A stretch of DNA of 49,732 bases, taken from Flavobacteriales bacterium UBA1112 (GTDB taxonomy: Bacteria; Bacteroidota; Bacteroidia; Flavobacteriales_D; Sanyastnellaceae). The position numbers and the translations under genes are program-made. The DNA is taken from contig DCBH01000072.1 in assembly GCA_002313415.1 (NCBI GenBank), forward strand, positions 1-49,732, written 5' to 3'. Below, in pieces: positions 1 to 49,732 of this stretch (position 1 is the stretch's first letter; each line of letters starts with the position of its first letter). Under the pieces are notes generated by a model. The model saw nothing but the letters and a program-made list of their open reading frames with translations, was not told where the DNA came from and searched no databases.

Positions 1-1845
1 TTCCTTGCGTTTGCGCTTGTGTTTTTCTCGATTCATGTTTTGCAGGCTCAAAATACGGGTCTAGACTCTTTGCGGACAGTGGTGAACAATTCAATTCATG
101 TGCCCTTGGGGGTAGCGACTTTCAAAACGCCCGTAGAAGTGAAGGGGTACTGCCGCTTTTTAGGATATGCCAGGGATTTGAGCCATCATCACGGCGACCA
201 CAACACGCCGTTGGTTTTACGTGCTGATGACGAGTTCAACGCACCAAATTTGAATGTCAACGTCACTGTTAGACCTACGGATGAGAGTTTTCTTGCATTG
301 CAGCTGTTGACCTTTGATCCGTTTTCTGGAACAGACGTGGATGACAGAATTTTTAGGTTGTCACGGCAGGGATTGGTGTTGACTGCTGGAACTGTGAAGG
401 ACTATGGCCAATTTAAATTGTCTTTTGGTGGTACTCAATTCGTGGAGCTTGGAGACTTTTTGATGAGTTCTGCGAAGCAGGTGCAAAACTCTTTGTTTGA
501 CCGAAATGCTTGGACCTACGTCTGGCCGATTGGTGTCCAGCATGAGAATTATCACAGTCGTTCTGATTACCTCCGTGAGGTGGATTTTGGAAAAAGACAA
601 TTCAACGGCTTGCGATGGTCTGCAAAAGACTTACCCGGTCAGATGAGTGTCGACCTTGTCGTGGGTAAAACCCCCTTCAACATCCTCAATTTGCCTGATC
701 ACATTGTCGCGGGCCGCGTCGGGAAAAAATACCGCCTTCAGCGATTCGAACTGGGAGGAATGAGGTCAAGGGGCTTGGATGCTTGGACCAATGGTGAATC
801 CTACGGGATGACGGCGTTGTCCGCCTCACACAAAGGGAAATTGGGAGCCTTGAGTTTGAAAAGCGATGTGGCTTGGGGGCGTCATGAAATCTCATCTCAG
901 GGAGTCCGTCAAGGAGGGTTCGCGTTTCAAACGAATTTGGGTTTACCCCGAAGATGGATTGGTTTTCCATTGAACGTAGAGGTCTTCGCAGTATCTCAGT
1001 CATACGTGAACTTACATTCAGCATTGATCAATACGTCTGTGAATGGATTCAGCTCAGAAACGTCATCGTTTAGTGGAGCAACGGTTCAAGACGGAGCCAG
1101 GCCCTTTGGCGCAGTCTTGACACCGATGCATTTGATGGCAAACAATCGAGCCACCATTCGTCTGACTACGAATTTGGCTCAAGGTCCGTTCCGCGTGAAT
1201 TTGGGTTATTTGATTTCACGGGAGTTTGAGAATCTATCCTCCGAAGTCACCTTTTATCACAAGGTTACAGGCCTCTACATGTCTCGTGTAGATCGTTTTC
1301 AGCAGCAAGCAGGTCCAAACGGGGAAATCACCACATTTTTTAGAGGGGCATATCAACGCGTAGGCGTTCTGTCTGAGGAGGTAAGTTCGGCTCCCAGAGG
1401 ATACAATGCCTTTCGAATCAATGCCAAATGGAGGAACAAGGGCCTCAAAAATCCCGCATTTTTGTTCTATCTCGGAGAGTTTTTGAGCACCCAGGAGCAA
1501 CCGGCGTTGCTCCCAAAGATGGGAACATCTGCGTTGGTTCGCGCGCATTACCACGAAGTAGATGGTTACGTGCCTGTGAATGAGAAAACAGCCCTCGTAT
1601 TCTACACAGGTCTGGAGCGTATTGTCGGCAACGAAAACACCGAGGGGAAGGGTGTGAATGAACAGGGAAACCCGATGCACCTGGACGGTTTAGGCACGGC
1701 CCTGGGCTTAGGGTTAGACATCAGCATGACCAAATCTTCCTCGCTCTTTTTAAGGAGCAAAAGAGTGCGTTATCAGGACCGTTCTGATGCGGGAATGCGC
1801 TTGAGGGGTTGGGAGGCCACAGTTGAATTCAAAATACAGTTTTGA
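1..1845 (+). CDS. Putative outer-membrane beta-barrel protein, unknown family (5' partial)
   Basis: Frame 1 is open to base 1 and reads FLAFALVFFSIHVLQAQ, a signal-peptide hydrophobic core, so the true start lies upstream of the window. The GTG at 19 is only the ORF-caller start. The protein has 608+ aa, no internal hydrophobic helices, and ends ...EATVEFKIQF (terminal Phe, BAM beta-signal-like). No plug or TonB-box motif was recognised. Confidence 0.6.
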   Translation, partial: FLAFALVFFSIHVLQAQNTGLDSLRTVVNNSIHVPLGVATFKTPVEVKGYCRFLGYARDLSHHHGDHNTPLVLRADDEFNAPNLNVNVTVRPTDESFLALQLLTFDPFSGTDVDDRIFRLSRQGLVLTAGTVKDYGQFKLSFGGTQFVELGDFLMSSAKQVQNSLFDRNAWTYVWPIGVQHENYHSRSDYLREVDFGKRQFNGLRWSAKDLPGQMSVDLVVGKTPFNILNLPDHIVAGRVGKKYRLQRFELGGMRSRGLDAWTNGESYGMTALSASHKGKLGALSLKSDVAWGRHEISSQGVRQGGFAFQTNLGLPRRWIGFPLNVEVFAVSQSYVNLHSALINTSVNGFSSETSSFSGATVQDGARPFGAVLTPMHLMANNRATIRLTTNLAQGPFRVNLGYLISREFENLSSEVTFYHKVTGLYMSRVDRFQQQAGPNGEITTFFRGAYQRVGVLSEEVSSAPRGYNAFRINAKWRNKGLKNPAFLFYLGEFLSTQEQPALLPKMGTSALVRAHYHEVDGYVPVNEKTALVFYTGLERIVGNENTEGKGVNEQGNPMHLDGLGTALGLGLDISMTKSSSLFLRSKRVRYQDRSDAGMRLRGWEATVEFKIQF

Positions 1846-3578
1846 TGCGCAGTGTTACAATAAGATGTTTGAGGCATCGAATCATGCGAGCTTGGATCTT
1901 GTCAGTGATTTGCATTCCATTGGCTGCAACTGCTCAATATCCTTCGTTTGAACTTGGAGGTTTGGCTCGGGGTGTATCCGATGTAGGCTTTTTGACTGCA
2001 GAGGATACCATTGCGCGTGACGTGAATGTGGAATCGCATGCCATTTATGATTTGGCCTTGAGGGGAAAAATCACTGCCAAGGCTGAGATTTATACTGAAC
2101 TTCGATTGGGCACCAATTTGGCCTTGTTTGACACAAGCGCATCCTATGCACAAGTGAGAAGAGTCCTGCTGTCGGGACAGCTCACGCCGAGGTGGAATTA
2201 TGAGATAGGAGACATCGATGTGGTTGGGACGCCCTTCACAATTTGGAATTCAAACACGGAGGGGGCCGTTCAAGAGTCCGCATTGTTTTCTCAGTGGCGA
2301 CAACTTCAGAACTACGAGAATTTCAGTGAGTCAAATTCATGGAGATTGCGAGGAGCAAAATTTGAAGGAAATTGGTTGATGAAGAATGGAGGTGAGGTGA
2401 AAACGTCAAATTTTGTGTCGCGCGTTCAGGCTTCAGATGAAGTACTTCGGCCAGATGTTGTTTTGGTGGGCTCGACCTTGTCTTGGGAAAGAAGCAACAT
2501 CTTGGCCGCTGTAAGAGTGCTAGACTTTGCGACTCTTGGAAAGACCATTCCCGATGGCCGTGGAAGTCATGTCGCCAATTTGGGTGGTGAGGTGAAATGG
2601 AAAGGCGAGGAGTGGCACTTACACGCTGAACTTGGGGGTTCCACTGCGACTTCGCTGGACATGGATGGTGTGCCCAAAGACTCAAATTCACCAACAAAAG
2701 GTGGGTATTGGCATGTTTCAAGCCAGTTTGATTTGGGCGCATCATGGAACGCATTGATTTCTGCGCGTTCAGTGTCAGACGAGTATATGGCACCGGCTGC
2801 CCAAACCAAGCGCCTTGTTTTTGATGCCGCACCATCGTCATTTTCACAAATCGGCAACGGTACGTGGGCTCGTCCTTTGTCTCAGGGAGACCTGTTGACT
2901 GCACCATACATTCCCCGGGGCAGTCGTCCTTGGAATCGAGCGATTCAACGCGAATTGATGACTTTCGACCCCAGGTACGGTACTGCAAGTCCATATGGCT
3001 TGGCAACACCAAATCGCAGGGGGTTGGAGATGGAACTAGAACACGGAAATGCGGAGGAGCCCTGGTCTGTCGTTGCCCGTCTTTTTGCCCTTCAGGATTT
3101 GACCCCGGAAGGAAGTGTGGCACGAAGGAATTACGTCGGATATGCCATTGCTGGCCACTTCGATTTGGCGACACTTTGGACCGGAAATCGATCCTTAAAA
3201 ATGCAAGGGGGATGGCAAAGTCAAGCTGTACAACGACCAGAAATTCTATTAGATCCAGTTGATTTTACCTCTACGGTGTTCGATTTGGGTGTCGACTGGG
3301 CCCTGGGTGAAAACATTCAACTTGGATATGGCGCCAAGAGAATTTCATCTCAAGGACTTGAATATATTGCAGTGCGGGACATCAATTTTGAAGTGATTGG
3401 TTTTGAACGAACGACGTTAGATGTGACAGACATGCTTCACGCTTGTGGAGTAACGTGGAAAATCAATGATCGAACTGAATTGACGACGCAATGGCAAAAG
3501 TGGTTGCTTCGTGACGCGCTGCAGGGCCATGATGGATCAATTTCAAAAGTGCTGTTTCTCTTTCAATCCAAATTCTGA
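1845..3578 (+). CDS. Putative outer-membrane beta-barrel protein, unknown family (possible distant paralog of the upstream gene)
   Basis: The ATG at 1845 overlaps the upstream TGA (TGATG). An alternative ATG at 1884 gives MRAWILSVICIPLAATAQ, a clean signal peptide. About 565-577 aa, rich in G/S/T/N/aromatic residues, ending ...VLFLFQSKF (terminal Phe beta-signal). No plug domain was seen. Confidence 0.6.
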   Translation: MRSVTIRCLRHRIMRAWILSVICIPLAATAQYPSFELGGLARGVSDVGFLTAEDTIARDVNVESHAIYDLALRGKITAKAEIYTELRLGTNLALFDTSASYAQVRRVLLSGQLTPRWNYEIGDIDVVGTPFTIWNSNTEGAVQESALFSQWRQLQNYENFSESNSWRLRGAKFEGNWLMKNGGEVKTSNFVSRVQASDEVLRPDVVLVGSTLSWERSNILAAVRVLDFATLGKTIPDGRGSHVANLGGEVKWKGEEWHLHAELGGSTATSLDMDGVPKDSNSPTKGGYWHVSSQFDLGASWNALISARSVSDEYMAPAAQTKRLVFDAAPSSFSQIGNGTWARPLSQGDLLTAPYIPRGSRPWNRAIQRELMTFDPRYGTASPYGLATPNRRGLEMELEHGNAEEPWSVVARLFALQDLTPEGSVARRNYVGYAIAGHFDLATLWTGNRSLKMQGGWQSQAVQRPEILLDPVDFTSTVFDLGVDWALGENIQLGYGAKRISSQGLEYIAVRDINFEVIGFERTTLDVTDMLHACGVTWKINDRTELTTQWQKWLLRDALQGHDGSISKVLFLFQSKF

Positions 3579-3579
3579 C

Positions 3580-4575
3580 ATGTCGTTTTTTCTATCTAAC
3601 CCAAAACTTTTAGGCACTTGGGCCTTCGGTCTTGTCGTCATGTGCTTCGTTGGTTGCGCGAAAGAGGAGAGTCTAGGCCCCGACCTCGAAAGCCTATACG
3701 GGGACCTCGATTACACAGAAGCCTTCAGTCACAACATGCCGAATGGAGTTCATTTTGAGCAAGGGGATACGGTTCGTTTTTCTTGCGGTTTCAATTTGCC
3801 AGTGGCCTACACCTTGTCATTGACAGGCCAAACTTCGGGGGCGACTTACGCCTTTCAAGGTCAAGGCATGCACGAACTCGATGTGCTTTGGTTCGGAGAT
3901 TGTGACAACGTGTTTTTTAGACAAAATGAGTGGGTTTATTGTTTGCTCGAATTTCCCGATCATCCGGACGATTTCAAACTGGATTCAGTGTTTGTGTGGG
4001 AACAACCTGATTTGTCCAATCGAGGTTTGCTTCTGGCATCTTTTGAAGAGATCAACCCCATTTTCAGCATCAGCAGTGGAGAGTTTACGGAATCACTTGA
4101 CGTGGTCACCGAAGCGTTAGATGCGGTTGAGGGCGGTGCTTACATGCGTGGCATTGGTGCAGGTGCAGGTTCTTGGTTTGGTGCACTTAGGTTGCCGCTC
4201 GACCCCCAAGATTTGTTGGGGTCTAGTTTGGGGAATACGTATCTGAACGTCCACGTCCGAAGTGATTACGAGGGGTCTGCTTCCGTCATCAAATTGTTTG
4301 AAGATTCCAACGGAGATGGACTGGTGACGAGTGGGGAGGACGAGGTATTCACCACAAAGCTTGCTGTCAATGCCGACAACACCTGGCATCGCATCAGCAT
4401 CCCTTGGTCAGATTTTGAGCTCGATTTGTCTGGCAACAATGTGTCGATCAATGGTCAGATTGACTTGGATCAAATTTCTCGTTTGGATTGTACTGTAAGT
4501 CAAACGGGAACGGCAAGCGGCACATATGGATTGGATGTCGACTATGTCATTTTGACTTTCGATCAGCCGTTTTAA
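3580..4575 (+). CDS. Lipoprotein with a probable beta-sandwich glycan-binding C-terminal domain
   Basis: The ATG at 3580 lies 2 nt after the upstream stop. The signal is MSFFLSNPKLLGTWAFGLVVMCFVGC with a lipobox Cys. The C-terminal roughly 100 aa (VIKLFEDSNGDG...WHRISIPWSDFEL...YGLDVDYVILTF) resembles CBM/CIA30-like sandwich domains; this is a weak motif-level call. Confidence 0.6.
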   Translation: MSFFLSNPKLLGTWAFGLVVMCFVGCAKEESLGPDLESLYGDLDYTEAFSHNMPNGVHFEQGDTVRFSCGFNLPVAYTLSLTGQTSGATYAFQGQGMHELDVLWFGDCDNVFFRQNEWVYCLLEFPDHPDDFKLDSVFVWEQPDLSNRGLLLASFEEINPIFSISSGEFTESLDVVTEALDAVEGGAYMRGIGAGAGSWFGALRLPLDPQDLLGSSLGNTYLNVHVRSDYEGSASVIKLFEDSNGDGLVTSGEDEVFTTKLAVNADNTWHRISIPWSDFELDLSGNNVSINGQIDLDQISRLDCTVSQTGTASGTYGLDVDYVILTFDQPF

Positions 4576-4659
4576 AAAGTTCATTGAGCCACGGGGCGAA
4601 GACATTTGTCGGTCTTATTCCATAGCTTGTCCATTCATTATTTGATTTAATTTACTGTG

Positions 4660-6357
4660 ATGAAAAAAGCAGCCGTTTTTTCTTTTTTGTTTGTTGGAAT
4701 CTCGACAGTGTGGTCTCAAGCGGACAGTGTGTGCAACCCCTCTTTTGAGACAGGTTTAACGGATTGGCAGAATTTCGCCAACAACGGCGCGGTTGCCACC
4801 TTCGACACATCTGCAGTCGCTGCAACAGAGGGCGCAGTTGGCGCGGTCATTGACATTCAAGATGTGAGTGCAGGTACCTGTGTGCTCAGTGCTTGTGTCT
4901 CAGACATGTATGCCAACCAAACGTACCGCATGTCGTTTTGGGCAAAGTCTGACAACGCCGTGGAAGTGTTGGCGACCATTTCAAAAGCGTCACCTGGCTA
5001 CAACAATTATGCTTCAGCAAATGTCGTTTTAACCAGCGACTGGATGCAGTATGAAATAGCGGGTTCAGTTGACGATGATTTGCTGTCAGATGTGCGGTTG
5101 GCCAAATTCAAATTCTTGACAGAGGGCACGGTGATGATTGACGACATTCAAATTGACATTTTGGAACTCGCTCCTGAAATCTGTCAAGGAAATTTTGAGG
5201 TTGGTTTGGATACGTGGGCGGTGAATCAGAACAATGGCTCAATTGCAGCTGATTTGGATGTGAATGAATTCTCAGAAGGATCGCAATCGGCGAGATTGAC
5301 GGTGAATGTTGAGGATGGCTCTCCCATTTTCTCGAGCTGTTCATCTTACATGCCCGGGGCCACCTCGTTGTCGGTGCACTTTTCAGCAAAATCCGATTTC
5401 AACGGGGCAGTGCTCGAGGCGAAGACGGCTTTGCAAGCTGCTCCGTACACGGTGTTCGGAGAGACGGAAGCCACGTTGACCGAGGAGTGGCAGGAATTCA
5501 CCTTCACTTCATATTCTGAGGAAGAAATCAATGGTGTTCGTCTGGCCAAGTTTGCCTTTCAATCCAGCGGGGTGTTTTGGATTGACGATGTCTGGTTTGA
5601 AGAGGTGCCGCCAATGCCTGTTGTATGCAACGGAGATTTTGAATCGGCATTGGATTCGTGGACGGTATCTGTGTCTGAAGATGCAGAAGCAACTGTCGCT
5701 GCGACACCAGCAACCTCATATGATGGGGTGGTTTGTGCATTTGCAGAAGTGACTTCTCCCGGAGAAGCGCCATCTTCAGTTCAATTGTCGAGTTGCAGGG
5801 CTGGAGTGGTTCAAGATTCGACATACGCCGTGAGTGTTTGGGTGAAAGGGACAGAGCCTGGCCTTGCGTTCAATGTATCTACCGCGTACGCTGATGCGCC
5901 ATTTCAGAGCCTGCATGCAGAGTCATTTGTAACGGATACGGAATGGACTGAATACTGCTGGGAGTTCACAGCAGATTCCACGGTGTACGATGCTCTTCGT
6001 GTTGTCAAATTTCAATTCTTGGAAACAGGCACATACTACATTGACGGTGCAGCATTGAAGCCTTTAAGTCATGTTTGTTCCAATGACACCCAAAGTCTGG
6101 GGCAAGAGCAAATCCTTGCGGAAGTGTCGTGTTTTCCCAATCCGGTTCGCCAAAAACTGCATGTCGACATACCTGTATCGTGGGGAGTGGTTGAGGCCAA
6201 TTTGTTGTCAGGCTCAGGTCAGCATTTGAAACGGTTAGCCATTCAGGGGCAGACGACAATCGACGTGCAATTTCTAACGCCCGGGTTTTACTTTTTGGTC
6301 TTGAATGGAGAAGAAGGTCGACGTTTCACAAAGGCCATCCAAGTCACATCGATTTGA
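4660..6357 (+). CDS. Secreted protein with three tandem CBM4/9-like carbohydrate-binding modules and a T9SS C-terminal sorting domain
   Basis: Signal peptide MKKAAVFSFLFVGISTVWSQ. Three modules of about 145 aa each open with C-[NQ]-x-x-FE-x-x-L-x-x-W and close with RL(A/V)KF.F...IDD. The C-terminus (CFPNPV...LTPGFYFLVL...) is a typical Por/T9SS CTD. Confidence 0.75.
   Translation: MKKAAVFSFLFVGISTVWSQADSVCNPSFETGLTDWQNFANNGAVATFDTSAVAATEGAVGAVIDIQDVSAGTCVLSACVSDMYANQTYRMSFWAKSDNAVEVLATISKASPGYNNYASANVVLTSDWMQYEIAGSVDDDLLSDVRLAKFKFLTEGTVMIDDIQIDILELAPEICQGNFEVGLDTWAVNQNNGSIAADLDVNEFSEGSQSARLTVNVEDGSPIFSSCSSYMPGATSLSVHFSAKSDFNGAVLEAKTALQAAPYTVFGETEATLTEEWQEFTFTSYSEEEINGVRLAKFAFQSSGVFWIDDVWFEEVPPMPVVCNGDFESALDSWTVSVSEDAEATVAATPATSYDGVVCAFAEVTSPGEAPSSVQLSSCRAGVVQDSTYAVSVWVKGTEPGLAFNVSTAYADAPFQSLHAESFVTDTEWTEYCWEFTADSTVYDALRVVKFQFLETGTYYIDGAALKPLSHVCSNDTQSLGQEQILAEVSCFPNPVRQKLHVDIPVSWGVVEANLLSGSGQHLKRLAIQGQTTIDVQFLTPGFYFLVLNGEEGRRFTKAIQVTSI
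4732..6048 (+). repeat. Three tandem CBM-like protein modules of about 440 bp (4732-5154, 5182-5598, 5626-6048)
   Basis: The repeat is at protein level: CNPSFETGLTDWQNF / CQGNFEVGLDTWAV / CNGDFESALDSWTV at module starts, and VRLAKFKFLTEGTVMIDDI / VRLAKFAFQSSGVFWIDDV / LRVVKFQFLETGTYYIDGA at module ends. The DNA copies have diverged and are not recent duplicates. Confidence 0.75.
6130..6354 (+). other. T9SS (Por) C-terminal sorting domain
   Basis: CFPNPVRQKLHVDIPVSW...IDVQFLTPGFYFLVLNGEEGRRFTKAIQVTSI-stop: an FPNP start, a GxY/F-hydrophobic motif and a basic/hydrophobic terminal strand. Confidence 0.75.
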
Positions 6358-6376
6358 TTGTTTGATGCTTTTGGAA

Positions 6377-8353
6377 ATGAAACATCTCAGCCTCATCATG
6401 CTCATTGCAGGTTCGTGCAATGTGCTTTTTGGTCAGGGCGATGACGTTTTTCCAATTTCTGTCACAAGACAATTTCATCCACCCACTTCGGTGCTGTGGG
6501 AAAATCCCAATGACGGAAGCCCTTCTGAATATGTACTGTCGCCCCAGGGCATTTCAGCTCCTGTCAAAGGCAGTCACTTTGGGTACACTCATCCCCACTT
6601 CTTGGGTGACGCCTCTGTCGAGGATACAGCCCTTGTTGCAAGGAGTCGGGCCCTTGGGCCCGCTTACATTAGATTTCCAGGAGGCAACGGAAGCAACAAA
6701 TATTTCTGGGATGGCAATCTCCCTGTCGCAATTTTGCAGGACGATGTTGTAACTGTTGATGGGTTGATTGACCCCGATGCATTCAACATGGGCATTGATG
6801 AGTTATTCCAAATTTGTGATTCTACAGGTGCAGAACCCGTCCTCGTTGTCAATTTTTCATTTGCGCGATACGGGCCTGGTGAGGACCGCGTGGCGAATGC
6901 AGCGGGGTATGCTGCGGATTGGGTACGTCATGTGAATCAGACGTTAGGCAGAAATGTCCGCTACTGGGAAATTGGCAACGAAAACTACGGCCCATGGCAG
7001 GCTGGTTATATGGTCGAAGGAGAACAGATTACAGGGACCATGTATGGCGAAATGTTCCAAGTTTTTGCAGATTCAATGAAATCTGCAGATCCATCCATCC
7101 AACTTGGGGCAGTCATTTATCCTTTGGATGAGGATTACGACGATTGGACTGCAGGGGTGTTGCCCGAGGTTCAAAATCACGCCGATTTCCTGATTGTACA
7201 CGACTATTTTACCTTCAGTCCCAACGAGAACAACATTTCATACTCACAAATGATGGCTAGTGTGTCTGAAGTGTCGGAGGACGCAGCTTCGGTGAGGTCC
7301 ATGGTATCGCAATACACCTCGAAGGACCCAGATCATTTTGCGCTCGCATTCACAGAGTTCAACTCCAACACGGGAAACCGCGAGGTGGCCATGGCCAATG
7401 CCCTCTTCATCGCACGTGTATTGCTTGCCCAAATTGAAGAAGGCTTCGATTTGTCGATGATTTGGAATTTGCAGAGTGGCGTTGCGCCAGACGGGGGCAG
7501 CCATGGCTTGTTGGCCAAAAACAGCCCATTCCAACCTGACGCCTCTCCTCGACCCACATATTTGACGTGTTGGTTGTTGCAGAAGTATTTGGGAGTTTCC
7601 ATTCAGCCAATGATTACGGGCATTTCTGGGGTGTACGCAGTTGAAACGATGCAGGCCGACGGTGCACGCGGTGGTGTCCTCATCAATACCAGTTCACAAG
7701 CGCGCAACGTCACATGGGATTCTCCGTCTTCGTTTAAACCTTATGTGCATTGGGATGTCTTGAGTGCACCGCACGAGACCTCCAAATTGGTGGCCTTGAA
7801 TGGCATCAGTCCGTCGAGTGTGGAGGGAGGACCTGTGGCCCCTGAACGTATGATGAGTCGAGGAACGTTGGAGCCAGGTGCGGTAATCTTTACCGTCCCT
7901 GCTTACTCAATCTTGGCCTTTTCGAGGGCTTCGGCATTGGAAACAGAGACAATCGTTTCTTGTGAGCCATACACACTGAACAATCAACTCTACACGTCCT
8001 CCGCACTCGTTTCAACATACAGTCTCGACTCTCAGACAGGCATTGCAGTTCCATCGCAATATGAGCTTCTCATTGCCGAACCTGGTTATTGCAGCACTGA
8101 GGGGTGCATGGATTCAAATTTTCTCGAATTTGACCCTTTTGCAGTGGCGGACAATGGTTCTTGCCAAACCCCAGTTGTCTTGGGCTGCATGTACAACGAA
8201 GCCGCCAACTTTAATCCAGCGGCCAACGTTGACGATGGCTCTTGTTCGATGATTGTAGATGAGAATTGTCCCGAAGATTTGGATGGTGACGGCAGCGTGA
8301 ATACGTCGGATTTGCTCGTGTTGCTGTCCACCTTTTCAGCCATCTGTCCGTGA
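6377..8353 (+). CDS. Secreted clan GH-A (TIM-barrel) glycoside hydrolase with GH51-like motifs, two Cys-bracketed 21-aa repeats and a dockerin-like tail
   Basis: The ATG at 6377 gives signal MKHLSLIMLIAGSCNVLFGQ. Motifs are IRFPGGNGSNKYFW, RYWEIGNENYGPWQAGY (candidate acid/base Glu; compare GH51 GNEMDGPWQ) and LAFTEFNSN (candidate nucleophile Glu). The family assignment is from memory of motifs only. Confidence 0.75.
   Translation: MKHLSLIMLIAGSCNVLFGQGDDVFPISVTRQFHPPTSVLWENPNDGSPSEYVLSPQGISAPVKGSHFGYTHPHFLGDASVEDTALVARSRALGPAYIRFPGGNGSNKYFWDGNLPVAILQDDVVTVDGLIDPDAFNMGIDELFQICDSTGAEPVLVVNFSFARYGPGEDRVANAAGYAADWVRHVNQTLGRNVRYWEIGNENYGPWQAGYMVEGEQITGTMYGEMFQVFADSMKSADPSIQLGAVIYPLDEDYDDWTAGVLPEVQNHADFLIVHDYFTFSPNENNISYSQMMASVSEVSEDAASVRSMVSQYTSKDPDHFALAFTEFNSNTGNREVAMANALFIARVLLAQIEEGFDLSMIWNLQSGVAPDGGSHGLLAKNSPFQPDASPRPTYLTCWLLQKYLGVSIQPMITGISGVYAVETMQADGARGGVLINTSSQARNVTWDSPSSFKPYVHWDVLSAPHETSKLVALNGISPSSVEGGPVAPERMMSRGTLEPGAVIFTVPAYSILAFSRASALETETIVSCEPYTLNNQLYTSSALVSTYSLDSQTGIAVPSQYELLIAEPGYCSTEGCMDSNFLEFDPFAVADNGSCQTPVVLGCMYNEAANFNPAANVDDGSCSMIVDENCPEDLDGDGSVNTSDLLVLLSTFSAICP
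8102..8245 (+). repeat. Two 21-aa Cys-bracketed modules (8102-8164, 8183-8245): GC-x17-(N/D)GSC
   Basis: GCMDSNFLEFDPFAVADNGSC and GCMYNEAANFNPAANVDDGSC are separated by QTPVVL. They share the pattern GCM-x3-(F/A)-x-(F/N)-(D/N)P-x-A-x-x-D-(N/D)-GSC. Confidence 0.6.
8267..8350 (+). other. Single dockerin/EF-hand-like calcium-binding repeat bracketed by Cys-Pro at the extreme C-terminus
   Basis: CPEDLDGDGSVNTSDLLVLLSTFSAICP-stop. It contains the D-x-D/N-x-DG-x-V-x3-D-x-L-x-LL pattern of a dockerin type I repeat, but only one copy. Confidence 0.6.
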
Positions 8354-10026
8354 TTTTTGAGACAACGTACATACGGTTTTTGATGTGTCTCGTATTGGGG
8401 ATGGTGACTGTGGTGTCGTTGCATGGGCAACGACCACCGATGCATGGCAACCCTGGTTGGTTTCTGGACGACTGGCAACCTAAAAAAGCGAAACTTCCGA
8501 AGAATGTGAGGCAGATTGCTGCTCCCGAAACAACTCCGGATGTTTTTGCATCAGTTGATTTTGGGACTCCTTTGACCAAGGTGAGTCAATACATTTTTGG
8601 AAACAACCTTGGCATTTGGGTGAATCGTTCGAATGTTGACAAGGAGGAGTTTGTTTTGCCATTGCGCGACATGGGCATTTCTGTCATTAGGTATCCCGGT
8701 GGAAATGCATCCAACGATTTTTTTTGGAATGCCTCAGTACGGTCTGAATGTCCTCCCGGTGTCCCGGATACGATTTGGAAAAACAATGGGAGGCAAACAC
8801 CGCCAAAGTTGGGCCGCGAGGGCAGGTTCAAGTTCAGTCCCGAGCATTTTTACGATTTGCTTTTGACTACTGGAGCGACAGGGTCAGTTTGTGTGAATTA
8901 TTCGTATGCGCTTTACGGGGAAGAAGAAGAGGAGGCCAAACGAGTCCAGCTTGCTGCGGAGTATGCTGGAGATTGGGTTCGGCATGCCAATGTGGAGAAC
9001 AAGCTTGGAATTCAGTTTTGGGAGATTGGCAATGAAAATTGGGGTCCATGGCAGGCTGGGTTCAGCGTCCCAGGCCGCGGAGACATCAGCCCCAAGAAAT
9101 ACGGAGAGCACTGCAGAGCTTTTATCGAGGAAATGAAGGCTGCTGATTCATCCATCAAGGTGGGTGTGGTTGGATATCAAAAACCAAAGTCCAACAACCC
9201 GATTCAAAGTCGGTGGAATGAAGAGGTTCTGCCGGAGGTCGCCAAGGTCGCCGATTACATCATTTTGCACGATTACTTCACCGATTTCAAGGCAGTTTTA
9301 AGTCCTGAAGAAATGTTTGCCTCTGTGGATACAGCATATTCACACATTGACGTCATCAACAAAGCTTGGGCTGAAACGGTGCAGTCTTCTGACTCGCCAC
9401 TGCCGATTGCATTGACTGAGTTCAACACCCGCAGCCGAGCAACCATTAGCGCTGGGAATGGTGCCACCAACGTCTCACATTCGGCTGGGCTCTTTATTTC
9501 TCACGCTTTGGGTGAATTCATCCGTCAGGGTTACGGTTCAGCCATGATGTGGGACATTTCAAATGGCTATGCAGATGGGGAAGATCATGGGGTTTTTGCA
9601 TCTCCCAAGGAATTTGACGTTCCAGAGTTGACGCCACATCCCTCATTCTATCATTACTACATGTATGACAAATGTTTTGGTGACACCTATTACGATTGTC
9701 CTACAGATGATCCACAATTGCGGGTGCATGCCTCGAGTTTTTCCTCAGGTGAGGCTGGACTTGTCATTTTAAATGGAAGTCGAAAGGCGCGTACGTTGGA
9801 AGTTGAATTGGTCAACATGGGGGAAGTGAGGAAAGCATATCAATACCTCGTGCACAATGACGACCCTCTTTCGCGTAAAACATACATCAACGGTGAGACA
9901 GGGCCCCACGCCGCGGGTGGGCCAGAGAGGTATTGGAAGGTTCCAGCACAATCATATCCCATCATTGAAAACAAATTGGTTGTCTCATGTCCACCATTCA
10001 GCGCCAATTACGTGATGATCCGATGA
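8350..10026 (+). CDS. Clan GH-A glycoside hydrolase, paralog of the upstream gene (no C-terminal tag)
   Basis: The GTG at 8350 overlaps the upstream TGA (GTGA); an alternative ATG lies at 8383 (MCLVLGMVTVVSLHGQ). It has the same motif set as the upstream gene: IRYPGGNASNDFFW, QFWEIGNENWGPWQAGF and IALTEFNTRS. Confidence 0.75.
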   Translation: MIFETTYIRFLMCLVLGMVTVVSLHGQRPPMHGNPGWFLDDWQPKKAKLPKNVRQIAAPETTPDVFASVDFGTPLTKVSQYIFGNNLGIWVNRSNVDKEEFVLPLRDMGISVIRYPGGNASNDFFWNASVRSECPPGVPDTIWKNNGRQTPPKLGREGRFKFSPEHFYDLLLTTGATGSVCVNYSYALYGEEEEEAKRVQLAAEYAGDWVRHANVENKLGIQFWEIGNENWGPWQAGFSVPGRGDISPKKYGEHCRAFIEEMKAADSSIKVGVVGYQKPKSNNPIQSRWNEEVLPEVAKVADYIILHDYFTDFKAVLSPEEMFASVDTAYSHIDVINKAWAETVQSSDSPLPIALTEFNTRSRATISAGNGATNVSHSAGLFISHALGEFIRQGYGSAMMWDISNGYADGEDHGVFASPKEFDVPELTPHPSFYHYYMYDKCFGDTYYDCPTDDPQLRVHASSFSSGEAGLVILNGSRKARTLEVELVNMGEVRKAYQYLVHNDDPLSRKTYINGETGPHAAGGPERYWKVPAQSYPIIENKLVVSCPPFSANYVMIR

Positions 10027-10096
10027 AGCTTGCTCCTGTAAATTTGTCCGCATCTTGCTCCTTGTATGGGGTGCTCACGCAATTGATTTTGCACCA

Positions 10097-11527
10097 ATGA
10101 GAATTGCTCTTGTCACATCAACATCGCTGGCTTTGCTGTGCATCAGCTGGGCCGCCGTGGAGATCAAAACACAAACTGGAGTGGAGCCGCTTGACAAGCG
10201 GACCAACGTGTTGTTTGTTGCCATTGATGACTTAAGACCTGAGCTTGGTTGTTATGGCAGCCCAATTGCGCACACGCCAAATTTTGATGCTTTTGCAGAA
10301 AGTGCTTTTGTTTTTGATCGCGCGGTATGCGCAGTTCCCGTATGCGGTGCATCTCGCGCATCTGTGATGACAGGTTTACGGCCCAATGTTGAACGATTCA
10401 GGACTTTTTCGTCACGTGCTGATGAAGATGCACCGAATGTGCCTACCATGGCGGCTTGGCTCAAATCGAACGGATACATCACAATTTCCAATGGGAAAAT
10501 CCTGCATAAAAATCAGGACTCGAAGGAGGCGTGGAGCGAACAACCTTGGAGGCCTCAACGCAATTTCCGTGATTACCAAAATCCTGAAAATGTCGCAGCA
10601 GTCAATGCTGGAGGCCATGGACCTGCAACCGAACGAGGCCTTTCCTCTGCGATTTACGGTGACGACCTGACTTTGGAGAAGAGTTTGGCTGACTTGGAAA
10701 GATTGTCGGGTTCTGATCAACCTTTTTTTCTTGGGGTGGGCTTTTTTAAGCCGCATCTTCCCTTTTGTGCACCAGAGGAATTTTGGAATCTTCATGACGA
10801 GGATTCCATTGGATTGGCCAAGAATCGTTTTGCACCACAACACGCTCCTGAGCAAGCCATGCACGATTATGGGGAATTAAGAGCGTATGAGGACATTCCT
10901 GACGACACTGAATTGGACGTGCCTGATTCGATGCAATTGGTCTTGAGACATGGTTACATGGCTTGCGTAAGCTATGTGGATGACTTGTTTGGTCAATTGA
11001 TGAAAAAGTTGGTAGACAGTGGATTGGCCGACAACACCCTTGTTGTCGTTTGGGGCGATCACGGCTGGCAATTGGGTGAGCACAACCTTTGGGCAAAGCA
11101 TTGCAACTTTCAGACCTCACTGAAAGTCCCTTTGATGATTCGTCTTCCAAACCAGAGCCAAGGCTCACATGTTTCTTCAATGGTGGAGTTGACAGATTTG
11201 TATCCTACCATCTGTTCTGTCATTGGTTTGGCGCAACCTCCTCACGTTCAGGGTACAGATTTGAAACTCGTCACGAGCGAATTTGAAACAGCCCATGAAC
11301 GGTTGACATTTTCAAAATTTCATGGCGGCGAAACGCTCACCACCAAGCGTTTCAGTTATACGGAGTACAGGCATAAAGTGTCGGATAAGTTCTTGGCATC
11401 CATGCTTTTCGACCTGGCGGTGGACCCCAATGAGAATGACAATGTCACGGACTCGTCGACTTACGCGTCAATCAAAGCTGACTTGTCTTTTCAATTGGAT
11501 TCTCTTCGCATACTTTCGAGGAAGTAA
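10097..11527 (+). CDS. Formylglycine-dependent (S1) sulfatase, iduronate-2-sulfatase-like
   Basis: The ATG at 10097 gives signal MRIALVTSTSLALLCISWAA. The motif NVLFVAIDDLRPELGCYG...PNFDAF...VCGASRASVMTGLRP aligns to the IDS-type AVCAPSRVSFLTGRRP signature. Later motifs are GFFKPHLPF and VVVWGDHGWQLGEH. Confidence 0.85.
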   Translation: MRIALVTSTSLALLCISWAAVEIKTQTGVEPLDKRTNVLFVAIDDLRPELGCYGSPIAHTPNFDAFAESAFVFDRAVCAVPVCGASRASVMTGLRPNVERFRTFSSRADEDAPNVPTMAAWLKSNGYITISNGKILHKNQDSKEAWSEQPWRPQRNFRDYQNPENVAAVNAGGHGPATERGLSSAIYGDDLTLEKSLADLERLSGSDQPFFLGVGFFKPHLPFCAPEEFWNLHDEDSIGLAKNRFAPQHAPEQAMHDYGELRAYEDIPDDTELDVPDSMQLVLRHGYMACVSYVDDLFGQLMKKLVDSGLADNTLVVVWGDHGWQLGEHNLWAKHCNFQTSLKVPLMIRLPNQSQGSHVSSMVELTDLYPTICSVIGLAQPPHVQGTDLKLVTSEFETAHERLTFSKFHGGETLTTKRFSYTEYRHKVSDKFLASMLFDLAVDPNENDNVTDSSTYASIKADLSFQLDSLRILSRK

Positions 11528-11542
11528 ATAAATTTTAAAATA

Positions 11543-12745
11543 ATGAGCATGCAGCGTCTTTTTTTGTTTCTCTGGTCTTTTGGAATGGTGCCTTTTGTTT
11601 CGATGGCTCAAGGAATCCCACAGCCCCAAAATGTTGCGCCAATTTTGAGTGACTCGACGTGCTCGATCAATTGCCAACATCCTGGATATCGTTTGATGAC
11701 CCAGGTTTTGGACGGTGAAACGATTACAAGGGAGTACATTATCCATGTGCCTGCCGGATATCAAAAGGGCGACAATTTGCCTTTGGTCATTGCCTATCAC
11801 GGTTTTGGTGGCTGTGCATATTACTGGGAGGATGAATTGGACAGCAGTGGATTGAATGATTTGGCTGATGAGGAAGGATTCTTTGTAGCCTACCCTCAGG
11901 CGGCATACAGACCTGCCAAGGAGGACACGTATTGGGAGCCGGGATTCAATGGTGGCGAGAGCATTTATTTGGATGACATCTACTTTACCGAGCAGTTGAT
12001 TGGTCACATCCACGATGAGTTTGCAGTGGACTTGTCGAGCACCTATGCCGCTGGATATAGCAATGGGGGCATGCTGACATACAGCTTGGCTTGTTTGCGT
12101 GGCGATTTGTTTTCCGCGGTCTGTGTCATGTCAGGAGCCCTGCTTGACGGGATGGACAGCTGTGACCAGAACAACCCGCTCCCGATGATTATTTTTCACG
12201 GTGTTGCAGATTTTGTGCTGCCCTATTATGGAGACCAATTTTACGCCCCAGTCCAAGACGTGGTTGGGCTATGGCTTACGCACAATCAAATCCCTGCTTC
12301 GAGCCTTGTCTCCACGGAATTGAATGGAGGCAATGTCACTCATGACGCCTATCAGGGTGGTGCAAACAACACATGCTTGTCTTTCTACACCGTGGTCGAG
12401 GAATATGGGGCACCGGGTGATCATGTCTGGTTCACAGAAGACATGGATGGGGTTTCCCCAAATCGAATCATGTGGGAATTTTTCACGGAAGGGTGCGCAG
12501 GAACGAGCGAGGTTAGTGCATCACCACATGCTGTAGCAGAAGCATTCCCTGTGCCTTTCGACGATCGAATTTTTCTTGGAACACCATCCCTCGCCTTGTC
12601 GACATATCGCATGTTTGATTTGCGAGGCGAACTCATTCAACAGGGTCGGGTAGAGGGTGATGCTTCGATTCTCGGGTTGGGTGGTTTGCCTTCTGGCTTC
12701 TACTTGTTGAAGGCAGGAGATGCGACATTCAAGGTCGTGAAGTGA
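11543..12745 (+). CDS. Secreted esterase of the PHB-depolymerase/feruloyl-esterase (CE1, LpqC-like) family with a T9SS CTD
   Basis: Signal peptide MSMQRLFLFLWSFGMVPFVSMAQ. Further motifs are PLVIAYHGFGG, nucleophile elbow AAGYSNGG (G-x-S-x-G) and IIFHGVAD. A C-terminal Por-type sorting domain is present. Confidence 0.75.
   Translation: MSMQRLFLFLWSFGMVPFVSMAQGIPQPQNVAPILSDSTCSINCQHPGYRLMTQVLDGETITREYIIHVPAGYQKGDNLPLVIAYHGFGGCAYYWEDELDSSGLNDLADEEGFFVAYPQAAYRPAKEDTYWEPGFNGGESIYLDDIYFTEQLIGHIHDEFAVDLSSTYAAGYSNGGMLTYSLACLRGDLFSAVCVMSGALLDGMDSCDQNNPLPMIIFHGVADFVLPYYGDQFYAPVQDVVGLWLTHNQIPASSLVSTELNGGNVTHDAYQGGANNTCLSFYTVVEEYGAPGDHVWFTEDMDGVSPNRIMWEFFTEGCAGTSEVSASPHAVAEAFPVPFDDRIFLGTPSLALSTYRMFDLRGELIQQGRVEGDASILGLGGLPSGFYLLKAGDATFKVVK
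12542..12742 (+). other. T9SS (Por) C-terminal sorting domain
   Basis: AFPVPFDDRIFLG...YRMFDLRGELIQQG...LPSGFYLLKAGDATFKVVK-stop. Confidence 0.7.
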
Positions 12746-12852
12746 GGCGTCGAAGTTGAGGCAAACGAGCCTTGAGCGTGACTGAATCTTCGCGATTGTA
12801 CGATTAGAACAGATTCAGAAATTTGAAATCACATTTTTCTGGGGATGGCAAT

Positions 12853-14598
12853 TCAAGGACATACCTGACCAAATTGACCTAACAGAAGCAGAACATCGGC
12901 CACGGAGACGATGCCGTCTTGGTTCAAGTCAGAGGGACAGCTTGCACACAGTTGGAGGACTTCTTCTCCATCGTTGCAGTCGTTGTCGTTGGTGTCTATC
13001 AAAAGGGGGTTTGTATCTGAAAAAAACAGTTCAAACCCGTCTGTTAAGCCGTCATTGTCGGTGTCGGCATCTAGGGGGTCTGTTCCAATTTCGATTTCTT
13101 GAAAATCAGAGATTCCATCGTCATCGCTGTCTTGGATTTCGAAAGGTGTTAGGGAAAAATCCATGACAAGTGGGAGGTGGTCGGAAGCAGAATACGTGTC
13201 GTTGATGTCCAACCCGAATTCTGCAAGCACATCGGTTGGTGTGGATTCTGTTTCAAGTACAACCGCGTGCTCCTTGTCAATCACGGCATCGCTGAACAAA
13301 ATGAAGTCCAGACGGCCTGGTGGAAAATTGCCATCGCCATCGTCTCTCCATGTGTGCGTAAAGGGCTGGTGCGAATGCCGTGGCAGGGCGTCTGACCACG
13401 GAGTGCCGTCCCAATCAGGCATGTTGCCAACACCATAGGTTTGAGTCTGGACAATGTCGCCATTCAACAGCGTTTCGAGTTGTTGAACATACCCTACGAG
13501 ATTGAGATCACCAGCGTATACGATTGGCGTATTCTCTTCCAAGTTGCCTTCGTTGCTGACGATCCAAGCCATCATTTGATCTACCTCATCTTGACGAGCT
13601 TCGTCATTGCCGCAACAGCTTAAATGACTGTTGATGAACAGCATGGGCCCACCTAACGAATCAGGGATGCCAATGAGAAGCGGGAATTGTCTGGGAATGG
13701 CATCCCAAGATTGAAGTTGCGGCCACACGGTGGCGGTAATCAAATCCCCTTTTTTTGCGGTTTGCCACCCTTCGTCGGAGCTCAGTGGCAGCCATTCGTC
13801 AAGAAGTGATTTGACCTGCGAAGGGCTTGTTCCTCCGCATTCACTGAATAAAAATACATCTGCATTTAGTGCAGAGAGGATCCGCTCAAAGTGAACTTGG
13901 CGGTTGGTATTGATTAAGCCATTTGCCAAGACGTTGTATGCACAGACTCGAATGGATGATGAATTGGTTTTGGACAGGGTTAAAGGCTGCACATCTTCAG
14001 AAGCAGCATCGCTGAAATCGTAGACAAAAGACAGACCTGCATTGGGTAAGTCGTCGTTGAATTGTGCATCTCTAAACAAAATTCTGATGGAGTCTTGCGG
14101 AAAGAGAAAGGTCCCACCGTCAAGAACAACATTTCGACGCAGCGCGAATTCAAATTCATTGGAGGTGACCGTTGGCGCTGGAATCAAACCAATCTCTGAA
14201 AAGTTTACCTGATCAGCTGGGCCAAAATTGGTGTAGGCAAAAAGTCCATTGAAGTCAATCCCCAATTCAGAACCAAAACCTTCACGGACGGGATACCCAG
14301 TAAACTCATTCATGTCCACATCAATCTGGAGGAATAAATTGTGTGGATACAAGGCATCGGTCAAATCAATTTCCGAGGCCAAGCGCACATAGATAAAAAG
14401 ATGATCGAAGTTGCTACTGACCTTCATTTCCAAAAGGTCGACGGGGGAGGCTTCTTCCCAAGCAGAATCTTCTAACCCTTCGATGTCTGACCAGTCGTCA
14501 AATTGACCGTCAATGACAATTGGGTTGCTTTGGGCTTGGATGGAAGAAAGCGAAGCCATGAGCGCAAAAACCATCCAACCAATTTGAAAGCGTCGCAT
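12853..14598 (-). CDS. Secreted endonuclease/exonuclease/phosphatase (EEP) family protein with TSP3-like Ca repeats and a dockerin-like tail
   Basis: ATG at 14598 (GTG at 14601). The signal is MRRFQIGWMVFALMASLSSIQAQ. The EEP core has RVCAYNVLANG (Asn), FLFSECGG (Glu), GDLNLVG and the terminal SDHLPLVMDF (His). An N-terminal beta-sandwich of about 190 aa (IVIDGQFDDWSD...) is of unknown function. Confidence 0.75.
   Translation of the reverse strand: MRRFQIGWMVFALMASLSSIQAQSNPIVIDGQFDDWSDIEGLEDSAWEEASPVDLLEMKVSSNFDHLFIYVRLASEIDLTDALYPHNLFLQIDVDMNEFTGYPVREGFGSELGIDFNGLFAYTNFGPADQVNFSEIGLIPAPTVTSNEFEFALRRNVVLDGGTFLFPQDSIRILFRDAQFNDDLPNAGLSFVYDFSDAASEDVQPLTLSKTNSSSIRVCAYNVLANGLINTNRQVHFERILSALNADVFLFSECGGTSPSQVKSLLDEWLPLSSDEGWQTAKKGDLITATVWPQLQSWDAIPRQFPLLIGIPDSLGGPMLFINSHLSCCGNDEARQDEVDQMMAWIVSNEGNLEENTPIVYAGDLNLVGYVQQLETLLNGDIVQTQTYGVGNMPDWDGTPWSDALPRHSHQPFTHTWRDDGDGNFPPGRLDFILFSDAVIDKEHAVVLETESTPTDVLAEFGLDINDTYSASDHLPLVMDFSLTPFEIQDSDDDGISDFQEIEIGTDPLDADTDNDGLTDGFELFFSDTNPLLIDTNDNDCNDGEEVLQLCASCPSDLNQDGIVSVADVLLLLGQFGQVCP
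12856..12939 (-). other. Single dockerin/EF-hand-like repeat bracketed by Cys-Pro at the extreme C-terminus
   Basis: CPSDLNQDGIVSVADVLLLLGQFGQVCP-stop. It is 28 aa long and shares 13 of 28 positions with the tail at 8267-8350, including both CP brackets. Confidence 0.6.
12940..13131 (-). repeat. Thrombospondin type 3-like acidic calcium-binding repeats
   Basis: DSDDDGISDFQEIEIGTDPLDADTDNDGLTDGFELFFSDTNPLLIDTNDNDCNDGEE: recurring D-x-D-x-DG-x-x-D motifs. Confidence 0.65.
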
Positions 14599-14860
14599 CA
14601 CCTCTACAAGATATGATTGAATGCGTTGAAGAGAAATGCCTGAGCAAGCATTGACTCCCCCAAATCGGGTAAATTATTTAGAACGATTCAAAATAACCCA
14701 TTTGAGGTATGTTTTACGAACCTTATCCTTCAGAATTTTGAACTGAACAGATTTGGATTCCATGTGTTCCTGAAATTGGTTTTCAACGATTCGCATCGAG
14801 GCTGAACGCAGCTTCATGCATGGCAGCAGGTAATCGGAATATTCAAAAGTATTGTTCATC

Positions 14861-14883
14861 TGGGTGGGCGATTTGCCCACCCA
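14861..14883 (+). promoter_or_regulatory. Perfect 9-bp stem / 5-nt loop hairpin 18 nt upstream of the flavodoxin ATG
   Basis: TGGGTGGGC-GATTT-GCCCACCCA read directly from the sequence. It is not followed by a T-run on either strand, so it is not a classical terminator. It lies in the divergent intergenic region between the EEP gene and fldA. Confidence 0.4.
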
Positions 14884-14900
14884 GTTTCTTCCACAACAAC

Positions 14901-15449
14901 ATGGCATCAATGATTCAACTTTATTACGGTTCTGACACTCAAAACACGCACACAGTGGTGCAGGAAAAAATTGTGCCATTGTTAAAAAAGGAGGGTGTTG
15001 CAGTCCGCGACAAAATCATTCCCGAATTAAGCGATGAGGATTGGCGAGATCACGATTTCTTCATTTTGGGAGTGCCCACATGGTATTACGGGGAATTGCA
15101 AAGTGACTGGGAGGCTTATTTCGAGCATTTCAAAACGCTTGATTTCAAGGGCAAGACGGTCGCACTTTTCGGACTTGGTGATCAGTGGGGTTATGACGAG
15201 TGGTTCATTGATGGAGTGGGCATATTGGCTGAAGCTCTCCTTGAAAATGGTGCTGAAATCATTTGTCCTTGGCCAACGACGGGTTATGATTTTCTCAAGT
15301 CACGCGCTTTAAAAAATGAAGGCGAATTTTATGGCTTGGCTCTTGATGAGGACAATCAGTACGAGCTCACTCAGTCGCGTTGTGAAACATGGGTGAAACA
15401 ATTGGTTGCTGAATTGAAGAAAAAGGATTTGTTGCCCGCGATGAGCTGA
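14901..15449 (+). CDS. fldA: Long-chain flavodoxin
   Basis: ATG at 14901 (alternative at 14910). MIQLYYGSDTQNTHTV is the FMN phosphate loop (S/T-x-T-x-N-T). Further motifs are FFILGVPTWYYGELQSDWE, ALFGLGDQWGYDEWF and FYGLALDEDNQ, the long-chain insertion region. Confidence 0.85.
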   Translation: MASMIQLYYGSDTQNTHTVVQEKIVPLLKKEGVAVRDKIIPELSDEDWRDHDFFILGVPTWYYGELQSDWEAYFEHFKTLDFKGKTVALFGLGDQWGYDEWFIDGVGILAEALLENGAEIICPWPTTGYDFLKSRALKNEGEFYGLALDEDNQYELTQSRCETWVKQLVAELKKKDLLPAMS

Positions 15450-15653
15450 AGACCATTCGCATGAAAGACTGCCGGTCGGCGACATACACGGCCCGCTTCG
15501 TTTGAGTGAATGTGTTCTGTTCTGCAGCAGTGATGTCCTTCCCGGAACAAAGCCAAACTTTTGGATTTGTTGAGCGGGCTTGCAATCAATGCGCGCGACC
15601 CAAATTTCTCTAAACTGGTCTCTCAGTTCTCATCATGCCCCGCGCGTTTGTTT

Positions 15654-16073
15654 TCAACCGTGGTGAATTGGGCACTCTGGTCTGCCACATTGACCGCGCT
15701 TCATGTTGTAAAGGTGGAGACCAATCAAGACAGATGCTGCCGAATATTTGAGCCAAGAGGAAAATAGGGCAGGAGCCAAACTCTCCGCAGTTACGGACCA
15801 AGCCAAAAGGACCCATGTCAAGCTGAGCCCAATCCAGACCCATTTTAACGAACTTGTTTTCGAAACGCTGTAAATCGCCATTCCTGAAATGAAGAGAAAC
15901 ACAAAATCGATGGCGCGCCACCACAGTGGGGCCTCACTGCAGCAAGTCTTGGCACAAGCCTGTGCAACGAACAAAAATGGTGTTGCCAGGCAATGCACCA
16001 TGCATAGAAAACTGGCTGCTGCGCCAAGTGAGTCGGATTTGAGCGTGATGAATGCCATGATTAAGTTTGACAT
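15654..16073 (-). CDS. MerC-like small integral membrane protein (metal transport family)
   Basis: 139 aa with about 4 TM segments. The Cys motif sits in TM1 (ASFLCMVHCLATPFLF), with further Cys residues (ACAKTCCSE) and a C-terminal GQCGRPECPIHHG. It is divergent from a Fur-family gene. Confidence 0.6.
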   Translation of the reverse strand: MSNLIMAFITLKSDSLGAAASFLCMVHCLATPFLFVAQACAKTCCSEAPLWWRAIDFVFLFISGMAIYSVSKTSSLKWVWIGLSLTWVLLAWSVTAESLAPALFSSWLKYSAASVLIGLHLYNMKRGQCGRPECPIHHG

Positions 16074-16098
16074 GGCGAAATTAGTAGCAAACCTTCTT

Positions 16099-16106
16099 GT
16101 TGCAAC
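16099..16106 (+). promoter_or_regulatory. Candidate operator palindrome in the MerC-like/Fur divergent promoter
   Basis: GTTGCAAC is a perfect 8-bp palindrome, followed by the related half-site GGTTGCAT, within the 56-bp divergent intergenic region 16074-16129. Short palindromes of this size also occur by chance. Confidence 0.2.
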
Positions 16107-16129
16107 ACGGTTGCATTAATTTTGACATC

Positions 16130-16510
16130 ATGGGTGTGCTGAGAAAGACAAAAAATCTTGAAGAGGTGCTGGAAACCTTCAGGCATTCCCGCCAGGCTTT
16201 GTCCGCCAACATGCTACTCGAACAGTTGTCTGAGGGCATCAACAAATCCACCGTATATCGCTTGTTGGATCGGCTCGAAGACGATGGTGTGATTCATTCA
16301 TTCTTAGCTGCAAATCACACCAAATTTTACGCCTTGTGTCAATCGTGCACATCCGACAAGCATGTTCACAGTCATCCTCATTTTCAATGCTTGTCTTGCA
16401 ATCAAGTCGTGTGCTTGGAAGAGGAATTCAAGCTTCCCAGCATCAATGACATGAATATCCTCGAGGCAGAGGTTTTTCTGAAAGGATACTGCGCTTCATG
16501 TCAATTTTGA
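16130..16510 (+). CDS. Fur-family metalloregulator (Fur/Zur-like)
   Basis: The ATG at 16130 gives MGVLRKTKNLEEVLETF. The winged-helix region is STVYRLLDRLEDDGVIHSF. The metal sites are HVHSHPHFQCLSCNQVVCLEE and GYCASCQ (CxxC...CxxC). Confidence 0.8.
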   Translation: MGVLRKTKNLEEVLETFRHSRQALSANMLLEQLSEGINKSTVYRLLDRLEDDGVIHSFLAANHTKFYALCQSCTSDKHVHSHPHFQCLSCNQVVCLEEEFKLPSINDMNILEAEVFLKGYCASCQF

Positions 16511-16648
16511 CGAACGAAGATTTGAGAGCTACAATCGAGATGTGTCATGCACCATACCGTGAACATTGGTGCTGTTTGTCTTGGACAGACTTTTGACATG
16601 CCCCACATTTGAAATCCAACACTTCAGACTATACCCTTCCTTCAGCTC

Positions 16649-17041
16649 ATGGTACAATTCAGACATTTGAGGACAGTCCTTTGCAAGGTGCTGCTGCTAT
16701 GCGTCTGGATTGCAGGCTTGAGCTTGGATGTAGTTCACCAGTGGGGGCACTTGTTTCATCGATGTTCCCATCACCACAATTTGGCACAACACCGGGGTGA
16801 TGGCGAGAGCCATGTGCTCTGGAGCGGCATCCACAGCAATGACCAGTTCGAAATCTCAGGACAGTGTTGTGCATTGTGCGATTGGATCTTTTCTCCACAA
16901 GAAAATCCTTTGGATGCAGCCAATGTGGTATATCCCACCACGTGGCATACCATCTTCCGTGTGGGTGAAGAACAATCTGCGAAGACGGCGCCTTTTGCGG
17001 GAAGGTTCAAGAGTCGTCGAGGCCCACCCTGTGTGATCTGA
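16649..17041 (+). CDS. Small Cys/His-rich membrane-anchored hypothetical protein (DUF6660-like?) upstream of the TonB receptor
   Basis: This is the only coherent ORF in the 568-bp Fur-to-TBDR gap. It has an N-terminal hydrophobic segment (LCKVLLLCVWIAGLSL), a His cluster (HQWGHLFHRCSHHHNLAQH), a QCCALCDW motif and a C-terminal ...RRGPPCVI. The family resemblance is from memory and weak. Confidence 0.35.
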   Translation: MVQFRHLRTVLCKVLLLCVWIAGLSLDVVHQWGHLFHRCSHHHNLAQHRGDGESHVLWSGIHSNDQFEISGQCCALCDWIFSPQENPLDAANVVYPTTWHTIFRVGEEQSAKTAPFAGRFKSRRGPPCVI

Positions 17042-17078
17042 ACGTCCTTTTCTCTCGTCTTCTCTCAATCCAACTTTG

Positions 17079-19409
17079 ATGGATTCAGTTTCACCACATC
17101 TTGGGGAGTGTGGAATCTTTGCCAAGCGTGCGATGATCATCATCTTTCAAGCTCTATGCATCGTTCAAGGAGCTTGGAACCAAGATGACATCTCGGCGTT
17201 GGTGGAGGGTCACGTCCTTCATTCCAACTCTCATACGAGACTACCTGGCGTCCTTGTGATGGCTTGGCCCTGCGGCCTTTCCACATTCACAGATGCTTCA
17301 GGAGGGTTTCGTGTGACGTGTCGAGATGGGATTGATTCATTGACGTTGTCTTGTGTGGGTTTTGACACTCAAGTGGTCTTAGCCCCGGCAGCACACGTGG
17401 ATGTATGGATGGAGGAATTGAAGGTCATGCTCGGTCAAGCTCGAGTGGCCGCAATCGGACTCAATGAATCGGAATCTCAAACGCTCGAACAGCCAACTTT
17501 GATGCAGGCACTCGACCGAACTCCTGGGCTTCAAAGCCTTGATCTTGGTGCAGGGATGATACAGCCTGTGATTCGAGGCTTGTATGGTTCTCGTGTTGCC
17601 ATTCTAGAAAACGGCGTACCCCAGCAGGGAGGACGTTGGGGGACTGATCATGGGGTACTCGTGGCCCCTGAATTGCAGGTTGAGACGTCATGGGTGCCAG
17701 GTGGTGGTCACGTATGGATGGGCCCCGGGGCCGTTGGAGGGGGGATGCGTTTTGAGTCACCTTCTGCGAAGAATTCCAGCGGTGTAAGCACTCGTTTGGG
17801 GGCTGTAGCCCGGGCAGGAAACTTCAAAGCAGGTCTTCATGCGCTCCACATTTCGAATGACGATGATATCCATTGGCATGCTGGCTTGTCAGTATCAGAG
17901 TTTGGCTCATCTCAAGTTCCACAACGTCGGTTCTCCTATCTTGGAAGAGTCTACGAACTTGAGACTGGAGAGCTTACCAATACTGCTGGCCGCGCTGGCC
18001 ACGCAGTCTTCGGATTAGAAAAAGAGACACAAGCAGGTCGGACGGTTGCATGGTCAATGCGCCTGTCCGATGTGCAACAAGGCCTATTTCCAGGAATCGT
18101 TGGTCTACCGAGGCAAGGAGACTTGTCGCCAAACGACCAGTTGCTCGAAATTCGACTTCCCAACCAGCACGCATCTCGCGTCCAAATGATTTTTGAGCGC
18201 TCTGCTTTGCAGGGCGGCATAGACGTCAACTGGGATTATAAACTTTCGGGTTCTTGGAACAAGCGTCGTGAGTATGCACCTCCTCACGCTCATGGATGGG
18301 GACCTCTTCCAAACTCGGATTTGAGTCTGGCAATGGAAGAGTGGACAGTTTTTGGTGAAGCGCGCCAACGAGGTGCACATGGTTCGTTTGGGTTGCAGCT
18401 TGAAGCTCAGCATGTGACCACGTCAGGTTGGGAATTTTTACTCCCAAGTCATCGGCGCATCCGGACCTCTTGCATGGGCGAAATCAGTGCTGATAAATCA
18501 ACGCTGGCTGGCCGAATTGACCTTGTTTACGCCAATCAGGAGAGACACTTTGAACCACTTTACAATTCTGAAGGGGACGTCGTGGGAACAGATGTTCGTG
18601 CCCTTGCATTCGAAACGCTGATGCCGGGTGGCATGCTTTCTTGGCAAAGACCGCTGTCATCGAAAAACAATCGCGTGAGAGGCTTGGCAACTTTGGTCGC
18701 ATATGGCCGAGTTCCAAGTAACCATGAATGGGGCGCAAACGGGATTCATCACGGTTCATTCCGTTTCGAACAAGGAAATCCCAATCTGCGAACAGAGTGG
18801 GCTACGGAAGCTAGGCTTTCGATGCAAAATGATTCTGAGGAGCTAGGAGGGCAATGGAGTGCAAAAGGGTTTGTGTCTTTTCACAAGGGATTCATTTCCA
18901 TCACACCAGTTGCAAAATTTGCACCCATTTCGCACGCAGGTCAGATCTACGAATTCCTGGCAAACGATGCCTTCCGAACGGGAATGGAGGTCGAGGTTAG
19001 CCATCGCATGGAGCGTCAAACCTTTTCTTTTGATGCATCTGCACTCGGTCAATGGGACATGGCTACAGGTTTGGGGCTGCCGTTCACAACACCTTTGCAA
19101 TCTCGCTTAGGTTGGGAGGGTGTGGCAGGTCATGGCTTCACTCTGAATCTCTCGGGGCGCGCCGTGGCTCCAGCCACCTTGACTGCCAGAAATGAAAACA
19201 CCACGCCAGGGGCCCTCTTGGCGGACATCACACTATCTCAAACCACCGAAAAGGGGCAGTGGACCTTGGAAGTCCAAAATGTCTTTGATCGCGCGTGGCT
19301 TGATCATACCAGTGCCTATCGCGCTTTGGGTCTCGTGGCCCAAGGGAGATGGGTTCAACTTCGCTTTACAACCCAGTTGAAGCGGAATACCAAAAATTTT
19401 AATTCTTAA
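17079..19409 (+). CDS. TonB-dependent outer-membrane receptor with an N-terminal CarboxypepD_reg-like domain
   Basis: Start at ATG 17079 or 17133 (MIIIFQALCIVQGAW signal). The CarboxypepD_reg-like stretch is VEGHVLHSNSHTRLPGVLV...TDASGGFRV. The plug motifs are LDRTPGLQSL...IQPVIRGLYGSRVAILENGVPQ, followed by a beta-barrel region of about 550 aa. Confidence 0.85.
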   Translation: MDSVSPHLGECGIFAKRAMIIIFQALCIVQGAWNQDDISALVEGHVLHSNSHTRLPGVLVMAWPCGLSTFTDASGGFRVTCRDGIDSLTLSCVGFDTQVVLAPAAHVDVWMEELKVMLGQARVAAIGLNESESQTLEQPTLMQALDRTPGLQSLDLGAGMIQPVIRGLYGSRVAILENGVPQQGGRWGTDHGVLVAPELQVETSWVPGGGHVWMGPGAVGGGMRFESPSAKNSSGVSTRLGAVARAGNFKAGLHALHISNDDDIHWHAGLSVSEFGSSQVPQRRFSYLGRVYELETGELTNTAGRAGHAVFGLEKETQAGRTVAWSMRLSDVQQGLFPGIVGLPRQGDLSPNDQLLEIRLPNQHASRVQMIFERSALQGGIDVNWDYKLSGSWNKRREYAPPHAHGWGPLPNSDLSLAMEEWTVFGEARQRGAHGSFGLQLEAQHVTTSGWEFLLPSHRRIRTSCMGEISADKSTLAGRIDLVYANQERHFEPLYNSEGDVVGTDVRALAFETLMPGGMLSWQRPLSSKNNRVRGLATLVAYGRVPSNHEWGANGIHHGSFRFEQGNPNLRTEWATEARLSMQNDSEELGGQWSAKGFVSFHKGFISITPVAKFAPISHAGQIYEFLANDAFRTGMEVEVSHRMERQTFSFDASALGQWDMATGLGLPFTTPLQSRLGWEGVAGHGFTLNLSGRAVAPATLTARNENTTPGALLADITLSQTTEKGQWTLEVQNVFDRAWLDHTSAYRALGLVAQGRWVQLRFTTQLKRNTKNFNS

Positions 19410-19419
19410 TTCTATTCAG

Positions 19420-20214
19420 ATGAATCGTACTATTTTTTTTCAAGCTGTGGCTTGCTTAGGACTGGCCGTAGCCTTGGTTTCATGTCAAGAAACAGATACA
19501 GAAGCTCCTACCGTTTGCACGCAACTTGGTGCAATGAACAGCGTCCTTGCGGACGAAATTGAGGCCGAGGCAGGCGATCACATTGACCTAGAGGATGTCT
19601 TTTGCGACAACGAAGCATTGAGTCAAGTACGCTATGACATCCACAACGGCGAGGGTCATGCCCACGACGAAGGTGATGAAGGTGAGGACGAGCACGAGCA
19701 CGGCCTGGTCTTGCACAGTGGAACTGGCTGGGCTGTTCTTGAAACATTCGACATTGATGGAACCGAAGCAGCGGTTGACCTGCATGTCGATGTACCATTG
19801 ACAGCACGTGGCGTTTGGCATTTGATTGTGGATGTCGTTGATGCGGAGGGCAATGCCGCCACATACAACACTGATCTCCACGTAGAAAACAGCCACATGC
19901 CTGAGTTCACGCTGACGTCTGTTGGCGGTGAAGATCCAAGCACTTGGCATGGTGAACCCACGTGGGCGGCCAATTCCTCTGTGGTTGTTGAAGGCAGCGT
20001 AACAGACTCGGACGGAATTGCTTCCGCCGAACTTGAACTGATCGATGAAGCTACCGAAACGGTGGTTTGGTCGACCGAATTGGCTGAGTTTGATGCGTTC
20101 AGTGAGACGGTTGTCGTTCCGGAAAACGCTTCTGGTGAATTTCACTTTGAAATGAAGGCAACCTGCAATGCTGGAGTGAGCATGGAAACAGGGTTTCACG
20201 TTGAAGTGGAGTAA
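19420..20214 (+). CDS. His/Asp/Glu-rich lipoprotein with two Ig-like (DUF4625-like) domains; candidate metal-binding partner of the receptor
   Basis: The signal is MNRTIFFQAVACLGLAVALVSC (lipobox). The acidic His-rich loop is DIHNGEGHAHDEGDEGEDEHEHGLVLHSG. It starts 10 nt after the TBDR stop. Confidence 0.7.
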   Translation: MNRTIFFQAVACLGLAVALVSCQETDTEAPTVCTQLGAMNSVLADEIEAEAGDHIDLEDVFCDNEALSQVRYDIHNGEGHAHDEGDEGEDEHEHGLVLHSGTGWAVLETFDIDGTEAAVDLHVDVPLTARGVWHLIVDVVDAEGNAATYNTDLHVENSHMPEFTLTSVGGEDPSTWHGEPTWAANSSVVVEGSVTDSDGIASAELELIDEATETVVWSTELAEFDAFSETVVVPENASGEFHFEMKATCNAGVSMETGFHVEVE

Positions 20215-20235
20215 CAATCACATAAGCTGAAAATG

Positions 20236-20259
20236 GGGCGTCCTTCGGGACGCCCTTTT
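20236..20259 (+). terminator. Rho-independent terminator after the receptor-lipoprotein pair
   Basis: GGGCGTCC-TTCG-GGACGCCC (8-bp GC-rich stem, tetraloop) is followed by TTTT. It lies 22 nt downstream of the lipoprotein stop. Confidence 0.65.
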
Positions 20260-20300
20260 CATGCCTTTCAACAAAACTGACTGATTTGCGTTTTTCTGGC

Positions 20301-20549
20301 ATGGGACAACACAAACTCAAAACGTCACAACATCGAATGCTTTGGTGGCGCCACGGGGCATTGGGTTTCATCTCCATCGGTGCCGGTTTGTCTGTGACGC
20401 TAGATGCATCTGCTCAGCGTATGGCCAATCAGGTGTGGTGGATTTGGACCGTGGAGGGGACACTTGGACTGATTGTATTCATGTCCGGTCTCGGCTTTTT
20501 TGGCAGCGCCGTGCGACATCTCGTGTTGATGGACTTGTCGAAAAAATAA
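20301..20549 (+). CDS. Small two-TM membrane protein, hypothetical
   Basis: 82 aa from the ATG at 20301. It has two hydrophobic segments (GALGFISIGAGLSVTL and TLGLIVFMSGLGFFGSAV) and a basic N-terminus. No family was recognised. Confidence 0.4.
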   Translation: MGQHKLKTSQHRMLWWRHGALGFISIGAGLSVTLDASAQRMANQVWWIWTVEGTLGLIVFMSGLGFFGSAVRHLVLMDLSKK

Positions 20550-20554
20550 GAGAG

Positions 20555-21019
20555 TCAATCTTCAGACTTTTTGAGCCTGATTCCCTCGATGGGACAGCCG
20601 ACAGCTTCTGTGACAGGATTCTTGACTGCTCTGCCCGCGAGGCAATCTCGGAGGGCGGCATCCAAGTCCCGCCTTTTGGTGAGTGGCTTCCGCTTGCCAG
20701 GCGCGAAGTATCGGTCATTGATTCGCCCACGATACACGACGGAATCAAGGTCATTGAGGACAAAAACCTCAGGTGTCCATTGTGCCCCAAGGGCTTCCGC
20801 CCAATGGGCCGTGTCCTTCATCATAGGCATTTTTAAACCATAAGTGGATTGAAATGAGGTCACCTGGTCGGATGTGCTCGAGGGGTTGGGAAATATGCCA
20901 ACAAACTCAATGGGTGCATGTGCAAAGTCACTCTCCAATTGACGCAAGTCAAAAGACATGTTCTGGCATATTGGACATAGCGGGGCCAAAAAAATCAACA
21001 CTTTCCACATGGGTTCCAT
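20555..21019 (-). CDS. Thioredoxin-fold (redoxin/AhpC-TSA-like) protein with a CPIC active-site motif
   Basis: KVLIFLAPLCPICQN is beta1 plus a CxxC at a helix N-terminus. Further motifs are IEFVGIFPN, TPEVFVLN...VVYRGRIND and a second Cys pair near the C-terminus. It starts 10 nt downstream of the monooxygenase stop on the same strand. Confidence 0.7.
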   Translation of the reverse strand: MEPMWKVLIFLAPLCPICQNMSFDLRQLESDFAHAPIEFVGIFPNPSSTSDQVTSFQSTYGLKMPMMKDTAHWAEALGAQWTPEVFVLNDLDSVVYRGRINDRYFAPGKRKPLTKRRDLDAALRDCLAGRAVKNPVTEAVGCPIEGIRLKKSED

Positions 21020-21029
21020 GCAATCAAAA

Positions 21030-22487
21030 TTAGCAAGTTGCGCCGTAGGTGCTGAGAAGTTGAAGCAAGTCTGAAATGGTCACGGCATCGTCCAGGTCGA
21101 TGTCGGCATTGCAATCGGATGTGCATCCAAACTCAGAAAGCAGAAACAACATGTCCCCTACACTGATCACACCATCGTCGTTGACGTCACTCGCGCATGT
21201 GGGTTCGTCTGAGGGAGCGAGGGAAATGAGTTCGTCTCCCTCTTGGTACAAGACGTAATCAAAAAAAACGAAGAACATCTCGTCTGTGGTCCCTTCTCCA
21301 AATGTCACATTCTGCGGCGGGTCGTTGGGGTTGAAGGGATTGGAGCTTGTATTGTCGTAGCTGGCGATGCCGTGTAAGGTGTAGCCCGAGGGGATTTTTG
21401 TCAGTGTTGGGAAGGTGAAGAAACCCTGCCAATTGAAATCCCACGAAGGGATAGAAATGAGCGGAATGGTGTCCTGATTGCTTGGTGAAGTCGCAAAGAC
21501 TTCCCAGGAAGAACCAATCAAATGGCAATGGGGCGCAACGCTTAATAAGCTGACATCTGCAGCCACCTGCATCGATCCTTGAAAAGTCCGCAATTGATTG
21601 GCAGGCAGATAGAAAGGCTCGTCAAGATGTTGAGGCCCCATGATGCCAGTTTCAACTTCACGTTCAATGGGTTCCTCTGAGAAGAAGACGTTGATCTCAG
21701 TTTGGTCTGATTCCTCGATTGGCGATGGACCGTAGTGCATTTGAAGCAAGACGTCAGAGCCTGCGGGTACAATACGCCCTATTCCTGGAGGATATTCAAG
21801 GGTTAAAGCTCCTGGGACCCAAGCACCAAAAAAATTGCTCTCGGCGGAGAAACCGAAGCCCCCAAAGCTTTCGTACCCTGGTTCAGGATCTTGGGCATCT
21901 AAGCTTGCTGCGGTGCCGGTGACGTCCAAACCCAAAATGGCGTGGTGAGATACATTCCGATTTCCGGGTCTAACCTCGAGCGCGCGAATGGACAGGTCGT
22001 TGTTGGGGTCTGCTGGCAGAACAAACACTTGATATTGATCGGTCATATCGCCTCCGTGGGTATACGGCTCTGCCATGGAAAGCACGAGGTCAGGGGAGCC
22101 AATCTGGCTCCCCTCTGGAAACGAGGGCAAGCCAGGGTTGTCTGCGGGATCGCCCTCAGGTTTGCCTTGAGCAACCCAGGCACTTAACGTCGCTTTTTCT
22201 TCGGTTGTGAGCACGCGTTCTCCAACAAAATGCGAATAGCTGTTGTCGGGAGACCAAGGAGGCATGTAGCCCGTTGAAGTCACGTACTCAATAAATTCAC
22301 CATACATGGAAACTTCGTTGAACGTTGTCAGCGGCATTGGACTGATTTCACCGACTCGATGACACTCCGCACAGTGCGTGTAGATGATGGGGGCAACATC
22401 GGCATGAAAAGTGACATTTTGGGCATGACCGAACATGGCTGACCCCGTCCAAAAACTCAAATTCAACAAATAGTGCCATCGGCTCAT
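21030..22487 (-). CDS. Secreted cytochrome-c-domain / PHM-DBH-like type II copper monooxygenase fusion with a two-repeat dockerin-like C-terminus
   Basis: The ATG at 22487 gives signal MSRWHYLLNLSFWTGSAMFGHAQ. The heme c motif CAECH is at 22359-22373, followed by ...GYMPPW. The copper-site pattern is VSHHAILG, LLQMHYG, APHCHLIG and TTDEMFFVF. Residues are numbered from the caller's upstream start at 22739 (subtract 84 for the ATG at 22487). Spacings are HH265/266-H335-H404/H406-M488, close to rat PHM H107/H108-H172-H242/H244-M314. Confidence 0.75.
   Translation of the reverse strand: MSRWHYLLNLSFWTGSAMFGHAQNVTFHADVAPIIYTHCAECHRVGEISPMPLTTFNEVSMYGEFIEYVTSTGYMPPWSPDNSYSHFVGERVLTTEEKATLSAWVAQGKPEGDPADNPGLPSFPEGSQIGSPDLVLSMAEPYTHGGDMTDQYQVFVLPADPNNDLSIRALEVRPGNRNVSHHAILGLDVTGTAASLDAQDPEPGYESFGGFGFSAESNFFGAWVPGALTLEYPPGIGRIVPAGSDVLLQMHYGPSPIEESDQTEINVFFSEEPIEREVETGIMGPQHLDEPFYLPANQLRTFQGSMQVAADVSLLSVAPHCHLIGSSWEVFATSPSNQDTIPLISIPSWDFNWQGFFTFPTLTKIPSGYTLHGIASYDNTSSNPFNPNDPPQNVTFGEGTTDEMFFVFFDYVLYQEGDELISLAPSDEPTCASDVNDDGVISVGDMLFLLSEFGCTSDCNADIDLDDAVTISDLLQLLSTYGATC
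21033..21197 (-). other. Two-repeat dockerin-like module, each repeat Cys-bracketed, at the extreme C-terminus
   Basis: CASDVNDDGVISVGDMLFLLSEFGC-TSD-CNADIDLDDAVTISDLLQLLSTYGATC-stop. Confidence 0.6.
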
Positions 22488-22536
22488 GATAGGTAATGTA
22501 GTGAAAGCGCGACACTTCAGATTGTAACTTCGCCAC

Positions 22537-23373
22537 ATGACGGGTGGATTCTTTGCGTTGTTGGACGACATTGCTGCGATGATGGACGATGTGGCTGCCA
22601 TGACAAAATTGGCGGGCAAGAAGACTGTGGGCATTTTGGGGGATGATCTGGCAGTGAATGCCGAAAAGGCAGTTGGTTTCTCCTCATCTCGTGAGTTGCC
22701 AGTGTTGTGGGCAATTTCTAAAGGATCTTTTCTCAACAAACTTATAATTTTGCCAGCTGCATTTGCCCTTAGCGCTTTCGCGCCTTGGGTGATTGAACCG
22801 ATTCTTCTGCTTGGCGGTGCGTATTTGTCTTATGAGGGGATGGAAAAGGTCATTCACTACGCACGCCCCTCACGCAGCAGGCATGTCGATTCAAATTCAG
22901 GACCAACCGAAAAACAGCGTATCCGCTCCGCGGTACTGGTGGATTTTATATTGTCTGTGGAGATCATAATCCTTGCCTTGGGCCAGGTCATTGAGGCAGA
23001 TTGGTTGGTTCAGGTGGTGTCTGTGTCGCTGATTGCCCTCTTGGCCACGGTAGGGGTGTATGGGGTGGTTGCTTTGCTCGTTCGTATGGATGATGCAGGG
23101 CTGGCATTGATGAAACGCGAGGTGGCCTGGGCCCGGAGCTTCGGCTCTTTTCTTGTGGAGGCCTTGCCATGGACGATTAAAGGGCTCACTGCTGTGGGTA
23201 CGGTTGCGCTTCTCCTGGTCTCGGGAGGGATTTTTCACCATCACATTCCACGGATGCATGAATTTTTGCACAGTTGGCCATCCATACTTGCAGATGGTTT
23301 CTTGGGGATTGTCGGGGGCACTGTAGTTTGGTTCATGTCGATCGCAATCAAGAACTTCAAAGGAAGAGTATGA
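22537..23373 (+). CDS. DUF808 (YedI-like) inner-membrane protein
   Basis: The characteristic N-terminus is MTGGFFALLDDIAAMMDDVAAMTKLAGKKTVGILGDDLAVNAEK, followed by several TM segments. Confidence 0.8.
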   Translation: MTGGFFALLDDIAAMMDDVAAMTKLAGKKTVGILGDDLAVNAEKAVGFSSSRELPVLWAISKGSFLNKLIILPAAFALSAFAPWVIEPILLLGGAYLSYEGMEKVIHYARPSRSRHVDSNSGPTEKQRIRSAVLVDFILSVEIIILALGQVIEADWLVQVVSVSLIALLATVGVYGVVALLVRMDDAGLALMKREVAWARSFGSFLVEALPWTIKGLTAVGTVALLLVSGGIFHHHIPRMHEFLHSWPSILADGFLGIVGGTVVWFMSIAIKNFKGRV

Positions 23374-23594
23374 GTGCGAGTTGGCTGATGAAAACGCGCT
23401 GACAATTCAGACGGAATTTTGGATTGGTGCAATGAAGAGTGCCAAGCTCGTTTTCGCATTGTTGAGTTTTGAGTTGGGATGAAGTCGAAACATTCATCTC
23501 TTCTGCGCGTGCAGTCAAAAGTTCCTTGTGAACTTGTGGAGAACTGCATCGTGAGGTTGTCTTCGAGGGCGCAGGGCTTGGGCATCTTTGTTGC

Positions 23595-24650
23595 ATGGGA
23601 AAACACATCAGTGGCATTCAGCAGGTAGGCATCGGAATCCCCGATGTTCACAAGGCATGGAAGTGGTATCGCAATGCCTTTGGGATTGACATTCGAATGT
23701 TTGAGGAAGCGGCTGAGGCTGCTCTTATGACGAAATATACCGGTGGAGAAGTCCATGCTCGTCACGCCGTGCTTGCCCTGCACATGGGTGGTGGAGGTGG
23801 GATGGAGATTTGGCAGTATACAAGCCGTGAACCACAACCTGCCTCGTTTGAAGGACAACTCGGTGATACAGGCATTTTCATTTGTAAAATCAAGTGCAAG
23901 GATGCCGATACCATGCATGCTGAGCACGCACGTCGAGGGATCAATGCACTTGGTCCCGTTCATCGTCGTCCCGATGGCGTAAAGCATTTTTATCTCAAGG
24001 ACCCGCACGGTTATTTGTTCGAAATAGTTGAGAGCAATGAGTGGTTTGGACCTGCGAATTACGGGGGCGGGGTAGGAGGAGCGGTTCTCGGCGTGAGTGA
24101 CGTTGAGAAGTCTTTGAAGTTGTACTCGGATATTTTGGGTTATGACCATGTGTTGATGGATGAGGTTGGCAGCCACTCCGCTTTTGACCCTTTGCCCGGT
24201 GGAGGCCAAGTCTATCGTAGGGTCGTACTAAAACGTTCGCAGCCCACCGAAGGTGCATTCAGCGAATTGCTGGGTGGTGGAGAAATTGAGCTCATTCAGG
24301 CCATGGATCGCGCGCCGCGTCGCCTGTTTGAAGGACGTTATTGGGGAGATCTCGGATTCATCCATTTGTGTTGGGACATTCGCGATATGGAAGCGCTGGG
24401 CAAGGAGCTTAAAGCGGCTGGATTCCCGTTTACGGTTGACAGTTCTTCGTCATTTGACATGGGAGAGGCCAGCGGGCAATTCACCTACATTGAGGATCCG
24501 GATGGCACATGGATCGAATTTGTGGAAACCCATAAAATACCGATTGTCAAAAAGCTCAACTGGTATTTGGATACCCGGAATCGTTCAAACGAAAGAGCTT
24601 TGCCCAAATGGATGCTTAAGATGCTTCAGTTCAATCGGGTGAAGGACTGA
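23595..24650 (+). CDS. Two-domain VOC (glyoxalase/bleomycin-resistance/dioxygenase) family protein
   Basis: ISGIQQVGIGIPDVHKAWKWY and GGGVGGAVLGVSDVEKSLKLYSDILGY are the two beta-alpha-beta-beta-beta module starts. Further motifs are HFYLKDPHGYLFEIVE and FTYIEDPDGTWIEFVE. Confidence 0.75.
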   Translation: MGKHISGIQQVGIGIPDVHKAWKWYRNAFGIDIRMFEEAAEAALMTKYTGGEVHARHAVLALHMGGGGGMEIWQYTSREPQPASFEGQLGDTGIFICKIKCKDADTMHAEHARRGINALGPVHRRPDGVKHFYLKDPHGYLFEIVESNEWFGPANYGGGVGGAVLGVSDVEKSLKLYSDILGYDHVLMDEVGSHSAFDPLPGGGQVYRRVVLKRSQPTEGAFSELLGGGEIELIQAMDRAPRRLFEGRYWGDLGFIHLCWDIRDMEALGKELKAAGFPFTVDSSSSFDMGEASGQFTYIEDPDGTWIEFVETHKIPIVKKLNWYLDTRNRSNERALPKWMLKMLQFNRVKD

Positions 24651-24728
24651 AAAAGTTTTGATTTTGTTGGAGAAATTGCCCTTTGGTCTCGTCGTTTACA
24701 CGAAGGGGTGTAGCATACTTTCGCAAGT

Positions 24729-26864
24729 ATGAATTCTGTGAAATTTGTTTGGCCTCTGACCATGTTCACTGCTGTGGGAATGTTGGTCGCTTGTGGCAAT
24801 TCTTCAGTCAACTCTATGAAATATCCTGAGACACGTATCGTTGATGTCATCGATACACTTTGGGCCACCCCAGTTGCCGATCCTTATCGATGGTTGGAAG
24901 ACGATCGTGATCCTGAGGTGGTTGAGTGGGTGGGTGAGCAAGCGTCTACTGCACGCGAGTTTTTGGATGCACTTCCCGAGCGCGAGGTCCTTCGTGAACG
25001 CTGCGAGGCCTTGTTTAACCATCCCAGAGTTGGAATTCCTCGTCGCATTGGGGAAAAAATATTTCTGACCCGCAACAACGGGCTCCAAAATCAGAGTGTC
25101 ATTTTTGTTCAGGAAGGAGAAGGTGAGGAGGAACGCGTTTTTTTGGATCCCAATTCTCTTAGTGAGGATGGAACAGTCACTGCAAACTTATCTGGGGCAT
25201 CTCCAGATGGGCGATTTGTGGTTGAAGTACGAAATGCCGCTGGCTCGGATTGGCAGGAGATGCGTGTGATTGATTTGGAGACTGGAAAGTCGACTGGTGA
25301 GGTTTTGGAATGGGTCAAATTTTCTGGTGCCTCTTGGATAGATGGTGGATTCTATTACAGCCGTTACCCAGCACCTGAAGGCTCCGCGTTCAGCGCCGAA
25401 AACACCTATCACAGTGTGTATTTTCATGAAGTGGGTCGGCCCCAATCTGAGGACCGATTGGTTTTTCGCAATGACGATGAACCCAACCGTTACCATTTTG
25501 CAGGGGCTACGGAAGATGGCAAATATGTGGTGTTGAGCACAAGCACTGGTACGGATGGGAACAGTCTTCACGTCAAATCACTTGAAGAGGACGGAGCACA
25601 ATGGAAGCCAATCGTCACGGGATTTAAACACAATTCATCCATGGTTGATCACGTGGATGGTGGTCTTTACGTCCTTACCGACATTGGTGCCCCGCGCTAT
25701 CGTTTGATTGCAGCGGACCCCGCTGACCCCTCCAACATGGATTTGTGGCGAGACGTTCTTCCTGAGTCTGAGGATTTGCTGGAATCTGTAAGCGTGGTTG
25801 GTGGACAATTGTGGGCCACTTATTTGCGCAATGCCTCAAATCGAGTCATGCGTTATGACCTCGACGGTTCAAATCCTCGTGTTGTATCCCTGCCCTCTGA
25901 GGTAGGCTCTGTTGGTGGTTTCGGTGGCAAAATGGATGCAACTGAGCTGTATTACGCGTTTACATCTTTTACCCAGCCAACAAGTATATATAAGCTGGAC
26001 ATTGCTACAGGACAATCTGCCTTGTGGAGCATGCCCGATGTGGCTTTCAATCCCGAAGAATTTGAGGCACATCAAGAATGGTATGAATCCAAAGATGGCA
26101 CTCCCGTTCCAATGTTCATTGTCCACAAGAAAGGCCTGGTGAGAGATGGTAGCAATCCCACCTTACTTTATGCTTATGGCGGATTCAACATCAGTTTAAC
26201 ACCGAGTTTCAGCGCGAGCAACATTGCATTTCTCGAGCGTGGAGGGATTTACGCCATGCCCAATTTGCGAGGGGGAGGAGAATTCGGAGAGGCCTGGCAT
26301 AAAGCAGGGATGCTTTTGGACAAGCAGAATGTTTTTGACGACTTTTTCGCTGCAGGAGAATATCTTGTTCGCGAGGGTTACACTTCTCATGACAAGCTTG
26401 CCATCGCTGGAGGAAGCAACGGAGGGTTGCTCGTTGGAGCCATCATGACGCAGCGTCCTGACTTTGCTCGTGTTGCCTTGCCTGCAGTGGGTGTCATGGA
26501 CATGCTTCGGTATCACAAATTCACGATTGGTTGGGGATGGATTCCCGAATACGGCTGTGCGGATAGCTCCAAAGCTGATTTTGAGAATCTTCTAGGCTAC
26601 TCACCTGTGCACAATTTGAGGAATGGAGTGATCTATCCCAGTACCATGGTGACCACTGCAGATCACGATGATCGGGTTGTTCCAGCTCACAGTTTCAAGT
26701 TTGCTGCGAGACTTCAGGCCACGCACAAAGGAACTCGCCCAGTGCTTTTGCGTGTGGAGACAAATGCTGGACACGGAGCGGGTAAGCCCATCGGCAAAAT
26801 CTTGGATGAGCAAGCGGACAAGTGGGCATTTGTATTGAATGAGTTGGACGCCATTCAACCATGA
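24729..26864 (+). CDS. Prolyl oligopeptidase (S9A prolyl endopeptidase), lipoprotein-type signal
   Basis: PVADPYRWLEDDRDPEVVEWV is the classic POP N-terminus. The protease core has YGGFNISL, the GGSNGGLLVGA serine nucleophile, and DHDDRVVPAHSFKF...AGHGAG. The signal is ...MLVACGNSS. Confidence 0.9.
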   Translation: MNSVKFVWPLTMFTAVGMLVACGNSSVNSMKYPETRIVDVIDTLWATPVADPYRWLEDDRDPEVVEWVGEQASTAREFLDALPEREVLRERCEALFNHPRVGIPRRIGEKIFLTRNNGLQNQSVIFVQEGEGEEERVFLDPNSLSEDGTVTANLSGASPDGRFVVEVRNAAGSDWQEMRVIDLETGKSTGEVLEWVKFSGASWIDGGFYYSRYPAPEGSAFSAENTYHSVYFHEVGRPQSEDRLVFRNDDEPNRYHFAGATEDGKYVVLSTSTGTDGNSLHVKSLEEDGAQWKPIVTGFKHNSSMVDHVDGGLYVLTDIGAPRYRLIAADPADPSNMDLWRDVLPESEDLLESVSVVGGQLWATYLRNASNRVMRYDLDGSNPRVVSLPSEVGSVGGFGGKMDATELYYAFTSFTQPTSIYKLDIATGQSALWSMPDVAFNPEEFEAHQEWYESKDGTPVPMFIVHKKGLVRDGSNPTLLYAYGGFNISLTPSFSASNIAFLERGGIYAMPNLRGGGEFGEAWHKAGMLLDKQNVFDDFFAAGEYLVREGYTSHDKLAIAGGSNGGLLVGAIMTQRPDFARVALPAVGVMDMLRYHKFTIGWGWIPEYGCADSSKADFENLLGYSPVHNLRNGVIYPSTMVTTADHDDRVVPAHSFKFAARLQATHKGTRPVLLRVETNAGHGAGKPIGKILDEQADKWAFVLNELDAIQP

Positions 26865-26937
26865 TGGCTTCCATTCTCCGGTGTTGAGCCACATCAGCAC
26901 CTGATGACTCACATTCTCCATGACTGAGAAGATGAAA

Positions 26938-28164
26938 TCAGTCGTAAGATTCTTGGATTTCGATACAGCCAGCAAGGTTCCAGAAGTTGAACTCATTTTC
27001 GCTCCACGGTTGGGCGCCTGGAACGTCAACGTGCAGGATGTGCCTTCCTGCACCAAGTCGTCCAAGAGCAATGCTTCGAGGAATTACCCAATCTCCTGGA
27101 CACCAATTGGACCGACTAAGGTCTGAAGAGGCCACGCGTTCTGTGAGAGTGTCACCACGATAGACATAGGTCGAAGGCCAAAATCCGCTTGTGGGATTGA
27201 ATCTTCGGAATGCGCCGCAATCGTCGCGCCAAGGCGTCCAAGCATCTATGGTGTCGCCGTCGAGGACCAGGGCATGAGGCTGTTTTGTAAACTCATCTCC
27301 ACCTGCGTGGCCGCCGTGACCAGTGGTGAGAAAGTGCAGGGTCGTTTCACCGGGATGTTGAAGCTTGAATTCGATGCGTAGGGCAGAATCAGGGAGCTGT
27401 GTGAAAGGTCGTTGGTCGTGTGCAAGTTTTGTGGTGTTGAACAATGGCATGATGAGATGTTCCGAAGCCCAATCACAAGGCAGGGGGCTTTCTAGTACAT
27501 GAAGGCTTGCAGTCAAGGTGTAGCCCTCCGAGGTCCACGTGTCGATGTAAGCTCCTATCCAAATTGTATCGGCGGATTCAAGCCAAGGTTGGAGGTAAGA
27601 CACATCAGCTTTCCATGAAGCACTATCTGCCCAGCGAGACACAGCTTTTGGACGATAATTGTTGGCGCGATCGTTTTGGCTGAAGTGCCCGACTCCAAAT
27701 GGGGTGATGAATCGCATCAGTTCTAGGGGAGGTTGTCTCACCCCCTCTTGAACGATTCCCGCAAATCTTGTCGTGTCGGCGTCATCGCCGTCAAGCATGC
27801 GGTTTAAATAGTCTCGTCCAGCGTCACCTGCAAAAGCAAAGAGGCTGCCGCTTTTGTCCCACGGATCTCCTGAAGATTTGATGGACACCTCGAGTTCGAT
27901 GTTGCAACGTCTTGGATGAACTGGAATGGCCAAGGGCTTGAGTAAAATGCGTCCCGCATCAAGGCGAAAAGCACCGTCCTCCATGCACATGGAATCGGAG
28001 TGCATGTCAGGGTTAAAGTTTACCGTTTCGTTTTGCCAGATTTCAAGATGCATGGATCCAACTGCGGGTGCATCCAATAAAAGACTTCTTGAACATGCTG
28101 GAAAGCACAGCATGAATGTGGACATGAAAAAGCCGAAGAAAAAGTGAACATGCCTTTGGGTCAT
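26938..28164 (-). CDS. PNGase F-like (peptide-N-glycosidase F related) two-domain protein, probable lipoprotein
   Basis: The signal/lipobox is STFMLCFPAC. The N-domain has SGDPWDKSGSLFAF (compare PNGase F CDEWDRYANVYV). The C-domain has TTGHGGHAGGDEF...WRDDCGAF...SRSNWCPGDWVIPRSI (compare GWGH...CAEW...DRAGWCPGMAVPTRI). This is a motif-level match from memory. Confidence 0.55.
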   Translation of the reverse strand: MTQRHVHFFFGFFMSTFMLCFPACSRSLLLDAPAVGSMHLEIWQNETVNFNPDMHSDSMCMEDGAFRLDAGRILLKPLAIPVHPRRCNIELEVSIKSSGDPWDKSGSLFAFAGDAGRDYLNRMLDGDDADTTRFAGIVQEGVRQPPLELMRFITPFGVGHFSQNDRANNYRPKAVSRWADSASWKADVSYLQPWLESADTIWIGAYIDTWTSEGYTLTASLHVLESPLPCDWASEHLIMPLFNTTKLAHDQRPFTQLPDSALRIEFKLQHPGETTLHFLTTGHGGHAGGDEFTKQPHALVLDGDTIDAWTPWRDDCGAFRRFNPTSGFWPSTYVYRGDTLTERVASSDLSRSNWCPGDWVIPRSIALGRLGAGRHILHVDVPGAQPWSENEFNFWNLAGCIEIQESYD

Positions 28165-28255
28165 GCCCGCAAGTTCGACATCATCTCGACATAAGTCTAG
28201 ACTTGCTTAGGACTTTGAATGCAAGAAACGGTTCCCCAAAGGCTCGTTTTCCGAG

Positions 28256-28789
28256 TTATTTCGCCGAGGTCAGTGCATCGATGACATCAATCATTTGAGA
28301 GAATTCTTCTTCATCAAACAAGCGAGTCAACATGGCTATGCGGCCACTGCGATCGACCACAACATTGCGTGTGACTCCCGCTTTTGGTTCAGCAATGCTG
28401 TAAAAAACTTGACCACCGGGGTCTGGGCACATGGGGTAAGTCACTCCCATACGTTCGGAAAATGCAGCGACTTTATCGTGCGGCTCATCTAGATCGACAC
28501 CCAAAAGCAAAAACGGGCGATCTTGAAAAGATTGCCACACTTCGGACTCCAAATGAGGCATCTCTGCTCGACACACGCGACACCAGGATGCGGTGAATTG
28601 CAGCACATAGGTTGTGCCGATTAGAGAACTTTTTGTGTAGGTGTTTCCTGCGAGGTCGTGAAGCACAAAGTCAGGCATTTCATCGCCCATTTGAACCGTA
28701 AAACCTCGCGAATTGACTTGGGCAAATGACGCGTTGAGGCCCGCCAAAAGCCAGCTCGAAGCTAAAAGATAGAGGTGTTTGGCCTTCAT
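28256..28789 (-). CDS. Periplasmic TlpA/ResA-like thiol:disulfide oxidoreductase
   Basis: The signal is MKAKHLYLLASSWLLAGLNASFAQ. The thioredoxin motif is YVLQFTASWCRVCRAEMPHLE (WCxxC), followed by LLGVDLDE and TRNVVVDRSGRI. Confidence 0.8.
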   Translation of the reverse strand: MKAKHLYLLASSWLLAGLNASFAQVNSRGFTVQMGDEMPDFVLHDLAGNTYTKSSLIGTTYVLQFTASWCRVCRAEMPHLESEVWQSFQDRPFLLLGVDLDEPHDKVAAFSERMGVTYPMCPDPGGQVFYSIAEPKAGVTRNVVVDRSGRIAMLTRLFDEEEFSQMIDVIDALTSAK

Positions 28790-28828
28790 GAGAGGTCGGT
28801 CACTTCGACATGAAAATAGAGGGAAACA

Positions 28829-30067
28829 TCATTTCCAAAAGGATTTAAGGGTTCTGCCTAAAGATGAGAAGGGACAACGCTTAGGTACATCTTCTTCAGG
28901 AAACGCGTCTGTTGCCAGCAGGCGGTGAGTCTCCTTGGCTTTGGATGTAAATGTCATTCCGTTCACACGCGGAGGGGGTTGATAGAAGTAGTTGGTGTGA
29001 GTGATTACGCTGTTCGTGAAATGTCGGTGGTATTGTGGAGTCAAGCTGCCGGACATGGGTGGAGTCAACCACGACCAATCTCCCGGGACCTCTCGTCCTT
29101 GTCGCTCCTCAGCTTGGCACCATTGCTCAAATGCGCGGCCAATTTGGTGATGGTCGCCGACTGTGACCCCAGCGGCGTCAAAACTCGCCAGCAGCGCCTG
29201 ATTGAGCCGAACCAAGGCTTCGTCTTGCCATAGGCCACGTCGCAATTTTGTGGCGATGCCACAAGACTCTGCCCAAGGTTTAAGAACATTGTATCTGTCA
29301 GGGTCCGTCAAGTTTCTCGCCGCAATTTCAGTACCGAGGTAATGCCCATTGAATGGGGCAAAAGGATAAATCACGCCTCCAATTTTCAATGCCATGTCTG
29401 CCAAGATCGGCACGGCATACCACCTCAATCCAAGATTCTTTGTCGCTGGAAAATCCGGATGTGCAATGGGGATGTCGTGGGGGGACAAATTGCCGTCGTG
29501 AAACGGATCTACGGGCGTGTGGGCCCGTCCTGATTCCACTAGGACCCAGGGCAGTGGGGTCCAAGGAGTTTCTTTGGTATCCCATCCCTGATTGATACAG
29601 TACTTTGTCAAATCGATGCTGTCCGGATCACCCAAGACCTTTCCATGGGCTTGCTCAAATCCAGCGTAGCGAACCAATTGGTGGTTGGCCATACGCCATG
29701 GCACGTCCTCGCTTGACTGCGCCTGAGGAAAGATTGTGATGACGTTGCTGATTTTTCCGCCGTTGAATGCAGCATTGACGTGGCACTTGAGGTGTGAGAC
29801 GGCCTCATCGAGGCTGTCGCATTTGCGTGCGTCGTGAACTTGAAGGGTTCGCCAAAAATGTCGTCCGATGCACCGATTTGAATTGCGCCATGCAAGTCTA
29901 GACCCAAACTCTAACTCCTTATAGTTGTGTTTATAAGTTCCAGTTGACTCAATTTCAGATTGAATTTGTTTCCATCGCAGAGTGACATCGGGAATGTCCG
30001 CGCCTGCGACTGGGTCAGCAGCCATTGAATCCAAAAAAGCACGAGCTTCTTTTTTCAGTTGTTCCAT
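28829..30067 (-). CDS. nos: Bacterial nitric oxide synthase, oxygenase domain only
   Basis: The ATG at 30067 gives MEQLKKEARAFLD, aligning with the B. subtilis NOS N-terminus. Residues are numbered from the caller's upstream start at 30217 (subtract 50 for the ATG at 30067). AWRNSNRCIGRHFW carries the heme thiolate Cys116 (29870-29872). Further motifs are NGGKISNVITIFPQ, HQLVRYAGF, LRWYAVPILADM, PFNGHYLGTEIAARN, VTVGDHH and DWSWLTPPMSGSLTP. No reductase domain and no mammalian-type N-terminal Zn/pterin hook are present. Confidence 0.9.
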   Translation of the reverse strand: MEQLKKEARAFLDSMAADPVAGADIPDVTLRWKQIQSEIESTGTYKHNYKELEFGSRLAWRNSNRCIGRHFWRTLQVHDARKCDSLDEAVSHLKCHVNAAFNGGKISNVITIFPQAQSSEDVPWRMANHQLVRYAGFEQAHGKVLGDPDSIDLTKYCINQGWDTKETPWTPLPWVLVESGRAHTPVDPFHDGNLSPHDIPIAHPDFPATKNLGLRWYAVPILADMALKIGGVIYPFAPFNGHYLGTEIAARNLTDPDRYNVLKPWAESCGIATKLRRGLWQDEALVRLNQALLASFDAAGVTVGDHHQIGRAFEQWCQAEERQGREVPGDWSWLTPPMSGSLTPQYHRHFTNSVITHTNYFYQPPPRVNGMTFTSKAKETHRLLATDAFPEEDVPKRCPFSSLGRTLKSFWK

Positions 30068-30198
30068 TCCTTTCACACCAGCAAATGGCGAGATGGGATC
30101 GAGGTGGAATGGGGATGAATTGGCGCCAGACAAGTTCACGGAGCAAAGGTACGCCTGTAATGCAGCAAGAGGAGGGGCATTCACGACCTTTGGCAACC

Positions 30199-30930
30199 AT
30201 GAGTGAGTCATTATCACAAGGAACCCGAATCAACAAATACCTCAGTGAGGTAGGTCATTGCTCGCGCAGGGCTGCAGATGCACTGATTGAAGAAGGCAGA
30301 ATTACCATCAATGGGGTGGTTCCTAAAATGGGAACCCGTGTGCAACTCGGAGACGTGGTCGCGGTGGATGGAGTCGAAGTAGCAACAAGCGATCAAGAGC
30401 GAATCATCATCGCATATCACAAGCCTGTGGGTATCGTGTGCACAACGGACCGGCGACGTGAAAAGGACAACATCATTGATGCGATTGATTTTCCAACTCG
30501 GATTTATCCTATTGGCAGATTAGATAAAATGAGTGAAGGGCTGATTTTTTTGACCAACGATGGAGACATCGTCAACGACATTCTTCGGGCGCGTTTTGGG
30601 CACGAAAAGGAGTATCACGTGACGGTCAATGCACCTGTTACCGGAGAGTTCCTCAAGAAGATGTCAGAAGGAGTTCCCATTTTAGATACCGTTACGTTGC
30701 CTTGTGAAGTGAATGCCACTGGCCCGCAATCATTCAAAATCATCCTGAAGCAGGGACTAAACAGACAAATTCGGCGGATGTGTGAGGAGTTGGGTTACCG
30801 AGTCCGACGACTGAAGCGCGTACGCATCATGAACGTCGAACTCGGAGATTTACCCGTAGGTACGTATCGCCACTTGGATGACCCTGAGCTTCGCAAGCTC
30901 AAAGCACTTACACGAGAGGCAAAAAATTAA
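30199..30930 (+). CDS. rluF: 23S rRNA pseudouridine synthase F (RsuA/RluF family)
   Basis: The ATG at 30199 opens an S4 domain (RINKYLSEVGHCSRRAADALIEEGRITING). The catalytic motif is IYPIGRLDKMSEGLIFLTNDGD. HEKEYHVTV, GVPILDTVT and GLNRQIRRMCEELGY are near-collinear with E. coli RluF. Confidence 0.9.
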   Translation: MSESLSQGTRINKYLSEVGHCSRRAADALIEEGRITINGVVPKMGTRVQLGDVVAVDGVEVATSDQERIIIAYHKPVGIVCTTDRRREKDNIIDAIDFPTRIYPIGRLDKMSEGLIFLTNDGDIVNDILRARFGHEKEYHVTVNAPVTGEFLKKMSEGVPILDTVTLPCEVNATGPQSFKIILKQGLNRQIRRMCEELGYRVRRLKRVRIMNVELGDLPVGTYRHLDDPELRKLKALTREAKN

Positions 30931-30958
30931 TTTTTACCGTGCTGTACTGGTTCAATTG

Positions 30959-32236
30959 TTACGCCTGCGCTTTGTTTGGAAATACGCGATTCGCAATCAG
31001 TGCGACCACTAGGCCAATGCCAAGGCCTTTGAGCAAATCGATGAATACGATGGCCAGAATGGTCACTAAAAAGGGAACAAACACGGTCATTCCACTGTCA
31101 AACATTTTCTTGAAAGTGGCTGGCTTGGCCAATTTGTAACCGACGACAAAAAGCACTGCGGCAAGACTGCCTAGTGGAATGTAAGTGAGCAGCGTCGGAG
31201 CAAAAAGGAAGAACACCAAGAGCCAGACACCATGAAGAATGGCACTCATCTTGGTTGCATTGCCTGTTTGAATGTTCGCCGAAGAACGAACAATGACCTG
31301 AGTGATGGGCAGTCCACCAATCAAACCACTCATTGTGTTGCCAACGCCTTGAGCCAAAAGTTCTCGGTTGGTTGGCGTAACTCTTTTCTGTGGATCCAAT
31401 TTGTCAGTGGCTTCCACGCACAGGAGTGTTTCTAAACTGGCAACAACGGCGATGGTGGCCGCCAAAATCCAGATTGCACTGTCCCCAATTGCAGTGAAGT
31501 CCGGGAAAGTGAAGAGCGCGCCCCACGCGGTAGGATCAATGCCGTTCGCGGCGTGACCTGTCGGAACATCCACCAATTGCTTTGCCGTCAAGGCACCGCC
31601 GCTGCTCTTCGTCAACAAATGAATTGCTACGCCTGCCATGACCGCCACGAGAGAACCAGACAACACCTTGGTAAAGCTTTGGGCTTTCATCAATGAAGTT
31701 TCCCACAACACGAGGATGCCAAGGCATACTGCCGTAACAAGCATTGCCGTGGGTGCGGTGTAAGCCAAATTGTCCCCTAACAGGAGCAAGACATCAAAGA
31801 CTTTGTCTGCTTTGGCTGTTCCTTCTGCGCCTGCATATCCAAGACCGTGAGGAATTTGCTTGATGAAAATGATGATGCCGATGGCTGCCAGCATCCCTTG
31901 GATGACACTGGCGGGGAAATACTTGCCAATGATTCCGGCGCGGGCAATGCCGAGTACAAGTTGGGCGAGACCACCGATGACCACGGCCAAGAGAAAGGCT
32001 TCAAAGCCGACCTCTTGAATGCCATCATACACGATGACTGCGAGGCCAGCCGCAGGACCAGATACACCGACGTGGCTGCCTGAGATGGGAGCGACAATGA
32101 TGCCGCCAATGATGCCCGCAATCACGCCGGCAATGGGTGCTGCTCCTGAGGCGAGGGCGATGCCCAAGCAAAGTGGAAGTGCAACAAGAAAAACAACAAT
32201 GGAAGAGGGCAAATCACGCCCGAGATGCTGAAACAT
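30959..32236 (-). CDS. SulP-family anion (sulfate/bicarbonate) transporter, membrane domain only (no STAS)
   Basis: The N-terminus is DLPSSIVVFLVALPLCLGIALASGAAPIAGVIAGIIGGIIV. Further motifs are NRELLAQGVGNTMSGLIGGLPIT and VIVRSSANIQTGNATKMS. The protein ends at 425 aa, right after the last TM helix. The convergent rluF leaves only 28 bp, so there is no room for a STAS domain. Confidence 0.85.
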   Translation of the reverse strand: MFQHLGRDLPSSIVVFLVALPLCLGIALASGAAPIAGVIAGIIGGIIVAPISGSHVGVSGPAAGLAVIVYDGIQEVGFEAFLLAVVIGGLAQLVLGIARAGIIGKYFPASVIQGMLAAIGIIIFIKQIPHGLGYAGAEGTAKADKVFDVLLLLGDNLAYTAPTAMLVTAVCLGILVLWETSLMKAQSFTKVLSGSLVAVMAGVAIHLLTKSSGGALTAKQLVDVPTGHAANGIDPTAWGALFTFPDFTAIGDSAIWILAATIAVVASLETLLCVEATDKLDPQKRVTPTNRELLAQGVGNTMSGLIGGLPITQVIVRSSANIQTGNATKMSAILHGVWLLVFFLFAPTLLTYIPLGSLAAVLFVVGYKLAKPATFKKMFDSGMTVFVPFLVTILAIVFIDLLKGLGIGLVVALIANRVFPNKAQA

Positions 32237-32303
32237 GAGAAAAAGATTGAAAACGTCAGATAAACTTGTTTGATTCCGGCTCTGATTGCAGAGGCCTGGG
32301 CCA

Positions 32304-32612
32304 TCAAGAGGAGCGTTTATCTGGTGGGTCTAGCAATCTTGAAGCATACAAGCGTTCGTGCAGACTCATCTTGAGAAGGTGCGCATCGAAGTGACGTTCA
32401 AAGGCTGATGAGGCCTTCATGCATTCATCAATGGTAGTCTCATCCCATTCTAGCGACAATTCTTCGACTTCGGATTCCTGTTCGTTGTGTTCAAGTTCAA
32501 GGATGCCGATTGATTCATTCGCATTGAATCGGACGAACGGCAGAAACATCGTGGTCATCCAAATTGCCAAAATTGTGACGGCTGATGACTTTTTCCAGGC
32601 CAGGATTGTCAT
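32304..32612 (-). CDS. Hypothetical small single-TM protein with an acidic tail, between the iota-CA-like gene and SulP
   Basis: This is the only sizeable ORF in the 32237-32655 gap on the operon strand. From the ATG at 32612 it reads MTILAWKKSSAVTILAIWMTTMFLPFV (TM), then EHNEQESEVEELSLEWDE. No family was recognised, so coding status is uncertain. Confidence 0.3.
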   Translation of the reverse strand: MTILAWKKSSAVTILAIWMTTMFLPFVRFNANESIGILELEHNEQESEVEELSLEWDETTIDECMKASSAFERHFDAHLLKMSLHERLYASRLLDPPDKRSS

Positions 32613-32655
32613 GGTTGGTGATGAAGAATCAACTGGAGTTGACGCAACAATTTGA

Positions 32656-33117
32656 TCAGGGGTTGTAAGGGAAAGAGGAATGGTGAAGGTCAATCTTCAA
32701 TGCGCCATTGACGAGTTTGTACCCAAAAGTGTATTCGACTTTGGCTTCATTGCCATCGAGGTCGGTGAAAAAGTAATTTCCCATTGCGATTGCTCGTTCT
32801 CCTTCGAGGATGAATCCTGTATTTTCAAATCGGACTTTGGTCCATGGATTGATGGCAAATCCGCCATCTTCTTGACAAGCACGGTCGTCTCCTGCAATAA
32901 AGTAAGAACGGGCCTCAGCTTTGGTTGCACGAAATTGCTCATTCGCACATTTGGTAGGTTTGAAGAGGACTGTTCCCAATTCGAACGCATACATCTTGTC
33001 TAAAAAATTACTGGCAAAAGTTTCGCATTCACCTCTTTGGTCGCGCAAAGCACCAATGGCTACAACCCCCGAGCCCCATTCGTCTTGGGCGGCAATAACT
33101 TGAGCTTGTTGAATCAT
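32656..33117 (-). CDS. SnoaL/CaMKII-AD-fold protein, candidate iota-class carbonic anhydrase
   Basis: 153 aa from the ATG at 33117. It ends ...KVEYTFGYKLVNGALKIDLHHSSFPYNP. The HHSS codons were read directly at 32674-32685. It also has LFKPTKCANEQFRATKAEARSYF. It sits upstream of, and on the same strand as, a SulP transporter. SnoaL-like proteins of other function can share a similar tail. Confidence 0.5.
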   Translation of the reverse strand: MIQQAQVIAAQDEWGSGVVAIGALRDQRGECETFASNFLDKMYAFELGTVLFKPTKCANEQFRATKAEARSYFIAGDDRACQEDGGFAINPWTKVRFENTGFILEGERAIAMGNYFFTDLDGNEAKVEYTFGYKLVNGALKIDLHHSSFPYNP

Positions 33118-33255
33118 GATAAAGATTTTTTTGAACTGCGTCTTCGATAATAAAAATTGTCTGAGGCGAAAATAACAGGTCCAAGGGCTTTTTAATGTCA
33201 AAGGTTGTCAACAGAGAAAAGTCCGTGGTGAGAAAGACGACCTTAATTTTGAGAG

Positions 33256-33705
33256 ATGGATAAAAGGTTGGTTTGTGCTCGCATTTGTTCTCATCTCGAG
33301 AAAAGCAAGGACGAATCCATTCGTCAGCTTCAGTCGCTGAAACAATCGTTGTTGTCTGAATCCAAAAGTTCAGCAGGGGACAAGCACGAAACGGCACGGG
33401 CGATGATTCATCAGGAAATGCGCCAAGTAAATGACACCCTTGTCCGCGCAGAACGAGCACTGCAGGAAGTGAATCAAATTGGTGAATCAAAAGTTTCTCC
33501 TGTTCGGGTGGCATCCGGGGTTTTGGTCGAGACGGATGGTCCCTGGGTCCTCGTGGGAGTCGCACTGAACCGCATTGACATGCGAGAAGGACATGTTTAC
33601 GGTGTCAGCAGCGAAGCCCCTTTAGCCAAGGCGTGGCATGGAGCAGAAGTTGGTGATGTCAAATCGTTAGGCCCAAACCAACTCACCATAGTTGCGCTTC
33701 ATTGA
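33256..33705 (+). CDS. Hypothetical protein with a coiled-coil N-terminus and a GreA/GreB-C-like C-terminal domain
   Basis: It has a heptad-like N-terminal half (IRQLQSLKQSLLSESKSSAGDKHETARAMIHQEM) and a C-terminal half (VASGVLVETDGPWVLVGVAL...VYGVSSEAPLAKAWHGAEVGD). This type is often mis-annotated in Bacteroidota. The 3' end overlaps the convergent mannosidase stop by 7 nt. Confidence 0.5.
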   Translation: MDKRLVCARICSHLEKSKDESIRQLQSLKQSLLSESKSSAGDKHETARAMIHQEMRQVNDTLVRAERALQEVNQIGESKVSPVRVASGVLVETDGPWVLVGVALNRIDMREGHVYGVSSEAPLAKAWHGAEVGDVKSLGPNQLTIVALH

Positions 33706-36185
33706 GGAGGTGTATTTCCTCCTCGAGCACAAACTTCCAGTATTACTTTGTCTTTTGAGTCTGGCTCAAATTGCACGACGCAGATCTGATTTGGCTCCAA
33801 TGACATGCCATTGTCTGACCAATGCCCTGGCACATTTGATGTCATTTGGACAACAGGGGTGTAAACGTCAGATTGCAATTGAAATCCCTCTTTTGTTTCT
33901 AAACATTGTATCCGAGGTTCTGGCAAATGGGCGAGAACAGGAGCGCACCAAAGTGCCGTGGAATTCACCACAACATGTCCGTCATCATCGGTCAACTGCC
34001 AACTCAAGTAGGAATCCAAAGGCCGAACATTCCAAACAATCATGTTGCCCAAGTTGACCAAATCATCGCTTCTCGGATCAAGGCTTATTGAAATTTCAGT
34101 TTGGTTGAAGGGTTCTCCATTGAAGTCCTTGACTGCGACGTGAAGTTTCCCCTGAAATGGGTTAGGAAATGCATTAAAGAGGTCAAAGCGAAGCGAATCT
34201 CGGTCTTGTCTACACCACAGAGCGGTTAGAGGCGCATTGGCTCGCCGGGCGGCGTAGTGTGCAAGTTTCCATCGGCCTGAGTGGTCCACAGTCGACCAAG
34301 ACACGCCGGGCCAAACGTCATTCAATGACCAGAACAGGGACCCGGAATAACGCCCATGGCTGGTACGATGTTGCTCTAAGGCTTGTCGGATGCCCTCTGC
34401 ATGTGTCCATTGACTTTTGAAAATCCAATCGACCAGGTTGTTGGGGAGAGGAGCTCCGGTTGTTTTGGACATGAAATGATGCATCATGTCCCACCCGTCA
34501 AACCCCGGTTCCAACCATTCCATGCTGCTTCTTTGTCGAAACTGGAGGGCGTCGTCATCGAATGCCTCAATACCTGCTTCGAGCAGTGTGTGAATGTCAG
34601 GTAGACTTTGGAGACCGTATTCGCTTACAAATCTGCCCCCGTGATTGCCATAGTAGCCAAAGTCTTCAAGCCCAAACCAAACGCCCCAAGCGTGTTCATC
34701 TCCGCTTTTTTCGTCCAACGTGGGAGAAGTAGGCAAATAGTATGTGTCAGACCCTTCGTTTACGATGTCCGGCAAAACTTCGTGAAACAGTTTTTTGTAA
34801 GCGTTCTCGAGTCGCAAGCTGTCTTCTTCGCGAAGGCCATACGTTTCCTGCCACCCCCAAGAAGTCCAAGCGCGTTCTACTTCGTTGTTTCCACACCACA
34901 AGGCCAAGCAAGGGTGGTGGGCAATGCGTTGAACTTGCTCTTGGGCTTCAAGGCGAACATTTTCAAAAAAATCCTCATCGTCAGGGACCATGGTGCAGGC
35001 AAACATGAAGTCTTGCCACACAAGCAATCCTGCTCGGTCGCACGCATCAAAAAAGGCATTTGGTGGATACACGCCACCGCCCCAGACACGCACCATGTTC
35101 ATGTTTGCGGCCCTTGCTTGCTCCACGAGTTTTATCCAGCGGTCTGCATCCTTCGTCTGATGAAAATCTGGGGGAATGACATTGGCACCCTTGGCATGCA
35201 CAGAGAGTCCATTCAACGTCAATTGAAAGGTGGTTCCCCATTCATCTTCATTTTCAATCCAATGGAGCGTCCTGATTCCCATGGTTTGGCGTCGAACTGT
35301 TCCCGAGTGGAGATGGGTCCAAGTCCATTCGTAAAGTGGTTGGTCTCCCATATCTGCGGGCCACCACATCGCCGGATTGACGATGTGAACTTCGTCCTCC
35401 ACCCAAGCCCAATCCACTGCGTGGTCTTCTCTTGCAATGTCGAGATGCCATCCTTCGTGGTTCTGGACAAGTACCCTTGCAAGTCGCTCATTGACCTCTA
35501 ATTGTTTGCAAACGGGTGAGGTTGCAGTTGTTCTTTTGCTTGAGTTTGCGCAGTGTAAACTTATTTGACCTGAAACCCCCGGACCTGCGAGACGTGGTCC
35601 CCAATCCCAACCAAATTGGTATCCAGGTTTCCGGGTCATGGGGCTCGTTTGGAATCCGATGGGTCTGGCCTCATTGCTAGCTGGGATCAACATTCCTTGT
35701 GCGTCTAAGGACTCCTGACCTCGTTCGGCTACGGGATCGAATAGGATGTCGATGTCCAATCCTTCTTCGGTCACAAGAAATGGGTGAGTTGTCCAAGATC
35801 GATGTGCATTGTTGGCTTTCAGGACGCAGACGTCATTGACATGGACTGCTGCGTAGGTGTCTAGGCCTTCAAAGTGCAATTCAGCACTGTCACCTGGCAT
35901 CAATCCCTTGCTCAGATTCACATGGGTACTCAATGTCCAGGGTACAGATTCTACCCATTGCACGTCTCGTTCGTGTGTTCCTTGATTGGGATTTGGGGCG
36001 AGGCCAGATTGGACTAGCGATTCAAGAACGTGGCCGGGAACAAGGGCTGGAATTTGAAATGAAGACGAAGAGTCAGGATTCGACCAATGCCACGAGGCTT
36101 TAGACAGGTCCACTCGGGTGATGTCCTGCTTCGAACAAGAAATCGCACTTAAAGAGACGACGGCGGCAAGACACAATGCTCTCAC
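33699..36185 (-). CDS. GH2 beta-mannosidase, lipoprotein-type signal
   Basis: The GTG start gives (M)RALCLAAVVSLSAISCSK. Motifs are IPALVPGHVLESL, NMVRVWGGGVYP, HHPCLALWCGNNEVE (acid/base Glu) and RFVSEYGLQSLP (nucleophile Glu). Its 828 aa is typical of BmnA-type beta-mannosidases. Confidence 0.85.
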   Translation of the reverse strand: MRALCLAAVVSLSAISCSKQDITRVDLSKASWHWSNPDSSSSFQIPALVPGHVLESLVQSGLAPNPNQGTHERDVQWVESVPWTLSTHVNLSKGLMPGDSAELHFEGLDTYAAVHVNDVCVLKANNAHRSWTTHPFLVTEEGLDIDILFDPVAERGQESLDAQGMLIPASNEARPIGFQTSPMTRKPGYQFGWDWGPRLAGPGVSGQISLHCANSSKRTTATSPVCKQLEVNERLARVLVQNHEGWHLDIAREDHAVDWAWVEDEVHIVNPAMWWPADMGDQPLYEWTWTHLHSGTVRRQTMGIRTLHWIENEDEWGTTFQLTLNGLSVHAKGANVIPPDFHQTKDADRWIKLVEQARAANMNMVRVWGGGVYPPNAFFDACDRAGLLVWQDFMFACTMVPDDEDFFENVRLEAQEQVQRIAHHPCLALWCGNNEVERAWTSWGWQETYGLREEDSLRLENAYKKLFHEVLPDIVNEGSDTYYLPTSPTLDEKSGDEHAWGVWFGLEDFGYYGNHGGRFVSEYGLQSLPDIHTLLEAGIEAFDDDALQFRQRSSMEWLEPGFDGWDMMHHFMSKTTGAPLPNNLVDWIFKSQWTHAEGIRQALEQHRTSHGRYSGSLFWSLNDVWPGVSWSTVDHSGRWKLAHYAARRANAPLTALWCRQDRDSLRFDLFNAFPNPFQGKLHVAVKDFNGEPFNQTEISISLDPRSDDLVNLGNMIVWNVRPLDSYLSWQLTDDDGHVVVNSTALWCAPVLAHLPEPRIQCLETKEGFQLQSDVYTPVVQMTSNVPGHWSDNGMSLEPNQICVVQFEPDSKDKVILEVCARGGNTPPQ

Positions 36186-36194
36186 TTCTCGTGT

Positions 36195-37028
36195 TTAGAA
36201 GGAAAAAGGAGTTTGACGAATGATTCGAGTTTCGAAAGGATTCAACACCAAAACGGGGATTTCCGCTTCATTGGTGATGATTTGTTGCTCGTAAGATGTG
36301 CCTAAAATTCCCATGAGACTTTTTTCGTGGAAGTTCATGATGCTGATCAAATCAGCCTCGATGGAAGCCGTGTAACGAATCACGTCTTTGACAAAGGCGC
36401 CTGAGTCGTGTTCACTGATTTTGGTGGTGTACTCAATGCCACGGTCTTCAAAGTAGTCCGAGGCAAACTCCACATTTCGTCGGAGCTGGTTTTGCAAGAA
36501 TTCGTCGGACTCGGCGGGAGAAATGATGTGGACGCGTCCATTGAAGTAGGATGCCATTTCTGCGACAATGGCCAACTTCTGCTTTGTGTCCTGATGTAAA
36601 TCCAAAGGAACGACGATGTCGTCGTAGCCGGTTTCACGGATTGGACGCGATTGCGTAATGATAAATGGGACGGAGCATTGACGCAGAATTTTGAGTGCTC
36701 GTCCGCCGGTAATGAATTGCATTCCTTTCAAGCCATGGGTCCCCATGATGACCAAATTGGCGTCCATTTCAACGGATACGTCGTCGATGTCGTCAAACAA
36801 ATTGCCAATCCGTACAGTGGCCTTCACATCTCCCTCAAAAGCGGCCAATTGTTCTTTGGCGAATGCTTGAAGACGCTGTCGGGCTTCCCCAAATTCACTT
36901 TTTTTTCCGACGATGTGAACGAGGTGAAGCTCACTCTTCAGTGCCTGGCCTACTGCAATGGCGTGTTTGACTGCGTTGGTGGATACAGGAGTGAAGTCCA
37001 CAGGAACGAGGATGCGGTGTTGTGACAT
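36195..37028 (-). CDS. Tandem-domain universal stress protein (UspA family)
   Basis: Domain 1 has HRILVPVDFTPVSTNAVKHAI...LHLVHIV...VIMGTHG. Domain 2 has IVVPLDLHQDTKQKL...RVHIISP. It ends 9 nt upstream of the mannosidase start on the same strand. Confidence 0.85.
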   Translation of the reverse strand: MSQHRILVPVDFTPVSTNAVKHAIAVGQALKSELHLVHIVGKKSEFGEARQRLQAFAKEQLAAFEGDVKATVRIGNLFDDIDDVSVEMDANLVIMGTHGLKGMQFITGGRALKILRQCSVPFIITQSRPIRETGYDDIVVPLDLHQDTKQKLAIVAEMASYFNGRVHIISPAESDEFLQNQLRRNVEFASDYFEDRGIEYTTKISEHDSGAFVKDVIRYTASIEADLISIMNFHEKSLMGILGTSYEQQIITNEAEIPVLVLNPFETRIIRQTPFSF

Positions 37029-37119
37029 GCGGCAAAATTAGAGAAGATGGCACTGAAGCGCTGAAGTTTAGTGTGGATGTCTTTACCTTGTTTACATCTG
37101 TTGAAATGCCCTTAAGACC

Positions 37120-38400
37120 ATGTTCAGAATGTTCTCACACTTCCGATGCCAAGTCTTCGTTTTTTTGCTCTTGATTTCTTCGGTTGACACATTGATGGCA
37201 CAAGACGAATGCGATGGATATCGATATCGATACACTGGAGCCTTTGATGGATTTGAAGTGGAGTATGATGTACCCTATGGCGAAAATTTCAATGTCAATT
37301 TTCTACCCGAAGAGTTGGTTGTGGATGTATACTCACCAACAGGCGATGTGGAGGAGTCTCGTCCATTGATTTTAATCGCCCACGGGGGCTTCTTCTTGTC
37401 GGGGAGCAATGGTGGGCTGGAAGTCGTTCCTCTTTGCGAGGATTTGGCCCAAATGGGCTATGTCGTAGCCTCGATGAATTACCGGAAAGGTGTCAGTATT
37501 CTGGGCAATTTGACCAATGAATTTATAAAAGCAGTTTGGAGAGGAGTTCACGACAGCCGGGCTGCCGTTCGTTACTTCCGACATTCATTGGATTATGGCA
37601 ATCCTTGGGACATTGACGCCAACCGCATCTATCTCGGTGGAATCAGTGCGGGAGCGTTCATCGCGCTTCATCATGCTTATGTGGATGAACAAAGTGAAAT
37701 TCCCGCCCAAATTGATGTCACCGAGGTGGGGTTGGGAGGTGGTCTAGAAGGCCTCTCGGGCAATACGGGATACAGCAGTGAGGTGAATGGGGTATTCAAC
37801 ATTTCCGGGGCACTTCAAACCACAGATTTTATGAATCTCGGCGGGAATGAGCCGCTGTTTAGCATCCACGGAACAGAAGACCAAACGGTGCCTTATGGAG
37901 AGGGGGGCATCTCGTTGTTGGGAATCATCAATTTGATTGACGTGGATGGAAGCTCCATCGTGCACAATAAGGCAGAAGAAATTGGCCTTGACCATTGTCT
38001 GATTACGGTGGAAGGGGCAGGGCATGTTCCGCACATTGACATTTTCAATCCCGGGTATTATGACCTCACCCTCAGTGCATTGGCAGGGAAGTTGGGGGAG
38101 TGGGCGTGCGAGGATTACGTTCCAATATGTGGCGATTACGATTATGAGGCAGAGTCGTTGCTCGAGGACATGCGCATCGATGAAAATCCACTTGTGTTTC
38201 CCAATCCCGCGAGGACTCAAGGTCGGGTGTTCGTCACGTTCAAGCAGTCGACTTCATGGAAACTTGTGAATGTGATGGGGCAGACCATGAAACGCGGACG
38301 GAATTCCGCAGGCTCAAGGGTTGTGTGGCAGTCGCTAGCTCCAGGGCTGTACGTCATTCAATCTGAGACGGGAAGCACTCAATTGGTTGTTTCTGACTGA
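37120..38400 (+). CDS. Secreted alpha/beta-hydrolase carboxylesterase (HGG / GxSxG type) with a T9SS CTD
   Basis: The signal is ...VFVFLLLISSVDTLMAQ. It has oxyanion PLILIAHGGFFLSG, nucleophile YLGGISAGAF, HGTEDQTVPY and GAGHVP. A C-terminal Por domain is present. Confidence 0.8.
   Translation: MFRMFSHFRCQVFVFLLLISSVDTLMAQDECDGYRYRYTGAFDGFEVEYDVPYGENFNVNFLPEELVVDVYSPTGDVEESRPLILIAHGGFFLSGSNGGLEVVPLCEDLAQMGYVVASMNYRKGVSILGNLTNEFIKAVWRGVHDSRAAVRYFRHSLDYGNPWDIDANRIYLGGISAGAFIALHHAYVDEQSEIPAQIDVTEVGLGGGLEGLSGNTGYSSEVNGVFNISGALQTTDFMNLGGNEPLFSIHGTEDQTVPYGEGGISLLGIINLIDVDGSSIVHNKAEEIGLDHCLITVEGAGHVPHIDIFNPGYYDLTLSALAGKLGEWACEDYVPICGDYDYEAESLLEDMRIDENPLVFPNPARTQGRVFVTFKQSTSWKLVNVMGQTMKRGRNSAGSRVVWQSLAPGLYVIQSETGSTQLVVSD
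38194..38397 (+). other. T9SS (Por) C-terminal sorting domain
   Basis: VFPNPARTQGRVFVTF...WKLVNVMGQTM...LAPGLYVIQSETGSTQLVVSD-stop. Confidence 0.75.
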
Positions 38401-38432
38401 TTGCGTTTCTGGCCAGGGTCCAAACATGCAAG

Positions 38433-39341
38433 TCATGTCCAGACATCCAACGCAGCCCTGAATGTATTGACGTGGGCTTGAACGACGGTGTTGACCGTTG
38501 GAGAGTATCCGCCACCCATGGCGCAAACCACTGGAATGTCCCATTCTCGGCACATTTGAAATACCATGCGATCCCGGGACATGCACCCTTGTAGCGTCAA
38601 GGCCAATCTGCCTAGCTTGTCAGATGCCAAAACGTCGACACCACATTGATACATCACCAAATCAGGCCGAATGCCATCGGCAGGGATGAGACTTTCAAGA
38701 TGCGTTTTCAACAAAGAGAGGTAAACCTCATCTGTGGTTCCGTCAGGCAAAGCCACATCAATGTCACTGGTTTCTTTGTTCAGCGGATAATTGGATGCGC
38801 CGTGCATGGAAAAGGTCGTGACTCTCGGTTCGTCAGCAAGAATGGCGGCACTGCCATTGCCCTGATGGACATCACAGTCGACAATCAGGATTCGTGCCAG
38901 CGAGTTGTTGCTCAAAAGCCATTTTGATGCAAGTGCGAAGTCGTTGAAAATGCAAAACCCTTCGGCACGATTCGAATAGGCATGATGGGTTCCACCAGCA
39001 ATGTTCATGGCCACCGAGCCTGAAGTCAAGGCCTTTTTTGCACATTCCAAGGTGCCTTGCATGATGACGCGTTCACGTTCCACCATGGCCTCTGACCAAG
39101 GAAACCCACTGCGGCGTTCTTCCTTGCGAGTCCACTTGCCACGAAGTGTTCGGTCCCAATAATCCGCATCATGCGCCAAGAGGATGGTCTCTACAGGCAT
39201 CGCGGTGGGTGCGAAGAAATCAGAATCCGAGACGATGCCTTCGTACAAAATTTGGTCTTTCAAAAGGGCATACTTCTCCATGGGGAAGCGGTGACCCTCG
39301 GGTACCTCCAAAACATAGCACGGTGCATAGGCGATGTCCAT
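38433..39341 (-). CDS. Histone deacetylase-family Zn amidohydrolase (AcuC/APAH-like)
   Basis: Motifs are GGTHHAYSNRAEGFCIFNDFALA (catalytic HH region), ILIVDCDVHQGNG (Zn Asp/His), YQCGVD and AMGGGY. Confidence 0.85.
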   Translation of the reverse strand: MDIAYAPCYVLEVPEGHRFPMEKYALLKDQILYEGIVSDSDFFAPTAMPVETILLAHDADYWDRTLRGKWTRKEERRSGFPWSEAMVERERVIMQGTLECAKKALTSGSVAMNIAGGTHHAYSNRAEGFCIFNDFALASKWLLSNNSLARILIVDCDVHQGNGSAAILADEPRVTTFSMHGASNYPLNKETSDIDVALPDGTTDEVYLSLLKTHLESLIPADGIRPDLVMYQCGVDVLASDKLGRLALTLQGCMSRDRMVFQMCREWDIPVVCAMGGGYSPTVNTVVQAHVNTFRAALDVWT

Positions 39342-39390
39342 GATTGACGTAAGCCGGAAGAACGACTTATTGTTCTGTCACATGCAAATC

Positions 39391-40359
39391 TCAAGAAAGA
39401 GATGCGAGCCTTTTTTGAATTGCCCTCGCCAAAATTTGAGCTGCGGGTGGATTGAACCGAAACCACAATTCGGGCTCAACCATTTCCAGTTCAGACAGCA
39501 GCCATTGCCCTTCGTTGTCTCGCATCAAATCCACCCGCGCATAGATCGGAGTGTCCCAACCTCGGGATCGACAATGTTGAATGCATTTGGACATGATATC
39601 TCGTGCGAGGGTTTCATCCTCGGACTTGACATTGACAGAGTGAACGGTGCCGCCGTGGTCGTCCTGCACCCTAAAGTCACCGGTTTTGGCTTTTTTCAGA
39701 ACACCATGTGTCACATGGCCATCAAGCCAAATCAAAGACTTTTCGCCAGCCTCAATGACTTGAGGAAGAAAAGGCTGAACAAGCATGTCTTGTTGGGCCA
39801 CGAGTGATTGCCACAGAGATTCGCAGTTCGTGAAGGGCTGCGCATCAGGAGAACAGATGTGCTCATTGCCTTTAATCGTCACTCGATAGGTATCTATGGC
39901 GGCTCCCGCAATGGCTGGTTTGATGACCACGTCTGTCCATCCAAGGCGAGATGAAAGGGTGTTCAGAGGCGTAGAACCTCCCTTTTTCACAAATTCAGTG
40001 GGAACCACGTTCACTCCAAGTTTTTTGAGGTCTTTCAGGTAGTGTTTGTCCAAGTTCCAATGGACAATTGAGGCTGCATTGAAAAGCTGCGTTTGGGATT
40101 GGACGCGATGCAACCAAGGCGAAAATTCACTCCAACGATCGAAATAGTCCCAGGTAGTCCTAAACAAAGCTGATTTGGTGATCGACCAATCCATTGCCTC
40201 ATCACACCACGCTCGACGGTCAACGCGAAGCCCGCACTTTTTGAGGGCATCGAGGACCATCGTATCCTCTGTGAGCAAATTGTCAAAGTAATCCTTGTTG
40301 GGGTCGTCCTTGGACGCAGCATTCAGGTATCGTTTGTCAGTGAGAACTACGACGTCCAT
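39391..40359 (-). CDS. ATP-grasp-like ligase, unknown substrate
   Basis: A pre-ATP-grasp N-terminus (VVVLTDKRY...LDALKKCGL) is followed by NLDKHYLKDLKKLGVNVVPTEFV, VVIKPAIAGAAIDTYRV, MLVQPFLPQV...GEKSLIWLDG and ARVDLMRD. It sits 49 nt upstream of the HDAC-like gene on the same strand. The family call is motif-level only. Confidence 0.55.
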   Translation of the reverse strand: MDVVVLTDKRYLNAASKDDPNKDYFDNLLTEDTMVLDALKKCGLRVDRRAWCDEAMDWSITKSALFRTTWDYFDRWSEFSPWLHRVQSQTQLFNAASIVHWNLDKHYLKDLKKLGVNVVPTEFVKKGGSTPLNTLSSRLGWTDVVIKPAIAGAAIDTYRVTIKGNEHICSPDAQPFTNCESLWQSLVAQQDMLVQPFLPQVIEAGEKSLIWLDGHVTHGVLKKAKTGDFRVQDDHGGTVHSVNVKSEDETLARDIMSKCIQHCRSRGWDTPIYARVDLMRDNEGQWLLSELEMVEPELWFRFNPPAAQILARAIQKRLASLS

Positions 40360-40442
40360 AACTCAGATTTGCATGCGAATGGCTCAAAGGAATTGACCAA
40401 GGGTAGGCGCGCTTGAAGTTCCACAGACAAACGTGCCATCGT

Positions 40443-41543
40443 TCAAGCCGCAATCTGCTGTGATTTTCCGAGTGACCGAAGCATCCGGGTATGCAGGCCT
40501 AGGGCTTGCCAATACGTAGTGGATGCACGATAGGGGATGCCAAATTCTTCCGCAGTTTGCTTCACAATGGGCGCCAATTTGCGCAAGTGAATGTGGCTAA
40601 CTTGAGGAAACAAATGGTGCTCAATTTGATGATTTAAGCTGCCGCATAACCAGGTCAAGATGGCACTTCCTGTTCCAAAATTGGACGTGGTGCGCAATTG
40701 GTGGGTGAGTGGGTCGACCTCCAACACAGTCCCTTTCTCGGCAGGCATGTAGTCGTGGTCTTCCATCACGTGAGCCGGTTGGAAGATGATGGCCAAAATG
40801 AACCCTGCGACGAGTTGCATCACCACCCATCCACCGAGAATCTGTAACCAATGGACACCGCCAAGGACCATGGGAAGCACTAGAATGTAAGAGAAGTAAA
40901 GCGTTTTGGTCACTGCGAGAGAGGTTGAAAGCTGAGCCAACGAGGTGCCTGAGGGACGAATAAGACCTTTCCTGTGGTAACGTCTGACTTGAAGCCAATC
41001 TTTGGCAATCATCCAAAAAATGGTCATCAACGAGTACAAAAACCAGGAGTAAATGTGCTGGAATCTGTGCCACCAGTAGCGAGGTTTGAGTGGGCTGAAA
41101 CGCATGATGGGATGCATGTCAATGTCTTCATCCAGCCCGTCTAAATTGGTGAAGGTATGGTGCAGCACGTTGTGCTGAATTTTCCAAATGGCGGCATTTC
41201 CTCCAACCAAATCAAGAATGCGCCCGACCCAAAGATTGACCCATTTTTTGTCGCTGTACGCGTCGTGGTTGGCGTCGTGCATGACATTCATCCCGATCCC
41301 GGCCAATCCCAACCCCATTGCAAACTCCGCGACCCAAAACATCCACCCACTCCCCGCAAGTCCCCAAGTAATGAGCGCCCATGGCACAAAGTACAAGGCA
41401 ATCATCACCGTCGTTTTGAGGTGCAGCCGCCAGTTGCCCTTGCGGCTGATGTTGCGCTCCTTGAAATAGGTGTCAACTCGCGCTCTTAACGTTTTGGTGA
41501 AGTCCGATTTATCTCGACTGTAACGTATGACGGGAATATTCAT
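40443..41543 (-). CDS. Membrane fatty-acid desaturase (three His-box di-iron family)
   Basis: The His boxes are HDANHD, HNVLHH and HQIEHHLFP. There are four or more TM segments and no fused cytochrome b5. Confidence 0.85.
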   Translation of the reverse strand: MNIPVIRYSRDKSDFTKTLRARVDTYFKERNISRKGNWRLHLKTTVMIALYFVPWALITWGLAGSGWMFWVAEFAMGLGLAGIGMNVMHDANHDAYSDKKWVNLWVGRILDLVGGNAAIWKIQHNVLHHTFTNLDGLDEDIDMHPIMRFSPLKPRYWWHRFQHIYSWFLYSLMTIFWMIAKDWLQVRRYHRKGLIRPSGTSLAQLSTSLAVTKTLYFSYILVLPMVLGGVHWLQILGGWVVMQLVAGFILAIIFQPAHVMEDHDYMPAEKGTVLEVDPLTHQLRTTSNFGTGSAILTWLCGSLNHQIEHHLFPQVSHIHLRKLAPIVKQTAEEFGIPYRASTTYWQALGLHTRMLRSLGKSQQIAA

Positions 41544-41616
41544 CAGGCCAAGTTAGCAGGGCATGTTCACAACCATCCATGCCCAAGGGCACAGGATGCG
41601 CAAGAGTTCTTCACAA

Positions 41617-43398
41617 TCATCCAAATGGTGACTTCGGCTTCGGAATTTTCCGGACTCTGAGATTTTTAGGGGTTGCCTCCAGATACTCGTCGTCGTTGAT
41701 GAATTCCATCAACTCTTCCAAGGACAATTTTTTGGCGGGGGCGATGCGAAGTCCTTTGTCTGCACCGGAAGCGCGCATGTTGGTGAGCTTTTTTCCTTTG
41801 ATGAGATTGAGCTCCATGTCGATGTCGCGAGCTGATTCGCCAACCACTTGTCCGGCATAGATGTCTTCTCCAGGGTCGATGAAAAATGTGCCTCGATCTT
41901 GCAGTCGATCGATTTCATAGGCGCGTGCCTGACCTGTTTCCATACTCACCAAAGAACCGGAGCTTCGGGTAGCCAAGTCACCAGCGTAGGGCTCGTATCC
42001 GTCGAATCGGTGCGTCATGACCGCTTCTCCTGCAGTTGCGGTCAACATTTGATTTCGAAGTCCAATCAGACCTCGAGAAGGGATTCGAAATTCCAAGTGC
42101 TGAACATCTCCCTTGGCTTCCATGACGTGCAACATGCCTTTGCGCGTCATCACCAATTCTGTGGCTTTGCCAGCCGTGGCTTCAGGAACGTCAATGACCA
42201 AGTGCTCATAAGGCTCGTGTTTTGTGCCATCTATCTCTTTGAATAAGACCTGGGGCTTACCAATTTGAAGTTCGTAGCCTTCGCGCCTCATGGTTTCAAT
42301 GAGAACACTCAAGTGTAGGATGCCACGACCGAACACATTCCACTTGTCCTCGCTGTCGGTGGCTTCAACTCGCAAGGCTAAATTTTTCTGAAGTTCAACA
42401 TCGAGGCGCTCACGGATGTGACGACTTGTCAAAAAGGTGCCATCCTTTCCCAGAAAAGGAGAGGTGTTGATCGTGAAAAGTAAGCTCATTGTTGGTTCGT
42501 CTACAGCGATGCGATCCATGGCTTCTGGAGATTCCAAATCGGCCAAAGTGTCTCCAATTTCAAATCCATCCATGCCCGTAATTGCGCATAGATCTCCACT
42601 TCGGACATGGTCCACTTTTTCTTTTCCCAAACCAGAGAAAACATAGAGTTCTTTGGCTCGAACCTTTTTGTTGCCCTCAGAAGTGCAGAGCATGTAGTCT
42701 TTATTTGCATGCAAATCCCCGCGGTAAAGGCGGCCAATGGCGATCCGCCCGGTGTATTTGCTGTAGTCCAATGAGGTGATTTGAAGCTGTGGTGTTCCTT
42801 CCACGTAGGGCGCTTCAGGCACTTCTTTCAAAATGACATCCAAGAGGTAGGACACATCGGCAGCAGGGAGTTTCCAATCTTCAGCCATCCAGCCGTTTTT
42901 GGCGGAACCATACACCGTGGGGAAGTCCAATTGTTCTTCTGTGGCATTCAAGTTGCACATCAAGTCAAAGACTTGTTCCTGTACCAAGTCTGGCGCACAA
43001 TTTTCCTTGTCCACCTTGTTGATCACCACAATTGGCTTCAACCCCAGTTCAATGGCCTTACTCAAGACAAATCGGGTCTGGGGCATTGGCCCCTCGAATG
43101 CATCCACCAAAAGGAGTACAGCATCTGCCATCTTCAAAACGCGCTCGACCTCACCGCCAAAGTCCGCGTGGCCTGGCGTATCGATGAGGTTGATTTTGAC
43201 GTCATTCCATGTGGCGCTCACATTTTTGGCAAGGATGGTAATTCCTCGCTCGCGTTCAAGATCGTTGTTGTCGAGAATGAGTTCGCCTACTTCCTTGCGT
43301 TCATCCACAACGTTGCATTGGTGAATGATCTTATCTACCAGGGTTGTTTTGCCGTGGTCGACGTGGGCGATGATGGCTACGTTCCGAATTCCGCTCAT
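41617..43398 (-). CDS. typA: Translational GTPase TypA/BipA
   Basis: IRNVAIIAHVDHGKTTLVDKII is G1, DTPGHADFGGEV is G3 and NKVDK is G4. EF-G-like domains follow, with the BipA C-terminal domain. The ATG at 43398 matches the usual short N-terminus; an upstream in-frame ATG lies at 43431. Confidence 0.95.
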   Translation of the reverse strand: MSGIRNVAIIAHVDHGKTTLVDKIIHQCNVVDERKEVGELILDNNDLERERGITILAKNVSATWNDVKINLIDTPGHADFGGEVERVLKMADAVLLLVDAFEGPMPQTRFVLSKAIELGLKPIVVINKVDKENCAPDLVQEQVFDLMCNLNATEEQLDFPTVYGSAKNGWMAEDWKLPAADVSYLLDVILKEVPEAPYVEGTPQLQITSLDYSKYTGRIAIGRLYRGDLHANKDYMLCTSEGNKKVRAKELYVFSGLGKEKVDHVRSGDLCAITGMDGFEIGDTLADLESPEAMDRIAVDEPTMSLLFTINTSPFLGKDGTFLTSRHIRERLDVELQKNLALRVEATDSEDKWNVFGRGILHLSVLIETMRREGYELQIGKPQVLFKEIDGTKHEPYEHLVIDVPEATAGKATELVMTRKGMLHVMEAKGDVQHLEFRIPSRGLIGLRNQMLTATAGEAVMTHRFDGYEPYAGDLATRSSGSLVSMETGQARAYEIDRLQDRGTFFIDPGEDIYAGQVVGESARDIDMELNLIKGKKLTNMRASGADKGLRIAPAKKLSLEELMEFINDDEYLEATPKNLRVRKIPKPKSPFG

Positions 43399-43555
43399 GA
43401 AGTGAAGGTTGCGGCCGCGAAGGTCGTTCATCGCGAAACAGCGATGGACATTGAAAGCCCATTAATTTTTTCAGATGATTGTGTTCTAAGCCACCCCGAC
43501 CTTGAAATGTTCCACCTAAGCCAAATGGGCGCGCTGTTTGAAGCAAGTGGGACGT

Positions 43556-45040
43556 TTAAGAAAATGATTTGATTGCCTCAGGCAAGAGTGCTTCGAATTC
43601 TTGGAGCATGGTTTCGAAGTCTGTTGTGTCCGTCAAGGGATTCATTAAGGTGCAACGCAGCCAAACTTTGCCATCAAATTCTGTCATTACGACGTAGCTA
43701 GATCCTCGTTTTAAATGCATTTTTCTCAAGCATTTGATGACGTCATTCCAGTGAACAATTGAAATTTCAGGGTCCGGACAAAGTGGACGGAAACACACAA
43801 TGTTCGCTTCTGGTTTCATGGCCAATTCCCACCCGTCACGCATTTCAATCATGGCTCCCAAAACATTTCCTAGGGCCCACATCCGGTCGACAAGCTCCGC
43901 CCAAATGCCCCAGCCAAATTCTGCCTTGATTGCGGCAAGACGAGTACTTAGCATGCGTTTGGTGCATTCAAAAGTGCGCTTGCCTGTATCCCACCAGTCT
44001 TCGTCTTCGGCGTTGTCCCACAAATATTCAGCATGTTGGGAAAAAGGCAAGAAGCTTTGGGTGTATCGGCCATAAAACACGCCCGTACACAAAGCGGGAA
44101 GACCACAAGTTTTGTGGAAATCAAGCACCACGGTATCGGCGTGTTCGATTCCTGTCACCAGATGCCTATGTGTGCTGCTGAATGCTACGGATGCACCATG
44201 TGCACCATCGACGTGAAACCAAATTCCGTGACGTTTGCATACAGACGAAATGTCTTCGAGGGGATCAAAGGCCCCTGCGCTGGTCGTGCAGGAGCTACCA
44301 ACAACAGCCAGGACTCGCTTCCCTTGGTCAAGGACGCGCTTGAGTTGCGCTTGGAGGTCGTCCACGCACATTTGGTGCTTGTGGTTGGTGCGGACCAAAA
44401 CAGTCCCCTCTGCACCCCATCCCATTGTTCTCATGGCGCGGGCAATGCAGTAATGAGCACGTTCGGAGACCAAGACTACCAGTGGCTGAGGAAAGACATG
44501 GATTCCATCTTGCCAAGAATCCAAACCCAATTGATGTGCCACATGTCGTTGGGCGGCCATCAAAGCCACCAAATTGCCGAGTGTGCCGCCATGACAAAGA
44601 ATACCGCCAGATTCCTCTGGTAGACCCAGCATCCTTGCGATTTCGGACATCAAGAGGTCCTCCTGAACCGCATTGCTCGGCCCCATTTCGTAAATGGCTT
44701 GACCATTGTTGAGCATATCTGTGACCATCCCCGTCGAGGCTGTTTCTGGAATGATTGTGGCAACTTGATGACCCATATATCGGGGGTCGTGCAGATGATT
44801 TGAGCGGGCAATGACGTTAGCAAAAATGCCGTCACGCCCGTCTTTCCAGACGTCTGAATCACTCCAAAATGTTCGTTCCTCCTCGGGTGAGGGCGCGGGA
44901 TAGGAGGAGAACGCCTGACGCTCTTGGGCTTGTTTCAGGTGTGAAGTGAGTAATTCGGTGGCTTTGGTCGCGGATTCGGCAAATCGAACAGGGGAAAACG
45001 CGTGCCTTAATGCGTCGGAAACAGGGGGCAGCTGGGGCAT
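43556..45040 (-). CDS. Group II pyridoxal-phosphate-dependent amino-acid decarboxylase
   Basis: Motifs are HGGTLGNLVALMAA, WFHVDGAHGAS and VVLDFHKTCGLP (PLP Lys). The ATG at 45040 is preferred over the TTG at 45067. The substrate (DABA, Asp, Glu, Tyr) cannot be called from sequence alone. Confidence 0.8.
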   Translation of the reverse strand: MPQLPPVSDALRHAFSPVRFAESATKATELLTSHLKQAQERQAFSSYPAPSPEEERTFWSDSDVWKDGRDGIFANVIARSNHLHDPRYMGHQVATIIPETASTGMVTDMLNNGQAIYEMGPSNAVQEDLLMSEIARMLGLPEESGGILCHGGTLGNLVALMAAQRHVAHQLGLDSWQDGIHVFPQPLVVLVSERAHYCIARAMRTMGWGAEGTVLVRTNHKHQMCVDDLQAQLKRVLDQGKRVLAVVGSSCTTSAGAFDPLEDISSVCKRHGIWFHVDGAHGASVAFSSTHRHLVTGIEHADTVVLDFHKTCGLPALCTGVFYGRYTQSFLPFSQHAEYLWDNAEDEDWWDTGKRTFECTKRMLSTRLAAIKAEFGWGIWAELVDRMWALGNVLGAMIEMRDGWELAMKPEANIVCFRPLCPDPEISIVHWNDVIKCLRKMHLKRGSSYVVMTEFDGKVWLRCTLMNPLTDTTDFETMLQEFEALLPEAIKSFS

Positions 45041-45260
45041 ACCGTAAACATACTGCGGTGGGCACAACCCCTCATCTCATGAGGCCCAAAAGTGACATTC
45101 GGCTTTGCAAGTATGAGCATTACCAGAAACAACAGGTTCAATTTAGATCTTTCATTTGAAATGTCAACGGGGAAGCTGTTCGTGAAAAATCTTTCTTCGA
45201 CCTTTGAAACATGTCACGTTGTGCCACATTAAAACGACAAGACCGCGAGTATATTCGCCC

Positions 45261-45935
45261 ATGATTGTGCTCAACGGCGTTACCAAATCTTACCTGACTG
45301 GGAGCCAGTCGTTGCAGGTGTTGAAAGGGGTCGATTTGCAAGTCAGTGCTGGTGAGCTCGTGGCCATCATGGGGTCCTCGGGATCGGGGAAATCCACGCT
45401 CCTCAACATCTTAGGTCTACTTGATGCTTACGATGGAGGGAATTATGAATTGGATGGAAGAGACATGTCTGGACTTTCAGAGCGGCGCGCTGCAGAGCTG
45501 CGTCGAGAGATGCTCGGATTTGTTTTTCAGAGTTTCAATTTGATTCCTTTCAAATCGGCAGCTGAGAACGTGGCTCTGCCACTGTACTACAAAAAAGTCG
45601 CTCGGAAAGAGCGTGAGCATAGGTCCCGTCAGTTGCTCGAGCGAGTTGGTCTATTGGAATGGGCACATCACTTGCCTTCTCAACTCAGTGGTGGCCAAAA
45701 GCAGCGCGTGGCCATTGCGCGGGCCTTGGCCGCAACACCGCGTGTCATTCTCGCGGATGAGCCCACTGGCTCATTGGACAGTGTTACGTCGAGCGAAGTC
45801 ATTGACCTGTTGAAGGAATTGAATTCCGAAGGAACCACGATGGTGGTGGTTACACACGAATCTGACATTGCTGCCGAATGTGGTCGTACAATAAGGCTTC
45901 GAGATGGTTTGGTGGAATCCCATGGCCATGTTTGA
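45261..45935 (+). CDS. ABC transporter ATP-binding protein (MacB/LolD-type)
   Basis: Motifs are Walker A GSSGSGKST, FVFQSFNLIP, signature LSGGQKQRVAIARA and Walker B ILADEPTGSLD. Confidence 0.9.
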   Translation: MIVLNGVTKSYLTGSQSLQVLKGVDLQVSAGELVAIMGSSGSGKSTLLNILGLLDAYDGGNYELDGRDMSGLSERRAAELRREMLGFVFQSFNLIPFKSAAENVALPLYYKKVARKEREHRSRQLLERVGLLEWAHHLPSQLSGGQKQRVAIARALAATPRVILADEPTGSLDSVTSSEVIDLLKELNSEGTTMVVVTHESDIAAECGRTIRLRDGLVESHGHV

Positions 45936-47169
45936 TCGTGATGCGTGGTTGGAGGTGGCACACAATGTGTTGGCTCATCCCGTCCGTACCTCGTTAACAG
46001 GTTTAAGTGTGGCCTTGGGGATTTTCATTCTCGTGGTGATGCAAGGTCTTGGCCATGGCCTGCAAAACGGTGTAGAAGGTCAATTCGCGGATAATGCAGT
46101 CAACAGCATCATGGTGGAAGGGGGCAAAACACAAATCCCATACCGCGGCAACCAAAGCAATCGTCCAATTCGTTTGACTGAGCAGGACTTCACTGGCTTG
46201 GCTTCGCAGGCTGATACGATACCGTCATTTTCCAGACGCATCCGTTTGTTTGGCATCAACATCATCTGGGAAAATCCGGCAGGTGAAAACAAAAGTGGTG
46301 GATATGGGGTGCGTGGCGTAGACCCGTCACACATTGATTTGGAACAATCAGTTTTGTTGTCTGGCCGATTCATCAATGATCGTGATGTTCAAGACGGCCG
46401 CAAAGTGGCCGTGCTCGGGCCAAATGTTGTTCGGGATTTGTTCGGAGGAACAGATCCGGTGGGACAATACATTCGCATCAATGCCGCATCCTTTTTGGTG
46501 GTTGGAACATTCAATGATCCGGGTTCAAGATGGGAAAACAGGGTTGTGTACATCCCTTTTTCGACCGCAAAGGCATTGTACCGGCCAGAGGCTTGGATTG
46601 ATCAGATTTTATATGGTACCGGAAACATGACGACTGAAGCTACCGTCGATCAGAGCAATCGCATGCTTTTTTGGTTGAAGGAGACCAAACAAGTTCATCC
46701 CGACGACCAAAATGGGGTGAAGGTGGACAACAACAACGAGGAATACGCGCTCTATGACTCCATTTTTACGGGCATTCGTTTATTCATTTGGGGCATTGGA
46801 CTCATGACTCTTCTGGCTGGTGCCGTAGGGGTAGCCAACATCTTGGCCATCGGAGTGAAAGAGCGAACCAAGGAAATTGGAGTTCGAAAGGCACTCGGGG
46901 CCACCAATGCCGGAATTGTGAGTCTCGTTGTCATGGAATCCACAGTTTTGATTTTGTTCAGTGGAAGTTTGGGGTTGATCATTGCGGTTGGATTGTTGTC
47001 AGTGATGGCACCAATGGCCAACCACGAATACTTTCAAAATCCTCAGGTCGATCATCGCATTGCTCTTTTTGCCCTTGGTGTTCTGGTTGTTGTTGGATTG
47101 GCAAGTGGCCTTGGCCCTGCATTGCGTGCAGTGGCCATTCGACCTGTTGAAGCCCTGCGTGACGAATGA
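45928..47169 (+). CDS. ABC transporter permease (MacB_PCD + FtsX domains)
   Basis: The ATG at 45928 overlaps the ATPase stop (ATGTTTGA). TM1 is followed by a periplasmic domain of about 230 aa, then the FtsX module (ERTKEIGVRKALGAT). Confidence 0.85.
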   Translation: MFDRDAWLEVAHNVLAHPVRTSLTGLSVALGIFILVVMQGLGHGLQNGVEGQFADNAVNSIMVEGGKTQIPYRGNQSNRPIRLTEQDFTGLASQADTIPSFSRRIRLFGINIIWENPAGENKSGGYGVRGVDPSHIDLEQSVLLSGRFINDRDVQDGRKVAVLGPNVVRDLFGGTDPVGQYIRINAASFLVVGTFNDPGSRWENRVVYIPFSTAKALYRPEAWIDQILYGTGNMTTEATVDQSNRMLFWLKETKQVHPDDQNGVKVDNNNEEYALYDSIFTGIRLFIWGIGLMTLLAGAVGVANILAIGVKERTKEIGVRKALGATNAGIVSLVVMESTVLILFSGSLGLIIAVGLLSVMAPMANHEYFQNPQVDHRIALFALGVLVVVGLASGLGPALRAVAIRPVEALRDE

Positions 47170-48428
47170 GGTGGTGGGAGAGAGATCCGTGGCTCGAGTT
47201 GGCGCAAGTTTTTCTTCGCAACCCGTTTCGCACGTTCCTTAGTTCGCTTGGTGTAGGGTGGGGCTTATTCATGATTTTAATCACTGTCGGCGCATCTAAT
47301 GGTCTTGAAGAAGGAGTTAAGGCAGATATGGGTAATAGAGTGAAAAACAGTGCCTTTATATGGGGAAAGTCAACAAGTATGGCGTACAAAGGATACCCCA
47401 GAAAAAGAAAAATCGAACTCACGAGTTCGGACGTGGAATACTTGGTTGAAAATGCGACAACCCTTCAGGCTGTCGCACCCCGGAATCAGCTCGGTGGGTG
47501 GCGTGGAGAAAACAATGTAACGCACGATCTCAAGAGTGCTGCTTGTGGTGTTTTTGGAGATGTTCCTGTTTACAAGGACATCGATCCTGTCATTGTCACT
47601 GAGGGCCGATACATCAATCAACGTGACCTTGACGATCGACGCAAAGTCGCGGTGATCGGTACCCGAGTCAGGCAATCGCTTTTTTCACGTGATGAAGAGG
47701 TTTTGGGCAGCCACATCCAAATTCAAGGGGTCAACTTTACTGTGGTCGGGGTGTTCAAAAGCCAGCAGACAGGTGAAGATGCCGAGGAGAGTGAGAACAG
47801 CATTTTTACTCCCTACACAACATTCAATCGGGCGTTCCATATGGGAGATAAAGTGGGATGGTTGAGTCTTTTGATCAAGGAGGATGTCCGTGGCGATACT
47901 GCTGTGGCCGAAGTTCTTCGCTTGCTTAAGGCTCAAAAAAGCGTTCACCCTGAAGATCCAAGGGGGTTTGGCGAGTGGAGCATGGCTGAAATTCACGAAG
48001 AAATGTCCACCGTGTTTCGCGCCTTTCGATGGGTGTCATTCGTGTTTGGTGGGTTGGCTTTGTTTGCTGGTGTTATCGGAATCATGAACATTATGCTCAT
48101 TACGGTCAAGGAGCGTACGCGGGAACTTGGCGTCCGTCGTGCCCTTGGCGCCACTCCAGCAAACATTGTGGTTCAGATCATGATGGAAACGCTGACGCTC
48201 ACCATACTTGCGGGACTGATTGGTGGAATTTTTGGAGTCTTTGCTTTGGATACTTTGGATTCCTTCTTAGTGAGCGCCGAGGACAATGGTATTTTTCGCC
48301 ATCCGCACATCACGTTGGATGTGTTGTTGAATGCATTGATGACCATGACGATTCTCGGCGCCTTGGCCGGAGTTTTGCCTGCTCTGCGAGCTTTGCGCAT
48401 TCAACCTGTAGATGCTCTTCGAACCTAA
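47166..48428 (+). CDS. ABC transporter permease (MacB_PCD + FtsX domains), paralog of the upstream gene
   Basis: It has an ATGA start/stop overlap. The architecture is the same as the upstream gene, with ERTRELGVRRALGAT. Confidence 0.85.
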   Translation: MRWWERDPWLELAQVFLRNPFRTFLSSLGVGWGLFMILITVGASNGLEEGVKADMGNRVKNSAFIWGKSTSMAYKGYPRKRKIELTSSDVEYLVENATTLQAVAPRNQLGGWRGENNVTHDLKSAACGVFGDVPVYKDIDPVIVTEGRYINQRDLDDRRKVAVIGTRVRQSLFSRDEEVLGSHIQIQGVNFTVVGVFKSQQTGEDAEESENSIFTPYTTFNRAFHMGDKVGWLSLLIKEDVRGDTAVAEVLRLLKAQKSVHPEDPRGFGEWSMAEIHEEMSTVFRAFRWVSFVFGGLALFAGVIGIMNIMLITVKERTRELGVRRALGATPANIVVQIMMETLTLTILAGLIGGIFGVFALDTLDSFLVSAEDNGIFRHPHITLDVLLNALMTMTILGALAGVLPALRALRIQPVDALRT

Positions 48429-48450
48429 ATTGTTCTCTGAAACCCATGTC

Positions 48451-49557
48451 ATGAAAAACGGAAAACTCATACTTCTTGTAGTCGGCGTGCTGTTGGTGTT
48501 TGTCGGAACGGCATACACGGTCAAACATTTGCGGGACCAAGAGCAACAGGCTGAAGCTTTTTACGACACAGAATCACCTCGTACTGCAGACATTGTTCTG
48601 AAAACGTTGGCATCTGGAAGTGTGCAGCCTAGGCAGGAGATTCTCATCAAGCCGCAGGTTTCAGGGATTGTCCGTCGTGTACTCGTAGAACCGGGAGATG
48701 CCGTGAAGGCTGGAGAAGTGTTGGCTGAGGTCATGATTGTGCCCGATGTGGCAGCGTTAAGTAACGCGGAGTCTAGGCTGGCAAGGGCGAAAATCACACT
48801 GGACGATGCACAATTGAATCACGAGCGCAATGCAGACTTATTGACTCGAGGCGTGGTGGCGATTGCTGAAGCTCAGCGCACAGAACTTGCTTTGAAGCAG
48901 GCCCGGGAGGAGCTTTATGCGGCAGAGGACAATCTCCGGATTGTTCAAGAGGGAGTGACGGCGCGAGGAGGAGACAATTCATCCAACACACTCGTGAAAG
49001 CAACGGTCTCGGGGATGGTGTTGGAAGTTCCCATCAAAAAAGGAAACAGCGTCATTGAAGCCAACAATTTTAACGAGGGCACCACGATTGCTTCAGTGGC
49101 GGATATGGCAGACTTGCAATTTGTGGGCAAAATCGACGAAAGCGAGGTAGAAAAGCTCCATGAAGGCATGCCCATTCGCCTGACCATTGGTGCAATTGAA
49201 GGAATCCAGATCCCGGCGACTTTGGAGCACATTTCCCCCAAGGGCGTGGAAGAGGGTGGGGCAATTCAATTTGAAATTAAGGCTGCTGTGATTTTGACTG
49301 AAGGGCAATTTCTACGCGCGGGATATTCCGCGACAGCAGACGTGGTTTTGGATGAGCGCAGTCAGGTTTTGGCGTTGAGCGAACGACTCATCCAATATGA
49401 CGTCAATCAACCTTTTGTGGATGTTTTGGTGGGGGACAACACCTATGAGCGACGCGATTTGGAAGTCGGATTAAGCGATGGGCTCGTCACAGAAATCTTG
49501 TCTGGTGTGACGGAGAAGGATCAAATTAAAATATGGAACCAGCCGCGTTATCAATGA
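48451..49557 (+). CDS. Efflux periplasmic adaptor (HlyD/MacA-type membrane fusion protein)
   Basis: The ATG at 48451 gives N-terminal anchor MKNGKLILLVVGVLLVFVGTAY. It has lipoyl/barrel motifs (GSVQPRQEILIKPQVSGIVRRVLVEPGDAVKAGEVLAEV), a coiled-coil hairpin and ATVSGMVLEV. Confidence 0.85.
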   Translation: MKNGKLILLVVGVLLVFVGTAYTVKHLRDQEQQAEAFYDTESPRTADIVLKTLASGSVQPRQEILIKPQVSGIVRRVLVEPGDAVKAGEVLAEVMIVPDVAALSNAESRLARAKITLDDAQLNHERNADLLTRGVVAIAEAQRTELALKQAREELYAAEDNLRIVQEGVTARGGDNSSNTLVKATVSGMVLEVPIKKGNSVIEANNFNEGTTIASVADMADLQFVGKIDESEVEKLHEGMPIRLTIGAIEGIQIPATLEHISPKGVEEGGAIQFEIKAAVILTEGQFLRAGYSATADVVLDERSQVLALSERLIQYDVNQPFVDVLVGDNTYERRDLEVGLSDGLVTEILSGVTEKDQIKIWNQPRYQ

Positions 49558-49732
49558 GCTTGGCTCAAGCATGTTTGGCTAGATTTTAGAAGATTCATGA
49601 GCCTTTCCACGCGTACGGAAGTCCAAAGAAAGAATGCATGGTTGCGCCCTGAAGAGATGCCATAGACATCTGAACGTGTTTTTTTTAAAGGCTTCAGGGT
49701 TACATTTTCAGGGCTTCGAGGGGTGGTCCCCC

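What the first reader, a model, noticed from the sequence alone, without database searches (positions are those of the whole stretch)
1..12745. Eight-gene, single-strand glycan-degradation locus built around two unknown beta-barrel proteins instead of SusC/SusD
Seen in sequence: eight consecutive plus-strand genes with tiny or overlapping junctions (TGATG at 1843-1847, a 2-nt gap at 3578/3580, GTGA at 8350).
- Two proteins of about 580-610 aa have signal peptides, no plug or TonB box, and C-terminal ...KIQF / ...QSKF beta-signals.
- A Cys-lipobox lipoprotein follows.
- A T9SS cargo protein carries three CBM4/9-like modules.
- Two paralogous clan GH-A hydrolases carry PGGN / EIGNExxGPWQAG / TEFN motifs.
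- An iduronate-2-sulfatase-like S1 sulfatase follows.
- A CE1/PHB-depolymerase-like esterase (T9SS cargo) closes the cluster.

Established knowledge: canonical Bacteroidota PULs are defined by a SusC-like TonB-dependent transporter and a SusD-like lipoprotein pair.

Inference: this looks like a PUL-type locus for a sulfated, esterified polysaccharide. Uptake may run through plug-less porin-like barrels plus a surface lipoprotein. That outer-membrane architecture would not be caught by SusC/SusD-based PUL prediction.
Basis: partly seen in the sequence, partly recalled or inferred. Interest (0 to 1): 0.62.

Follow-up and report, generated by a model that had tools for sequence, protein, structure and literature searches.

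The report
SusC/D-free sulfated-glycan locus, two-barrel module
An uncultured marine flavobacterium has a gene cluster for digesting a sulfated sugar polymer in which the usual SusC/SusD importer is replaced by two large unannotated outer-membrane barrels and a surface lipoprotein, and this three-gene module recurs beside quite different sugar-degrading enzymes in other Bacteroidota.

Summary
Window 1-12745 carries eight co-oriented, tightly packed genes: barrel B1, barrel B2, a lipoprotein (LP), a 3xCBM4_9 T9SS protein, two GH51-like paralogs, an S1_7-like sulfatase and a PHB-depolymerase/feruloyl-esterase-like enzyme.

B1 and B2 match no Pfam, NCBIfam or PDB sequence. AlphaFold models (moderate confidence) give 22-24-stranded barrels that resemble only outer-membrane barrels. 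They have no N-terminal plug and no conserved TonB box.

A 98.5%-identical TARA contig shows the unseen upstream flank: a divergent S1_8-like sulfatase, a GH3 and an unknown protein. It has no SusC/SusD.

New here: B1-B2-LP stays adjacent and in that order in all 34 fetched loci that are not cut short. In distant relatives it sits beside laminarin-, cellulose-, mannan-, xyloglucan- and pectin-type enzymes. Some B1 relatives carry an N-terminal CBM4_9 domain.

The best reading is a PUL-like locus for a 2-O-sulfated, esterified glycan whose capture and import step is this triad. The transport role is inferred, not shown.

The closest described system is the Cytophaga hutchinsonii chu_1276-1280 "atypical PUL".

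The parts
1..1845 (+). B1: outer-membrane beta-barrel of an unannotated family. It is cut by the window start; the start codon is probably a TTG 12 nt upstream. It has a signal peptide ...VFFSIHVLQA|Q and a C-terminal ...EFKIQF.
   Evidence: - ORF. Start codon taken from the 98.5%-identical L001.
- No Pfam, NCBIfam or PDB sequence match.
- AF2 model: pLDDT 66.5, pTM 0.67, about 24 strands.
- Foldseek returns only outer-membrane barrels, E down to 3e-8.
- The family has 244 clusters at 50% identity.
1845..3578 (+). B2: a second outer-membrane beta-barrel, of a different family at sequence level. Its start overlaps the B1 stop by 1 nt. It has a signal peptide ...IPLAATA|QYP and a C-terminal ...LFQSKF.
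   Evidence: - Junction and ORF.
- No family match.
- AF2 model: pLDDT 61.7, pTM 0.59, 22 strands.
- Foldseek matches are PapC, BtuB, LptD and porins.
- Only 23 word-level homologs, but full-length HMM hits in the distant loci.
- Not detectably related to B1: BLASTP E 0.29, hhalign probability 6%.
3580..4575 (+). LP: a 331-aa lipoprotein with lipobox FVGC followed by AKEE, a motif like the K-(D/E)2 surface-export signal. Its C-terminal domain is weakly CBM11/CIA30-like.
   Evidence: - Sequence.
- Alignment A3 keeps the Cys in 11 of 12 aligned columns, and in 9 of 12 members the Cys is followed by x-K-(D/E)....
- The export signal (LES) is defined in PMC6222051.
- Pfam CIA30 E 6e-5; CBM_11 in 3 of 12 members (best E 1.7e-4); PDB 1v0a/6r3m E 0.024.
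4657..6357 (+). A non-catalytic protein with three CBM4_9 modules and a T9SS type A C-terminal sorting domain. Its length is 565-570 aa by the gene tables and ORF calls of most related loci (583-590 aa by the longest-ORF call in L003-L005 and L013).
   Evidence: - Pfam CBM_4_9, three stretches, E 7e-25; Por_Secre_tail 24.5 bits; TIGR04183 21.7 bits.
- Orthologs.
6377..8353 (+). GHa: a GH51-like clan GH-A hydrolase. It carries the motifs FPGGNG, WEIGNENYGPWQAG and AFTEFN. Its signal peptide may be of the lipoprotein type (LIAGSC). It has two small Cys-rich repeats and a dockerin-like C-terminal tail.
   Evidence: - NCBIfam ArfA E 1e-17, far below the cut-off.
- PDB GH51 arabinofuranosidases E 3e-13; the GNE Glu aligns with the residue mutated in the E173A chain 2c7f.
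- Precomputed PF22848 ASD1_dom on orthologs.
8350..10026 (+). GHb: a paralog of GHa with a signal peptide but no sorting tail, so it is probably periplasmic. Its start overlaps the GHa stop (GTGA).
   Evidence: -.
10055..11527 (+). S1 sulfatase, S1_7-like. The likely start is the ATG at 10097. The active-site signature is C-G-A-S-R.
   Evidence: - Pfam Sulfatase E 6e-41.
- Best PDB matches: 6hhm (E 9e-66) and human iduronate-2-sulfatase 5fql (E 2e-59).
- Start codon.
11543..12745 (+). An alpha/beta-hydrolase esterase of the PHB-depolymerase / feruloyl-esterase (CE1-like) type, with a weak T9SS C-terminal domain. It is the last gene of the locus.
   Evidence: - NCBIfam e_dPHAscl_type1 E 1e-33 (116.6 bits against a 150-bit cut-off); TIGR04183 17.9 bits.
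- PDB feruloyl esterase 9j07 E 6e-14.
- Synteny with L001 ends at window 12776.

Best explanation
This is a polysaccharide-utilisation locus of an uncultured marine Flavobacteriales bacterium. It targets a sulfated, esterified glycan, probably one with 2-O-sulfated xylose or a similar residue.

**Proposed order of events**
1. *Capture and first cuts at the surface.* The T9SS-exported 3xCBM4_9 protein and the surface lipoprotein LP (CBM11-like C-terminal domain) hold the polymer at the cell surface. The T9SS esterase and the tailed GH51-like GHa cut it and remove ester groups there.
2. *Crossing the outer membrane.* Oligosaccharides cross through the co-translated pair of plug-less 22-24-stranded barrels B1 and B2. 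The lumens of these barrels are narrowed or gated by long, highly conserved loops at the L3 and L7 positions.
3. *Finishing in the periplasm.* GHb, GH3 and the S1_7/S1_8 sulfatases complete the breakdown.

**Shown and inferred**
- *Shown:* the gene content, the barrel fold class, the absence of a plug or SusC/SusD, and conserved synteny of the triad with changing CAZyme sets.
- *Inferred:* the locations of the proteins, the transport role of the barrels, independence from TonB, and the substrate.
For: **Gene content**
- Family assignments for all eight genes.

**The barrels**
- The AF2 models are beta-barrels whose structural neighbours are all outer-membrane barrels: BtuB, ZnuD and PfeA at TM 0.41-0.44, plus PapC, LptD, AlgE, chitoporin and maltoporin.
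- There is no plug. Strands begin right after the signal peptide, the N-terminus is not conserved, and there are no Plug hits.
- Both families end in an invariant Phe.
- The long non-strand inserts are the most conserved parts. In B1, 39 of 97 invariant residues lie in 124 of 614 positions, and both barrels have their inserts after strands 5 and 13.

**Synteny**
- B1>B2>LP stays adjacent in the 26 close or medium-distance loci, with GH3, GH51-like, sulfatase and CBM4_9 genes.
- Full-length homologs of all three lie in the same order in six distant loci, next to other enzyme sets:
  - GH9/GH5
  - GH16/GH3
  - GH5-mannosidase/PMI
  - GH31/GH2/xylose genes
  - pectate lyase/GH43
- In two further loci, with GH16/GH3/GH64 and GH16 neighbours, the two genes after B1 have matching lengths but were not tested with the HMMs.
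- Several of these loci also carry an SSF or MFS permease or a Y_Y_Y or 7TMR sensor.
- Three distant B1 relatives carry an N-terminal CBM_4_9 domain.

**Lipoprotein, flank and expression**
- LP has a conserved lipobox followed by a K-(D/E)2-type surface-export motif.
- No SusC/SusD lies in the upstream flank of the 98.5%-identical contig.
- Marine metatranscriptome contigs at 99% identity or more cover LP, the CBM protein, GHa, the sulfatase and the esterase.
Against: - There is no functional data for any gene of this locus.
- Model confidence is only moderate (pLDDT 62-67). The conserved loops are exactly the low-confidence parts, so their position in the lumen is a guess.
- A passive channel fits poorly with scavenging dilute glycans in the open ocean.
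A SusC/SusD pair elsewhere in the genome could therefore serve this locus.
- No inner-membrane transporter or regulator was seen in the window or in the flanks of its close relatives.
- The metatranscriptome contigs did not cover B1 or B2.
- The GH family assignment is below curated thresholds, so the substrate call is weak.
- In fused relatives the CBM sits at the barrel's N-terminus, which by the usual topology faces the periplasm.
Confidence: 0.6

Rival explanations
1. The triad is a surface assembly or presentation platform, not a channel. B1, B2 and LP would anchor or organise the T9SS-exported and dockerin-tailed enzymes and binding proteins on the cell surface. The oligosaccharides would then enter through a TonB-dependent transporter encoded elsewhere.
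For: - Most neighbouring enzymes in all contexts carry T9SS C-terminal domains.
- GHa ends in a dockerin-like tail that needs a partner (scan note e1-4325336).
- In C. hutchinsonii, loss of CHU_1276 or CHU_1277 lowers cell-associated beta-glucosidase activity. Authors discuss altered presentation of surface enzymes (PMC5553014).
- The window holds a TonB-dependent receptor at 17076-19409, and the rest of the genome could not be searched.
Against: - Two 22-24-stranded barrels are far larger than an anchor needs.
- The conserved L3/L7-type inserts resemble pore-constricting loops.
- In distant loci the triad sits directly next to inner-membrane sugar permeases: SSF in L029, and MFS a few genes away in L031.
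- CHU_1277 is reported to take part in cello-oligosaccharide assimilation (PMC5553014).
- The window's TonB receptor is paired with a DUF4625 protein and looks like a metal-uptake system (scan note e1-4325338).
Confidence: 0.2
2. The barrels are an energised, SusC-like importer in disguise. They would be a degenerate or split TonB-dependent transporter, with the plug function supplied by the internal loops or by the partner barrel, and with LP acting as a SusD-like lid.
For: - The best TM-scores are to 22-stranded TonB-dependent transporter barrels: BtuB, ZnuD, PirA and FrpB at 0.41-0.44.
- PMC12016534 reports that a predicted CHU_1276 structure retrieves TBDTs.
- A lipoprotein always follows the barrels, as SusD follows SusC.
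Against: - There are no Plug or TonB_dep_Rec hits, even at E 0.01, in B1, B2 or ten distant relatives.
- No conserved N-terminal motif could serve as a TonB box.
- PDB profile searches find no TBDT.
- LP is beta-sandwich/CBM-like, not an alpha-helical TPR protein like SusD.
- TM values near 0.4 are generic for large barrels; usher, LptD and porin barrels score similarly.
Confidence: 0.12
3. The barrels export something, either a polysaccharide or proteins, and are only incidentally next to catabolic genes.
For: The fold search also returns exporters and secretion pores: AlgE, the PapC and FimD ushers, and LptD.
Against: - None of the 34 loci has glycosyltransferases, Wzx/Wzy or ABC exporters beside the triad. 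L033 has sugar-modifying genes only upstream, on the other strand and separated from it.
- Everywhere the neighbours are hydrolases, lyases, sulfatases, CBM proteins and sugar permeases.
Confidence: 0.04

Closest known systems
Cytophaga hutchinsonii chu_1276-chu_1280 'atypical PUL' for cellulose (PMC12016534; PMC5553014)
   Same: - Co-oriented genes in the same kind of order: two outer-membrane proteins in tandem, then beta-sandwich/CBM-like binding proteins, then a glycoside hydrolase. No SusC/SusD is involved.
- CHU_1276 is predicted to be a beta-barrel that retrieves TBDT barrels, as B1 and B2 do here.
- The C-terminal module of CHU_1279 resembles CBM11 (PDB 6R3M). That same entry group is the best, though weak, PDB match of the LP profile.
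- The distant locus L028 has the triad next to GH9 and GH5 cellulases.
   Different: Earlier notes of this scan claim it for related modules, but I did not check that.
- Here the enzyme set is sulfatases, GH51-like hydrolases, GH3 and an esterase rather than an endoglucanase.
- The host is a planktonic marine Flavobacteriales bacterium, not a soil cellulolytic glider.
- The published work reports the cluster only in three close cellulolytic relatives.
Canonical Bacteroidota PUL (SusC-like TonB-dependent transporter plus SusD-like lipoprotein, surface glycan-binding proteins, CAZymes)
   Same: - A co-localised, co-oriented set of outer-membrane barrel(s), a surface lipoprotein, non-catalytic glycan binders, surface and periplasmic CAZymes, and sulfatases.
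- The set is modular: the outer-membrane unit is kept while the enzymes change with the substrate.
   Different: - No plug, TonB box or N-terminal extension, and no SusD (TPR) protein.
- Two different barrels instead of one.
- Enzymes reach the surface mainly through T9SS C-terminal domains rather than as lipoproteins.
- PUL predictors that rely on SusC/SusD would miss it.
Substrate-specific outer-membrane glycan channels of Proteobacteria (LamB maltoporin, ScrY, chitoporin ChiP, alginate pore AlgE)
   Same: - Plug-less barrels encoded with glycan-catabolic genes.
- Lumen probably narrowed by inward-folding loops.
- Chitoporin, AlgE and maltoporin all appear among the fold matches.
   Different: - Those channels have 16-18 strands (my own knowledge), are much smaller (chain lengths are 308-466 residues) and have no sequence relation to B1 or B2.
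- B1 and B2 have 22-24 strands, come as an obligate pair with a lipoprotein, and have no detected homolog outside metagenomic Bacteroidota-type contigs.
Formosa agariphila ulvan PUL enzymes (P18_S1_7, P32_S1_8; Reisky 2019 via PMC9096561)
   Same: [quoted passage not shown]
- The divergent upstream sulfatase of relatives is S1_8-like. The S1_8 family includes the exo-2-sulfo-xylose sulfatase P32_S1_8.
- A GH3 is present in this locus. A GH3 beta-xylosidase in the ulvan PUL is my recollection, not checked here.
   Different: - This locus has no ulvan lyase, GH105, GH78 or rhamnose genes.
- The S1_8 matches in the PDB are lambda-carrageenan enzymes.
- The substrate is therefore not ulvan itself. 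Only the type of sulfate ester may be similar.

Membership tests
SusC/SusD-type PUL | SusC-like TonB-dependent transporter (Plug domain, TonB box, 22-strand barrel) | tested here: not met
   - No Plug or TonB_dep_Rec hit in B1 or B2 or in 10 distant relatives.
- None in the Pfam-annotated gene tables of the related loci.
- The models have no N-terminal globular domain.
SusC/SusD-type PUL | SusD-like (TPR, alpha-helical) lipoprotein next to the transporter | tested here: not met
   LP has no SusD-family hit. Its only weak hits are the beta-sandwich CIA30 and CBM11 families.
SusC/SusD-type PUL | Co-localised CAZymes and accessory enzymes for one glycan | tested here: met
   Two GH51-like hydrolases, a GH3 (in relatives), S1_7- and S1_8-like sulfatases, an esterase and a CBM4_9 protein.
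Cytophaga-type atypical PUL (chu_1276-1280) | Two tandem outer-membrane barrel proteins followed by beta-sandwich/CBM-like binding protein(s) and a GH, all co-oriented | tested here: met
   - Architecture of the window.
- Description of the C. hutchinsonii cluster: PMC12016534.
Cytophaga-type atypical PUL (chu_1276-1280) | Sequence homology of B1, B2 and LP to CHU_1276, CHU_1277 and CHU_1278 | not testable with these tools
- The single genome-contig scan returned only marine MAGs.
- No C. hutchinsonii protein appeared among the named cluster members.
- Earlier scan notes assert the homology for related modules, unchecked.
Cytophaga-type atypical PUL (chu_1276-1280) | Genes required for use of the cognate glycan | not testable with these tools
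   This needs genetics in a carrier of the triad. It has been done only in C. hutchinsonii (PMC12016534, PMC5553014).
Outer-membrane beta-barrel protein | Signal peptide, all-beta barrel, C-terminal aromatic beta-signal | tested here: met
   - 22 and about 24 predicted strands.
- Foldseek returns outer-membrane barrels only.
- Invariant terminal Phe.
- Model confidence is moderate, and barrel closure was not inspected.
GH51 (clan GH-A alpha-L-arabinofuranosidase / endoglucanase family) | Catalytic acid/base Glu in the G-N-E motif on strand 4 | tested here: met
   WEIGNENYGPWQAG aligns with WCLGNEMDGPWQVG of 5o7z. In 2c7f (the E173A mutant by my own knowledge; the printed chain reads GNA where 5o7z reads GNE) the aligned residue is Ala.
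GH51 (clan GH-A alpha-L-arabinofuranosidase / endoglucanase family) | Nucleophile Glu on strand 7, and a family-level score above curated thresholds | tested here: inconclusive
   - The TEFN motif is present in both paralogs.
- The match to 1pz3 runs to chain residue 296, which covers the nucleophile region, but that alignment was not printed.
- NCBIfam ArfA scores 64 and 53 bits against a cut-off of 625.
- My own Pfam scan gave no hit. Precomputed PF22848 hits exist on orthologs.
- dbCAN was not available.
S1 formylglycine sulfatase, subfamily S1_7 | Sulfatase fold, a C/S-x-P/A-x-R signature, and closest relatives in S1_7 | tested here: met
   - PF00884 E 6e-41.
- C-G-A-S-R in the sequence.
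- Best PDB matches are 6hhm (P18_S1_7) and human IDS.
- SulfAtlas itself was not run.
T9SS type A cargo | C-terminal Por_Secre_tail domain above threshold | tested here: inconclusive
   - The CBM protein scores 24.5 bits against 27 (Pfam) and 21.7 against 23 (TIGR04183). The esterase scores 17.9 against 23.
- Orthologs of the CBM protein have unmarked PF18962 hits.

The most novel reading that the evidence does not exclude
The B1-B2-LP triad is a second, general outer-membrane glycan-import machine of Bacteroidota that works beside SusC/SusD. It would be a heteromeric pair of plug-less 22-24-stranded barrels, gated by conserved L3/L7 loops and served by a surface CBM-like lipoprotein. In some lineages a CBM is fused to the barrel itself. 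The unit is swapped between enzyme sets for laminarin, cellulose, mannan, xyloglucan, pectin and, here, sulfated marine glycans. Because SusC/SusD-based PUL prediction cannot see it, the glycan-degrading capacity of abundant uncultured marine Flavobacteriales (MED-G20, Crocinitomicaceae, Cryomorphaceae) would be systematically underestimated.
Probability: 0.4. Interest if true: 0.85.

Novelty: new variant of a known kind. Interest (0 to 1): 0.68.

Why it matters
**Why the assumption matters.** PUL prediction in Bacteroidota, and much of marine carbon-cycle genomics, assumes that glycan uptake runs through SusC/SusD pairs. Here a conserved, unannotated three-gene outer-membrane module takes that place in open-ocean Flavobacteriales. 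The same module sits beside at least six different enzyme sets elsewhere.

**If it is an importer:**
- It defines a second uptake paradigm.
- It explains how "PUL-poor" planktonic lineages use polysaccharides.
- It gives function to two sizeable protein families with no annotation. B1 alone forms 244 clusters at 50% identity.
- It links to the long-unsolved question of how Cytophaga takes up cellulose fragments.

**Open mechanistic question.** It is unclear how a plug-less 22-24-stranded barrel stays sealed yet passes sulfated oligosaccharides.

Tried and rejected
- I therefore could not read the window's own upstream flank, count SusC/SusD genes in the genome, or fetch the C. hutchinsonii genes. 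I used the 98.5%-identical TARA contig L001 as a proxy.

**Are B1 and B2 paralogs?**
- BLASTP gives E 0.29 and hhalign gives probability 6%, so this is not supported at sequence level. They share only the positions of the large inserts.

**Profile searches of B1, B2 and LP against PDB sequences**
- Nothing for B1, chance hits for B2, and only a weak CBM11 match for LP.

**Looking for a named or cultured carrier**
- Three cluster look-ups (30 proteins) and a third word-based homolog search gave only 'hypothetical protein' entries from MAGs: Flavobacteriales, Bacteroidales and Cytophagales.

**The unknown 646-aa protein upstream in relatives**
- No Pfam, NCBIfam or PDB match.

**Promoter and terminator scan**
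- Fewer sites than in shuffled sequence, so it is uninformative. The sigma-70 consensus does not suit Bacteroidota in any case.

**Metatranscriptomes**
- Only short contigs were found, and none lay on B1 or B2. Co-transcription is therefore not shown.

**Readings considered and rejected**
- A polysaccharide exporter: there are no biosynthetic neighbours.
- A PorP/SprF-type T9SS partner: no family hit, and the size is wrong.
- Ulvan as the substrate: no lyase, GH105 or GH78 is present.

Full report
**1. What is in the sequence**

Window 1-12745 holds eight + strand ORFs with tiny or overlapping junctions.
- The B1 stop and the B2 start overlap in TGATG at 1843-1847.
- The B2 stop is at 3576-3578 and the next ATG is at 3580, so the gap is 1 nt, not the 2 nt reported.
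- The GHa stop and the GHb start overlap in GTGA at 8350-8353.

B1 runs off the window start. The TARA contig L001 matches window 1-12776 at 98.5% nucleotide identity without gaps. It shows a TTG 12 nt upstream that would give the signal peptide M-Y-R-VFLAFALVFFSIHVLQA|Q, so the mature protein is complete in the window. Synteny with L001 stops 31 nt after the esterase stop, which marks the right edge of the locus.

**2. The enzymes and binders**

- *CBM protein (4657-6357).* It has three CBM_4_9 stretches (E 7e-25) and a T9SS sorting domain just under threshold. Most orthologs are 565-570 aa and score better for the sorting domain.
- *GHa and GHb.* They are paralogs (30% identity, E 5e-57). 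They match only GH51 arabinofuranosidases: NCBIfam ArfA at E 1e-17 and 2e-14, far below its cut-off, and PDB GH51 chains at E 3e-13. Their WEIGNEN(Y/W)GPWQAG aligns with the GH51 WCLGNEMDGPWQVG. In 2c7f, which I recall as the E173A mutant, the aligned position reads Ala (GNA against GNE in 5o7z), so the Glu is the acid/base equivalent. I call them GH51-like clan GH-A; the family assignment is not settled.
- *Likely locations of the GHs.* GHa has a possible lipoprotein-type signal peptide and a dockerin-like tail. GHb has only a signal peptide. This suggests one enzyme outside the cell and one in the periplasm, but that is inference.
- *Sulfatase.* Its nearest solved relatives are 6hhm (E 9e-66) and human iduronate-2-sulfatase (E 2e-59). 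[quoted passage not shown]
- *Esterase.* It resembles PHB-depolymerase-family and feruloyl esterases.

**3. The unseen upstream flank**

- L001 and L002 (99% protein identity), L003-L008 and L013-L015 all show the same genes upstream of B1: a divergent sulfatase, a GH3 and an unknown protein of about 646 aa. Housekeeping genes follow.
- The divergent sulfatase is S1_8-like.
- No SusC, SusD, Plug or TonB_dep_Rec family appears in any annotated related locus.

**4. The two barrels**

- *No sequence match.* B1 and B2 have no Pfam or NCBIfam hit. Their family profiles find nothing meaningful among PDB sequences.
- *Models.* With family alignments, AlphaFold2 gave models of moderate confidence. B2 has pLDDT 61.7, pTM 0.59 and 22 strands. 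B1 has pLDDT 66.5, pTM 0.67 and about 24 strands.
- *Fold matches.* Foldseek against the PDB returned only outer-membrane barrels. TonB-dependent transporter barrels score TM 0.41-0.44. Ushers, LptD, AlgE, chitoporin and maltoporin also appear, with E down to 3e-8. This gives the fold class, not a family.
- *No plug.* Strands start at about residue 34 (B2) and 45 (B1), directly after the signal peptide. The N-termini are not conserved, so there is no plug domain and no candidate TonB box. Both families end in an invariant Phe.
- *Conserved loops.* The most conserved parts are long non-strand inserts that AlphaFold places poorly. In B1, three inserts (147-199, 332-373, 421-449) hold 39 of the 97 invariant residues in 20% of the length. 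B2 has inserts at 134-169 and 311-390. In both proteins the two largest inserts follow strands 5 and 13, the L3 and L7 positions if the short turns are periplasmic. I read these as loops that fill or gate the lumen. That is inference.
- *Not detectable paralogs.* B1 and B2 show no significant sequence relationship.

**5. The lipoprotein**

LP (3580-4575) has the lipobox FVGC followed by AKEE. In an alignment of 12 LP-type proteins from near and distant loci, the Cys is conserved and 9 of 12 have x-K-(D/E)... after it. This matches the K-(D/E)2 surface-export signal described for Capnocytophaga and its Bacteroides counterpart (PMC6222051). LP is therefore probably surface-exposed.

Its C-terminal domain gives weak CIA30 and CBM11 hits. 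The best PDB match is the C. thermocellum CBM11 (1v0a/6r3m, E 0.024).

**6. Comparative genomics, the strongest evidence**

- *B2 family.* It has only 23 word-level relatives among 5.8 billion proteins.
- *B1 family.* It has 47 word-level relatives. An exhaustive HMM search finds 244 clusters at 50% identity, of which 102 have E at or below 1e-30. Every member that carries a name is a 'hypothetical protein' from Flavobacteriales, Bacteroidales, Cytophagales, Crocinitomicaceae, Cryomorphaceae or MED-G20 MAGs, or from Tara.
- *Near and medium-distance loci.* In 26 loci, B1>B2>LP are always adjacent in that order. They travel with GH3, GH51-like genes, S1 sulfatases and the CBM4_9 protein. Some loci carry a second B2-like and LP-like pair upstream, with CBM30-like and GH2C-like genes.
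- *Distant loci.* HMMs trained on the near loci hit the three consecutive genes over their full length in six distant loci: B1 at E 1e-48 to 1e-107, B2 at 1e-94 to 1e-122, and LP at 1e-29 to 1e-54.

The neighbours of the triad in the distant loci are different enzyme sets:

| Locus | Neighbours of the triad |
|---|---|
| L028 | GH9 and GH5+CBM6/35 |
| L029 | SSF symporter, GH3, GH16 |
| L027 | GH5 mannosidase, ROK kinase, mannose-6-phosphate isomerase |
| L031 | GH2, GH31, xylulokinase, xylose isomerase, MFS |
| L030 | GH5, pectate lyase, GH43 |
| L033, L034 | GH16/GH3/GH64 and GH16 (following genes matched by length only, not by HMM) |

Three distant B1 relatives have a CBM_4_9 domain between the signal peptide and the barrel. 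A module that keeps its three genes while the enzymes, sensors and permeases around it change is what a PUL's outer-membrane unit looks like.

**7. Expression**

Two marine metatranscriptomes hold short contigs, at 99% identity or more, that lie on LP, the CBM gene, GHa, the sulfatase and the esterase. None lies on B1 or B2. This is weak evidence that the locus is transcribed in situ. It says nothing about operon structure.

**8. How it most likely works**

The following is inference unless stated otherwise.
1. The CBM4_9 protein and LP hold the polymer at the surface. The T9SS esterase and GHa trim it there.
2. Oligosaccharides pass through B1/B2.
3. GHb, GH3 and the sulfatases finish the job in the periplasm.

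The substrate is probably a glycan with 2-O-sulfated xylose or a similar residue and ester groups. This rests on the S1_7 and S1_8 relatives, the GH3, the GH51-like enzymes, the CE1-like esterase and the CBM4_9 modules. It is not ulvan itself, because the locus has no lyase, GH105 or GH78.

Three things are unknown: whether transport is passive or energised, whether the two barrels form one complex, and why fused CBMs sit at the N-terminus, which normally faces the periplasm.

**9. Comparison with what is known**

The only described system of this shape is the C. hutchinsonii chu_1276-1280 'atypical PUL'. It has two outer-membrane proteins needed for cellulose and cello-oligosaccharide use, two beta-sandwich binding proteins (one with a CBM11-like module) and an endoglucanase (PMC12016534; PMC5553014).

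The architecture and the CBM11 lead agree with what I see here.

Earlier notes of this scan report the same triad in other genomes and assert homology to CHU_1276-1278. The B1 of L031 shares short words with one of those windows. I treat this as a lead only.

A 2026 review of bacterial glycoside transporters does not mention Cytophaga or TonB-independent uptake, and mentions a porin only for maltose (PMC13543919).

**10. Verdict**

- The locus is a new variant of a known kind: a PUL-like locus, probably of the Cytophaga type.
- It extends that type to sulfated marine glycans and to abundant uncultured ocean Flavobacteriales.
- Interest is 0.68. It would rise to about 0.85 if the triad proves to be a general importer.

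Noticed in passing
P0100, P0104, P0113 (distant B1 relatives); L027:10001-12382: A CBM_4_9 domain sits between the signal peptide and the B1-type barrel (residues about 24-160, with the barrel starting near 200). By the usual outer-membrane protein topology this CBM would face the periplasm, which is odd for a glycan binder.
   Followed up: partly
L009:1-4067, and likewise L010, L017, L020, L022, L024: A second B2-like and/or LP-like gene set (B2-like fragment plus LP-like in L009, L010, L017, L020; LP-like only in L022, L024) lies directly upstream of the main locus, followed by a CBM30-like protein and a GH2_C-like clan GH-A protein. These genomes therefore carry tandem copies of the module. 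The B1 of the upstream copy lies beyond the fetched flank.
   Followed up: partly
L006:2185-4125 (homologs in L001, L003, L014, L021): A conserved protein of about 646 aa belongs to the locus but has no Pfam, NCBIfam or PDB match. It is upstream of GH3 in most relatives. In L003 it lies downstream of the sulfatase, in the position the esterase occupies in the window.
   Followed up: partly
window 12776 onward, compared with L001:17750 onward: Synteny with the 98.5%-identical TARA contig breaks 31 nt after the esterase stop. The window continues with an EEP-family enzyme (12853-14601, minus strand), while L001 continues with a different T9SS-tailed protein. The locus edge is therefore a recombination or indel point within one population.
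   Followed up: no
window 6377-6420 and 8267-8350: GHa has a short signal peptide ending LIAGSC, a possible lipobox, and a Cys-bracketed dockerin-like C-terminal tail. Its paralog GHb has neither. This suggests different final locations for the two enzymes.
   Followed up: no
window 10343-10357: The sulfatase active-site signature reads C-G-A-S-R, with Ala where most S1 enzymes have Pro.
   Followed up: no
window 28829-30217 (minus strand): There is a full nitric-oxide-synthase oxygenase domain (PF02898, E 8.5e-123) in this marine flavobacterium. A PNGase F-like protein lies nearby at 26938-28164.
   Followed up: no
window 33699-36185 (minus strand) and 37120-38400: Further glycan-related genes lie outside the locus: a GH2 beta-mannosidase-like protein, and a BD-FAE/carboxylesterase with a T9SS C-terminal domain.
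   Followed up: no
window 3932-4152, 5103-5720, 7138-7329, 8146-8353, 10845-11438, 11722-11932: Short contigs from marine metatranscriptomes match these stretches at 99% identity or more. One shows a C>T difference at 4065. None covers B1 or B2.
   Followed up: partly

What the first reader, a model, noticed from the sequence alone, without database searches (positions are those of the whole stretch)
20555..22487. Secreted PHM/DBH-like two-copper monooxygenase fused to a c-type cytochrome module, co-transcribed with a thioredoxin-fold gene
Residues are numbered from the caller's upstream start at 22739 (subtract 84 for the ATG at 22487).

Seen in sequence:
- a signal peptide;
- a CAECH heme-c motif (22359-22373) followed by ...GYMPPW;
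- a domain carrying HH (265/266), H (335, in LLQMHYG), H-x-H (404/406, in APHCHLIG) and M (488, in TTDEMFFVF).

Both the local contexts (PHM: TVHHMLLFG, LQVHYGD, HTHHLG, SSDEMCNLY) and the spacings (about 69, 69 and 82 residues, against 64, 70 and 70 in rat PHM) match the CuH/CuM ligand set of peptidylglycine alpha-hydroxylating monooxygenase and dopamine beta-monooxygenase. The protein ends in a two-repeat dockerin-like module. Ten nt downstream lies a CPIC thioredoxin-fold gene with no obvious signal peptide.

Established knowledge: PHM/DBH enzymes are animal, ascorbate-dependent enzymes, and to my knowledge their bacterial homologues have no assigned substrate.

Inference: the fused heme c could replace ascorbate as the electron donor, making this a self-contained extracellular C-H hydroxylase. 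It could act on peptides, glycans or amines and may be tethered through the dockerin-like tail.
Basis: partly seen in the sequence, partly recalled or inferred. Interest (0 to 1): 0.72.

Follow-up and report, generated by a model that had tools for sequence, protein, structure and literature searches.

The report
Heme-fused bacterial PHM-like copper enzyme
A marine flavobacterium encodes a secreted enzyme that joins a c-type cytochrome to a two-copper domain like that of animal peptide-amidating and dopamine-hydroxylating enzymes; it is paired with a thioredoxin-like gene and belongs to a very large bacterial family whose substrate nobody has identified.

Summary
Window 21030-22487 (-) encodes a 485-aa protein: signal peptide, mono-heme cytochrome c module (CAECH, invariant MPPW), a two-domain PHM/DBH-type copper core, and a two-repeat Cys-bracketed dockerin-like tail.

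- **Sequence evidence:** the protein alone hits no Pfam model. A profile of 34-70%-identical relatives aligns to rat PHM (hhalign 97.9%, E 4.8e-13). All six ligands land on the copper sites: H181/H182/H251 on CuH and H320/H322/M404 on CuM.
- **Structural evidence:** the 31 best Foldseek matches to the AlphaFold model are all PHM or DBH (best E 2e-12).
- **Partner gene:** the thioredoxin-fold gene (20555-21019) is the only conserved neighbour, adjacent in 63 of 79 genome loci across several phyla. In other lineages it is fused in the order Redoxin, cytochrome c, CuH, CuM.
- **Family size:** about 17,400 clusters (50% identity), annotated only as hypothetical, redoxin or cytochrome c proteins.

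Inferred, not shown: an O2-dependent hydroxylase whose heme c replaces ascorbate as donor to CuH, with the thiol protein acting upstream as reductant or maturation factor. PHM's peptide-anchoring residues are absent, so the substrate is not glycine-extended peptides. In this clade the partner lacks a signal peptide, which is unexplained.

The parts
21030..22487 (-). Gene for the 485-aa cytochrome c / PHM-like two-copper protein (stop codon at 21030-21032).
   Evidence: ORF. The start is fixed by the 82-85%-identical homologues of 485 aa, which align from the first residue. Translation checked.
22419..22487 (-). Signal peptide, residues 1-23 (MSRWHYLLNLSFWTGSAMFGHAQ).
   Evidence: The N-terminus is variable and hydrophobic and ends in AQ just before the conserved mature sequence in all 35 aligned homologues. 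Inferred from sequence; no predictor was run.
22143..22418 (-). Mono-heme class I c-type cytochrome module, residues 24-115.
   Evidence: C39, C42, H43, M75-P-P-W78 and W104 are invariant in 40 distant relatives. Pfam Cytochrome_CBB3 gives sub-threshold hits in 30 of 35 members. A profile of the module hits the heme c domain of hydrazine synthase alpha (E 6.5e-4), PccH and cytochromes c6. The model shows the N-terminal, middle and C-terminal helices.
22359..22373 (-). CAECH heme c attachment motif (C39, C42, H43).
   Evidence: Invariant.
22254..22265 (-). MPPW motif. M75 is the likely sixth (axial) heme ligand.
   Evidence: Invariant. It aligns with the AMPAW axial-Met motif of cytochrome c6, but that alignment is weak (E 0.29).
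21663..22100 (-). N-terminal beta-sandwich of the PHM-like core (CuH domain), residues about 130-275.
   Evidence: hhalign of A2 against rat PHM. hmmsearch of A2 against PDB hits PHM at E 1.1e-8. Foldseek. Pfam Cu2_monooxygen scores above its cut-off in relatives P0237, P0222 and P0205.
21942..21947 (-). H181-H182, aligned to PHM H107-H108 (CuH ligands).
   Evidence: In 40 distant relatives H182 is invariant and H181 at least 90% conserved.
21735..21737 (-). H251 in LLQMHYG, aligned to PHM H172 (third CuH ligand). Q249 aligns to PHM Q170.
21213..21662 (-). C-terminal beta-sandwich of the PHM-like core (CuM domain), residues about 276-425. It carries the family-specific motifs WDFNWQ and YDNTxxNPxNPxxPP.
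   Evidence: Pfam Cu2_monoox_C scores above its cut-off in many relatives and gives sub-threshold hits in 16 of 35 close homologues.
21522..21530 (-). H320-C321-H322, aligned to PHM H242-T243-H244 (CuM ligands).
   Evidence: Conservation.
21276..21278 (-). M404 in DEMFF, aligned to PHM M314 (the CuM methionine).
   Evidence: Conservation.
21033..21197 (-). C-terminal tail of two Cys-bracketed, EF-hand-like repeats (GC-type dockerin-like), residues 431-485. Paralogues carry a T9SS sorting domain in the same position.
   Evidence: The swap with PF18962 is seen.
20555..21019 (-). Gene for the 154-aa thioredoxin-fold partner (Redoxin/AhpC-TSA, PRX_like1-type). It lies 10 nt downstream and has no signal peptide.
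   Evidence: Pfam Redoxin 41 bits and AhpC-TSA 35.6 bits, both above their cut-offs. The model has pLDDT 88, and its best structural matches are 3u5r, 2cvb/2ywo and 2ywi (TM about 0.8), followed by ResA and CcmG. Adjacent in 63 of 79 loci. Fused homologues.
20966..20977 (-). CPIC active-site motif of the partner (C15, C18).
   Evidence: Across 71 family members C15 is present in 68. Position 18 is C in 38, S in 25 and T in 3.
20594..20596 (-). C142 in the conserved C-terminal GCPIE motif of the partner.
   Evidence: G141-C142 is present in 69 of 71 members and in the fused redoxin domains.

Best explanation
This is a two-gene extracytoplasmic oxygenase module.

Shown:
- The 485-aa product is exported by a Sec signal peptide.
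- It has a c-type heme-binding module (CxxCH plus a conserved Met), so heme would be attached in the periplasm.
- It has a two-domain PHM/DBH-type copper core in which all six ligands are preserved (CuH: H181, H182, H251; CuM: H320, H322, M404).
- It ends in a Ca-binding dockerin-like tail.
- The adjacent thioredoxin-fold gene is a conserved functional partner.

Inferred mechanism:
- The enzyme works like PHM or DBH. O2 binds reduced CuM, and the Cu-superoxo species abstracts a hydrogen atom from a C-H bond of a still unknown substrate, which is then hydroxylated.
- The two electrons per turnover enter one at a time through CuH. Here the fused heme c, not ascorbate, supplies them.
- The thioredoxin-fold protein acts upstream. 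It is either the thiol reductant that recharges the heme, matching the domain order Redoxin, cytochrome c, CuH, CuM in fused homologues, or a factor that keeps the protein competent during maturation.
- The dockerin-like tail, or a T9SS sorting domain in paralogues, places the enzyme at or beyond the cell surface.
- The substrate is not a glycine-extended peptide.
For: Fold and ligands:
- The 31 best Foldseek PDB matches are all PHM or DBH. E-values run from 2e-12 to 5e-10, target TM-scores are 0.52-0.63 for PHM chains (0.36 for the longer DBH chains), and about 300 columns align.
- The profile of 40 distant relatives hits PHM at E 1.1e-8 and DBH at E 2e-4 in PDB.
- hhalign against rat PHM gives 97.9% probability and E 4.8e-13 over 249 columns, with all six ligands in register.
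- The ligands are invariant or at least 90% conserved.
- Relatives reach the Pfam gathering scores for Cu2_monooxygen and Cu2_monoox_C.
- PHM Q170, proposed to lie on PHM's electron path (established knowledge), is conserved as Q249.

Heme module:
- CxxCH, MPPW and the C-terminal helix are invariant.
- Cytochrome-family hits appear.

Partner:
- It is the only gene family conserved next to the enzyme. It is present in 61 of the 87 loci clustered, while no other family is found in more than 9.
- It is adjacent on the same strand in 63 of 79 genome loci from Bacteroidota, Latescibacterota and Verrucomicrobiota.
- In at least 10 distant relatives scanned with Pfam it is fused N-terminally to the cytochrome module. 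The six of these whose sequences were read share the YRGRIDD and GCxIE motifs.
- It has the CxxC/S motif, the cis-Pro (TPE) and a thiol-oxidoreductase fold.

Localisation:
- T9SS sorting domains, PKD/Ig spacers and dockerin-like tails occur in homologues.
Against: - No activity, metal content or heme binding has been measured for any member.
- The window protein itself hits no Pfam model, and a profile of close relatives alone finds nothing in PDB.
- The heme-binding loops are the low-confidence parts of the model (residues 40-52 and 74-86).
- In this marine Flavobacteriales clade the partner has no signal peptide (18 of the 63 partner genes). It would therefore sit in a different compartment from a heme c protein, which argues against a direct electron-donor role here.
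- 25 of 71 partners have CxxS, which cannot act as a classical dithiol unless C142 is the resolving cysteine.
- An enzyme displayed outside the outer membrane has no obvious source of electrons.
- 11 loci with complete flanks lack the partner.
Confidence: 0.55

Rival explanations
1. Thiol oxidase, a copper/heme analogue of QSOX. Electrons flow outward from substrate or partner thiols: Trx-fold CxxC to heme c to the Cu pair to O2. The system would make disulfides (or remove thiols) and reduce O2 to H2O2 or H2O. No C-H bond is hydroxylated.
For: The fused order Redoxin, cytochrome c, Cu domains resembles the Trx-Erv arrangement of QSOX (established knowledge). The partner has a redox-type CxxC and cis-Pro and a ResA/CcmG-like fold. 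No gene for a candidate organic substrate or a product-processing enzyme is conserved nearby.
Against: The complete CuM set, including the Met ligand typical of H-atom-abstracting sites, is conserved. PHM-type enzymes do not reduce O2 without substrate (established knowledge). CxxS variants are common. The partner is leaderless in the window's clade.
Confidence: 0.15
2. The enzyme is a PHM-type monooxygenase fed by the respiratory cytochrome c pool. The thioredoxin-fold protein is only a maturation factor. It could be a ResA/CcmG-like reductant of the apocytochrome CxxCH, or a keeper of reduced cysteines (for example C321 between the CuM histidines) before copper loading.
For: After uncharacterised PRX_like1-type proteins, the next structural relatives of the partner are the cytochrome c maturation reductants ResA, CcmG and StoA. 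T9SS-exported paralogues would meet a periplasmic partner only before export. C321 sits inside the HxH motif.
Against: A permanent 1:1 fusion of a maturation factor to its client is unusual, yet it occurs in at least 10 distant relatives. The leaderless partner in this clade cannot reach the periplasm. In many relatives position 321 is not Cys: Met is the majority residue among the 40 distant relatives and Ser occurs in some close ones.
Confidence: 0.2
3. Peroxide-handling system. The AhpC/TSA-like partner and the heme/copper protein together reduce H2O2, or use it as co-substrate (peroxygenase), rather than activating O2.
For: The partner hits Pfam AhpC-TSA. JGI names one fusion 'peroxiredoxin/mono/diheme cytochrome c family protein'. 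1-Cys peroxiredoxins appear among the weaker structural matches.
Against: The motif is Trx-like CPxC, not the peroxiredoxin PxxxT/SxxC. This comparison was made by eye against the known motif. The best structural matches are Trx-like oxidoreductases, not peroxiredoxins. The copper ligand set is that of O2-activating PHM/DBH.
Confidence: 0.07
4. A non-catalytic jelly-roll or PNGase F-like binding or hydrolytic protein that only resembles PHM in fold.
For: PHM and PNGase F share a structural superfamily (established knowledge). A true PNGase F gene lies in the same window at 26938-28164.
Against: No PNGase F chain is among the 50 best structural matches. All six copper ligands are conserved over a very large family, which a binding module would not require.
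Confidence: 0.03

Closest known systems
Peptidylglycine alpha-hydroxylating monooxygenase (PHM; rat PAM catalytic core, PDB 1PHM/1OPM/3MLL)
   Same: Same two-beta-sandwich fold. All six copper ligands are in register, and so is Q170/Q249. It is likewise a secreted or lumenal enzyme.
   Different: Only about 14-18% identity. PHM's peptide-carboxylate anchors R240, N316 and Y318 are replaced by A318, F406 and F408. The protein has no PAL partner domain, and PHM's disulfide pattern is absent. It has an N-terminal heme c module in place of dependence on soluble ascorbate, a thiol-protein partner, and family-specific WDFNWQ and YDNTxxNPxNP motifs.
Dopamine beta-hydroxylase / tyramine beta-monooxygenase / MOXD1 (PDB 4ZEL)
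   Same: The same catalytic core is matched by structure (E 1.9e-11) and by profile (E 2e-4). DBH also carries an N-terminal accessory domain in front of the core.
   Different: The DBH accessory domain is DOMON, not a c-type cytochrome. DBH has a C-terminal dimerisation domain and no thiol partner, and it is eukaryotic.
Bacterial Redoxin-cytochrome c-Cu2_monooxygen fusion proteins (for example P0180, P0223, P0237; uncharacterised, one named 'peroxiredoxin/mono/diheme cytochrome c family protein')
   Same: Same family at 34-38% identity. The cytochrome module, ligand set and redoxin motifs (YRGRI[DN]D, GCxIE) are the same.
   Different: There the redoxin is fused N-terminally behind a signal peptide and mostly has CPIS/T. 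In the window it is a separate, downstream, leaderless gene with CPIC. The window enzyme also carries a dockerin-like tail.
PRX_like1-type thioredoxin-fold proteins (PDB 3U5R SMc02350, 2CVB/2YWO Thermus, 2YWI Geobacillus), then ResA/CcmG/TlpA
   Same: The partner matches them over its whole length, including the C-terminal extension (TM about 0.8, 25-28% identity). Both have a CxxC and a cis-Pro.
   Different: Those proteins have no assigned function and no known link to a copper enzyme. The name PRX_like1 is from my memory of CDD and was not tested here.
Cellobiose dehydrogenase cytochrome domain feeding LPMOs; Sco-cytochrome c fusions
   Same: The logic is analogous: a heme domain delivers single electrons to a secreted copper oxygenase, or a Trx-fold domain is fused to a cytochrome c. 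This is established knowledge cited from memory.
   Different: The folds and copper sites are unrelated. LPMOs have a mononuclear histidine brace and the CDH heme is type b. No homology is claimed.

Membership tests
PHM/DBH copper type II monooxygenase superfamily (Pfam PF01082 + PF03712) | Two tandem antiparallel beta-sandwich domains. | tested here: met
   The AlphaFold model has pLDDT 77, with the core mostly above 80. Foldseek ranks 1-31 are all PHM or DBH, with best E 2e-12 and about 300 aligned columns.
PHM/DBH copper type II monooxygenase superfamily (Pfam PF01082 + PF03712) | CuH site: His-His pair plus a third His (PHM H107, H108, H172). | tested here: met
   H181, H182 and H251 align to these residues and are invariant or at least 90% conserved.
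PHM/DBH copper type II monooxygenase superfamily (Pfam PF01082 + PF03712) | CuM site: HxH plus Met (PHM H242, H244, M314). | tested here: met
   H320, H322 and M404 align to these residues and are conserved.
PHM/DBH copper type II monooxygenase superfamily (Pfam PF01082 + PF03712) | Score above the Pfam gathering thresholds. | tested here: not met
   The window protein gives 0 Pfam hits at E up to 0.1. Close homologues hit only below threshold: Cu2_monoox_C in 16 of 35 and Cu2_monooxygen in 2 of 35. Relatives at 34-38% identity do pass: Cu2_monoox_C 34.5 against a cut-off of 23, and Cu2_monooxygen 31.3-34.1 against 30. The family profile reaches PHM at hhalign E 4.8e-13.
PHM/DBH copper type II monooxygenase superfamily (Pfam PF01082 + PF03712) | Binds two Cu atoms and consumes O2 with substrate hydroxylation; ascorbate is the donor. 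| not testable with these tools
   This needs purified protein.
PHM proper (peptidylglycine hydroxylase orthologue) | Residues that anchor the peptidylglycine carboxylate (R240, N316, Y318). | tested here: not met
   In the hhalign register these positions are A318, F406 and F408. The fused relatives read also lack N and Y at the latter two positions.
Class I c-type cytochrome | CxxCH heme attachment motif in an exported protein. | tested here: met
   CAECH at residues 39-43 follows a signal peptide. C39, C42 and H43 are invariant.
Class I c-type cytochrome | Distal Met ligand and a three-helix core. | tested here: inconclusive
   M75 is invariant and aligns to the axial Met of cytochrome c6, but only at E 0.29. 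The model has helices at 27-39, 56-72 and 95-106, but the heme loops have pLDDT below 50.
Class I c-type cytochrome | Score above the Pfam gathering threshold (Cytochrome_CBB3 / Cytochrom_C). | tested here: not met
   Hits are sub-threshold in 30 of 35 homologues, best E 6e-4. Two long relatives, P0121 and P0136, pass at 34-37 bits against a cut-off of 27.
Thioredoxin-fold Redoxin/AhpC-TSA (TlpA/PRX_like1-type) - partner gene | Pfam Redoxin/AhpC-TSA above threshold, CxxC, cis-Pro, and a Trx fold. | tested here: met
   Redoxin scores 41 bits against 26.6 and AhpC-TSA 35.6 against 26. C15 is present in 68 of 71 members and T82-P83 in 65 and 70 of 71. Foldseek TM is about 0.8 to 3u5r, 2cvb and 2ywi.
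Sco-type copper chaperone - partner gene | CxxxC plus a conserved His that ligates Cu. | tested here: not met
   The motif is CxxC/S. No conserved His or Met was found in 71 members. No chain described as a Sco protein is among the 50 best structural matches.
Dockerin (NCBIfam NF041540 GC-type; Pfam Dockerin_1) | Two Ca-binding F-hand repeats at the C-terminus. | tested here: met
   The tail profile hits solved dockerins, with both repeats aligned to 2y3n_B (E 2.3e-6).
Dockerin (NCBIfam NF041540 GC-type; Pfam Dockerin_1) | Score above the curated cut-off, and a cohesin partner. | tested here: not met
   The window's tail scores 23.2 bits against a cut-off of 29, although 12 of 12 tails hit the model (best E 2.9e-7). 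No cohesin was searched for.

The most novel reading that the evidence does not exclude
The Redoxin, heme c, CuH, CuM chain is a previously undescribed type of extracytoplasmic redox enzyme in which protein thiols are coupled, through a one-electron heme relay, to a PHM-type copper pair. It could be a thiol-driven, ascorbate-independent C-H hydroxylase acting on marine or soil polymers, or a copper-dependent thiol oxidase. It is present in tens of thousands of bacterial lineages and would be the prokaryotic ancestor-type of the animal PHM/DBH enzymes.
Probability: 0.3. Interest if true: 0.8.

Novelty: new variant of a known kind. Interest (0 to 1): 0.62.

Why it matters
- **Large uncharacterised family.** PHM and DBH are textbook animal enzymes. 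How the second electron crosses the roughly 11 Å solvent gap from CuH to CuM is still debated (established knowledge). This bacterial branch is very large, with about 17,400 clusters at 50% identity, and has no assigned substrate.
- **A handle on electron transfer.** The enzyme carries a covalently fused, spectroscopically visible one-electron donor. It would allow triggered electron-transfer experiments that are not possible with ascorbate.
- **A testable prediction.** The conserved or fused thiol partner points to a specific upstream electron or maturation pathway.
- **Ecological reach.** The family is carried by abundant marine and freshwater polymer-degrading bacteria (Flavobacteriales, Saprospiraceae and others) and is often exported to the cell surface. 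Its substrate may matter for the turnover of dissolved organic matter.
- **Evolution.** It also bears on whether the animal enzymes derive from bacterial ones.

Tried and rejected
- **Single-sequence Pfam scan of the enzyme:** no hit.
- **PDB sequence search:** neither the single protein nor the close-homologue profile A1 found a PHM hit. Only the wider profile A2 reached PHM.
- **Literature:** nine full-text searches for bacterial PHM/DBH homologues, cytochrome c fusions or the Pfam names returned nothing relevant (one search failed on syntax). 'Not described' therefore holds only for that library.
- **Translational fusion of the enzyme to the partner by read-through or frameshift:** rejected as unsupported. 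The frames differ, the 10-nt gap follows a TAA stop, and homologues have separate or 1-10-nt overlapping genes.
- **Hidden signal peptide on the partner:** rejected. The ORF opens at its ATG. Clade members all start MW[KQT]VWVFLAPLC. That stretch is beta-strand 1 of the Trx fold, and LAPLC is a poor lipobox (my judgement).
- **Sco-like copper chaperone role for the partner:** rejected.
- **PNGase F-like reading:** rejected.
- **Second paralogue in the window:** none found. Only dockerin-like tails elsewhere matched.
- **Other conserved neighbours** (transporters, regulators, CcdA/DsbD, copper chaperones): none found in 87 loci.
- **Correlation between HCH/HMH in the enzyme and CxxC/CxxS in the partner:** a crude regex count shows a trend. 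It is probably phylogenetic and was not pursued.
- **Heme-to-CuH and C15-C142 distances:** could not be measured because model coordinates are not exposed.


Full report
**The observation.** The minus-strand ORF 21030..22739 is present. Its biological start is the ATG at 22487, giving 485 aa. The 82-85%-identical homologues of 485 aa align from the first residue, and the upstream TTG would overlap the divergent DUF808 gene. Every listed motif is at the stated place: CAECH at 22359-22373, GYMPPW at residues 73-78, HH at 181/182, H251, H320/H322 and M404. The spacings are 69/69/82 residues here against 64/70/70 in rat PHM. I verified the rat PHM sequence against PDB chain 5wm0_A. The thioredoxin-fold gene (20555-21019) follows after 10 nt, on the same strand and in another frame.

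**Sequence evidence for the copper core.**
- On its own the protein hits no Pfam model, and a profile of its close relatives finds nothing in PDB.
- It has 1,861 relatives in the word-indexed search, all unnamed or 'hypothetical'.
- A profile search of 1.84 billion cluster representatives finds 17,432 at E up to 1e-3 and 3,812 at E up to 1e-30.
- A profile of 40 diverse members (32-70% identical to the window protein) hits PHM chains in PDB at E 1.1e-8 and human DBH at 2e-4.
- hhalign of that profile against rat PHM gives 97.9% probability and E 4.8e-13 over 249 columns.
- In that alignment H181/H182 fall on H107/H108, H251 on H172, H320/H322 on H242/H244, and M404 on M314. PHM Q170 is matched by the invariant Q249.
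- All six ligands are invariant or at least 90% conserved in both alignments.
- Several relatives pass the Pfam gathering scores for Cu2_monooxygen and Cu2_monoox_C. Close homologues give sub-threshold hits.

**Structural evidence for the copper core.** The AlphaFold2 model has mean pLDDT 77. Its 31 best PDB matches are all PHM or DBH, at E 2e-12 to 5e-10. Viral jelly-roll capsids follow only from E 2e-5.

**Not a PHM orthologue.** PHM's peptidylglycine anchors R240, N316 and Y318 correspond to A318, F406 and F408.

**The cytochrome module.**
- C39, C42, H43, M75-P-P-W78 and W104 are invariant even among the distant relatives.
- Pfam Cytochrome_CBB3 is hit below threshold in 30 of 35 homologues and above threshold in two long relatives.
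- A profile of the module alone hits the heme c domain of hydrazine synthase alpha (E 6.5e-4, covering both the CxxCH region and the C-terminal helix), Geobacter PccH, and cytochromes c6. In the c6 alignment the axial AMPAW methionine lines up with M75.
- The predicted helices fit a class I cytochrome, but the heme loops are modelled with low confidence, as expected without the cofactor.

**The tail.** Residues 431-485 form two units of the type C-x-x-D-[LV]-N-x-D-G-...-L-L-x-x-[FY]-G-x-x-C.
- A profile of the tail hits solved dockerins (E 2.3e-6, both repeats aligned) and NCBIfam dockerin_GC in 12 of 12 tails. The window's tail scores 23.2 bits, below the 29-bit cut-off.
- Paralogues and orthologues carry a T9SS sorting domain at the same position.
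- Longer relatives insert PKD, Ig or InlB-type spacers.
- Together these point to display at, or release from, the cell surface.

**The partner.**
- The 154-aa protein passes the Pfam Redoxin and AhpC-TSA thresholds.
- Its model (pLDDT 88) matches, over its full length, three uncharacterised thioredoxin-like proteins (3u5r, 2cvb/2ywo, 2ywi; TM about 0.8). The cytochrome c maturation reductants ResA, CcmG and StoA come next.
- Across 71 family members the conserved residues are C15, the cis-Pro (T82-P83), Y96-x-G-R and G141-C142. Position 18 is Cys, Ser or Thr. No His or Met is conserved, which argues against a Sco-type copper site.

**Linkage between enzyme and partner.**
- In the 87 loci clustered, including the window region, only two gene families are conserved: the enzyme (81 loci) and this partner (61 loci). 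No other family appears in more than 9 loci.
- Among 79 species-representative genome loci from Flavobacteriales, Saprospiraceae, Cytophagales, Hymenobacter, Latescibacterota, Ignavibacteria and Verrucomicrobiota, the partner is adjacent on the same strand in 63. Five of the 16 exceptions are truncated contigs.
- In other lineages the two are one polypeptide in the order signal peptide, Redoxin, cytochrome c, Cu2_monooxygen, Cu2_monoox_C. The six fusions whose sequences were read share the YRGRI[DN]D and GCxIE motifs.
- This gene fusion, together with the conserved gene order, is strong evidence for a shared function.
- Co-transcription in the window is inferred from the 10-nt gap and the absence of an intervening terminator-like site.

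**An unexplained feature.** In most lineages the partner lies upstream and has a classical N-terminal leader (37 of 42 upstream copies by a simple hydropathy test). In the marine Flavobacteriales clade to which the window belongs, it lies downstream or between two tandem paralogues. There it begins directly with beta-strand 1 (MW[KQT]VWVFLAPLC) and has no leader, in 18 of the 63 loci that have a partner. A heme c protein must mature outside the cytoplasm. In this clade the two proteins should therefore be in different compartments, unless the partner is exported unconventionally.

**Mechanism.**
- Shown: the architecture, the ligand set, the partner linkage and the export signals.
- Inferred: the enzyme activates O2 at CuM and hydroxylates a C-H bond as PHM and DBH do. 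The fused heme c delivers single electrons to CuH in place of ascorbate. The thiol protein is either the upstream reductant, matching the domain order of the fusions, or a maturation factor.
- I put about 0.55 on this overall reading.
- The rivals are a QSOX-like thiol oxidase, a purely maturational partner with electrons coming from the respiratory cytochrome c pool, a peroxide-dependent system, and a non-catalytic PNGase F-like module. The last is effectively excluded by ligand conservation and the structural ranking.

**Novelty.** The fold, the copper sites and the individual domains are known kinds, and Pfam recognises distant members. Nine full-text searches found no description of a bacterial cytochrome c-fused PHM-type enzyme or of its thiol partner. 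No bacterial homologue appears among solved structures up to April 2026. Source names are only 'hypothetical', 'redoxin' or 'cytochrome c family'. I therefore class it as a new variant of a known kind: well supported in architecture, unknown in substrate, and of above-average interest.

Noticed in passing
window 28829-30217 (-), with 28256-28789 (-): A 462-aa protein with a full nitric oxide synthase oxygenase domain (Pfam NO_synthase, E 8.5e-123). It sits directly upstream, on the same strand, of a separate 177-aa Redoxin/AhpC-TSA gene. This is a bacterial NOS in a marine Flavobacteriales genome.
   Followed up: no
window 26938-28164 (-): A PNGase F homologue (N-glycanase_N plus N-glycanase_C, E about 1e-36). 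It belongs to the same structural superfamily as PHM but has no copper ligands, and it lies 4.5 kb from the finding. It is syntenic in L004.
   Followed up: partly
window 17076-19409 (+) and 19420-20214 (+): A TonB-dependent receptor (Plug and CarboxypepD_reg domains) followed by a DUF4625 lipoprotein-like protein with a His/Asp/Glu-rich stretch (HAHDEGDEGEDEHEHG). The pair converges on the operon and may be a metal-uptake system. It is syntenic only in close relatives.
   Followed up: partly
window 12853-14601 (-) and 6305-8353 (+): Two more proteins, read as secreted, end in a single copy of the same Cys-bracketed dockerin-like unit (C-P-x-D-L-[ND]-x-D-G-...-L-L-x-x-F-[GS]-x-x-C-P). One is an Exo_endo_phos/TSP3 protein and the other has no Pfam hit. 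This suggests a lineage-specific anchoring or sorting tag used as an alternative to the T9SS C-terminal domain.
   Followed up: partly
L006, L007, L009-L015 (for example L007 4104-7551); L002/L003 6001-9119: Related Flavobacteriales carry tandem paralogues of the enzyme: a dockerin-tail copy and a second copy with a different, longer tail. The second copy's tail is a T9SS sorting domain where scanned (for example P0069). The redoxin gene is usually sandwiched between the two copies. In L002/L003 the two copies are adjacent without it.
   Followed up: partly
partner genes in L008-L033 compared with L036-L086: The thioredoxin-fold partner has lost its signal peptide, and its position relative to the enzyme gene has switched, specifically in the marine Flavobacteriales clade. 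Elsewhere it keeps a classical leader. The consequence for compartmentation is unexplained.
   Followed up: partly
P0129 (775 aa, Flavobacteriales MAG) and P0121/P0136 (1064/1251 aa): Unusual relatives. One has a C-terminal Kunitz/BPTI protease-inhibitor domain. The others are duplicated modules, with EF-hands (P0121) or two Redoxin domains (P0136) in one chain.
   Followed up: no
window 14820-15449 (+): A stand-alone flavodoxin gene (Pfam Flavodoxin_1, E 6e-16). It is a possible reductase partner for the nearby NOS, but this was not examined.
   Followed up: no

Follow-up and report, generated by a model that had tools for sequence, protein, structure and literature searches.

We found that the window (the whole stretch of 49,732 nucleotides analysed here), from an uncultured marine Flavobacteriales lineage, encodes a real stand-alone bacterial nitric oxide synthase (NOS) oxygenase, a variant of the known enzyme in which the tryptophan at the haem edge is replaced by histidine and in which both ends of the protein carry conserved extensions. 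The gene lies at 28829..30139 on the reverse strand (436 codons plus stop, with a conserved GTG start at 30139-30137), as delineated by Pfam, PDB comparison, structural modelling and a comparison of 23 loci. Taken jointly, the results make it probable that this is a stand-alone NOS that turns L-arginine into citrulline and NO with electrons from an unlinked donor, and that a TlpA-like gene became its neighbour through a deletion. The 436-residue protein would most likely act in the cytoplasm, where L-arginine is oxidised at a haem that has Cys as its ligand, a pterin serving as cofactor.

The core haem/pterin oxygenase domain occupies 28970..30067 on the reverse strand (residues 25-390 of the 436-residue product). 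Pfam family PF02898 is matched with an E-value of 6.7e-123 over residues 2-366 of the product read from the ATG at 30067 (profile positions 3-360 of 362), and the top sequence matches in the PDB are Geobacillus NOS (E 4.9e-95) and B. subtilis NOS (about 1e-91). AlphaFold was run on 412-residue and 436-residue forms of the protein, both with a confident core, and by Foldseek the model superimposes on B. subtilis NOS with a TM score of 0.93 and an rmsd of 1.8-2.1 A. The motifs AWRNSNRCIGR, HQLVRYAGF, RWYAVPILADM, GTEIAARN and GDWSWLTPPMSGSLTP are all found, and the assignment of a NOS oxygenase core in the initial annotation is borne out by the PF02898 match, the PDB alignment and the model. Its statement that a reductase domain is lacking holds as well, PF02898 being the only Pfam domain found in the product; no NCBIfam model matches the protein. 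The haem thiolate loop, WRNxxRC(I/V)GR in the family, reads LAWRNSNRCIGRH, and Cys90 in RCIGRH (codon 29870..29872, reverse strand; Cys66 from the ATG at 30067) is the thiolate ligand; the columns of this Cys and of the thiolate-bonding Trp are invariant in 96 relatives. The motif (W)Y-x-G-T-E, whose Tyr and Glu bind the substrate, appears together with the Arg that touches the pterin and a haem propionate as HYLGTEIAARN, with invariant Tyr, Thr, Glu and Arg columns, the conserved Arg being followed by the bacterial-type Asn (AARN) and not by Asp, and the pterin-stacking Trp pair GDWxW appears as GDWSWL, both Trp columns again being invariant. In the numbering of the 436-residue form, the positions invariant in the 96 relatives include Trp84, Cys90, Arg93, Tyr267, Glu271, Arg275, Trp355 and Trp357, and within the clade 81% of core positions are majority-conserved.

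By its sequence the window NOS falls in a Flavobacteriales-specific clade inside a large, uncharacterised radiation of Bacteroidota NOS. The placement of a NOS in a Bacteroidota organism, made in the initial annotation, is supported by the related genomes, 22 of 22 of which are Flavobacteriales/Bacteroidota MAGs, and by a T9SS-tail protein encoded in the window. NOS proves to be widespread in uncultured Bacteroidota. A NOS tree, proposed earlier as a check for horizontal transfer, gave no sign of a recent event. Recent transfer was rejected on the strength of conserved synteny, of the nesting of the protein among Bacteroidota NOS in this neighbour-joining, distance-based tree without support values, and of an ordinary GC content (0.513 for the gene; window range 0.495 +/- 0.016). 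A literature search that left subscription journals mostly uncovered, and is weak evidence to that extent, returned no characterised NOS from the Bacteroidota radiation and nothing specific on W-to-H variants or on the Cys-Pro tail described below. Since no member of the radiation was found characterised, NO synthesis is ascribed to the protein by homology only.

The two starts considered in the initial annotation (30217 and 30067) had to be abandoned, as neither is conserved. Among the 23 related loci the codon aligned to the ATG at 30067 is often CTT, CTG, CTC or AAG, and in many of these loci the reading frame is closed by a stop codon four codons before a conserved (G/A)TG AAY YTN, which in the window is the GTG at 30139. 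Because both earlier starts were wrong, a clade-specific N-terminal extension of 24 residues had been missed (30068..30139, reverse strand; (M)NLSGANSSPFHLDPISPFAGVKG, conserved as N-L-[SA]..[ST]-S-P-F-[HQ]-L). It is in frame and conserved in 23 of 23 clade loci, is absent from other NOS clades, contains no Cys, so that the N-terminal Zn-Cys4 hook is not present, and has an AlphaFold pLDDT of 39-65. Between the window and one related locus (L008), 12 of the 13 nucleotide differences in the extension are synonymous, which speaks for purifying selection, as does the conservation of the core and of the C-terminal tail. With its SPF(H/Q)L motif, the extension is a mark of the window's clade only.

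At the haem edge, PFNGHYLGTEI aligns column by column with PFNGWYMGTEI of Geobacillus and Bacillus NOS, and the alignment to bacterial NOS structures confirms the earlier proposal that this histidine is homologous to the conserved Trp of the family. We number it His266 (codon CAT, 29342..29344, reverse strand) because the product starts at the GTG at 30139-30137 and has 436 residues; it is His242 when counted from the ATG at 30067 and was His292 in the initial annotation. The site is that of W366 in mouse iNOS and W356 in human eNOS, and the substrate-binding Glu is found five positions past His266, a spacing that matches both enzymes (W366/E371 and W356/E361, respectively). In the output state of mouse iNOS, a distance of 3.9 A separates W366 from FMN and one of 3.6 A separates it from the haem, and recent structures have placed the FNGWY Trp at the centre of FMN-to-haem transfer; the conserved Trp (356 in human eNOS, 715 in syNOS) has also been described as the docking site of the flavodoxin domain. 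The earlier description of this Trp as part of a pocket motif therefore had to be revised: this residue of the haem edge is proposed to dock the FMN or flavodoxin domain and to relay its electrons. With the usual entry point for electrons gone, it cannot be taken for granted that a flavodoxin reduces the enzyme efficiently.

The histidine is fixed in all clade members examined (about 40 sequences, 22 species-representative MAGs). The relay position is F, Y, H or W in sister Bacteroidota clades, with F/Y/H throughout a large sister radiation, and in neighbouring clades His evolved on three or more further occasions. When one relay residue is counted per NOS cluster at 50% identity (n=145), W occurs in 111, F in 24, Y in 4, V in 3, and H, I and C in one each, i.e. 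Phe accounts for 17% of the clusters and non-Trp residues together for about 23%. The exchange is thus not the singular oddity that it first appeared to be, but clade-fixed and recurrent. Non-Trp residues are common in NOS that are uncharacterised, but not in those that have been characterised. As the Trp is common but not universal, its loss does not exclude a protein from the NOS family. Phe is found at the relay position in self-sufficient multidomain NOS that have an N-terminal 2Fe-2S/FAD/NAD reductase, the layout described for Sorangium NOS, and a non-Trp relay is therefore compatible with a working architecture. One might still suppose that His has blocked electron entry, the replaced residue being the proposed FMN-to-haem relay, and that what remains is a relic, either in decay or without catalytic activity. 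We regard this as barely credible: the ORF is intact and strongly conserved together with both tails in 22 species-level genomes, most base changes in the N-terminal extension are silent, and the Trp is lacking in about 23% of NOS clusters, which include the multidomain enzymes just mentioned. The abundant marine and freshwater Flavobacteriales clade with His, and its sister clades with F or Y, can be seen as natural mutants that could show whether the Trp is needed.

The idea that the relay residue tracks the electron donor, with W for FMN/flavodoxin and F for 2Fe-2S, was rejected, since both types share one reductase layout: four F-type and four W-type long NOS proteins all carry BFD-like 2Fe-2S, FAD and NAD domains. 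Among these long proteins, the F-type often has EF-hands and the W-type often has cNMP-binding domains.

A second substitution close to the haem pocket concerns the switch position that is Val in animal and Ile in Bacillus NOS. It is Leu246 here (codon 29402..29404, reverse strand; Leu222 from the ATG at 30067), and the alignment of PILADM with PIISDM agrees with the earlier reading of this residue; the Ile typical of bsNOS is not present. Leu is found at the gate in 80 of the 120 nearest relatives as against only 8 of 146 clusters at 50% identity. We would expect it to give an Ile-like, slow release of NO. Gate Leu, CIGRH with its His next to Cys-x-Gly-Arg in the thiolate loop, the loss of the haem-edge Trp and a Cys-Pro-aromatic tail are all marks of the clade or of the wider radiation.

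That tail is the C-terminal extension (28832..28969, reverse strand; RVNGMTFTSKAKETHRLLATDAFPEEDVPKRCPFSSLGRTLKSFWK). The initial annotation had noted about 45 extra residues after YQPPP; there are 46, and they are conserved across the clade. In 39 unique clade sequences a Gly, an Arg, an Ala, the Cys and Pro of the motif and the penultimate Trp are invariant, while V, S, K, T, H, L and D positions are conserved in at least 95%. The Cys-Pro-Phe motif of the window (Cys422-Pro423-Phe424; 28868..28876, reverse strand) is C-P-[FWY] across the clade, an invariant Cys-Pro followed by an aromatic residue. According to AlphaFold the first 13 or so residues of the tail have a pLDDT of about 89-93, which drops under 50 in the middle and reaches about 62 in the terminal helix, and the CP region stays below 65 in both models. 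The segment has what is expected of a haem-regulatory CP motif by sequence and predicted structure, namely a Cys-Pro pair with a hydrophobic or aromatic neighbour on its C-terminal side, in a stretch that is exposed and flexible. It recurs well beyond the clade: of the 120 nearest relatives, 106 have CP[FYW] after the end of the oxygenase domain, 15 of 90 diverse cluster representatives have it within 40 residues past that end, and across diverse prokaryotic NOS its frequency is 5.1e-3 per residue after the oxygenase domain compared with 2.5e-4 elsewhere, an enrichment of about 20-fold. Among the nearest 120 relatives the tail and CIGRH occur together in 100 of 102 sequences. A cultured Jeotgalibacillus (P0112) also carries a Cys-Pro tail.

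The two conserved tails suggest some biology beyond the explanation proposed here, and we have considered that both tails and His266 form a regulatory or electron-delivery module. In one version the Cys-Pro-aromatic tail, together with His381 or the N-terminal SPFHL, would be a transient ligand of haem or of a metal, in the manner of a haem-regulatory CP motif; in the other it would offer one particular redox partner a docking site by the haem edge, in place of the Trp-mediated docking of flavodoxin. The invariant Cys-Pro-aromatic in a segment predicted to be flexible, its enrichment in diverse NOS including multidomain enzymes and its association with CIGRH argue for a module, as does the G-C-P-F/Y-H-L ending of sister clades, which comes near the CP motif of Irr (Gly-Cys-Pro-Trp-His-Asp). 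In mammalian NOS, moreover, the segment directly after the oxygenase domain is the linker by which the FMN domain reaches the Trp. Against this, AlphaFold confidence is low at the motif itself, common descent confounds the association with CIGRH, the relay residue is independent of donor type, W and F enzymes having the same 2Fe-2S/FAD/NAD layout, and many CP-tailed enzymes retain the Trp. On balance we consider such a module unlikely, though worth taking seriously. Its most general form, a Cys-Pro-aromatic(-His) tail that serves as a switch or docking element across much of prokaryotic NOS and that co-evolved here with Trp loss and SPFHL, is in our opinion distinctly unlikely. If true, it would mean that a stand-alone NOS controls its electron supply or activity in a way not seen in the Bacillus or mammalian enzymes, the tail binding haem or a metal or keeping one particular electron donor in place by the haem edge. 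As the tail is common to many otherwise unrelated NOS and is absent from the crystallised bacterial enzymes, we point to it as a candidate regulatory or partner-binding element.

Downstream of the NOS gene lies an ORF for a secreted, TlpA/ResA-like thiol-disulfide oxidoreductase (28256..28789, reverse strand; Pfam AhpC-TSA and Redoxin). The initial annotation had described a thioredoxin with a signal peptide and WCRVC 39 nt past the NOS stop on the same strand, and this is correct: the product has a signal-peptide-like N-terminus, WCRVC and an AhpC-TSA/Redoxin match at E 6e-18, by which the general fold with CxxC is established. The NCBIfam models for ResA (65.2 bits, cut-off 170) and TlpA (37.6 bits, cut-off 230) are matched far below their equivalog cut-offs, and the gene can therefore be called only TlpA-like. 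The 39-nt spacer (28790..28828, reverse strand) contains no terminator-like site. An assembly artefact at this junction was rejected, as the identical junction is found in three other independent metagenome contigs.

The conserved NOS-TlpA operon that had been proposed is not found in relatives. In more than 20 of them the gene order is NOS-AIM24-PurU-p111-T9SS protein (Por530), with TlpA 3.5-5.5 kb from NOS and with PurU and the T9SS-tail protein lying on the opposite strand in between. A survey of this adjacency, also suggested earlier, places it in the window lineage only; in four wider relatives neither TlpA nor AIM24 nor a reductase lies beside NOS. The NOS stop of relatives overlaps the AIM24 start (AAATGA), and the window retains AAATGA and diverges after it. 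The adjacency arose because the window lineage lost the AIM24-PurU-p111-Por530 block of about 4 kb, the 39-nt spacer being the junction that this loss left. Relocation of AIM24, PurU or p111 within the window was rejected, none of them being found there. Could NOS and the periplasmic oxidoreductase nevertheless form a functional operon through which the making of NO is tied to envelope stress of the nitrosative or thiol kind? The genes are on the same strand and only a short, terminator-free spacer apart, the arrangement is real in three independent contigs, and most clade genomes keep a TlpA orthologue no more than about 5 kb away from NOS. In the window genome the two are likely to be co-transcribed. 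A conserved partnership is a different matter, as synteny largely refutes it: AIM24 and the opposite-strand genes intervene in more than 20 loci, the adjacency is a product of block loss, and TlpA is missing from the vicinity of NOS in the four wider relatives. TlpA-like paralogues are, besides, generic envelope redox proteins. We hold the stress operon to be highly improbable; the TlpA-like gene is a recent neighbour after the loss and not a conserved functional partner, and the pairing should not be taken as a functional clue.

The gene that does accompany NOS is the AIM24/PA3696-like one, which overlaps the NOS stop or lies within a few nt of it in 22 of the 26 clade loci whose sequence continues beyond NOS. 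Such translational coupling could point to a dedicated pathway instead of generic NO production. On this account a NOS-fold protein would have been recruited to an AIM24/PA3696-like pathway of nitration or other arginine-derived chemistry, much as other bacterial NOS serve biosynthetic nitration, e.g. in thaxtomin synthesis. However, AIM24 has disappeared on no fewer than three occasions (from the window, from L004 and from L027/L029) while NOS stayed intact throughout, no P450, NRPS or other biosynthetic genes were found near NOS at the clade loci inspected, the arginine- and pterin-binding residues are all retained, and an AIM24 relative in the PDB (1yox) is annotated as a hypothetical protein. 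We therefore consider this recruitment very unlikely and retain the reading of a NOS that makes NO from L-arginine. Its electrons would be supplied by a reductase that is not linked to it, and the likeliest donor is a flavodoxin or another small carrier whose gene lies elsewhere; no reductase is fused to NOS or adjoins it in the clade or in the four wider relatives. The flavodoxin noted in the initial annotation (14901-15449) is indeed one, and unlinked: the ORF ending at 15449 matches PF00258 with E 6e-16 and is 13 kb from NOS.

The electron supply and partner of stand-alone bacterial NOS are still poorly defined. Among better known systems, firstly, the window NOS resembles bsNOS and gsNOS in that it is a single domain, without Zn hook or reductase, with 42-44% identity and the high TM score given above, and in its thiolate loop, substrate Glu and Tyr, pterin Trp pair and Asn after Arg. 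In contrast, bsNOS and gsNOS have Trp in FNGWY, an Ile gate and CIGRL and end 2-9 residues from FYQ, while the window NOS has His, Leu, CIGRH and N- and C-terminal extensions of 24 and 46 residues. Secondly, mammalian iNOS, eNOS and nNOS and syNOS share the fold (TM about 0.82, 37-38% identity) and the catalytic residues, and His266 occupies their docking and relay site (W366/W356/W715). Unlike the window NOS, they have fused diflavin reductases, a Zn/hook N-terminus, calmodulin- or C2-based control and the Trp, and the gate of the mammalian enzymes is Val, not Leu. Thirdly, NOS of the Sorangium/Silicibacter-type layout can have Phe at the relay position, several with CPF(H) after the oxygenase domain, like the wider family of the window NOS; these are multidomain proteins of about 900-1200 residues with W or F as relay, whereas the window NOS has no reductase. 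The CP motif of Bradyrhizobium Irr shares with the tail Cys-Pro plus an aromatic residue in a flexible terminal segment, a likeness of short motifs only, and in the window's clade the His that follows the aromatic residue in sister clades and Irr is replaced by Ser or Thr. Finally, the neighbouring gene has the signal peptide, thioredoxin fold and WCxxC of the TlpA/ResA family, with scores under its equivalog cut-offs.

Upstream of NOS, the 131 bp between the RluF-like gene and the ATG at 30067 were at first sight intergenic, a view that was rejected since 72 nt code for the N-terminus and 59 bp remain (30140..30198). This divergent control region of NOS and the RluF-like gene holds two blocks, CAAAGGTCGTGAA (30192-30180, reverse strand) and TACCTTTG (30151-30144, reverse strand), that are invariant across 17 loci even though the NOS proteins are only 67-79% identical to that of the window. 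From their sequence, the two blocks may be -7 boxes of the Bacteroidetes type (TAnnTTTG); Rfam gave no RNA element match anywhere in the window. The divergent gene (30199..30930, forward strand) encodes an RluF-like pseudouridine synthase of 243 residues (Pfam S4 and PseudoU_synth_2) that is syntenic and 80-90% identical in all relatives.

In the minus-strand open reading frame that ends at 28829, Pfam finds a NOS oxygenase domain in full (PF02898, E 6.7e-123) and no other domain. In a PDB sequence search the closest solved structures are those of the Geobacillus NOS (E 4.9e-95) and the B. subtilis NOS. The AlphaFold model (mean pLDDT 89.8) superimposes on the latter with a TM score of 0.93 and an rmsd of ~2 Å, and the TM score to mammalian NOS haem domains is ~0.82. 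Residue-by-residue alignment to the structures bore out each of the NOS motifs listed in the initial annotation, with PFNGHYLGTEIAARN aligned on PFNGWYMGTEIGARN of solved bacterial NOS. The Leu reported at the Val/Ile switch (VPILADM aligned on VPIISDM), the His codon (CAT, 29344-29342) and a C-terminal extension, here 46 residues after YQPPP, were likewise recovered. In the numbering of the 436-aa product the haem thiolate is Cys90, the Val/Ile gate Leu246, the relay position (the FNG[W]Y site, Trp in most NOS) His266, the substrate Glu is Glu271, and the tail motif is Cys422-Pro423. The known haem-, arginine- and pterin-binding residues are all invariant among the relatives compared, and such proteins already bear the NOS oxygenase label in databases. 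We found no paper characterising a Bacteroidota NOS, the CP tail or the His variant in a literature search that covered only a minority of subscription journals; the replaced relay residue and the widely distributed CP tail are genuine leads, open to testing.

The start of the gene had been placed at 30217 or at an ATG at 30067. When the region upstream of NOS was aligned over 17-23 related loci, the codon at the position of ATG 30067 was often CTT, CTG, CTC or AAG, so this ATG is not the common start. Every aligned locus has a GTG or ATG followed by AAY YTN 72 nt upstream of it, many have an in-frame stop four codons ahead of the conserved GTG/ATG, and 12 of the 13 differences between the window and the related locus L008 in the 24 N-terminal codons are synonymous. 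Both earlier starts therefore give way to the conserved GTG at 30139-30137, which yields a product of 436 aa. Its 24-residue N-terminal extension, (M)NLSGANSSPFHLDPISPFAGVKG, includes a conserved S-P-F-[H/Q]-L and is confined to the clade, i.e. the Flavobacteriales NOS group that includes the window protein. The mechanical ORFs of NOS (28829-30217, minus strand) and of the divergent RluF-like gene (30025-30930, plus strand) start well upstream of the conserved 30139 and 30199, respectively, and overlap by ~190 nt; gene-caller errors of this kind have produced NOS calls of 445-455 aa and shortened RluF calls in relatives.

Between the NOS start and the RluF ATG at 30199 lies a divergent control region of 59 bp (30140-30198), two blocks of which do not vary within the clade, even among genomes with NOS proteins only 67-79% identical to that of the window. 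The block TACCTTTG is found 4 nt ahead of the NOS GTG, and the complement of the block CAAAGGTCGTGAA reads GACCTTTG on the plus strand (30185-30192), 6 nt ahead of the RluF ATG. The Bacteroidetes-type -7 promoter box is TAnnTTTG, and judging by sequence both blocks may correspond to such boxes; if so, the transcripts would be leaderless or near-leaderless.

The His at the relay position is a property of the whole clade, as FNGHYLGTEIAARN occurs in every clade sequence examined. A neighbour-joining tree of the 120 nearest relatives recovers the clade as monophyletic and nested in a larger group with F, Y or H at this position, and the sister groups keep Trp. At least three further origins of His were found (P0052/60/68; P0057; and L030, a MAG labelled Chryseobacterium gleum). 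Of 145 representatives of 50%-identity clusters, 111 have W here, 24 F, 4 Y, 3 V and one each H, I and C, thus the relay Trp is common but not universal; the His is rare overall and recurrent in Bacteroidota.

The substrate Glu is five residues downstream of His266, as it is in the relay Trp/substrate Glu pairs W366/E371 of iNOS and W356/E361 of human eNOS, and on this fixed spacing rests the equivalence of His266 with the two Trp residues. In the cryo-EM output state of iNOS, W366 lies 3.9 Å from FMN and 3.6 Å from haem, and FMN-to-haem transfer through it has been proposed (2026 preprint). The conserved Trp (356 in human eNOS, 715 in syNOS) is also the docking site of the flavodoxin-like domain at the back of the haem pocket (2026 syNOS structure paper). 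With the Trp a docking and proposed transfer site, the substitution would bear on how electrons enter and partners dock rather than chiefly on the arginine pocket; the W-to-H exchange of the initial annotation stands, its description as lying in a "pocket motif" needs revision.

Those long NOS proteins that carry a BFD-2Fe-2S/FAD/NAD reductase at the N-terminus fall into two types (P0127, P0140, P0155 and P0181 versus P0128-P0131): one combines EF-hands with a relay Phe, the other two cNMP-binding domains with a relay Trp. The idea that the relay residue tracks the type of electron donor was rejected, since F- and W-type enzymes are both fused to the same reductase. A non-Trp residue is therefore compatible with self-sufficient architectures.

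Leu at the Val/Ile switch characterises the Bacteroidota radiation around the clade (80 of the 120 nearest relatives) and is a minority state overall (8 of 146 clusters). By analogy with published Val/Ile work, Leu246 would be expected to give Ile-like, slow NO release. Most of the nearest relatives (102/120) also share CIGRH, with His directly after the thiolate-loop Arg; the Bacillota NOS have Leu there, in contrast to the His of the larger Bacteroidota group around the clade.

Conservation is lower in the 46-residue tail than in the core (mean majority fraction 0.67 vs 0.81 in 39 unique clade sequences). In the same sequences Gly, Arg, Ala, Cys, Pro and the penultimate Trp are invariant, V, S, K, T, H, L and D nearly so, and the pattern is V-x-G-x4-S-x2-K-x-T-H-R-L-L-x2-D-A-[FY]-x8-C-P-[FWY]-x(9-10)-W-x, in which the conserved His of THRLL is His405. 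AlphaFold packs the first ~13 tail residues of the 436-aa model confidently on the core (pLDDT ~89-93), leaves the middle disordered and places a low-confidence amphipathic helix at the C-terminal end. Crystallised Bacillus and Geobacillus NOS, in contrast, stop within a few residues of FYQ, hence no structure of the CP tail exists.

The Cys-Pro-aromatic element is not private to the clade. CP[FYW] follows the domain in 106 of the 120 nearest relatives, where its usual form is G-C-P-F/Y-H-L at the very end of the protein, and lies no more than 40 residues from the domain end in 15 of 90 diverse cluster representatives; its density is 5.1e-3 per residue after the domain and 2.5e-4 elsewhere in the same proteins (~20-fold). 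The CP-tailed representatives include multidomain enzymes, of which P0127, P0140 and P0181 have an N-terminal reductase and the others probably do too. The CP-tailed set of nearest relatives also contains a NOS from Jeotgalibacillus aurantiacus (P0112), a named and probably cultured species. This protein and P0111, P0113, P0114 and P0120 have CIGRL and branch with Bacillota-type enzymes, yet end in GCPF(H/F), so the CP tail extends beyond Bacteroidota. The tail resembles haem-regulatory CP motifs such as the Gly-Cys-Pro-Trp-His-Asp of Irr, a sequence likeness that we regard as a lead, not a result.

Most probably the enzyme catalyses the usual NOS chemistry, with pterin and a haem ligated by Cys, and would receive its electrons in trans from an unlinked carrier. 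It differs from other NOS in its electron-entry surface (His for Trp), its NO gate (Leu) and its two conserved terminal peptides. That the tails and the His form a distinct regulatory or docking module seems to us unlikely. For the in-trans supply, the flavodoxin noted earlier in the window (PF00258, 14820-15449, plus strand) is a candidate donor; it lies ~13 kb from NOS and the two genes are without link.

In protein searches P0001-P0020 form a tight clade (62-99% identity, full-length coverage), beyond which identity is at most 54%. Among the species-representative genomes scanned, 22 MAGs of marine (Tara), brackish and freshwater origin carry a member of the clade, and no cultured member came up. 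Twenty are labelled Flavobacteriales, Crocinitomicaceae, Bacteroidota or Bacteroidetes. The other two, L009 (CAZGQI010000009.1) and L012 (CAZKGY010000023.1), are "uncultured Comamonadaceae" by label, yet have the complete Flavobacteriales NOS synteny and 74-79% protein identity; the labels of these bins look wrong.

The TlpA-like thioredoxin gene (28256-28789, minus strand) does begin 39 nt after the NOS stop, with a signal-peptide-like N-terminus, WCRVC and an AhpC-TSA/Redoxin match, and its scores against ResA and TlpA fall well short of the NCBIfam cut-offs. The proposed NOS-TlpA operon did not survive a tblastn comparison of 30 loci. The ancestral order is GH2 - small carbonic anhydrase - SulP - RluF(-) - NOS(+) - AIM24-like(+) - PurU(-) - p111(+) - T9SS-tail protein(-) - [p421] - TlpA(+) - [PNGase F] - prolyl oligopeptidase(-), whereas in the window NOS is followed directly by TlpA, PNGase F and the oligopeptidase. 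No homologue of AIM24, PurU, p111 or p421 was found anywhere in its 49.7 kb. Since the AIM24-PurU-p111-T9SS block is kept in the relatives nearest to the window (77-79% identity) as well as in the deepest members of the clade (67-69%), the window lineage has lost it; the resulting junction is present in three independent assemblies. As the 39-nt spacer contains no terminator-like site, TlpA is probably co-transcribed with NOS in this genome, by an accident of deletion. A 569-aa ORF (21030-22739, minus strand) shares 61% identity with the T9SS-tail protein of the relatives' NOS-TlpA interval, but lies ~6 kb away and with its relative orientation reversed; it may be a paralogue, or a copy relocated by the rearrangement that removed the block.

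The AIM24-like gene (AIM24/PF01987, TIGR00266) overlaps the NOS stop or lies within a few nt of it in 22 of the 26 clade loci with sequence beyond NOS (L001:9239-10033; same position in L002, L005-L011, L013-L018 and L020-L026), and where they overlap in relatives the sequence is AAATGA. Its product is a close homologue of P. aeruginosa PA3696 (PDB 1yox, E 1.6e-106), a solved protein of unassigned function. L004 and L027/L029 have lost AIM24 too, thus it is not obligatory beside NOS. In wider relatives NOS stands alone: its gene contexts are unrelated, and in none of them is a reductase, TlpA or AIM24 next to it. The 347-aa P0080, on a 128-kb contig, is annotated with AIM24 and NOS domains and leaves the NOS frame right after FNGHYL; the call seems to run across the NOS-AIM24 junction through a frameshift or as a chimera.

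On the other side of NOS, the small protein at 32656-33201 (minus strand), beside SulP (30959-32236, minus strand), resembles a metal-independent carbonic anhydrase: it matches NCBIfam NF047901 below the cut-off, and its L005 counterpart is Pfam MICAH. At this place L001 and L004 have a longer SulP with a beta-carbonic anhydrase (Pro_CA) next to it, which looks like a non-orthologous anhydrase swap in a probable bicarbonate-transport pair.
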